Positions 1 through 41,009 of a stretch of DNA of 41,009 nt are shown piece by piece. This DNA comes from Chiloscyllium plagiosum. Taxonomy: Eukaryota. The stretch spans positions 1,664,487-1,705,495 of the forward strand of contig NC_057752.1 in assembly GCF_004010195.1 (NCBI RefSeq). Direction: 5' to 3'. The position numbers were made by a program, and so were the translations under genes. Positions within the stretch are counted from its first letter, which is position 1. The number at the start of each line of letters is the position of its first letter. Below the pieces are notes generated by a model that was given only the letters and a program-made list of their open reading frames with translations, made no database searches and was not told the DNA's origin.

Positions 1-63
1 AGGGAGGGGGAAGTGGAGCTGAGGGAGGGGGGATGGGGGTGAGGGAGCGGGATGCAGTTGAGG

Positions 64-111
64 GATCTGGAATGAAATAACTGCCGATGTGAACCGGGGA
101 TCTGGTAAGAC
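64..111 (+). pseudogene. Duplicated fragment of the integrin exon/donor at 2100-2147 (pseudo-exon relic)
   Basis: 44/48 nt identical to 2100-2147 including the tg|gtaagac donor. TTA to TGA creates an in-frame stop. Confidence 0.85.
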
Positions 112-184
112 CTGCCGAAGCATGTGGAAAACCTGTCCGTGTTTCCCTTGTCCTGCTGAACCGTGTGTGCCCTTGTGCTCTCAG

Positions 185-312
185 ATAATCGAAGGTGAAA
201 CGGTCGGCGTGACAAAATTTGGCTACTCCATCGCTGGGGGACTCGACGTTGATGATAACTTTTACCCCGATATGGTGGTTGGCTCACTCTCCGACTCGGC
301 GGTTCTGTTCAG
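185..312 (+). CDS. ITGA6-like: Integrin alpha-6/7-like internal exon (last FG-GAP repeat, Ca-binding loop)
   Basis: ctctcag| acceptor, |gtgagg donor. Encodes [43 protein letters not shown] with FG..GLDxDxNxYPDxxVG motif. 128 nt, ends phase 2. Confidence 0.95.
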
Positions 313-765
313 GTGAGGTCTCAGGGAGGATTCCTTCACCCACAGGATAGCTCGGCGAGCTGCACTGATGGAAGAAATGGCCGGATGCTGTCAGTGCAGG
401 GTCAGTATTTGGCAAGGGGGAGGGTCCCGAAAGCTGCAGTGACACCTTCTCTGAAGTGCATTTTGTGCCCAGAGAGTGGGGAGGGGTATTACTCTTGGGA
501 TAAGACGTTCATTGAGCTGTTACAATGTGCAAAGTGTGATTTTACAAGGATCTAACTATGATGGGTCACTTTCTTTGGTATTTGCCTCTCTTTTATGACA
601 CCCAATGTCATGGAGTAAATGAGTCATTACGGCTGTAATGGAGGAAGATTTTCACCGTCTGAAAGGACCTATTGGTCAAACGCAGACAATACATCCTGCC
701 CTTCCAACCAATGGGATGGGTGCCATATTGCCAAATTGCTGGGGGAGAGGGCTCTTTAGAACAAA

Positions 766-927
766 GAGCAGGAACATCGACATTTCAGGGAAAAGCCCTT
801 CATCATTCCTGATAAAGGGCTTTTGCCCAAAACGTCGATTCTCCTGCTCCTCGGATGCTGCCTGACCTGCTGTGCTTTTCCAGCACCACACTCTCGACTC
901 TGATCTCCAGCATCTGCGGACCTCTCC
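766..927. mobile_element. Short palindromic Penelope-like element, degenerate hammerheads
   Basis: Arms 766-805 and 810-849 are inverted. The + core reads ctgatAa-a-gggcttttgccc-Aaaacgtc. Tail shared with copies at about 3800, 17530 and 18040. Confidence 0.75.
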
Positions 928-984
928 TAGTTACTGGTGAGATATATGCAATTGCTCAATACTATAGCATCAAGCTACTTTACA

Positions 985-1330
985 ATACAATAGAGCACAG
1001 GACCAGGCCATTCGGCCCACCAAGCCTGCACTGATTTCCAGTGGAAACAATCCGAGTTTCTCCACCCTCTCCTCGGAACTAAAGCCCTGCAGACCAGGCA
1101 ACGTCCTGGTATACCTTCTTGGCGCCCTCACCAAAGCATCCAAGTCCTTCTGGTTGTGCGGCGCCCAGAACTGCCCGCAGTTTCCCCAATGTGGCCTAAC
1201 TGAAGTTTGATACAGCTGTAACATAACTTGCCGATGTTTATATTTGGTGGCCCAGTTAATGAAGGCAAGCATGCTGTGTGCCTTCCTGACCACCTTTATC
1301 CACCTGTACTGCCAGTTTCAGGGCTCTGTG
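985..1330 (-). mobile_element. CR1-clade LINE 3' fragment
   Basis: Minus frame AHSMLAFI...MLQLYQTSVRPH...QFWAP...LGLFPLE, a decayed ORF2 C-terminus. Confidence 0.82.
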
Positions 1331-1630
1331 GGTCTGTCCTCCCAGATTCCTTTTTATAAATACCCCACTTGTAACATTGCAGTCACACTCGAGGGGTACG
1401 CCGCTCTAACTCTTCCCCTGGCTTGGAGAGGGGGCTACGAAAGATATGAAAAATGTCTTCCTGGTGCATAAACCACCAGGGCATATCCAAGAGCATCATT
1501 TTAAGCCACTAAAACATAGGTGGTTACTTGTACAAAAGTAAAGCCTCACTGACGCCAGAGATCTGGAATAAGAGGGTCCTGGAAATGTTCCGCAGTTCAA
1601 GCAGCACTTGTGGAGAGAGAAGCCAAGTTG

Positions 1631-1915
1631 GGGCGGCACGGTGGCTCAATGGTTAGCACTGCTGCCTCACAGCACCAGGTACCCCGGTTCAATTCCAGCC
1701 TCGGGCAACTGTCTGGGTGGAGTTTGCACATTCTCCCTGTGGGTTTGCTCTGGTTTCTTCCCACGGGCCTAAGATGTGCAGGCGAGATGAATTGGCCATG
1801 CTAAATTGCCCACAGTATTCAGGGATGTGTCGGCTAGGTGCATTAGTCAGAGGTAATGTGGAGCAATTGGGGTAGGGGAGTGGGTTACTGATCGGAGGGT
1901 GCGTTTCCACACTGT
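1631..1915 (+). mobile_element. HE1-type tRNA-derived SINE
   Basis: A box tggctcaatgg, B box ggttcaattcc, body gtggagtttgcacattctccc...taaattgccc, tail gtttccacactgt. Six related copies in the window. Confidence 0.85.
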
Positions 1916-2044
1916 TGTGATGAACATTTGCACTGAGTGCCAATCGGGTTAAACAAGGCACAGTCGAGAGGTTCTGACTGGAACATAAAATAATGCACGT
2001 TGGTGTCGCCACATCATTTTATAAATCTTTGTCTTTTTCCTCAG

Positions 2045-2140
2045 AGCTTGTCCTGTCATTAATGTGACGAAACAGGTTTACATCAAGCCCCAGCCAATTG
2101 ATCTGGAATTAAACAACTGCAGACGTGAACCGGGGATCTG
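2045..2140 (+). CDS. ITGA6-like: Integrin alpha-6/7-like exon (start of thigh domain)
   Basis: ttttcctcag| ... |gtaaga. Encodes (R)ACPVINVTKQVYIKPQPIDLELNNCRREPGI(C), similar to ITGA6 RSRPVINI...IDL. 96 nt, phase 2 to 2. Confidence 0.93.
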
Positions 2141-2409
2141 GTAAGACATGACTGTGAAAGGACAATGGAACCGAGAAAGCACGTTCCCTGAATTCAGGGG
2201 ACTCACAATCAGACACCTCTTTGACCAAGACCTTCTGTATCCCGGGTTTGCTGTCTGACTAGAGATCACTACAAACAGATCATGAAAGACAGAACATTGA
2301 CCTGATGGGAATCTTTACAATTTTGAAAGGCTAGGCATGGACTAGGGCTCTTCTATTGTTAGGAGAGACCAGAATTAGAGACCATAAGTATCACCAACAT
2401 CCATTCCCT

Positions 2410-2745
2410 CCCCATCTACAAGGTGTGCACCATCTACAAGGTGCACAGCAGAAACACCCCAAGGATGCTCAGACAGCACCTTCCAAACCCACGACACTTC
2501 CATCTCGAAGGACAAGGGCAGCAGATACAGGGGAACACCCCCCCCCCCCCCCGAAGTTCCCCTCCAAGTCACTCCCCATCCTGACTTGGAAATCTATCAC
2601 TATTCCGTCAGTGTCGCTGGGTCAAAATCCTGGAATTCCCTGCCTAGGGGCATTGTGGGTTAACCCACAGCAGGTGGACCCGCAGCAGTTCACCCCCACC
2701 TTCTCAAGGGGCAACTAGGGACAGGGCAATAAAATCTGGGCCCAG
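2410..2745 (+). mobile_element. L2-like LINE 3' end
   Basis: catcctgacttggaaat...gctgggtcaaaatcctggaattccct (decayed ..AGSKSWNSLP) then caaggggcaactaggga...gggcaataaa tail. Related to 27325-27475. Confidence 0.6.
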
Positions 2746-2749
2746 TGTT

Positions 2750-3345
2750 TTTATTTCGGGGCAATGAGGTATAAGAGAAAGAAGGTTCTACGAAGATTAT
2801 GCAAGGCATTAGTCAGACCACGGGTGGAATACTGTCAAAGGGCCCCTTATCTAAGGCAAGATAGACTGGTATTGGAGACAGTCCAGGAAAGGTTCACTCA
2901 GCTGATAGCAGGTACAGAGGGACTGTCTTATAAGGAGAGATTGAGTAGGTTGGGCCTGTACTCATTGGAGTTGTGAAGAATGAGAGATGACCTGATTAAA
3001 ACAGACAATATTCTTACGGGGCTTGACAGGGGAGATGTGGAGAGGTAGAGTCGAGGGTCAGAGGGCACCACCTCAGAATCAGGGCTCGCACATTTTAGCC
3101 AGAGATGTGGAGGAATGTCTTCACTCTGAGGGTGGTGAATCTGTGGAATTCTTTACCACAGAGGGCTGCCGAGGCTGGGGCATTCCATGTATTCAAGGCT
3201 GGGATCGGCAGGTTTTTAATCAGGGAAGGGAATGGAGGAGTTATGGAGGGAAAGGCGGGAAATTGGAGATGAGGATGATCAGATCAGCCGTGGATAGCAG
3301 GGTGAACTCAATGGGCTGAATGGCCTCTTTCTGTTCTTGTGTCTC
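2750..3345 (+). mobile_element. CR1-clade LINE 3' fragment
   Basis: LCKALVRPRVEYC...VQERFTQLI.G.EGLSYKERLSRLGLYSLE plus 3' tail gggctgaatggcct. Confidence 0.85.
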
Positions 3346-3800
3346 ATGGTCATATTATGGTCAGTGCAAGTGCAGAGATGTCTGGATGTTGCCATTGGTG
3401 CTACAGTGAGCGCGTGCGCAAATTCTGCAGTAGTGGGAGTGAGGGGCGTACAATTCACGCGGAATGTTTTTTTGCACGCTGCCAAGCTTGCCGTCTTATA
3501 GAGGAGGGGCTTGTCGGCACTTTAACCCTGAACATACGCATTCACCTGGTTACTGCTAGCGTTAACAGGCCTTGAAATGCCAGGCGTCAACCACTTCCGA
3601 AGACGTTGCTTGGCGTGGGCGTGCTTTGAGTCCTTCAGCTTTCTGGCTGTGCTGACAGCTGATTGATTACAACGCTAGGCCCCAGCGAGAGTGTGGAGCA
3701 TCCATCAGCTCTGACAAGGCCAGCAAGAGGAAGAAGGTGTGACACACTGATACAATCCGGCACACAGGGCGTATTGTCGCCTGACACCACTCTGTTAGGC

Positions 3801-3900
3801 CGACTCTCCTGCTCCTCGGATGCTGCCTGACCTGCTGTGCTTTTCCAGCACCACACTCTCAACTCTAATCTCCAGCATCTGCCGACCTCACTGTCTCCCA
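3801..3900 (+). mobile_element. Penelope-like element tail fragment
   Basis: Near-identical to 836-925 (ctcctgctcctcggatgctgcctgacctgctgtgcttttccagc). Confidence 0.7.
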
Positions 3901-6189
3901 GCACCACTCCCAGAATCACTGAAGCATGATATGGTGGGAGCCTGAGGCAACGCAGTGACACCGTGTCGTCTGCTCAGTGAGAAACGCTCAGCACAATCTA
4001 ACACCTCTGTCAAAGCCATTGTAGGCCTCACACGTTGTGGAGTCTCCTGGCCTCGCTTTCTGACTCCGTTAATGTATCAAGGAGATACAGGGTTTTTTTT
4101 GACAAACTTTCCAGCAACCAAAAACCACCGCAAACAGCAGGAGAGGCCAGCACCACTCACCCGATCAGCCGCCCTGGGCTGGGGTCGCACAGTGCACCCA
4201 GATTGGCATGCAGCTTGTTGGGTACAATCCAGTTTCCCTGCGAGAACTGCAAAGAGGTTTGTGCTGCCAGTGTACAACTGGTCGGTGGCTGGTGAAGCAG
4301 AACAGGTGAATGCCCACCTTTTCCCTGCACAACTCTTCAGTTTCATACAATCATCCGGGCCCACCCTTACGGGCAAAGGAGTAGGAAGCCGAGGGTGCCC
4401 TGTGGGTATGACTTCGTTCTGCCAAGCGGTGATGGCGGGAAAGTGAGATTGTGCCCTGAGCAGAACGATCCTTGACCCCGCAGTTGAGGTCCCGAATGGG
4501 CACGGTGGATGTGTCAGGGTCCTGCAAGTTGGGCTGGCAAACTGGCCTCACGATGGCAGTAGAAGGAGCCAATGCCAACATTAGAGGGCACAAAATGATC
4601 CGCCAAGCCACCCATGCCGCATGGAAGACTGCCACGCTGGGCCGTAATTCAAAATGGCTCCATGCGGTGACATCACAAAAATGGCAGCCCACATCTAGAA
4701 TTGTACTGTCCTGAAACTCCAGTGCCTCATGCAGTTTCGCAAATGCGGCCGGTTTCCACATTCTGCTGTGGTCCCTGTCTTATTCCATCCAGAGTGTGCT
4801 GTTAAGATCGAATGTAACTGAATTGAAACCTCTCTGCTGCAAACGCCCTCCACGTTCTGGGGTGTGAATGTTGTCTGGGTGATTCAGGACGGATTATTAA
4901 TGAGTGCTGTTGACACCGAGCCTGTTGATGTCTCCTCAGGAACTGCGTTCAGGAAGGAGTGAGCGTGCGCTGGCCAGACAGCTGGCCAATTGATATGTGG
5001 CTGCAACAGGCAGGCCACGTCTTCGGAACAGTCCCTCGTAGATTTATCTCTGAGCTAAACTTTGGGCACAGGTTTCTTGAATCCCTGCCTCAAATCAGCC
5101 TCTAAATTGGCACTGACCGCTGACACGGGTGACCCACTCTGAAAGTGCTGCTCCGAGAGCAGTCTGGCTCTGTCAGGAGTCACGGTCAAGCCTGGGGCAA
5201 GATACTGCATACTGGTCAAGTCAGGCCTACTACCTCTACCACCGCTGTGCTTTGACTTATTGGAGGCCACTATGACTCAAAGGCCCCTGGATGCCTCTTT
5301 GCTCCCTTTCTGCGTTTCTGAAATAAAAAAAAGACGTTCAAATGCTGCCTCAGTTTCACCAAACTGCCAGCTGTGAAATGTTCTGAATGCTGTTCCTTGG
5401 GGACAGTGTGCGCCAGTGTAACAGTAGAATCACCTCAGGAGACTCGAGAAGGATTCGGTTTGCCATGGGATGAGGAGAGGCCTTTGAGCTTGCTGTCCCT
5501 CGCTCCGCGTCAACGCTTTCCTTGCCAGTTTGAAGCAAAGGCCCCCTCCTCATACATGGCCATCCCAGTCAGCTGGTAAGCCCACGTGAAGCTGTTTGAG
5601 CTGCAGCTCTCACAGAGAGTATCCCAGTCATCTTTTGTCCTGGTTCTGAATACCACTCCTGTTCAAGGTACTAGATGTGCATATTGTTTGAACTGTATAC
5701 TGTTATTTTCAGAGTTTATGAAATCTAACATCTTCTTCCTTCTAGCATTTCAGATCGTGCAGGTTGAAGCCTGAAGCCTGGCCAAATCCTTTCTCCCCTT
5801 GCATGTTGCATCAGGAGCTTTTCCAGCCTGAGAGTACAGAGGGCGGGGGAAGGCATGTCATTATTTCTGTCAATGCTGATTGTCCTCTATTCTTAACTCC
5901 GCCACAAGTCAGTGCCTGACCATCACACGGTCTTGTCTTGACCTTGCAACAGCAGGGGCTGCAGATTGAGCAGGCACATACAGTGGACATGACAGTAGCA
6001 GGTCGGTGGGGAACGCAGGAATCAATGTTATAGGCTCACACAGGTCACTGTCACAGCTGTCCACTGTGTGAGCGTTTGCTGCAGCTCCAGGCAGTGGGAA
6101 AGGGACAGGGGAAAGAGCATTCCTACTGACACTTGGAGAACCAAGTTCATGAAGCTCAGAACCGGGAAGGGGGGCAGGGGGAAGGGGGG

Positions 6190-6445
6190 GGTGGTCACAG
6201 TCTTAGGATACAGGGTAAACTATTTAGGACTGTGATGAGGAGAAATATCTTCACCAGAGACTGGGGAATTCTCTGCCATAGAAAACATTGAATGTTTTCA
6301 ATAAAGAATTCTTCGGGCTAAAGGGATCAAAGGCTATGGAGAGGAAATGGGAGCAGGGGACTGAGTTGGATGATCAACCATGACCATATTGAGTGGCAGA
6401 ACAGGCTCAAAGGATCAAATGGCCAATTCCTGGTCCTATTTTTGA
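6190..6445 (+). mobile_element. CR1-clade LINE 3' tail
   Basis: Similar to 33230-33380 (gggctaaagg...gagttggatgatca...aatggcc). Confidence 0.7.
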
Positions 6446-6842
6446 CATTTCAAGAAGCAATCTTTACTGGCTGGGGGGGTCTCAGAAAGAAGGGAAACGT
6501 GATTTGTTTTTGGGAAGGGGTGTGCTGGCAACCTCATGTTGCTAGTGCATGTTGGGAAATAGTAAGGGCATTAACCATGACTTGGACAATACCTCCCCAA
6601 CAAATGGACAAAAAGTATATTAGTCTAATACGCAGTCAAAATATGAGTTAAGCCATCAAATCCATTGATCCACAGCGCATTGCAAGACCTGCATGGCTTT
6701 CCAAATATATTGTATGCTCTCCTTCCCCAATATCTGTTAAAATTTGGTGTCACCTGCCAACTCCCAAGGATTCACAGTGTTAATGGTTATATTTCCATGG
6801 TTGTTTTAAGTTCTAATTTACCGTGTCTTTTCTATCCCACAG

Positions 6843-6904
6843 TATTGATGTCAGGGCCTGCTTCCTTTACAGATCGAAGCCTGGATCCTACAACCCCAGG
6901 ATTG
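6843..6904 (+). CDS. ITGA6-like: Integrin alpha-6/7-like exon (thigh)
   Basis: tatcccacag| ... |gtaagt. Encodes (C)IDVRACFLYRSKPGSYNPRI. 62 nt, phase 2 to 1. Confidence 0.92.
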
Positions 6905-7284
6905 GTAAGTTCAACCACAGAATGGCCCGTATTGTCCCCGTGGCTTTTAAGAAAAAACAAAGGGGTGATGGGAAGGTCATGATGCTTGAACTTGTGTGGA
7001 AACAGAGCGCGAAATGGGATTGGCTGAGCGTTGAACAATTGGCGCAATCCGTTGATTTTCGATGTGGTAGAGTGGCCAAAGCTTGTCCTTGAGTGAAAGG
7101 TTGTTGAGGTCAGTTGGTTTTTGAATTTCTCCTGTGTACAATATATTAAACAAACATGTGATCCAAACAATGGGTGTAACAGCGAAAGAATGTGCATTGA
7201 AAGAGCTCTTTGTTGCATCTCTATTGTGTAAAATGTCCCAAAATCCATCTGGTGGTAGTGATTGCTTCGAAGTGTTGGAACTGC

Positions 7285-7620
7285 TCTTATGTTGGCAAAT
7301 GCAGCAACTGAACTGCGCACAGCAAGATCCCGCAAACTGCAATAAACAGCAAATGGCCAGTTGAGGTACTTTGGGCGAGGGCAAATGCTGGCCCAGACTC
7401 TCAGCTCTTTGTGACCTCCACAGTGTTGTCTTTACCAGCCACCTGAATGCTTGGGGCCTTGACTTGGCGTCCCATCTGAAGGGGTCTCCCCAGACGATGC
7501 ACCGCTGCTCTGGGAGTGACCCCTGAAACTGCCGGGTCAGATTGCATGGTGGTACTCTGTGGAGGGATTTTGAACTTACAGCATTCTCACTCTGAGGAGA
7601 GAGAGAGGTGCCAAGCTGTT
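7285..7620 (-). mobile_element. Deu-SINE-like relic (SacSINE1-type)
   Basis: gcacagcaagatccc.caaac.gca motif shared with about 11280, 8460 and 19920. Family assignment is from recalled consensus. Confidence 0.5.
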
Positions 7621-8674
7621 GGGAACAGGTGCCTTTTATGCAGACAGCTGGTAGACCAGATGACACCTCAACTCTTGAGATACCAACCGCAGCCCCCTTC
7701 CCCCAAACCTCCTCACCCATAGCTGGGAACTACAGAGCCTGATGTAGTGAGTGGGATCTCGCTGAGGATCTGTGCTTCATGTCATCTTTGCCACCTACTG
7801 GGGGCACAGCCAGCAGAAATGAGCTACTGTGCTGGAAACAACATTATCCTGTATTTCCAGTGATCTTTTCATGCTTGTTGGATTCCACAAGATGGGAGCT
7901 TGTAATCGCTGGGATCCAGTGATTTGTGTCACTTGTGGTCTCGCGTTCCAGTTGTATTTTTGCATTGAGAAGTAAACGTGGCAGATGGGTAGATCTGAAG
8001 GACTCGCTCAATCTCCATTCAGATCACTTGCGATCACCACTCATACTGAACAAGATTGGCATTGCACTGAGACCTGTGCCAAAGCCAGGGTTGGCAAATG
8101 GGACCAAGTCTTTCGAAGCAATCGCGCTGACGTTTGGAATCGGCCCGACCCAGATGTGTGGCTGAATTTCCAGCTCCTTGAGGTGCTGCCTGTTTTTAAG
8201 CATTGGCGAAAATACAGGAAGAATTGGCGCCAAATAAGCAGCATCACAGACAAATGTAGCTTGAAAACACAGCCTTATCTCATTCGCACCTTGCGGGGCT
8301 GATGCCTGTGTGTAGACAGTGACGCATTTCGCTTCCTTGCTTTCAACACGTGACTCTCAAAATGGTCGCTTTGCATTCCTGCCCCGCCTCATGTCTCAAA
8401 GCTTTTAACATACAGCCACGTTCTGCCCACTCCTGCAAGCAAATGTGGTGGCTTGTTTGCGCATGGGAAGATCCCACGGCACTGTCTTAAGGAGCAAAAA
8501 GACCTCCCTGCTCTTCCCAATCCAAGTGGCAAGGACTATCTTTATATCCATCGAAATGAGCTGAACAGGCGATAGTTTAGTGTCTGATCTGAGGGATAAG
8601 CATTCTGACAACACACGATATCAGAGCGTCCCTCAAAGATGCAGGCTGCATCCCTGGAGTGGGGGTGGCAGGAG

Positions 8675-8885
8675 GCTGTGGCATAACTGTAATGTCACCG
8701 GGCATGGGTTCGAATCCCACCATGGCAGATAGTATCTAGGATGAAAGGCCGGCCTCATGATCAGCATGTAACCATTGTCAACTGTTGTAAAAACCCATCT
8801 GTTCATGAGTGGCCCTGACGGAGGGGAACCTGCTGTCCTCACCCAGTCTGGTCAGGATATGACTCCAGACCCACAGAACTGCCAC
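8675..8885 (+). mobile_element. tRNA-headed SINE, partial (same family as 11570)
   Basis: gggttcgaatcccacc...gactccagacccacag. Confidence 0.6.
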
Positions 8886-9459
8886 AAATAAACACTTGCC
8901 TTTAGCCAGTCACATCCAAGACTCCTGGCTTGACGTGAACAGGAGTCTGCAGAATCGGCCACTCGGTCCTCTTCTCTATCTAGGGGATAGCAGAGACAGT
9001 CTGACAGAGCTGCCCCCTCCATGCACTGTCTGTCACCTTTGCAGAGAAAGCACTTTTCAATTGAGTGTTTCTTTTAACATTTGAAAGCTCCTGTTTCTGA
9101 ATGTGAACCAATGTTACAAATTATTTGAAGGATTCAACATGCAAATGTTTGCTCATGTTTACGAACCGATATTTGATACCACATTGTGTTCGGATTTGGG
9201 GAAAAACCGGACTGATGAATACAGTCAGGGACAGAACCTGTTTGTAACCCAGGGGCAGCCTGCAGTTATTCCTATTCATGTGTAATTTCATTTTTCAAAT
9301 AAAACATCACATTTTTCAAAGACAGTATACAAAAAAGCCAGTATTGCAGGAAGCATTGAGAAGCCGTTGATCTCAAAATCACGATTGACCAGGGTGTCTG
9401 GTTGGGTTCAGAGCTGGACGCTGACATATTTCCCATTGTCTGACCTTTGTCCTTCACAG

Positions 9460-9635
9460 TTCTTGGCTTTGTACTTGACGCCGATTCAGTTGAGGTGGAT
9501 GGCCAACGCAAAAGGCCTCCCCGGGTCTCCTTCCAGAGAAGGAGACCGAGTGACCCTGAGAACCAATACAGCGGAGAGGTAGTCCTGCGGAGGCAAACCG
9601 AATCCAGCTGTATCAACGTTACCATGAAACTACAG
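9460..9635 (+). CDS. ITGA6-like: Integrin alpha-6/7-like exon (thigh)
   Basis: ccttcacag| ... |gtacgg. Encodes (V)LGFVLDADSVEVDGQRKRPPRVSF...SGEVVLRRQTESSCINVTMKLQ. 176 nt, phase 1 to 0. Confidence 0.93.
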
Positions 9636-9709
9636 GTACGGCGAGAGGTCGCGGGCAGCTCGCACTCACAAACAGCCAAAAGGGAAAGGGATTCCAGGTT
9701 TCCCTCATA

Positions 9710-10477
9710 GTGGGTACACAGGGCACAGGGCTGTTTGTGTCTGATGGTGGGTACACAGGGTATGGTGCTGTTTGTGTGTGATGGTGGGTACACAGGGCGT
9801 GGTGCTGTTTGTGTCTGATGGTGGGTACACAGGGTATGGTGCTGTTTGTGTCTGATGGTGGGTACACAGGGTATGGTGCTGTTTGTGTCTGATGGTGGGT
9901 ACACAGGGCGTGGTGCTGTTTGTGTCTGATGGTGGGTACACAGGGCACGGTTCTGTTTGTGTCTGATGGTGGGTACACAGGGCATGGTGCAGTTTGTGTC
10001 TGATGGTGGGTACACAGGGCATGGTGCTGTTTGTGTCAGATGGTGGGTACACAGGGCACGGTTCTGTTTGTGTCTGATGGTGGGTACACAGGGCACAGTT
10101 CTGTTTGTGTCTGATGGTGGGTACACAGGGCATGGTGCTGTTTGTGTATGATGGTGGGTACACAGGGCGTGGAGCTGTTTGTGTCTGATGGTGGGTACAC
10201 AGGGCACGGTGCAGTTTGTGTCTGATGGTGGGTACACAAGGCGTGGAGCTGTTTGTGTCTGATGGTGGGTACACAGGGCGCGGTGCTGTTTGTGTCTGAT
10301 GGTGGGTACACAGGGCATGGTGCTGTTTGTGTATGATGGTGGGTACACAGGGCGTGGTGCTGATTGTGTCTGATGGTGGGTACACAGGGCGTGGTGCTGA
10401 TTGTGTCTGATGGTGGGTACACAGGGCGCGATGCTGATTGTGTCTGATGGTGGGTACACAGGGCGTGATGCTGATTG
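9710..10477. repeat. 37-bp minisatellite, about 21 copies
   Basis: Unit tgatggtgggtacacagggc(a/g)tggtgctgtttgtgtc. tgggtacaca recurs from 9711 to 10451, exactly 20 x 37. Confidence 0.97.
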
Positions 10478-10496
10478 CCGCTGCTTTGTTTGACAG

Positions 10497-10646
10497 GAGA
10501 ACCTGCGGGATAAACTGCGGCCCATCCCGGTGACATTGACCTACGTGATCAAGGAGGTGAAGCGCAAAAAGAAGCAGGTGGAGAGGCAGCTGACTCACCT
10601 GATGCCTGTCTTAAATGCTCAGGACTCAAACGTACACAGAGAAGAG
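10497..10646 (+). CDS. ITGA6-like: Integrin alpha-6/7-like exon (thigh)
   Basis: tttgacag| ... |gtaagc. Encodes ENLRDKLRPIPVTLTYVIKEVKRKKKQVERQLTHLMPVLNAQDSNVHREE; RDKLRPIP matches ITGA6. 150 nt, phase 0. Confidence 0.95.
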
Positions 10647-11032
10647 GTAAGCGTGGCCAGTTCCTCCCCGCAGTTTCTCACGTGGCCAGGAATAAGTTGG
10701 AAAGTCACTGCGCAGTCAGAAGTCAGTGAGTCACATTCACCGGTTTTGCCTGCGCCGCACTTGGGCCGATTTTGGCGCCAGTGGTTAATGAGGGGAATGT
10801 TTGTGTTCTCTACCTTGCTCATAATTGGGCTTTTGACCAATCAGACAACTGGCCTCTGTGTGGAATGGGAGACTTGAGTTTTTTTTTTCTTTTTTTTCTT
10901 TTTTCTTCCCCCACACTACAACCTAAGTGTGGTAGTGCTTATTTTTTTGTCACCCCTTTTTTTTTTTTCTCCACACTCCCCTTTTTTCTTTTTAACCCCC
11001 ACGCTACCACCTAAGTGAGTTTTCTCGTCAGA

Positions 11033-11165
11033 AGTCACATGACACCAGGTTATCGTCAAACCGATTTGTTTGGAATCACTCGCTTTCAGAGTGCTGCTCC
11101 CTTCATCAGGTGACGGTTTCTTCCATCTTTGACCAGTCCACTCCAACCCCAGCCCCTCCACATTA
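11033..11165 (-). mobile_element. Penelope-like relic of a second family with degenerate hammerhead
   Basis: Minus strand 11113-11076 reads tcac-ctgatga-a-gggagcagcactct-gaaa-gcga-gtga. Flank is related to 14445-14545 and 28128-28283. Confidence 0.6.
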
Positions 11166-11239
11166 TCCGTTTTCTCTCACCTTTTCTGACCCCCACGCAT
11201 CCTAACTCATTTTCCAGCCGACAACGCCCTTTTCAAGTC

Positions 11240-11530
11240 CGGTGCCTGTTGTGATGTTGGAAACACAGCTGCCTGTGCGCACACAGCAAGATCCCACAAA
11301 CAGCATTGAGAGAATGAGCTGAGAATGTTTTGTTTGGGGATAATGTTGAGGGATGACCAGACACTTGGGAGAATTAGTCTACTCCTCTGTGAAAACTACC
11401 ACCAGATCTTTTCCTGAGAGGGCACACTCTGTTAAACATCTTGTCCAAAGGACAGTTCCTCGAACAGTTCCGCACTGCCTTCATTCTGCACAGGGACAAT
11501 CGGCTTTGACTTTTGTGCTGTGCAGTGGGT
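11240..11530 (-). mobile_element. Deu-SINE-like relic
   Basis: gcacacagcaagatcccacaaacagca...cctgagagggca...ttaaacatct...aaaggacag. Confidence 0.55.
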
Positions 11531-11569
11531 CGGGGGGGGCTTCACTCCCTGTTATGGAAACTGTGACAT

Positions 11570-11940
11570 CGAGGTGTTGTCACTGGATGACTAATCTCGA
11601 GGTCCACCCTCATGCTCTAGGACATGGGTTCAAATCCCACCACAGCAGTTGGTCGAGTTTTTTCAATTCACGTCGTAAATGTGGGATTGAAAGCCAGTTT
11701 CCGTGACGTTGACCATGACAGTGTTCAATTGATTGTTGCCCTAGTGTGCTTCAGGGAAGGAAATCTGCCGTCCTTCCCTGGTCTGGGCCTACATGTGACT
11801 CCAGACCCACAGCCGTGGGGTTGACTCCTCAATGCCCACTGAATTGGCAGGGCAAGCCGTTGAGTTCAAGGGGCAGTTAGGGATGGGCAACAAACGCTGG
11901 TCTTGCCAGCGATGCCCACATCCCATGGAAGAATAATGAA
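11570..11940 (+). mobile_element. tRNA-headed SINE sharing the L2-like tail
   Basis: B box gggttcaaatccc, core ggaaggaaatctgccgtcctt...gactccagacccacagc, tail ggcagttagggatgggcaacaaa. Confidence 0.7.
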
Positions 11941-12045
11941 GCCATTTGCTGACTTGGAAACCACAGCCCACCAGCTGAGCAGCTGTTTAAAAAGCAACCA
12001 ATTGAATTGTACTTTACTGACAGGTCTCCTGTTGCTTGTTCTCAG

Positions 12046-12158
12046 GTGAATTTTCTAAGGGAGGGTTGTGGCCCGGATAAGATTTGTCAGAGTAACTTAC
12101 AGATGAAGTATAACTTTTGCACCAGACTTGATGAGGATGTATTCCAGCCCTTGTCAAA
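12046..12158 (+). CDS. ITGA6-like: Integrin alpha-6/7-like exon (genu / calf-1 start)
   Basis: gttctcag| ... |gtacgt. Encodes VNFLREGCGPDKICQSNLQMKYNFCTRLDEDVFQPLS(K) with genu motif CGxDxxCxSNL. 113 nt, phase 0 to 2. Confidence 0.96.
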
Positions 12159-12344
12159 GTACGTATCAATCTCTTTATTCTGGGAGATATTCCATAGCGA
12201 TAGTGTTGTAAGGGACTTGTGCATAGCACACACCAGGTCACACAAGGGTTACAGCACAGAAGGAAGCCCTTCAGCCCATCGGGCAAGCACTGGCTCATTA
12301 CACCAGCATCATTAGTGAGTGCCAATCTCGAGCCTTCTCTTCCC

Positions 12345-12460
12345 TCTGTACTCTTACCCTAATGCACTTTGTATGGCTTGATCTACTGCACATAAAACAA
12401 AACATTTCACTGTATTGAGGTATATGTGACAATATACCTCAAAGCAAATCAAATCAAAAT
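12345..12460 (+). mobile_element. Non-LTR retroelement 3' tail (Rex/Babar-like)
   Basis: tttcactgta...tgtgacaata followed by a (aaatc)n microsatellite end. Confidence 0.4.
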
Positions 12461-12469
12461 ATTTCCCCC

Positions 12470-12960
12470 ATATCCCTGTACCCCATTTCTATCCCGATAA
12501 CCATCCAATGCCCCTCTTGAATGCCTCAATGGAATCTGCCTCCCCCACATTCCCAGGCAGTACATTCCAGACTCTAACTACTCGCTGGGGGAGAAAGGTT
12601 TTCCTCACCTCCCCCTCACTTCATCCCTTTCAATCTCTGTCCCTCTCATTCTTGTCCCTTTTCCATGTGGGAACAGTTTGTCCCGATCTACTCTGTCCAC
12701 CCCCCTCCCCCCATGATGTTGGAACCCTCTCTCAGATCTCCCTCTCAGCCTCCTTCTCCCCAAGGAGAACAGTCCCAATGTCTTCAATCTCTCCTCCTCA
12801 CTGAAGTTTCTCATCTCTGGAACCATTCTGGTANNNNNNNNNNNNNNNNNNNNNNNNNNNNNNNNNNNNNNNNNNNNNNNNNNNNNNNNNNNNNNNCCAA
12901 CTAAAGTGCATCACCTCACACTTCACTGCATTGAACCTCATCTGTCACCTCTCCACCCAC
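12470..12960 (-). mobile_element. CR1-clade LINE fragment spanning an N gap
   Basis: Minus frame MRNFSEEERLKTLGLFSLGRRRLRG...VDRDKLFP. Confidence 0.78.
12834..12896. other. Assembly gap (63 N)
   Basis: Run of N. Confidence 0.99.
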
Positions 12961-13294
12961 ATCCTGTTGACATGACACTTGCCTACGTCACAATGTCCCT
13001 CTTCAGACACTGCCACTGCAATAGAGTGCAGCATCCCTGGTGACTAGGACCTGCTCCATGCCCATCTCAGAAGCATCACAGAAATGTTACAGTGCACAAG
13101 GAGGCCATTCAGCCCCATGTACTTGCCCCCAGTTCTGTTCTCTGGTGCCAGTCTCCTGCGTTTTCCCCTACCCCTGCACCATTTCGGAAGCATGCTGACT
13201 GTCCTCTGAAATGTTCATGTTGCGATGGAGGAGTGTACTTTGTCCAGAGCACTGTTTCTGAAGGAAGGTTGATTGCACATGTCCATCTTTGCAG

Positions 13295-13484
13295 AGATGA
13301 GCAAGGACAGCAGGTATTTTATCTCAGTGACCAGAAGGACATTGCCTTGGAGATTACCGTCACTAACCTGCCGTCGGACATGGCAAACCCAATGAAAGAC
13401 GGTGATGATGCTCACGAGGCAGTCCTGATTGCGAACTTCCCAGACACTCTCTTCCACTCTGCCTTCCGAACATCTCCAAAACAG
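13295..13484 (+). CDS. ITGA6-like: Integrin alpha-6/7-like exon (calf-1)
   Basis: ctttgcag| ... |gtacca. Encodes DEQGQQVFYLSDQKDIALEITVTNLPSDMANPMKDGDDAHEAVLIANFPDTLFHSAFRTSPKQ. 190 nt, phase 2 to 0. Confidence 0.96.
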
Positions 13485-13674
13485 GTACCAGCACCTGACG
13501 CTTTCGGAGCGATTACAAAAACCATTCGTGCTTTTTTTATTCACTGGAATCATTTGGAGTGGGAGGTCAAGGAGGTCAAATTTAGCAGCTTATGTGTATC
13601 GCTATGGCGACACAACAGAGGTGAGTGGCAAGTCAACTCTCACTGGCCAATGTGTTTGTGTCTTGCCTTCCCAG

Positions 13675-13758
13675 GACAGCAGTCTGGTCTGTGTTGCCAA
13701 TGCCAATGGATCCCAGGCCGAGTGTGAGCTTGGAAACCCAATGAAGAGGAATGCTCAG
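13675..13758 (+). CDS. ITGA6-like: Integrin alpha-6/7-like exon (calf-1)
   Basis: ccttcccag| ... |gtatgc. Encodes DSSLVCVANANGSQAECELGNPMKRNAQ with CELGNP motif. 84 nt, phase 0. Confidence 0.96.
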
Positions 13759-14041
13759 GTATGCACTTGTTTTCTGTGGATGGGCGTAAGCCACGTGACC
13801 TTCACCACATACTCGGCACAGCGGGTCCATCCAGTCAGCAGAATGCAAACTGGCCATTTGGCCCAAAACGTCCCCTCTGGTGTCTCTGCTGCATAACGCC
13901 AGGCTTCTAATATCCCATCGACACATGTCTATCTAGTCAGGGCATCAGCAGAGAGAGGCGAGGACTCTGAAAGCACTCCAGTTCAGTCTTGTTTGTTCTT
14001 GTCACAGAGGGAGCCAGTTTCTCATTCTAAAACAAAAGACG

Positions 14042-14688
14042 CTTCTGGTCTCCTTCCTATCAGAAAGATGTTGTGAAACTTGAAAGGGTTCAGAAAAGAT
14101 TTACAAGGATGTTGCCAGGGTTGGAGGGTTTGAGCTACAGGGAGAGACTGAACAGCCTGGGGCTGTTCTCCCTGGAGCGTCGGAATCTGAGGGGTGACCT
14201 TATAAAGGTTTACAAAATTATGAGGGGCATGGATAGGGTAAATAGACAAAGTCTTTTCCCTGGGGTGGGGGAGTCCAGAACTAGAGGGCATAGGTTTAGG
14301 GTGAGAGGGGAAAAATATAAAAGAGACCTAAGGGGCAACTTTTTCCTGCAGAGGGTGGTGCGTGTATGGAATGAGCTGCCAGAGGATGTGGCGGAGGCTG
14401 GTACAATTGTGACATTTAAAAGGCATCTGGATGGGTATATAAATAAAGTTAAAAATCACACAACACCAGGTTATAGTCCAACAGGTTTAATTGGAAGCAC
14501 TAGCTTTCGGAGCTCCCCAGTTCAACACCGGCATCTCCGAATCATGGTATATGAATAGGAAGGGTTTGGAGGGATATGGGCTGGGTGCTGGCAGGTGGGA
14601 CTGGATTGGGTTGGGATATCTGGTCGGCATGGACGGGTTGGACCGAAGGGTCTGTTTCTGTGCTGTACATCTCTGTGACTGTATGACA
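14042..14688 (+). mobile_element. HER1/CR1 LINE, 5'-truncated, relatively young
   Basis: LERVQKRFTRMLPGLEGLSYRERL...RGDLI.VYKIM...RTRGH...VWNELP plus 3' UTR. Closely similar to 32605-33230, 36340-36850 and 40645-41009. Confidence 0.92.
14445..14545. mobile_element. Penelope-like short insertion nested in HER1/CR1
   Basis: Interrupts the LINE compared with the intact copy near 33110. TSD ggtatat(a/g)aat at 14434-14444 and 14546-14556. Confidence 0.75.
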
Positions 14689-14778
14689 TGCTGAGTAGTT
14701 GTGCTGAGAATGCAGAGTTCTTGCTGTCGCTGTTCAGCGAGGTATGGGTGTGCTGACTCTGTGTACTTTGTTTGATAG

Positions 14779-14858
14779 GTCACCTTTTACTTGATCTTAA
14801 GCACTTCTAGAATCGCCATTGAAACAAGAACTTTACCGATTGTACTTCAGCTATCAAC
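14779..14858 (+). CDS. ITGA6-like: Integrin alpha-6/7-like exon (calf-1)
   Basis: tttgatag| ... |gtgagt. Encodes VTFYLILSTSRIAIETRTLPIVLQLS(T). 80 nt, phase 0 to 2. Not in the ORF track. Confidence 0.94.
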
Positions 14859-14940
14859 GTGAGTGCTGTCTGGGGCAGAATCACTTCTGACAAATGTGAA
14901 TTTCGTTTCTGTCCGTGTTGTGGATGACTTTCAATGTGGA

Positions 14941-14969
14941 TGTGTGTGTGTGTGAGAGAGAGAGAGAGA
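14941..14969. repeat. Compound (TG)n(AG)n microsatellite
   Basis: Direct inspection. Confidence 0.9.
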
Positions 14970-15824
14970 CAGCTCTGACCTGTCCTGAGTCTAGTCTAAC
15001 CCTGAAATCTTGTAACTCAGCCCCACCACCATCTCACTCAGCCGCTGCACCGTCTCTTCACTCACAGTCTTGGATCACGGAAGACTGAAGGTTGTCCGCT
15101 CTGAAACCTCTCTCTCCTAAGGGCTGCTTCCAGGTCTCTCCCTGATCACTAACGGAGGCTCTATCAGACTGTTAGAGACATCATTGACCCCAGGGAGATC
15201 TTTCAACCCCATGCCCTCACCATCAGTGGAACCATCTATTTCCTTATTGCCTTGGTAATATCCCTGGACTCTGACCCTCTCTCAGCTTGTCTGCTGCTGA
15301 AGCCCTCGCTGATGCCTCTGTTCATTCTCTATTCAAACACACACCTGGCTGATCTGCCATATTTTACCTCCTGTAAAACAGCCTGTCGTTACCTGCTTTC
15401 TGTCTCTCTATCTCTCTCTCCCTTTATTGAATAAAATTTGTATTCCCTGATGTCTTTTTCGTTCACACGTTGTACACATGAGCAAGTTGCACCCTAGGGA
15501 GTTCACTGTTTGGGATTTTTGGCATGGTTCTGAGACACCATGAACCATTTCACTTGTCCTCTCTCCAGGCACTACCTAATGTGCTGGGCCTTTCCAGTAT
15601 TTACATCCCTCTCGAGTGCTGTCGCGGCTATGGCACAGCAGCTGTCAGTTTTCTCTGCGAGGTTACCTCACCAAACAAGATGGCCTCTGATTTCCCCCCC
15701 CCTCCACCCCGACCTCCCAGCATTCTGTCTCCACTCAGTCCTTCTCAGTGACTGAGATCAAGAACCGGGCAGTAGAGGGACATTAAAGCAAATTCTCACC
15801 TCTCCCTGGCCACCCTGCTACATT

Positions 15825-16820
15825 GAAATAGGAGCAAGAGTAGGCCATTTGGCCCTTCAAGCCTGTCCCACCATTCAATATGATCATGGCTGATCATCCA
15901 ACTCATCCCCCTGTTCCTGCTTTAGCCCCCTAACTTTTGATCCCTTTAGCCTCCTAAGAAGTAAATCTACTGGAAAACATTCAATGTTTTGTCCTCAACC
16001 ACTTTCTGTGACAGAGAATTCCACAGGCTCCCCACTCTCTGGGTGAAGCCATTTAGATTAGATTACTTACAGTGTGGAAACAGGCCCTTCGGCCCAACAA
16101 GTCCACACCGCCCCGCCGAAGCGCAACCCACCCATACCTCTACATTTACCCCTTACCTAACACTACGGGCAATTTAGCATGGCCAATTCACCTGACCTGC
16201 ACATCTTTTGGATTGTGGGAGGAAACTGGAGCACCCGGAGGTAACCCACGCAGACACGGGGAGAATGTGCAAACTCCACACAGTCAGTCGCCTGAGGCGG
16301 GAATTGAACCCGGGTCTCTGGCGCTGTGAGGCAGCAGTGCTAACCACTGTGCCACCGTTTCTCCCCATCTCAGTCTGAAATGGCCTACCCAGTATCCTCA
16401 GACTGTGACCCCTGGTTCTGGACTTCCTGGTCATCAGGAACATCCTTCCTGCGTTTAGCCTGTCTTGCCCTGTTAGAATTTTAGAGGTTTCTATGTGATT
16501 CCCCCTCATTCTTCTAAGCTGCAGTGAATATAGTCCTGACTGATCCGGTCTCTGTTCATATGTCAGTCCTGCCACCCCAGGATTCCGTCTGGTAAACCTT
16601 CACTGTACTCCGTCCCTCGCCAGAACATCCTTCCGCAGGTAAGGAGACCCAGATTGCATACAGTACTCCAGGGTATGGTCTCACTCTGTCCAATAGCAGC
16701 AAGACACCCCTGCTCCTGTACTCAAATCCTCTCACTATGAAGGCCATTGCACCATTTACCTTCTTCACTGCCTGCTGTACCTGCAATATCTAATTTCAGT
16801 GACTGGTGTACAAGGACACC
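15825..16820 (-). mobile_element. CR1-clade LINE fragment interrupted by an HE1 SINE
   Basis: QVQQAVKKVNG.MAFI.RGFEYRS and GLYSL..RRMRG..IETSKILTG...SRTRGHSLRI. Confidence 0.85.
16054..16358 (-). mobile_element. HE1-type SINE nested in a CR1 relic
   Basis: Reverse complement of the 1631 family with (tctaa)n tail. CR1 continues on both sides. Confidence 0.88.
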
Positions 16821-17079
16821 TCCCCTTTTGCTACCCACAACATCTCACAGTAAGATACATTGCCAGTAAAACCTCCAGAGACCCCTTGAGCAAATAGGAT
16901 GACCACCCTGAGAGCATGAACGATGATGGATGCAGTACGGACTGCTGACAGCAGAGGGTACTGTTGAGCTTGGTTCCACTTTGCCTACTTGTACAAGGGC
17001 GCCATCTGCTGGGTCTTCTCACCAAACTAGCTTCAGGGCACAAGAATTTCGCTTCCATCTTTGCTTGGTCAATTGGTGA

Positions 17080-17742
17080 AAATAGTACAGCACAGGAGCA
17101 GGCCCATTGGCCCAGGATGTTGTGCCGAACATGATGCCAAATTAAACGAATCCCTTCTGCTTGTCGTTGGTCCATATCCCTCCATTCCTTGCATATTCAT
17201 GTGCTTATCTCAAAGCCCCTTAAATGCCCCTATCGCTTCTGCCTCCACCACCAACCCTAGGCGTGCGTTCCACACTCCTACCAACCTCTGCAGAAAATAC
17301 TTGTCCCTCACATCTCCTTTGGACTTTCCCCCTCTGACCTGAAATGCATGCCCTCTGGTATTAAGCATTTCAACTCTGGGGAGAACAATTCTGACTGTCA
17401 GCCCTATCAATGCATCTCATAAGTTTATCGACACTTCTACCAAGTCTCCCCTCAGCCTCCGTCGCTCTAGAGAAAATAGCCTGAGTTTTTCTAGCCTCTC
17501 CTTATGATGAAGGGCTTTTGCCCGAAACGTCGACTTTCCTGCTCCTCGGATGCTGCCTGACCTGCTGTGCTTTTCCAGCGCCACTCTAATCTAGACTCTG
17601 ATCTCCAGCATCTGCAGTCCTCACTTTTGCCTTATAGTTCAGACCGTCTAATCCAGGCAGCATCCTGGGAAACCTCCTCAGCAACCCTCTCCAAAACCTC
17701 CACGTCCTTCCTGTAGTGTGGCGATCCGAATTGAACACAACA
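17080..17742 (-). mobile_element. CR1-clade LINE fragment interrupted by a Penelope-like insert
   Basis: CVQFGSPHYRKDVEVLERV and NTRGHAFQVRGGKSKGDVR...VGVWNA. Confidence 0.85.
17506..17629 (+). mobile_element. Penelope-like fragment inserted in a CR1 relic
   Basis: tgatga-a-gggcttttgccc-gaaacgtc plus shared tail. 6-bp TSD ccttat at 17500-17505 and 17630-17635. Confidence 0.75.
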
Positions 17743-17784
17743 TTGAGGGTTTCTTTTCAAATTTAGCAGGTGACAGTTTAAAAA

Positions 17785-17958
17785 GCCAAAGAGCTGCAGA
17801 TGCTGAAAAGCAGAAACAAAAACAGAGGTTGTTGAACACACTCAGCAAAGCAGGCAGCAGCTGTGGAGAGAAAGCAAAGCTAACCTTTCTGAAGCAGGGA
17901 CCTGAAACGCGAACTCTGCTTTCTCTCCACAATTGCTGCCAGGCCTGCTGAGATTCTC
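17785..17958. mobile_element. Older palindromic Penelope-like relic
   Basis: ctcagca...gcagcagctgtggagagaaagca versus tgctttctctccacaattgctgcc...tgctgag inverted arms. Same family as 23259-23812 and 35755-35850. Confidence 0.6.
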
Positions 17959-18140
17959 GCTGCTGGAAAAGCGCAGCAGGTCAGGCAGCATCCAAGGAGC
18001 AGGAGAATCGACGTTTCGGGCATAAGCCCTTCTTCAGGAAATGTCGATTCTCCTGTTCCCTGGATGCTGCCTGACCTGCTGTACTTTTCCAGCAAAACAT
18101 TTTCAGCTCTGATCTCCAGCATCTGCAGTCCTCACTTTCT
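17959..18140. mobile_element. Short palindromic Penelope-like element with hammerhead motif
   Basis: Inverted arms (ctggaaaagcgcagcaggtcaggcagcatcc versus ggatgctgcctgacctgctgtacttttccag). 15-bp TSD cctgctgagattctc at 17944-17958 and 18141-18155. Confidence 0.8.
18007..18040 (-). ncRNA. Minimal hammerhead ribozyme motif
   Basis: Minus strand reads UUC CUGAAGA A GGGC uuau GCCC GAAA CG UC GAU. Core intact, stem I only about 2 bp. Confidence 0.65.
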
Positions 18141-18221
18141 CCTGCTGAGATTCTCTGTCAATTTAATCAAGATGATTATGATAAGAATCACGAAATGTGG
18201 CTTTTTGCTCCTTCCTAACAG

Positions 18222-18299
18222 CATCAGCGAACAGACCGGTTTGGACCCAGTCACAGCTACTGCTCACGTTATACTGGTACTGCCAGTCTCTCTCGTTCC
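18222..18299 (+). CDS. ITGA6-like: Integrin alpha-6/7-like exon (end of calf-1)
   Basis: ttcctaacag| ... |gtaagt. Encodes (T)ISEQTGLDPVTATAHVILVLPVSLV(P). 78 nt, phase 2 to 2. Confidence 0.92.
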
Positions 18300-19078
18300 G
18301 TAAGTGTATCCTCCATCTCTGGCAGAGCTTAGCTTCCTACGTCGCGAAACTGTCACCTGTTCGAAGAGCGAGTGTCAAAATTCAAAGCACTGTGGGTTAG
18401 GCACTGACCTATGACCTAACCGAGACCGATGGGAATGAAAATCTGCTGTGTCTGCCGGCTCTAAGTGTTGTCCATCCACTGAATTTGAGCCGCCCACCAC
18501 AGCACCTTGTCAAACTGCTCCCATGCAAAAGAACTGCATAAAAGAGAAGTTTCATCAGTACCTTTCAGGGTGTCAGTAATGCATTTTACAACCAGTGAAG
18601 TACTTTCGACTTGTTTTTTACAGGTAAACGCAGGAGCCGGTTTTGACGTAAAGATAATGTAGTCCCAGTCTCCTGCCTGTGAGAGATTGCTGTGTGTAAA
18701 TGCACTGTGGAAGTTGGTGGGGAGCAACAGAAATAATGGTGTCTCATTGATGCGATCACCAATTTCTGTCTGTTCAAATTTGCCCTGAATTATAAGCAGA
18801 GCCTTGTACTCAGCAATAATTGGCGAATGTCCAGTGTTTTAGGATTTGTGCAACCACCAAATTGGGGAGCCGATTGTCCCTGCAACCTGGATTGCACCTC
18901 TTTGGCCCAGTGCGAGCTGGCATTGCCAACGCCAAGTACCTCCAAGCAGAGTGCTCCTTTGTTCCACAGGGATGATTCCCGGCTTCCAACCACCATCCTT
19001 GGAGTTGTTCATTTATAATCAGTGAGTTGAGTAATTGGTGAATGTTATTTCATGCTGGTTATTTCCCGAATTTTACAG

Positions 19079-19181
19079 AAATGTTGAACCTCAAAATGTG
19101 TTTTTTGGAGGTGACATAATGGGAGAAAGTGCCATGAGGAAAGAGGAGGATTTGGGGAGTCGTGTTGATTATAAACTAACG
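19079..19181 (+). CDS. ITGA6-like: Integrin alpha-6/7-like exon (calf-2 start); last visible exon, GC donor
   Basis: ttttacag| ... |gcaagt. Encodes NVEPQNVFFGGDIMGESAMRKEEDLGSRVDYKLT, similar to ITGA6 PSQVYFGGTVVGEQAMKSEDEVGS. 103 nt, phase 2 to 0. Not in the ORF track. Confidence 0.9.
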
Positions 19182-19255
19182 GCAAGTACAAATTGTTGAC
19201 TAATTACTCAGTGAAGAATGACACTTACTGAGGGAAATGAATAGGAAGGGATTTT

Positions 19256-19755
19256 NNNNNNNNNNNNNNNNNNNNNNNNNNNNNNNNNNNNNNNNNNNNN
19301 NNNNNNNNNNNNNNNNNNNNNNNNNNNNNNNNNNNNNNNNNNNNNNNNNNNNNNNNNNNNNNNNNNNNNNNNNNNNNNNNNNNNNNNNNNNNNNNNNNNN
19401 NNNNNNNNNNNNNNNNNNNNNNNNNNNNNNNNNNNNNNNNNNNNNNNNNNNNNNNNNNNNNNNNNNNNNNNNNNNNNNNNNNNNNNNNNNNNNNNNNNNN
19501 NNNNNNNNNNNNNNNNNNNNNNNNNNNNNNNNNNNNNNNNNNNNNNNNNNNNNNNNNNNNNNNNNNNNNNNNNNNNNNNNNNNNNNNNNNNNNNNNNNNN
19601 NNNNNNNNNNNNNNNNNNNNNNNNNNNNNNNNNNNNNNNNNNNNNNNNNNNNNNNNNNNNNNNNNNNNNNNNNNNNNNNNNNNNNNNNNNNNNNNNNNNN
19701 NNNNNNNNNNNNNNNNNNNNNNNNNNNNNNNNNNNNNNNNNNNNNNNNNNNNNNN
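19256..19755. other. Assembly gap (exactly 500 N, probably a placeholder)
   Basis: Run of N with a round length. Confidence 0.99.
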
Positions 19756-19879
19756 CTCGATCATATCTGTGCATGGTACCATTTTCTGAGATGAATGATA
19801 AGATGGAGGAAAATACACCAATTGTGGAGAATTTTCATTAGTATAGCGCCTGCTAGGCCAAAGTGTTATGTTTGAGGCT

Positions 19880-20185
19880 GTTGTTCTGTGAGCAAAAGCA
19901 GCAGCCAAGATGGGTGGAGTAAGATCCTACACACAGGAATGAGATGAATGACGAGTTATTCCATGTTGGTGATCTTAGTTGAGGGAAAGCCATTGGCCAA
20001 AGCAGTGCAGCTCTATTTTGGATCACGCTGTGGGATTTTCTTTCACCACGGTCAGACAGGTTACAGCCTCAGTTCGACTTCGAGTGGGGAAGGCAGCATA
20101 CATAATGGTGTGACGCTTATGTCTGCCTTATGCTAAATATTCAGCCGAGAGCTGAACTTGAACCAGTGACCATCTGATTCAGGTA
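19880..20185 (-). mobile_element. Deu-SINE-like relic (very decayed)
   Basis: aagatcctacacacag...gttgaggga...ttggcca...tgggattttc...acttgaacc. Confidence 0.45.
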
Positions 20186-20459
20186 ACTCACACACGTCAC
20201 TATGATGTGACAGAATTGACGGCAATGCCCGTTTCTCACCTTGACAATGTTCTTCAACCAGCACAACTTTTCCAAATGTGGTGGGTTGAAGGTGGCATGT
20301 TTCATTGCCCAGCTGGTAGCTCTTACCTGTTGGCATGGCACCCTTTCAAACCACCCTCGCACACGATCAACAATAACCAGGAACAGCTTAGGAGATGAGC
20401 CGCACCATCAAATCATGTGTTTCTTTCAACAGAGCTTCAATTCACTGCTATCAGGGAGC

Positions 20460-20786
20460 TGGAGGCATAGTGGGAATGTCACTGGACTTGGAGGTGAGAG
20501 CTCAGTTGGTTCATGCATTCAAATCTCGCTGACTTAGTGGAATTTGAAATCAGTTACTCCTTCTGAAATGTGAAGTTAGCCATGAAGCTGTCATAAAAGC
20601 CCACAAATGCCTTTTAGGGAAGGAAATCTGCCATCCTTATCCGGTCTGGCCTACACATGACTCCAGACCCACAGCAAGGTGGCTGACTCTTAACCGCCGA
20701 GGAAACCACTCAGTTCAAGGGGCAATTAGGGATGGGCAACAAATGTTGGCCTTGCCAGCGATGCCCACGTCCATGCACGAATAAAC
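20460..20786 (+). mobile_element. tRNA-headed SINE sharing the L2-like tail
   Basis: Core and tail closely match 11755-11935. Confidence 0.7.
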
Positions 20787-21368
20787 AAGCTTTGCACTGT
20801 GCAGAGCCTACAGACACCATTTAAATTTATCTATCAGGATGTCTGATGAACAATGTAGCAACATCATTGCACACGCGATCTGAATAGCTGCTCAATTGTG
20901 CGCAGTATATACAATTTATTCACGACTGAAAATCATTGGGTATTTGTTGACCTGATCTAATGTTGGACGATATAATACCTCGATACTCCTTTGCGAGCCT
21001 GCTCTTACTTTTATTTTTGATGTGTTCGAACCCTCGCTGTAGTACTGATCTGATTCAACATCTGTAAATATCAAAGGACACACAGCCAAATCCCTTCCGA
21101 AAATATTTTTGTGATGCTGATCTGCTCACCTTTTCATTTAGTAATTGGTAATTGATTCTCCAGGAGTGGCGTTTTTAGTTGCACTGTGTAGCTGGAATGC
21201 AGTTCAGATCAATGAAGTATTAACATAAGAAGATAGACCACTGCTAGTCAGTATTAAATCAGAAACCTCAAATTAAAAGTGTAGGCATCAAATCCTAATC
21301 AGCTACCCATAATAGACATTTTGCTTCTGCTAGCTTTATTTAATGACCAACAAGTGTTAATCAACGAG

Positions 21369-21657
21369 AGGGTGGCACAGTGGTTAGCACTGCTGCCTCA
21401 CAGCACCAGGACCCAAGTTCAATTCCAGCCTCAGGCGACTGTCTGTGTGGAGTTTGCACATTCTCCCCGTGTCTGTGTGGGTTTCCTCGCACAGTCCAAA
21501 GATGTGCAGGTTGGGGTGAATTGGCCCTGCTAAATTGCCCATGGTGTTAGGCGCATTAGTCAGAGGGAAATGGGTCTGGGTGGGTTACTCTTCGGAGGGT
21601 TGGTGTGGACTGGTTGGGCCGAAGGGCCTGTTTCCACACTGTAGGGGATCTAATCTA
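21369..21657 (+). mobile_element. HE1-type SINE
   Basis: ggtggcacagtggttagcactgctgcctcacagc ... gtttccacactgtaggggatctaatcta. Confidence 0.88.
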
Positions 21658-23258
21658 TCCACCCAGAACACTTTGATTAAATCCTCTCTCAACGGTGGGA
21701 CTGAACTGATGTTTATTACAGGCATTAAAGGACTGTGTTGTACCTTTATGAGGCTCACCTCATTTTGTCCAGACAAATAGAAACAAACTTTTGCCAATGC
21801 TCTTAATGCCATGCCTGGGCAGATGGTCAAAGCAACATTCGAAGCGAGAGCATGGAGTTGCAGTGAAGTGGCCAGCACTGAAAATAGGGCTGCTCTCCCA
21901 GCAAGGACTGGTGCGCAGCTCAGCAACTAAACATTACAACATTTCAAATCGAATGCAATTGTAAGCAATTGCTTCTTGCAAGCATTTCTCGCCATGTGCT
22001 GTAAAAAAAAATAAACAGGACACGGACCCTCAGGAACATTTAGAAAAAGCAGTTAAACTGTTCTTTATTGTCATAAAGGTTTGCAGACATGTCAGATAGA
22101 CAATACACAGTCAGTCACCATTCATTTAGTGATGAGACCTTTTCTTTATGGCTATGGTAATTATGATGAATGATTACTCACGAAAACCTCTTAATTCTGT
22201 CTTTCCCTTTGTTGGCTAGCTCACAGACTTATAGAAGCTTGTGGCACAGAGACCGTTTGGCCCAGCTTTAGTGGGCTGGCCTTTTGCGTGAGCACTCAAA
22301 AACATATCAGCCCGTGCCTGACTCTCGCCCCAAAGCCCTGGAGCTTTCTTTTTCTTCAAAAGGTCGCCCTTTCTTCCCTTAAAAGATGACATGGCCACAA
22401 AGGATTTCAGGACTGGGCACGATGCTGTTCAAAGGCAGGTCTAGAGATGGTGGCATGACGTTTTTGTTGCTTTTCAGCTGCCCACAACAGTGATGAAAAC
22501 TTCAACCAGCGCCCCATCTTTGGAGCAACATACCTCTGGCGAGCTGACTGGGCCGTTTGGATCCAGATGCCCAAGCGAACAGTTGGCATCCAAACTCCTG
22601 GTGGCACCTTGCCAATTTTAAGGGGAAGGTTATTGCTTGCCTTTAGAGCTGCCCAAGTGAAAGTTGCTGAAGCGGTGGGGGGGGGGGGGTGTGTGTAGTT
22701 TGCGCAATGACTGAACGATAATGATTAGGCCAGCCCTTTGCCTTCATGTTGTCTGCTGTGTATCATCATTGCACAATAAATAGCTATCACAGACGGAGCA
22801 GGTAATCTAAATAGTGAGGCAGAAGTTTGAAGCACATAAGCCTGAAAATTACAGTGAACAATGTGATCACGAAAACATCTCAACACCATCCTGTGCAAAT
22901 TCCCCTCTCCCAGTAAATCTCCAGAATTTGACCCACTAAACTCTCATCTATTTAATGTCAAGGAGGGGGGTGGGATTGTAACAGGAACAGGTGAAATACC
23001 GATGTGAGGACATTGCTCAGCAATTTCCAGTTGACACAGAGCATGCTTTTCATTCTATTTTGCTGAAAAATATCATAAAAATCAGAATTTCTGCACCACA
23101 ACTACATTGAATGATGGCGTGTGAATTGGTGATCTCACCATTGTCAATATATCCTTGCTGCGCTAGACAGCTATAATCAGACATTAACTCATTATTCACA
23201 AAAGCAATAATCGGAAGAAAATAGCAACAATGAAGTCTTATATAATAAAATAAAATAA

Positions 23259-23812
23259 AGAACTGCTGATGCTGCAGATCTGAAACGAACAGAGACAGAG
23301 AACACTGGAGAAACTCAGCAGGTCTGCTAGCATCTGTGGAGAGAGACAGCGAGTTAACATTTCGAGTCCAGTATGACTTCTCCAGGACATTCTGAAGTCT
23401 GGTCACTAGATTCAAAATATTAACTCGGTTTCTCTTTCCACAGATAGAATTAATAGAATCCCTACAGTGTGGAAACAGCCCCTTCGGCCCAACAAGTCCA
23501 CACTAACCCTCTGAAGAGTAACCCACGTAGACCCATTCCCTTACCCTGACTAATGCACCTAACCTACACATCCCTGAACACCAGGGGCAATTTAGCGTGG
23601 CCAATCCACCGAACCTGCACATCTTTGGACTGTGGGAGGAAACCTACGCAGAAACGGGGAGAATGTACAAACTCCACATAGTCACCCGAGGCTGGAATCG
23701 AACCTGGGTCCCTGGTGCTGTGAGGCAGCAGTGCTAACTACTGAGCTATAGTGCTGCCCCAATAATGCTACCAGACCTGCTGAGTTTCTCCAGTGTTCTC
23801 TGTCTCTGTTTG
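23259..23812. mobile_element. Palindromic Penelope-like relic interrupted by an HE1 SINE
   Basis: The left arm acagagacagagaacactggagaaactcagcaggtctg pairs with 23772-23809. The right arm is split by the SINE at about 23446-23760. Confidence 0.7.
23446..23760 (-). mobile_element. HE1-type SINE
   Basis: Same family, reverse orientation. Confidence 0.87.
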
Positions 23813-24391
23813 TAAATGGATAGCCTCACATTCCTTACATGAAAGAAAAACTCAAAATATTAAAACACTGACAGTATCGCTGCATGGAATTATACAAGGA
23901 TCAATCAATTACACTATTATATCCCTGTTTCTGTTGAGTGGGTGACATTTTGAGATTCCATCATTGTTAACTTTCTCATCTGTTACAGGACTATGATTAA
24001 TGGATTAATATGGATTGATGGGAAATGGTTTGGAAAAGGAATTGTTATTGGCCTCAGTATAAGACAGACACAGTGTTCTGTGAGCAGTCATGACAAGATC
24101 CTTTTTTTCAGCAAATCCTTGTTTTTCCTCATCAGCTGACACTGGGCAAGAATGGTCAAAATCCCCTCTCGTGCACCACAGAGCCAGATTGTTACTTTCG
24201 CAGTGCCTGGCATCCATATTTGGCAAATTAGTGTGGTTGGAGGTGGCGAACATTAACTGGTTCAAAATAAAACACTGCCTGTTCCAAAAAATGTCACAGA
24301 CTGTGGCTGTTCAAAGCAGGGACATATTCGAAGTCAAGGTAGGGATGGCTGCTTTTTCTGCTCTGCTTGGCTGGTACTTGAGAAAGGGGCA

Positions 24392-24697
24392 TTAGATTAG
24401 ATGCCCTACATAGTGGAAACAGGCCCCTTTGGCCTAACAAGTCCACACCGACCCTCCGAAGAGTAACCCACCGTGACCCATTCCCCCTACCCTATATTTA
24501 GCCCTGACTGATGCACCTAACACTATGGGCAATTTAGCATGGCCAATTCACCTGACCTGCACATCTTTGGGTTGTGGGAGGAAACTCACACAGACACAGG
24601 GAGAATGTGCAAACTCCACACAGACAGTGTCCCAAGGCTGGGATCAAACCTGTTACCGTGAGGCAACAATGCTAACCACTGAGCCACCATACCACCC
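24392..24697 (-). mobile_element. HE1-type SINE
   Basis: Same family, reverse orientation. Confidence 0.87.
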
Positions 24698-25814
24698 TAC
24701 TTCTAAGACATCCAAAACTGGTGGACACAGCAAGGAACAGGAGGACCATGATGGATAACAGTTTAATCTCATAAGTTTCCTTCGTCTGAGACATTAGTGC
24801 CTTAACAGTTGCCTGAAAGAGAGGCATTTTTGTTTGGCTTTTGTCAGCTGGTCAGATTTATTCAAGAACCTGGCTTCGTACAATAAGCAATTTCTTTTTC
24901 GCTGCTGTTTTGCACTGCCGCTATCCTTTTGCGCATAATGACATCTGATGAAGGAAGAAAGTATAACGCTGCAAAACACGAGAGATCGGCTCGCATTGAA
25001 TCTGACAGGAGCCCATCTTTTCTCCCCCCCTTTGCGCTTCATTAGGGTTTGATCGCTTTTAAATAGTGCTCGCTTCTTTTCGTCAAAATGCATGCTTCTT
25101 TTAAAGAGAATCACATTTGAAAGTGTGGGGGATTCTCGTGGAAGTACAGGTGGTCAAGCAGCAAAAGAATGCTCCTGGTCACAAATACCATAAGTAGCCA
25201 AGTCAAGAAAATCTTGGGTTTGAGCACAAGGTTGAAAAAGGATTCTGGGTTAACTTCGGATAAAGGCAACCCCAGGGGCCCTTGCGACAAACAAAAGACA
25301 CGCAGCAATATGTGAGAAGGTTGGCTCACAGTCATGGGATGACTGACAAGGTTGGAAATGTTTATAGAGATCATGGCAGCAGTACTCGATCAGAAATAGG
25401 AACGACAAGCATGGGGAGAGACGTTCATCGCGGGCAATTGTTTTGTTACTGTTGGTTGCTTTAAAGCTGAACCCAGTGGTGGCAGGTTAGCTCAGCAGGC
25501 AATGACACCATGAGAAAGGTCACTTAGTCTTCCCCCTAGAAATGGTTGGATGAGCGAGAAATCTGTGCAAAGCGTTGATTTACAATCCCGGACAGACACA
25601 GCCTGAGACATTTCTGACCAGCCTGTCTTCTTATTGGTGCTCAGGAGTCCATCTGAAAATGGCTGCCATTCCACTCCCCACCAATGCTGTTTCTGTCTCA
25701 AAAGATTTTTTCTGGTAATGGCACCTTTCATTTAAGTCTACAGTCAGGTTTGGAGATTAGATACTTCCACTGCCAGATTAAAATGGGCAACAGTTAAACT
25801 ATCACAAGATATCC

Positions 25815-26060
25815 AAGCGGGAGTCGGCCATTCAGCCCCTCAGGCCTGCCCTTCCATCCTCTGCCACGGCTGATCCACCCCAGGCCTCAACTCCTCTTTC
25901 ATGCCAGCCCCTCATAGCCCTCAATTCCTCAGTATTTCCAACATCTATCTACTTCCTTTTTAAAGCCTTTTCAGCAATCTAGCCTCCACAACTCTCTGAG
26001 GTAGAGGATGCCAAATAGTTACTACCTTCAGAGAAGAAATTCCTTCACATTTCAGTCTTA
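25815..26060 (-). mobile_element. CR1-clade LINE 3' tail (old)
   Basis: ggccattcagccc...gagaagaaattcct, reverse complement of the CR1 3' end. Confidence 0.6.
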
Positions 26061-27324
26061 GATTGAGTGTCGACTGAGTTCAGTGGATAAGCAAAGCAGA
26101 GGTTGATAGGGAAGATGGAACAACATCAACTTGCACTTACATAGCAACTTTAATGCAATGAAAATGGCCCACGGTGCTTCACAGGTGCATAAGATGGCAA
26201 AAAGCGAGCTAGCGTGAAGAAATCTTAGCGCAGATGTCAAAAAAGCCTTTTTAAAAATGTTTGTTTTAATGAGAAGTCTCTTTAAATGAAGTGGAGAAAA
26301 TCAGGGAGGGAATTTGAGAGCTTAGGCAGCTGAGGCCAGTGGTGGAGGGATTAAACTGTAGAGATGACACAGAGAACACTGACCTCTGCTCTTGAACTGT
26401 CTTCTCGGGGTCAGCCATCTTGGATGTGCACTTGAATTAATAGCCTTTGTTACTTTTGTTTGAAAAAGGTTTTCCCCCCCCTCCCCCCAACTTGACAATT
26501 ATTTGGTAACAGCACGTATTTTGCCTTTCTTGTCCTTGCACTGTTTTCTTGCAATTCAGATTGGCCAAGAAGATTTCAAGCCAAGCTGTGTTTGGTAACT
26601 CCAGCTTGTGTATCGACGCACCAGCTGCTTTGAAATGCAAAACCTGTTCATAAAAGCCGCACTTTGGAGTCACCAAAATATTGTAGCTGCATGCATGAAC
26701 AAAAAAATTCATCCACTGATGGAAACTGTGGTCTCAAGAGCACAAGGTTAACATTTCACTGAACAGCTCCATCCATATTTGACAAGAATTCACCCCTGCT
26801 CCCCACCCCCATCTCCCATTCTCCTGAAGGTGCTGACTCATGCTTGGGTTGGCTGCTGTCTAGCCCAAGTGGCCACTCTTAACAGCTCATACACAATAAT
26901 AAGTCCCCAGTAGGGTACTCGCCCATGGTGATGCCACAGCAAAGATCCATTGCCCCCATGCCCAACAGCCACAGACACACAACTTGCAGCGGGGAGGGGG
27001 GAATGAGCAGCTGAACTCCAATTTACTTCCTTGTTTTCTTGCAAAGAGATAGAGGCACATTTCATCCCTTATTGGCAGCAAGAGTGAGATCAGCAAACGT
27101 GGCACCGATTGAAGCTGGCATGATGCCACATTTCGCAGCTGATCCACCAGGGCGTCACTCTCGAACCAGGATGTTGAACCATTTTATTATTGCCTTTTTA
27201 AAATGACAGAGTTATTCATTCCAGTCGGTTGGAATACCTGCTGCTGCCAACAATTAAGTGCTTAAAATGATCGGACTCAACAACTTTAGGTGGTCCTGAC
27301 ATTGTATGTCTATCAAAGATGTAT

Positions 27325-27475
27325 CAAAATCCTGAACTTCTCTCCCTAATGGCATTGTGGGGTACATACGACTTGTGGACCACAGTGCCTCAAGGAGGCA
27401 GCTCACCTCCACCTTCTCCAGGGGCAATTAGGGATGGGCAATGCATGTTTGCCCAGCCTATATCCCATGAATGAG
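27325..27475 (+). mobile_element. L2-like LINE 3' tail
   Basis: gcagctcacc...ccttctccaggggcaattagggatgggcaa, same tail as 2690-2735. Confidence 0.55.
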
Positions 27476-28127
27476 AGGTTTGACTAGATTAACTAGGAAG
27501 CTCAGAGTTCTGTGCTCTCCAAAGATTGCAACACCAAGTACAATTTCTAATAGTCTCAGTGAGCAAGACACCCTAGTACCAGCTGAGTGAAGTGAACTTA
27601 ACATTTTATTCCTTAAATTGAAAAGTTCCTTTCACTTAAAGCCCCTATGTGTCAAGTATAAGTCACTGTCACCCAATTGGAGAGGCAAGTTAGATAACCG
27701 CTCTTCACAGGAATGAATTCCTTATCGGGTGCTGATATTCGGGTAATTTCCCCACAAAGAGACAAGGCGATAAATTCAGGCAAAGACGTTGCAGGAATAT
27801 TGTCTCACAATTACAACTTTTCACAGTAACAAAGCATTCATTCAATCAAGAGTCCAGAGTCGAGACTAAAAAATGCACTCACAAACTTATAAGTACAAAC
27901 AGTGTTTCACTCCAACATTATATGTTGGATGATACCCAAGTATATTATATTAAACTCTCTGCCCCGTGTACCTGCATCAGTGGCACAAGGTCAAGGCAGT
28001 TTTATTTTCCTGAGCCACTTGACCTTCTGCTTCTAGGCATCCACAATATCCTGCTTTTTGATCCAAAGAATCAGCGTTTCACGCTGTTCAGTCTCCAGGC
28101 TTCAGCGATAAAGCCTGCTTTGAACCT

Positions 28128-28283
28128 GGACAAAGTCAAAAATCACACAACACCCAGTTAAAGTCCAACAGGTTTATTTCAAATAATTGTTTTTTGAAAT
28201 AGTGAATTCAAATAAACCTGTTGAACTATAACCCAGTGTCATGTGAGTTTTGGCTTTGTCCAACACTGGTACCTCCACATCTT
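28128..28283. mobile_element. Palindromic Penelope-like relic (second family)
   Basis: ggacaaagtcaaaaatcaca...aacaggtttatt versus aataaacctgtt...gagttttggctttgtcc inverted arms. Ribozyme centre deleted. Confidence 0.65.
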
Positions 28284-28425
28284 TGGAACCAGACGTGCTG
28301 CCCTAATGAGGAGAGTGGGGTACCTGATCAACATTGACCCAGATACTTAGCGAATTTTGAGACGTTTTGTAGCTCAGGTTGAGGTTTTGGATGTAGGTTT
28401 GCTCGCTGAGCTGGAAAGTTCATTT

Positions 28426-28465
28426 CCAGACGTTTCGTTACCCTACTAGGTAACATCTTCAGTGG
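28426..28465 (-). ncRNA. Minimal type I hammerhead ribozyme motif (intact core)
   Basis: Minus strand reads CCA CUGAAGA U GUUACC uaguag GGUAAC GAAA CG UC UGG: 3-bp stem I, 6-bp stem II, palindromic ACGU in place of stem III, GUC site. Confidence 0.8.
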
Positions 28466-28802
28466 GCCTCAGACGAAGCAATGCTGAAAATTCCTGCTTT
28501 CGATTTATATGTTTGGGTTTCTTTGGGTTAGTGATATCATTTCCTGTGATGATGTTATTTCCTGTGGTGAAGTCACTTCCTGCTCTTTTTCTCAGGGGTG
28601 GTAGATGGGGTCTAATGTAATTCCAACCGGAACTCTATCAACAAACACGAGTTAGACTCCATCTACCACCCCCTGAGAAAAAGAACAGGAAATGACTTCA
28701 CCACAGGAAATAACATCACCACAGGAAATGACATCACCAACCCAAAGAAACCCAAACATATAAATCAAAAGAAGGAATTTCCAGCATTGCTTCATCTGAG
28801 GC

Positions 28803-28842
28803 CCACTGAAGATGTTACCTAGTAGGGTGAAGAAACGTCTGG
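28803..28842 (+). ncRNA. Minimal hammerhead motif, stem II damaged
   Basis: CCA CUGAAGA U GUUACC uaguag GGUGAA GAAA CG UC UGG. The closing G-C pair of stem II is lost (C to A). Confidence 0.6.
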
Positions 28843-30603
28843 AAATGAACCTTCCAGCTCAGCGAGCAAACCTACATCCAGGACCCAGATACTTGCTGGT
28901 GACAAGATCACAAAGAGCATTCTCAAAAGGCCTGGGAGGAAAGCTCACTGCTGCTCATCCCCCTCTGTTTGGAGATTGGTGTGTAGAGAGGGAAAGGGAT
29001 CAAACCAGGGACTATTTAGAACTGACATGGGAGAATTTTTAGGTTAAGAGAAAATTGGTGGTGTTACCATGGGAGCTGCATCATGCAGTGACAGGATGCA
29101 GCTTGTCAAATAGGAACTAGTCAATAATTTAGGATCATAACCTTTTTATTTACCTAGCGTTGCACGAAGTCTGAAATATTCAGATGCAAACCACAATATC
29201 AGAATATAAAATCTGAGTCTTGGTGTAAGACTAGACAAAAGGTCCATTTGGAGTTTAACAAAAGAGATGTTTCCTTGTGTTATAAAAGTTATAGCAGCTC
29301 AGTAATTTCAGACAGGACTGGGAATGAAGAGCATCTCTCAGTCTCACCAATCAGTGTCCAGTTACAACTATTCCAAAATCAAGGGACCGTGGTTCGAACA
29401 ACGCACAACAGTGTCCAAAATGTTACACTGTGACTGCTTCACAGAATGTGGGTAACGGGAGACATTTAAGTAAATGGTAAAAGTAATGAAATGTCTGTTT
29501 AAATTTTCTTTTAAAAACCCTACGGTCTCACAGCTTTAAAAGGATTCTCAAAAGACCTCTTTTTTGATCATTTCGTTTATGATCAATTGGGTTTTAGCAT
29601 TGAATGCCTTCATTCAATCAGTATCCACCTACAGCCTTTTTGGTTGCTTGCCTCCAGATCATCAATGAGAAACAAACCAGTTACACGCAAGGGATTAGTC
29701 ACGGGAAGGTTAAGGCATTGTAGTCCTTCTGATCTCTCCATATCTGGCTGCGCTTCCTTTTCCAGCTAGTCCTTTCATCCCCATCACCTCTGTCTGTCAT
29801 CCTAACCCTTTCTTCATTCCCTCCTTACTTCCCATCTCTTGAAACTAACTGCATTATGATACACTTGTAATCCAGAAAATATACCTGTTTAAATAGAAAG
29901 TGAATTGTGTTTTAACCAGATCCAATTTATCAATAACCCTTCACGCACAGTCCCATTTTTCAGGGTTTGTTTTAAATACCACTGGATCTCATTGTATTGT
30001 GCATCTATTGCCAAGGTAAAACATTAGTTGAGCCAGAGTGGGCTACTATTGATTGTCTAAGGGAGTCCAAGGTGAATTTTCCAGATTTATTTTCCCTGCT
30101 AACTGCTCTGGACTCTTATCTGGCTCTCTGCCCCTCCCCCCAACCCCCAAACTCTGAGGGGACCACTTACTGCCAGTTCAGGCAAGGAGTGTATAGAGTG
30201 GATTAATAAGGCACTGTAGCTGTATGGGGCAGAGGCAGGTTTTTTTCCCCTGTCTGTCAATGAATAAAAGTCAGCAGCTCCCTCCCCCTCAGCTTGAAGT
30301 GGGATCCCTTTGTGACGAAACGTTGCAGGGAGAGAGCCGAATGAACGATGTACCTTTGCAATGCGTGTGTGGGCTATCACTCAAACATCAACTCCATGTG
30401 CTGACAGTCACCTTTGGAAACACATTTTCAGCCTGGAGGAACAATTGATTTTAAACTCCAGAAAGAATAAGTCGGGACGCTGGCATTACTTTGATAGGGT
30501 GGAGCAGACATCTTCCTTTCCAATATGTGGTACATTTTTAGTTTCAAGTGTTCCTTCGCTGTGCCAGCCCCTCAAACAAGCCCTCCATGAAGCCCACCAC
30601 GTT

Positions 30604-31685
30604 CACACACACACGCACAAACACACACAATCACACACGCACACACCCATACACACACACAGATAAAGACATACACACCCACAGACACACATACACAGAC
30701 ACACACACACTTACATGGACATACACACCCACCCACAGACACACATACACACACACACGTACNNNNNNNNNNNNNNNNNNNNNNNNNNNNNNNNNNNNNN
30801 NNNNNNNNNNNNNNNNNNNNNNNNNNNNNNNNNNNNNNNNNNNNNNNNNNNNNNNNNNNNNNNNNNNNNNNNNNNNNNNNNNNNNNNNNNNNNNNNNNNN
30901 NNNNNNNNNNNNNNNNNNNNNNNNNNNNNNNNNNNNNNNNNNNNNNNNNNNNNNNNNNNNNNNNNNNNNNNNNNNNNNNNNNNNNNNNNNNNNNNNNNNN
31001 NNNNNNNNNNNNNNNNNNNNNNNNNNNNNNNNNNNNNNNNNNNNNNNNNNNNNNNNNNNNNNNNNNNNNNNNNNNNNNNNNNNNNNNNNNNNNNNNNNNN
31101 NNNNNNNNNNNNNNNNNNNNNNNNNNNNNNNNNNNNNNNNNNNNNNNNNNNNNNNNNNNNNNNNNNNNNNNNNNNNNNNNNNNNNNNNNNNNNNNNNNNN
31201 NNNNNNNNNNNNNNNNNNNNNNNNNNNNNNNNNNNNNNNNNNNNNNNNNNNNNNNNNNNNNNNNNNNNNNNNNNNNNNNNNNNNNNNNNNNNNNNNNNNN
31301 NNNNNNNNNNNNNNNNNNNNNNNNNNNNNNNNNNNNNNNNNNNNNNNNNNNNNNNNNNNNNNNNNNNNNNNNNNNNNNNNNNNNNNNNNNNNNNNNNNNN
31401 NNNNNNNNNNNNNNNNNNNNNNNNNNNNNNNNNNNNNNNNNNNNNNNNNNNNNNNNNNNNNNNNNNNNNNNNNNNNNNNNNNNNNNNNNNNNNNNNNNNN
31501 NNNNNNNNNNNNNNNNNNNNNNNNNNNNNNNNNNNNNNNNNNNNNNNNNNNNNNNNNACATAGACATACACACACAGAGACATATACACATAGACATACA
31601 CACACACACACGTACATAGACACACACACGTACATAGACATACACACACACACAGACGCATACACACACACAGACACACACAGAC
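30604..31685. repeat. Degenerate (CA)n tract flanking both sides of a 795-N gap
   Basis: CA-rich at 30604-30762 and 31558-31685. Confidence 0.9.
30763..31557. other. Assembly gap (795 N)
   Basis: Run of N. Confidence 0.99.
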
Positions 31686-32315
31686 TTCCTGTGGTTGCCA
31701 TTCTTGAAACACATTGCTTGAAAGTTTGAAAGTGAGAAAAAGAAGAAAAAAGTCCCTGTAACTCTCAACGACTTTATCATGTGGCAGAACCTGCGAAACC
31801 CACCTCTGTCGTTACGTCATTTCAGAAGATTGATCTGGAAAGGTCTCAAGTTTGATTTCTGGCATCTTTAAAAACCTTTCCTTGTGTCTTCCAAATAGCG
31901 ACTCCCAGTCAAATGATGGGATTTACCTTTCCCGCTTACAAAAGCCAGCAGATTAACTAACCAGGAATATTCAAGAGACAGTTTTCTTACTGAATGCAAG
32001 GCTGTTCTCCAGAAATGCCATCCACTACAACCAAACCTTGAGGATGATCCTTTAAGGGTAGAGGCAATAAATCTGCCATGTTGCCATTGTTTTCCTCAAA
32101 GCTTCTTGACACAGAGGAAGTCACGGACTTGTTGCAGCATTTACTACGACAAATTTAAGACTCTGTCGAACAAAATCTTCTGAAGTTGAAAAGCTAAAAG
32201 CCACCTCCCTGATAAGGTTTGGATCTTCCAGGAGCCTTCACTCGTTGCCAAGGAGACAGTGGGGCCTGGAGCAAAGATGGCGTCAGATCTGTTCGTGAGA
32301 GGCCCGGCTGGTTCC

Positions 32316-32399
32316 TCATTGGGCGGAGCCATTGCCAAAAATCGGGGTACCGTTCAGAGCAGGGTGAAAGCCAAGAAAGCCATTGGAATCTTCTTTCAT
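32316..32399 (-). CDS. AHR: Probable terminal coding exon of the AHR gene
   Basis: Pyrimidine tract ttttgttcttacctttc followed by aaag| acceptor. Phase 0 matches the upstream exon. Encodes MKEDSNGFLGFHPALNGTPIFGNGSAQ*; the similarity to fish AHR2 C-termini is recalled, not aligned. The AAG acceptor is suboptimal. Confidence 0.6.
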   Translation of the reverse strand: MKEDSNGFLGFHPALNGTPIFGNGSAQ

Positions 32400-32554
32400 C
32401 TTTGAAAGGTAAGAACAAAATTGGACAAGCATCATCAGAGGCCCTGGCTTCCAACCTCCTCGCTTCACCCAACCCAACTCTTTTGAAGGTGACTCAGACA
32501 GAACTGTCATGGAACATCTTATTCAAATGTCTTCACCCAGAGAGTGAGGAGCCT

Positions 32555-33380
32555 GGAGAATTCTCTGCCACAGAATGTGGTTAACCCCAAACAATGAATG
32601 TGTTCAAGGAGTTAGATAGACAGGGTAGTGAAGAATGCATTTGGTATGCTTTCCTTTATTGGTCAGAGTATTGAGTACAGGAGTTGGGAGGTCATGTTGT
32701 GGCTGTACAGGACATTGGTTAGACCGCTGTTGGAATACTGCGTGCAATTCTGGTCTCCCTGCTACAGGGAGAGGGTTCAGAAACGATTTACAAGGATATT
32801 TGCCAGGGTTGGAGGGTTTGAGCTACAGGGAGAGGCTGATAGACTGGGGCTGTTTTCCCTGGAGTGTCGGAGGTTGAGGAGTGAACTTATCGAGGTTTAT
32901 AAAATCATGAGGGACATGGATAGGATAAATAGACCAAGATTGTTCCCCATGGTAGCAAAGTCCAAAACTAGAGGGCATAGGTTTAGGGTGAGATTTAAAA
33001 GGGACCTAAGGGGCAACTTTTTCACACAGAGGGTGGTGTGTGTATGGAATGAGCTGCCAGAGGAAGTGGTGGAGGCTGGTACAATTACGGCACTTAAAAG
33101 GCATCTGGATGGGTATATGAATAGGAAGGGTTTAGAGGGATATGGGCCAAGTGCTGGTAAATGGGACTAGATTAATTTAGGATATCTGGTCGAAGGGTCT
33201 GTTTCTGTGTTGTATGACTCTATGACTCCATATAGTTCCTAGGGCTAAAGGCATCAAAGGATATGGGGGAGAAAGTGGGAGCAGGGGACTGAGTTGGATG
33301 ATCAGCCGTGATCAGATTGAGTGGGGGAAACAGGGTCAAAGGGCACAATGGCCTCCTAGTTTCTACGTTGCGATGTTCTG
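32555..33380 (+). mobile_element. HER1/CR1 LINE (about 32605-33230) nested in an older CR1 tail
   Basis: AFGMLSFIGQSIEYRSWEVMLWLYRTLVRPLLEYCVQFWSP...RHLDGYMNRKG. The flanks join as a different CR1 3' end. Confidence 0.9.
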
Positions 33381-33899
33381 AACCAATGACCTTCTGCCTC
33401 AGGACGTGACAATGCTGTCAAATGAGTCGAGCTGAAAATTTCACCTTCATCTCACTCCACCCTGGGCACCAAACCCAAGTTAACCTCCTACAACTAACGG
33501 GTGCACAGGTCTTACAGCTCATTGGCTGAGATTTCACCGTTACAGAAAAGGCATTGGCCTGGAAGAAGGTTATTACAATAACTGCACACGTGCACGGCGT
33601 AACTCACAAAGATAGATGACCTAGCTTGCCTTGGTTAAATCATCTTGAAGGACACAAAGTAAGTGTCCAGCTGACGAGATCTACCTCGAGGTGGCTGTAC
33701 TGGGGTTAAACTAAACTCTGTACAAAGCAATCTTCTGCTTCATTCCATGGATTCAAACTACTCTGAACAGCAACACTATTTAGCCCCTCGACTTCCTTCC
33801 TGTCCTTCATTCCAGTTATGGCTGATTTAACAACAATTACCTGCCTTTGATCCATAACCCTCAATACCATTACCCAAGAAAAAGGTGTCACCTCAGTCG

Positions 33900-34250
33900 A
33901 AAACATCCTGCACGGCCCTTCGACGGAGAGAGTGCCACATTTTCACTACCGCTCGGTAGTGAAGAATCATTTCCCGATCTCAACTTTTGATGGCCCGGCT
34001 CCAGATTTAACATCTCACCCTCGTGTTCTGACTTCTCAGCATCTAATCCCTATCAAATCCCTTAATCATTTCAAGGAGGTCGATTAAGTCATCCCTCAAC
34101 TTTCAAACTCTCAAAAGGGAACGCAGACCAAGTTGATGCTGTCAGTCGTCAGAATTTAAGCCTTTAAGCCCCAGTATCATTCTGGTGAATCTGTGCCATA
34201 TTCCCTGCCTAAGGCCAAACTATCTTTCCTGAGGTGTGGTGCCTGCTGTG
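33900..34250 (-). mobile_element. Highly decayed CR1 fragment
   Basis: Residual gagagtgccaca...tcattctggtgaatct...gaggtgtggtgcc pattern. Confidence 0.5.
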
Positions 34251-34611
34251 TTCTTCTGAATACCATTCTCCCAGTGGGGATCAAGACCTGGACAACTGAA
34301 GGCCCACATCCCACCCTTTAGTTCTCCATCCAGCGCAAAATCACTTTGGTTTCGGTGCGTTAGCTTTTAGTGATTGGTTTAGCCTGGACAGACCTCTAAA
34401 TATTCCATCCCTCTGTCCTCCCACAGCCCCACTCAAAAAAGACCATGTTCCCCACCTCTGATCATATCAAAGGGCAAGTCAACGATGTTCCTGAAAGTAG
34501 TATCTTATAAAAGCAGAAGCGACAGGGTTAGTAGGAGCGACTATACAGCTCCTCAAATCTGCTTCATCAGTCCATGTGATTTGATCTTCTACCCAGATTC
34601 TACTCTTTTTA

Positions 34612-34918
34612 AGATTAGAATCCCTACAGTGTGGAAACAAGCCCTTCGGCCCAACTAGTCCACACCGACCCTCTGAAGAGTAACCCACCCAGACCCATTT
34701 CCCTCTGACTAATGCACCTAACACTACGGGCAATTTAGTATGGCCAATTCACCTAACCTGCACATCTTTGGATTATGGGAGGAAACCGGAGCACCTGGAG
34801 GAAACCCACGCAGACACGGGGAGAATGTATATACTCCACACAGTCGCCCGAGGCTGGAATCGAATCTGGGTCCCTGGCGCTGTGAGGCAGCAGTGCTAAC
34901 CACTGAACCACCATGCCA
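34612..34918 (-). mobile_element. HE1-type SINE
   Basis: Same family, reverse orientation. Confidence 0.88.
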
Positions 34919-34919
34919 C

Positions 34920-35395
34920 TTTTCTGCTCACTCCCCATATCCCTCGATTTTCTGAGACCAAAAAAATCAGTCTATCCTTATTCTTAAATATATTCAATGA
35001 TGGATCATCCACCTCCCTCTGGGGTATAAACATTTACCACCCCCTGAATAAAGAGATTTCTCTTCATTCCAGTCCAAAATGGCCGACCCCTTCTCCTGAG
35101 ACTGTGTCCCCGTGTACTAGATTCGCCAGTCAGGGTGAGGGGGTCATCCACTGACGACTGAGATGAGGAGGAATTTCTTCTCTCGGACAGGAGTGAATCT
35201 ATGGAATGTTTTACCCCAAGGGTTGCCGAGGGCGGGTCATTCAAGGCTGAGCTTGTTAGATTTTTAATCAGGAAGGGAATAAAGGGTGTATGTGGGAAAA
35301 GGCAGGAAAGTGGAGTTGGGGATGACCAGCTCCGCCATGATCTCACTGAGCAGACTTGACGGGCCTACTTCTGCTTCTACGTCTTATGGTGTACT
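34920..35395. mobile_element. Two abutting CR1 3' fragments in opposite orientation
   Basis: Minus-strand GESSTRGHSLRRRGRPF at about 34920-35130, followed by a plus-strand tail at about 35131-35395. Confidence 0.7.
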
Positions 35396-35639
35396 CGAAA
35401 CCAAGAAAAGTCAACCTTTTAATGAGAAACCTCCCCATTTCCTTATGAGACATGTCAATGTTTCCACAACGAATCCTTGTCATTCCCATTGCAGTTGCTC
35501 ATCAACTTGAATGTTCTTTGACTAACGTCAGTGATGGAGCCAGACCATGTTGAGCTGGACGCACCTGAGAACCACCTTTTTCACCTGAAGCACAAGTCAG
35601 GGATTACACTCTCTTTGTGGTGTTCGGAAGCACACGCTC

Positions 35640-36030
35640 AGAGAATAGGAAATAGGAGCAGGAGGAGGCCATTCAGCCCCCATTCAATAAGATCGTGACT
35701 TGCCTGATTGTGGTCTAAGCTCCCTTCTCTTGCCTGTCCCCCATAACCCTCCTGTTGTGAAGAAAGACCACTGGATCTGAAACGTCGACTCTGCTTTCTC
35801 TGCACAGAAGCTGCCAGACCTGCTGGGTTTCTCCAGCAACGTCTGAGTTTGCTCCCCGTAAACCTTGACTCCCTGGTCAATCAAAAATCCGTCAAACCCA
35901 GCCTCGAATTGATTCAACGGCCAACAATGGGGACGAGAATTCCAGAGACCCCCTGAGAGAGCAAGCTCTTCCTCATCCGCATCTGAAATGGCAGACTCCT
36001 TCCTTTGAAACGATTTTTGGAATGGGGGCC
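35640..36030 (-). mobile_element. CR1 3' tail
   Basis: aataggagcaggaggaggccattcagccc...gagaattccaga, reverse complement of the tail. Confidence 0.65.
35755..35852 (+). mobile_element. Penelope-like fragment inside a CR1 tail
   Basis: gtgaaga-aagaccactggatct-gaaacgtc followed by ctgctttctctgcacagaagctgccagacctgctg. Confidence 0.55.
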
Positions 36031-36339
36031 TCTGGAATCTGCATGGTGAGGGAAATAGTAAACGCCAGGGGTGGAGTCCTTCGAAATGGAGGGGCACTCT
36101 CCAACCTCGCCTTTCAAATGTGAAGCAATGGCCTTTTCGACGAGGCCATCTCTGGGACATGGAGAGCAGGTCTAAAAGGTATCCGGGGGCCAAAGCCGCA
36201 CTCAGCAGAACTACTCCAGAAAATAAACCTGCCAATCTGTCCCACAGATCGCACTTTTCTGAAAACTGGAGATATTTTCTTTTCCACCAACTGAAGTAGC
36301 CCGGCCTGAGGCAATCTGAGCGATGATGCCTCCTGACCA

Positions 36340-36850
36340 GTTCTGGTCACCCTGCTATAGGAAGGATATTATTAAATTGGAGAGGGTGCAGAAAAGATTT
36401 ACCAGGACTGGAGGGCTTGAGTTAAAAGGAGAGGCTGGATAGGCTGGGAGTATTTCTTTCCCTGGAGCATCAGAGGCTGAGGGGTGACCTTATAGAGGTT
36501 TATAAAATCATGAGGGGCATGGATAAAGTAAATGGTCAAGGTCTTTTCCCTGGGGTGGGGGAGTCCAGAACTAGCGGGGCATAGGTTTAGGGTGAGAGGG
36601 GAAAGATATAAAAGAGACCTAAGGGGCAACTTTTTCACGTAGAGGGTGGTACGTGTATGGAATGAGCTGCCAGAGGAAGTGGTGGAGGCTGGTACAATTA
36701 TAATCTTGAAAAGACATTTGGATGGGTATATGAATAGGAAAGGTAGAGAAGGATATGGGCCAAATGCAGGCAAGTGGGACTAGATTAGCTTGGGAAACTT
36801 AGTCCCTATAAACGAGTTGGACCGAAGGGTCTGTTTCCGTGCTGTATGTC
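36340..36850 (+). mobile_element. HER1/CR1 LINE 3' fragment
   Basis: Closely similar to 14060-14690. Confidence 0.9.
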
Positions 36851-36867
36851 AGCTGTCCAACAGAACA

Positions 36868-36986
36868 CTTTTGGTGCAGTGATAGTGTCCCTGCCTCTGG
36901 GCCGGGAGACCTGGTTTCAAGTCCCACGTGCCCCGGAGGTGTGTCCTCACATCCCTGAACAGATTGGTTAGGGGAATATCTACAAA
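36868..36986 (+). mobile_element. Short tRNA-derived SINE
   Basis: A box tggtgcagtga, B box ggtttcaagtccc. No complete cloverleaf. Confidence 0.5.
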
Positions 36987-37405
36987 CATGCAATAATGTT
37001 ACCAACTTCCCAAGTGCTGATTAAACCAGTCCAAGTACCTTTCTGCTGGCTGTTGGTGCAATGCGCATTTTCCCACGTAGGAACAGGAAATTCGCAAAAA
37101 ATCTCCCCCCCCCCAAAAAAAAACTCTGGGCAATTACGAGGAGGGAGGGGAAGCAGGAGGGTGATGCCAGTTTGGTTGGCGCGTGCCAAGAATGGGGCAG
37201 TTGTAAATGTGTGAGTTCTGATTGTGAATGGGAATAAAGGATGTTAGATTCCGACGGAAAGCTCCCCCCTCCACCCCCTTCCCAACCCCTCAGCTCAAAA
37301 CGGATGTTGAATTTGAACCATCTCCGGTGCTGAAAGGGGAGGTTTCTGTTTACCATCGGGCTAGTTCCTTGTTGTGTGGCAATGAAATGAAAGATCAGTA
37401 CCTAC

Positions 37406-38822
37406 CTTGTACAGGTCCACGGGGTGCCAGCCATTTTGTTCTTCAGGATGCACGTGGGAGTACTCATGGCACAAAGGGACAGTCGATGCCGGGTGAAATA
37501 CAGGGAGATTTGCACTCTTCCGGGGAGGTGTCGGGGAGCTGAAACATGGAAACAGAGTTCCGCTGGCTTGGCTCTCCCTGGAGAACCAGCTGGTTGCACT
37601 CTGAGTCTCTTGTCCGTAACTAGGGAGTGCAATTCCTGGATGACTGAAGTTTAGTCTGCTCTGCTGAGAGGGAGCTCCGCAGACCGTGACGTTTGCAGGG
37701 GTGGGTGCCAGGTTAAGGAGGGGTATGTTTTGCTGCGGTTCAGCTCTGCCGCTGTGTGGATCTCTCGGGTACCCACTGGCGCAGCTTGGGTTGAGCATGC
37801 CGATGGGCAATGGATTGGGATCACCAGGCTGCTGGAGATAACAGTCTGACTGCTGGCTGCACTGCTGCCAATGAACCCGCTGTGGCAGCTTTAGGTCCCG
37901 TCTGGCTGCCCGTTGCTCACAGCGGGCTTGCTGCTGCGCACATTGGCGCTGCGCAGGAGCCGGGCTCTGCGTGGGTGGCAGCCGCTGTGCAGGATGGGGC
38001 CACTGCCCTCTGTGCTGGCTGTGTTGCATTCTGTGCGCCAGGCTACAAGGTGGCACCAGCCCGTGGGTCAAGCGATTCACCTTTGACGGCGGTTGGGGCA
38101 TTGATGACGGGGCACTCGGCTGCCCAGAGGAGGATGGCATCCAAGGAGAGCCCTTACCCCTGTCTTGCGTGGTGTCTGAACGTTGAGCCAACTGGCGTCC
38201 TGGGCCCAAGTCTGGCTGCAGACTGTTCAGTGGGCAAGGGCCCAGCTCCTTCTTCTTGAGTGACTCCTGAACATAAGACAGGACCTGGTTGTTTGTGAGT
38301 ACGTCACTGAGGGGGCTTTCCGAAACTCCCTCCATGGTCAATGTGCTCTCCACCCAGTGCATCAGTTCCAGGTCCTCTGGTCCCAAGCTTTCCAGTACAT
38401 TTGGGAAGCCAGTAAATGCCTCATCATTGTCACCTTGTAGCATATCATCTAGCAGGGACAACAGGTCATCATCCTGCTTAAAGCTGCCCTCTTCCTCTTT
38501 GATGTTTTTCTCTCCATTCTGGGAACCCAGTGCACTCCCTCCCAGCTCAACCCCTCCACTGACCCGGCTGATGGAGTACTTCGGCTCAGTCGCTGGGGGT
38601 CTGATGTACACGGCCTTGTCTTGGCTCATCATGACTCCCAGAAGCGAGTTGGGATCCATGTATCCACTCTGTTGCACACTACTGTTGCTGCTCGCCGACG
38701 GAAAGGAACTGGTGAGGCCAAGCATTGGCAAACCATGGTCATAGAGCACAGCCTCTCCTGTTGAGAATGGAAGTGGAAACGGCATTGTCCGCTTCTGGAA
38801 GTGGTCCAGCCCTTCTTTATCT
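37406..38822 (-). CDS. AHR: Aryl hydrocarbon receptor (AHR2-like), large transactivation-domain exon equivalent to AHR exon 10
   Basis: Minus-strand acceptor cttcccacag| and donor |gtaggt. Begins DKEGLDHFQKRTMPFPLPFSTGEAVLY (human AHR DEEGTEHLRKR...FTTGEAVLY), then DPNSLLGVMMSQD, an acidic block, LTNNQVLSYVQESL, and Q- and P/S-rich regions. 1417 nt, phase 2 to 0, no stops. Confidence 0.93.
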
Positions 38823-39019
38823 CTGTGGGAAGAGAAGGGAGTTCCTTAAATTCTTGCGAGGTTTGAGAATAGAAAAATGGAGCGCAGTTATACGACATGC
38901 AAAGTGAGGGCTCCGGACCACACAATATCGTGAGAACATGTTTAAAGGAGCAGAGAGGAGGGTGGGAAGGAGGGGGAGGGAACAGGGTGTGATACCCAAG
39001 CTCAGCGTGTAATACGGAG

Positions 39020-40230
39020 GGTAAATGAAAGGTTGGCCTTTATTTCAAAGGGAATCGAGTATTTTTGTCTTATTCATTCACAGGCCGTAGGCGTTGTGGG
39101 CTGGCCAGCATTTATTGCCTGTCCCTAGTTGCCCTTGAGATTGTAAAAGTATGCAGGATTTGCTAAAACTGTCCAAGGCGCTAATCAGACCACAGCTGAA
39201 TGCTACAAAGAGCAATCCAGCACAGGGACAGGCCCTTCGGCCCTCTAAGCCTGCACTGACACATTTTGCCCTTCCATACTAAAACTGTCTTCACTTACAG
39301 GATCCGTATCCCTCTGATCCCTTCCTATTCATGTATTCGCTCGGGTGAATGCTGCTATTGTGTCTGCTTCCACCCCCTCCTCTGGCAGCGCATTCCAGGC
39401 ACACACCACCCTTTGTGTGAAAAACCTGCCTCACACATCTCTTTTAAACTCCCCCACCGCACCTTGAACCTGTGTCCCCTAGTAATGGACCCCTCCACCC
39501 TGGGGACAAAGCCTCATACTTCCCCACGCCTTTCATAATCTTCTATCAGGTCGCCCCTCAACCTCCTGCATTCCAGTGAAAACAAACCCAGTCTATCCAA
39601 CCTTTCTTCATCGCTAAAATCCCCCCCATACCAAGCAACATCCTGGTTATCCTTTACTGTCCCCTCTCCCAAAGCATCCACATCCTCCTGGTAGTGCGGT
39701 GACCAGAACCATACGTTGTCCACAAATACTGTGAACGGTTTTGGAGCCCTTAGCTAAGGAAGGCCATAATGCCATTGAAGGTAGTCTGAAGAAGATTTAC
39801 TCAGCTGATCCCAGGTATGGAACATCTTATCAGGAGAAGTTGAGTAGATTGGGCCTGTACTCATTGGAATAAGAAACAACCTTATTGAAAAATACACAAT
39901 TCTGAGGGAACCTGACAGGGTAGATGTTTCTGCTTGTGTGAGAGTCTAGGACCAGAGGGCATCATCTCAGAATAAGGGGTTGCCCATTGAAGCCAGAGAT
40001 GAGGAGGAATGTCTTCTCTCAGAGGGGAGTGAATCTGTGGAACTCTTTACCACAGAGGGCTGTCAAGGCTGCGTTATTATTCAAGGCTGAGTTTTACTCA
40101 GGAAGGGAATCAAGGGTGTATGGGGGAAAAGGCAGGAAAGTGGGGTTGAGGATGATTGGATCAGCCCCGATCTCATGAGATGAGAGAGCAGACTCGATGG
40201 GCTGAATGGCCCACTCCTGGTCTCACGGTA
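39020..40230. mobile_element. CR1 fragment (+) with nested minus-strand CR1 (about 39200-39722) and an L2-like tail (about 39062-39140)
   Basis: FWSPHYQEDVDAL...EERLDRLGLFSLECRRLRGDLIE on minus. EMRRNVFSQRGVNLWNSLPQRAV on plus. Confidence 0.82.
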
Positions 40231-40644
40231 TTAATACAACAGGACTGCAAAATCCAAGAGAAGTGAGAGAAAGAGAGATCGGGTAAGTGGGGTTAGAAGA
40301 GATTGAATGAACACGTAAGTGAAGAGGAAGCATGTTATTGTTCAAGGCACCAGCTCTGGGCAGAGCAGTAGTGAACCTGTGCAGCAACATCAAAGCGTTC
40401 ACTCATTGCAACAGCAGTGTGTACATTCAACTCACCCCCGTCCCTGCCCCCCAGTATTGCAGGAACAATGCTGAATATCTGAAATAGCTTTTGCATCTGA
40501 ATACACTGACAAGATCAACACCGCTACACATTTCTTTTCAGAGTCGCTGAAGGAATCAGTTCGAACATTGGTCTGCTCCAGGAAAATAGGGTTTGCTTTT
40601 TAGTGTGTTAGCTCAGTGAGGTGTAACGTAAGGAGGGAAACAAA

Positions 40645-41009
40645 AATGACTTATACACTTAATGGTGAGGTCCTGGGGAGTGTTGCTGAACAGAGAGACC
40701 TTGGAGTGTAGGTTCATAGCTCTTGGAAAGTGGAGTCGCAGGTAGATAGGAGAGTGAAGAAGGCATTTGGTATGCTTTCCTTTATTGGTCAGAGTATTGA
40801 GTACAGGAGTTGGGAGGTCATGTTGCGGCTGTACAGGACATTGGTTAGTCCACTGTTGGAATATTGCGCGCAATTCTGGTCTCCTTCCGAGTGAAAGATG
40901 TTGTGAAACTTTTGAAAGGGTTCAGAAAAGATTTACAAGGATGTTGCCAGGGTTGGAGGATTTGAGCTGTAGGGAGAGGCTGAACAGGCTGGGGCTGTTT
41001 TCCCTGGAA
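40645..41009 (+). mobile_element. HER1/CR1 LINE fragment running off the window
   Basis: Near-identical to about 32630-32860 and 14045-14175. Confidence 0.9.

What the first reader, a model, noticed from the sequence alone, without database searches (positions are those of the whole stretch)
28349..28881. Fold-back Penelope-like insertion with an intact minimal hammerhead ribozyme, downstream of AHR and in the same sense
Seen: a 533-bp element with two inverted arms of about 228 bp, a 39-bp one-sided tail and a perfect 13-bp TSD (gacccagatactt). The minus strand at 28465-28426 reads CCA-CUGAAGA-U-GUUACC(loop)GGUAAC-GAAA-CG-UC-UGG. The mirror copy on + has lost the stem II closing pair. Known: Penelope-like elements carry minimal type I hammerheads whose palindromic helix III is thought to work through dimers. 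Inference: it lies about 3.9 kb past the proposed AHR stop, so a long 3' UTR or read-through transcript would contain a ribozyme core and a long dsRNA hairpin, which could affect cleavage/termination, ADAR editing or small-RNA production.
Basis: partly seen in the sequence, partly recalled or inferred. Interest (0 to 1): 0.72.

Follow-up and report, generated by a model that had tools for sequence, protein, structure and literature searches.

The report
Ordinary Penelope fold-back past shark AHR
This mirror-image insertion is a typical truncated copy of a very common Penelope-type jumping gene in a shark genome; it lies about 250 bases beyond a poly(A) site that likely ends most AHR messages, and in any RNA that reads on through it the ribozyme motif is predicted to be buried in a long hairpin, so it is likely a passenger, although a smaller neighbouring hairpin shows signs of likely RNA editing.

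Summary
The anatomy is confirmed: 533 bp, two ~228-bp arms 94% alike, a 39-bp one-sided tail, an exact 13-bp TSD and a minimal hammerhead on the minus strand. It is a 5'-truncated Penelope/Poseidon-type element in the published layout. The family is very large (1,369 exact matches to a relaxed core pattern). In 70 sampled loci, 30 are head-to-head pairs, 27 with one long and one short end; the modal TSD is 13 bp. The intact hammerhead is no sign of selection: 6 of 47 unselected arms are equally intact. Cleavage of AHR RNA is unlikely: 12 poly(T) reads place a minus-strand poly(A) site at about 29128, before the element, and read-through RNA would bury the motif in a duplex (65 kcal/mol to refold). 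Partly right: some minus-strand RNA lies beyond the element, and a second small hairpin (28127-28262) shows four clustered A-to-G changes, likely ADAR editing (no matched DNA). The strict long/short pairing suggests priming from both cut strands. The scan has noted this layout, this mechanism and similar UTR hairpins many times on other shark DNA.

The parts
28336..28348 (.). left target-site duplication, 13 nt
   Evidence: exact direct repeat; 13 nt is the family mode, 9 of 28 long/short pairs including this one
28349..28387 (-). one-sided tail: element positions +70 to +108 counted from the ORF's ATG
   Evidence: family copies end at two discrete places, about +69 and +108
28388..28615 (-). 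long-end arm (element sense on the minus strand): end of the GIY-YIG ORF, pseudo-LTR, hammerhead, start of the next ORF unit
   Evidence: 95% to the family majority sequence; frame reads as the family's C-terminus up to its stop
28426..28465 (-). minimal type I hammerhead motif; predicted cut between 28429 and 28428; helix I 3 bp, stem II 6 bp, palindromic ACGU in place of helix III
   Evidence: 257 exact copies of this core and 1,369 of a relaxed core, reversed-pattern controls 0
28454..28456 (-). likely start codon of the element's ORF, formed by hammerhead A9, the unpaired U and G10.1; the previous unit's stop codon lies in loop II
   Evidence: open frame of 36 codons to the tail end and upstream frame ending in loop II; the anole element's ORF also starts at stem II (PMC11167929); that this ATG is the start is inferred
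28616..28651 (+). hairpin loop: about 4 junction bases plus the unpaired 5' extension of the right arm
   Evidence: arms reach -160 and -195, gap 4
28652..28881 (+). short-end arm (element sense on +), ends at +69, no tail
   Evidence: 94% to the family majority sequence
28803..28842 (+). mirror hammerhead motif with the G10.1-C11.1 pair lost (A at 28831)
28882..28894 (.). right target-site duplication
29128..29150 (-). poly(A) signal AATAAA (29150-29145) and used poly(A) site at about 29128, likely the main AHR 3' end
   Evidence: 12 reads with poly(T) loose ends at 29128 in run X17; no genomic A-run at the site; the link to AHR is inferred
32316..32408 (-). last coding exon and stop codon of an AHR-like gene
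   Evidence: 29 of 30 residues match the C-terminus of P0001
28127..28281 (.). second, smaller fold-back of another repeat family (66-nt arms, extension on the right, imperfect 9-10 nt flanking duplication), with candidate A-to-I sites at 28158, 28174, 28227, 28229 on the minus strand
27605..27610 (-). candidate distal poly(A) signal
   Evidence: AATAAA; low minus-strand read depth at 27488-28063; its use is not shown

Best explanation
The element is a 5'-truncated insertion of a very abundant Penelope/Poseidon-type retrotransposon, made of two head-to-head copies of the element's 3' end, which likely arose when both cut target strands primed reverse transcription, and it is likely a neutral passenger just beyond the poly(A) site that likely ends most AHR messages. 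Shown: family identity, two discrete end points (+108 and +69 from the ATG), strict one-long/one-short pairing, 13-bp modal TSD, neutral decay of the hammerhead, and the poly(A) site at about 29128. Inferred: a staggered cut about 13 nt apart; one nick primes at the distal RT start site and the other at the proximal one, on RNA of the same source; the two truncated cDNAs are joined at their inner ends. The hammerhead is part of the pseudo-LTR and served the parent element. Predicted: in the minority of minus-strand RNA that passes the poly(A) site, the antisense arm is made first and pairs with the ribozyme arm, so the motif cannot fold and the RNA is an ADAR substrate rather than a self-cleaving one.
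For: Family: longer copies give a GIY-YIG-type C-terminal frame. Its relatives carry RVT_1 (5 of 8 hits), and an RT-bearing homolog aligns through its YVDD motif to copy L073 at 76%. There were 6,210 and 109,162 first-look candidates by DNA and by protein (not copy numbers). Layout: 30 of 70 loci sampled by core pattern are head-to-head; 27 of 30 are long+short, none long+long or short+short; solo ends are 24 long, 20 short, 1 other. TSD of 9 nt or more in 24 of 31 pairs against 1 of 120 mismatched-flank controls. Arms of one insertion are more alike than arms of different insertions in 23 of 25 pairs, with 87 shared variants against 28 expected. Literature: inverted copy, 30-40-bp tail and TSD are typical (PMC3846280, PMC8557442); the anole enzyme cuts and extends both strands and starts at two sites that bound the tail (PMC11167929). 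Neutral decay: 6 of 47 unselected arms are intact and the CpG bases of the motif are only 62-77% conserved. Host RNA: poly(A) site before the element; stem II pairing probability 0.0 and a 65.5 kcal/mol refolding cost in read-through RNA.
Against: Minus-strand RNA beyond the element exists in X17 (depth 1-2.6 against 6-7.6), and in X1 and X5 contig depth is similar on both sides (15 vs 19; 11 vs 9), so read-through may not be minor in all tissues (those two runs are only guessed to be RNA). The poly(A) call rests on 12 reads from about 2% of one run. In vitro the anole enzyme showed no strand difference in start-site use (PMC11167929), which does not by itself predict strict long/short pairing. 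Self-priming (PMC3846280) or endonuclease resolution of an intermediate (PMC8557442) could also give the asymmetry. Arm similarity could partly reflect gene conversion. Non-CpG core positions are slightly more conserved (0.969) than upstream background (0.949).
Confidence: 0.76

Rival explanations
1. A regulated long AHR 3' UTR isoform includes both fold-backs; ADAR edits them, and this tunes AHR output (stability, export or microRNA sites).
For: Four T>C (A-to-G on minus) sites cluster in the small hairpin: all 3 differences of X1 contig 2 (1,565 nt) and all 3 of X5 contig 13 (711 nt) lie there; X17 shows 2/2, 1/3, 0/4, 3/4. Paralogues have T at these sites in 20-22 of 21-22 hits and never C, and all four A's are paired. 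X1 contig 8 runs across the 29128 site into the element. The human AHR 3' UTR is edited by ADAR1, creating a miR-378 site (passages in PMC8268402 and PMC11331409 citing Nakano 2016).
Against: No matched DNA, so SNPs are not excluded, and two sites are shared between runs. Editing of repeat hairpins is common and is no sign of function (general knowledge). The main poly(A) site is upstream. X5 has no coverage at 29024-29215. No read could be tied to the large hairpin of this locus.
Confidence: 0.13
2. The minus-strand RNA left of the element starts inside the long arm's own pseudo-LTR promoter and reads out leftwards. It is not AHR RNA; it holds only one arm, so stem II of the hammerhead can form, and the small hairpin is edited in this RNA.
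For: The long arm points left on the minus strand and keeps a TATA-like word about 50 nt before the ATG. Without the other arm stem II forms with probability 0.80-0.99. X5 coverage breaks between 29023 and 29294.
Against: Both arms carry a shared A>C change at -46, next to the TATA-like word. The mirror arm gives no plus-strand reads to the right of the element in X17. Helix I stays unformed (probability 0.001 or less) in this context. No start site is seen.
Confidence: 0.2
3. The intact hammerhead has been kept or co-opted to cleave or terminate AHR transcripts.
For: Core, stem II and palindrome are intact and in the AHR sense. Family-wide, one stem II pair tested keeps pairing in 1,365 of 1,369 matches, with C favoured opposite G (39 of 999 against 4 of 370, p=0.008), which fits selection on the fold in source elements.
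Against: That selection acted on source elements; inserted copies decay neutrally and 6 of 47 are equally intact. Single minimal motifs showed no cleavage and dimers little (PMC4209133). The anole motif cleaves only with the element's protein, and no RNA-seq ends were found at its cut site (PMC11167929). No tandem partner lies in the window. The motif is buried in duplex on read-through. No pile-up of read ends was listed (table 6; few reads).
Confidence: 0.03
4. The palindrome arose by self-priming or fold-back of one cDNA, with the tail produced by endonuclease resolution, and not by two priming events.
For: Proposed in PMC3846280 and PMC8557442 (passages). It explains why arms of one insertion share variants and why the tail is on one side only.
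Against: The short end falls at a fixed element position (about +69) that is also the end of 20 of 45 solo copies. Either arm can be the longer at the centre, and many junctions carry extra or rearranged bases instead of a perfect hairpin tip. The anole enzyme primes from both strands at two sites (PMC11167929).
Confidence: 0.3

Closest known systems
Endonuclease-positive Penelope-like elements, typical insertion unit (PMC3846280, PMC8557442; passages read)
   Same: Inverted 5'-truncated copy, head-to-head, one-sided 30-40-bp tail, TSD, hammerhead in the pseudo-LTR.
   Different: Here both halves are short stumps (267 and 261 nt). The strict one-long/one-short pairing (27 of 27 classifiable pairs) is quantified here; the passages read say only that the tail is often at one end.
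Poseidon element of Anolis carolinensis, PAc (PMC11167929; main text and start of methods read)
   Same: ORF starts at stem II of the hammerhead; two end points bound the tail (here +69 and +108, there a start site 111-118 nt into the ORF); C-terminal GIY-YIG domain.
   Different: No activity shown here. PAc showed no strand bias of start sites in vitro, whereas genomic pairs here are strictly asymmetric.
Minimal hammerheads of metazoan PLEs (PMC4209133; results and discussion read)
   Same: Type I core, unpaired base between 9 and 10.1, G10.1-C11.1 pair, long stem II, palindrome in place of helix III; opposite-strand pairs 100-700 bp apart were already reported.
   Different: Helix I is only 3 bp in this copy (4-5 bp described for Schistosoma); no tandem partner.
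Non-LTR retrozymes (bioRxiv 10.64898/2026.07.22.740005; abstract and Results part 1 read)
   Same: PLE pseudo-LTR-derived, hammerhead-bearing, found in a chondrichthyan; exon-overlapping copies tend to lie in 3' UTRs.
   Different: Retrozymes are tandem arrays or their monomers; this is an inverted pair with ORF-derived sequence and a TSD.
ADAR1-edited human AHR 3' UTR (Nakano 2016, seen only as cited in PMC8268402 and PMC11331409)
   Same: An AHR-family gene with editing-like changes downstream of its stop codon.
   Different: Different paralogue and lineage; here the edited hairpin lies beyond the main poly(A) site and no effect is shown.

Membership tests
EN+ Penelope-like element | RT domain followed by a C-terminal GIY-YIG endonuclease in family copies | tested here: met
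   Longer copies give the VIYKIPC..YIGQT..H..H..EAWHS frame (motif reading is from my knowledge, Pfam gave no hit); homologs carry RVT_1; RT with YVDD aligns to copy L073. This copy holds only the last 55-66 codons.
EN+ Penelope-like element | pseudo-LTR with hammerhead motif and the first codons of the ORF | tested here: met
EN+ Penelope-like element | inverted truncated copy, one-sided 30-40-bp tail, TSD | tested here: met
Penelope/Poseidon clade | [quoted passage not shown] | tested here: met
   no cysteine in the 67 residues before the endonuclease motif of the L037 frame; by inspection only
Penelope/Poseidon clade | placement in an RT phylogeny | not tested
   no tree built; no named reference set on hand
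Minimal type I hammerhead | conserved core, G10.1-C11.1, stem II, palindromic 15.2-16.2 | tested here: met
   left arm passes all checks, right arm fails G10.1-C11.1
Minimal type I hammerhead | pair-preserving variation across copies | tested here: inconclusive
   one stem II pair tested: U-A 366, U-G 960, C-G 39, C-A 4, p=0.008; copies are related, other pairs not tested
Rfam hammerhead families | match to a covariance model | tested here: not met
   no hammerhead family among 25 matches at E<=10
Active ribozyme | self-cleavage after GUC | not testable with these tools
   folding predicts burial in read-through RNA
Non-LTR retrozyme | head-to-tail tandem units with one hammerhead each | tested here: not met
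   only two inverted arms in the window
ADAR-edited 3' UTR hairpin | A-to-G differences in RNA that are absent from matched DNA | tested here: inconclusive
   clustered A-to-G in the small neighbouring hairpin; no matched DNA; large hairpin masked by paralogous reads

The most novel reading that the evidence does not exclude
A long AHR 3' UTR isoform in this shark runs through two Penelope-type fold-backs, is ADAR-edited there, and is used to tune AHR levels, a retrotransposon-built counterpart of the edited human AHR 3' UTR; poly(A) choice at 29128 versus about 27590 would switch the dsRNA module in or out.
Probability: 0.12. Interest if true: 0.6.

Novelty: new member of a known kind. Interest (0 to 1): 0.24.

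Why it matters
As a locus it matters little: it is one of many such insertions and shows why an intact-looking hammerhead in a fold-back should not be read as a switch. Two by-products are useful. First, the strict long/short pairing of arm ends gives a sharp prediction for the existing in vitro Poseidon system, on the open question of how PLE inverted ends and tails form. Second, head-to-head PLE stumps are ready-made dsRNA hairpins and may be a major ADAR substrate class in sharks; the small neighbouring hairpin gives four candidate sites that one DNA/cDNA Sanger comparison can settle.

Tried and rejected
Rfam scan: no hammerhead match, only hairpin-shaped microRNA models far below their thresholds. 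Pfam gave no family for the 211-aa frame, the AHR exon or the 39-aa arm frame. The run finder listed no holder that is on record as RNA. Run X18 laid 0 reads, so it is no test. Editing of the large hairpin: differences there are of mixed types and one restores the family base, so they come from paralogues; not testable. The 9:2 excess of G-U over A-C pairs in this copy's minus-strand hairpin was considered as a sign of selection and rejected: the family total is 204:164 and single pairs range from 12:2 to 4:9. The element as an intron of the plus-strand integrin gene: integrin exons map up to 19172, and the last ~250 residues were not found in the window, so this is not excluded, but X17 shows no plus-strand RNA in the unique flanks. 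Internal priming at 29128 was rejected because there is no A-run at the site. The AHR paralogue identity was not resolved (paper search found 0). Paper searches for a twin- or double-priming model of PLE inversions (3 papers, listing only, none on this by title or abstract), for PLE hairpin editing (4, listing only), for shark editing (listing only) and for this family in bamboo sharks (1, listing only) found no direct report; the library lacks most subscription papers.

Full report
Observation. The description holds. An exact 13-nt direct repeat flanks 533 bp. The arms 28388-28615 and 28652-28880 differ by 13 mismatches and one gap in 229 columns, and 39 nt at the left end have no partner. 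The minus-strand motif at 28465-28426 is as written, and the mirror copy has lost C11.1. The whole element folds at -431 kcal/mol, z -39.6. The 40-nt motif alone does not beat shuffles (z -1.2), and Rfam lists no hammerhead family here at E<=10, which fits a minimal motif without helix III.

Setting. The genome is 3.56 Gb. The large minus-strand exon at 38845-37364 matches AHR-like proteins of cartilaginous fishes (14 hits), best 91% to a Chiloscyllium protein. Eight exon matches run from the neighbouring stretches down to a last exon at 32408-32319, with the stop at 32318-32316. An integrin alpha gene runs towards it on the plus strand; its exons map up to 19172, and its last ~250 residues were not found in the window, which has N gaps.

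Identity. Longer copies of the arm translate to a GIY-YIG-type C-terminus (the motif reading is my own knowledge, Pfam gave no hit). Five of 8 longer homologs carry RVT_1, and one aligns through its YVDD motif to copy L073 at 76%. The linker has no Neptune-type cysteine motif, so Penelope/Poseidon is the likely clade; no tree was built. The family is very large: 257 exact matches to this core and 1,369 to a relaxed core, with 0 for reversed controls. The ORF's likely ATG is formed by A9, the unpaired U and G10.1 of the hammerhead, and the previous unit's stop lies in loop II. The anole Poseidon ORF also starts at stem II (PMC11167929).

Architecture across copies. I took the first 10 loci and 60 further stretches covering the next 64 listed matches (three doublets merged; one left out because already held as L005); 70 loci from 257 matches. 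Selection was for an intact core, not for layout. Ends fall at two places, about +69 and +108 from the ATG. Thirty of 70 loci are head-to-head pairs: 27 have one long and one short end, 3 have an atypical end, and none is long+long or short+short. Solo ends are 24 long, 20 short, 1 other. Independent choice of ends would give this with probability about 6e-9. A TSD of 9 nt or more is found in 24 of 31 pairs, this one included, against 1 of 120 controls; the median and mode are 13. Arms of one insertion are more alike than arms of different ones in 23 of 25 pairs, with 87 shared variants against 28 expected (this set includes loci). So this copy is typical in every respect. Inverted copy, tail and TSD are described as typical of the class (PMC3846280, PMC8557442; passages). 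The anole enzyme nicks and extends both strands and starts at two sites that bound the tail (PMC11167929; main text). I infer priming from both nicks, one at each site (about 60%); fold-back of one cDNA with endonuclease resolution remains a rival (about 30%). I reached this reading before consulting the scan's notes, which show 178 findings with these words and the same proposal on other shark DNA; they are not independent support.

The hammerhead. Among 47 arms not selected for the motif, 6 pass the same intactness test. The CpG bases inside the motif are only 62-77% conserved; non-CpG core bases are 0.969 against 0.949 upstream. That is neutral decay, and one intact arm of two is expected about one time in four. 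One stem II pair shows pair-preserving variation family-wide (U-A 366, U-G 960, C-G 39, C-A 4; p=0.008), which reflects source elements. Published tests found no cleavage by a single minimal motif and low cleavage by dimers (PMC4209133; results and discussion), and cleavage of the anole motif only with protein (PMC11167929). In read-through RNA the antisense arm comes first: stem II probability is 0.0 and forcing the hammerhead fold costs 65.5 kcal/mol. With the left arm alone stem II forms but the 3-bp helix I does not. Hairpin and ribozyme are therefore mutually exclusive.

Host RNA. One read-laying over 24800-30550 was obtained (4 runs, X18 gave 0 reads). In X17 (poly(A) single-cell raw reads, about 2% read, 87 laid), 12 reads have poly(T) loose ends at 29128, about 17 nt below AATAAA at 29150-29145, with no genomic A-run. 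Against a simple picture: X17 also has same-sense reads at 27488-28255 (depth 1-2.6 against 6-7.6), near another AATAAA at 27610. X1 and X5 (contigs, only guessed to be RNA) cover both sides at similar depth, and one X1 contig crosses 29128 into the element, while X5 has no coverage at 29024-29215. X1 contigs span both junctions, so that sample carries the insertion.

Editing signature. A second fold-back of another family lies at 28127-28262. Four T>C differences on plus (A-to-G on minus) cluster in it. They are all 3 differences of a 1,565-nt X1 contig and all 3 of a 711-nt X5 contig; X17 shows 2/2, 1/3, 0/4 and 3/4. Outside the two repeats there are 13 differences, 3 of them T>C (type p=0.015, density p=0.0008; the runs share two sites and are not fully independent). 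Paralogues have T at these sites and never C, and the four A's are paired. A-to-I editing is the best reading (about 80%), but there is no matched DNA. Whether this RNA comes from AHR read-through or from the element's own promoter is open. The large hairpin could not be assessed. Human AHR's 3' UTR is ADAR1-edited (passages in PMC8268402 and PMC11331409; the primary paper was not read), a parallel but no evidence of function here. The scan has noted similar shark UTR hairpins before.

Verdict. Real, a new member of a known kind, most likely neutral. The ribozyme-switch reading is unlikely (3%); a functional edited long isoform is possible (about 12%). Supplements of the cited papers were not read; those of the retrozyme preprint are closed and may list shark families. 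Interest 0.24.

Noticed in passing
window 28127-28281: Second, smaller fold-back of a different repeat family only about 55 bp from the main element's TSD, with an extension on one side, an imperfect 9-10-nt flanking duplication and four clustered A-to-G (minus strand) differences in RNA-like runs.
   Followed up: partly
window 28454-28456 (minus): The conserved unpaired base between hammerhead positions 9 and 10.1 is the U of the element's likely AUG, and the ORF's stop codon sits in loop II; coding needs may explain this conserved bulge in Poseidon-type motifs.
   Followed up: partly
window 170-19172 (plus): Integrin alpha gene converging on AHR; its calf-2, transmembrane and cytoplasmic exons were not found in the window and may lie in the N gap near 19260-19780.
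   Followed up: partly
L072:2589-3561: A head-to-head pair in which both arms stop at +41 and the flanks on both sides are themselves inverted copies, with no TSD found: possibly a later inversion or duplication.
   Followed up: no
L040, L056, L068, L105: Insertions whose inverted arm is little more than the tail itself (about +64-80 to +108), joined to a long body that ends at +69, resembling L1 twin priming on one template.
   Followed up: partly
L073:1381-3085 and L057:414-3109: Long fold-back insertions that keep the RT domain between their ends and are still bounded by a TSD-like repeat (14 and 11 nt).
   Followed up: partly
P0039, P0043: Predicted shark MAP3K7 and EYA3-like isoforms carry this element's C-terminal peptide, either exonisation or an annotation artefact.
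   Followed up: no
P0003: A 1,977-aa sawshark protein with AHR domains, about twice the usual length; possibly a fused gene model of tandem genes.
   Followed up: no
window 9275-10548 (minus): Long open frames made of an imperfect tandem repeat inside an integrin intron.
   Followed up: no
window 24800-27500: Runs X1 and X5 cover the stretch far beyond both candidate poly(A) sites at steady depth; strand and origin unknown.
   Followed up: no
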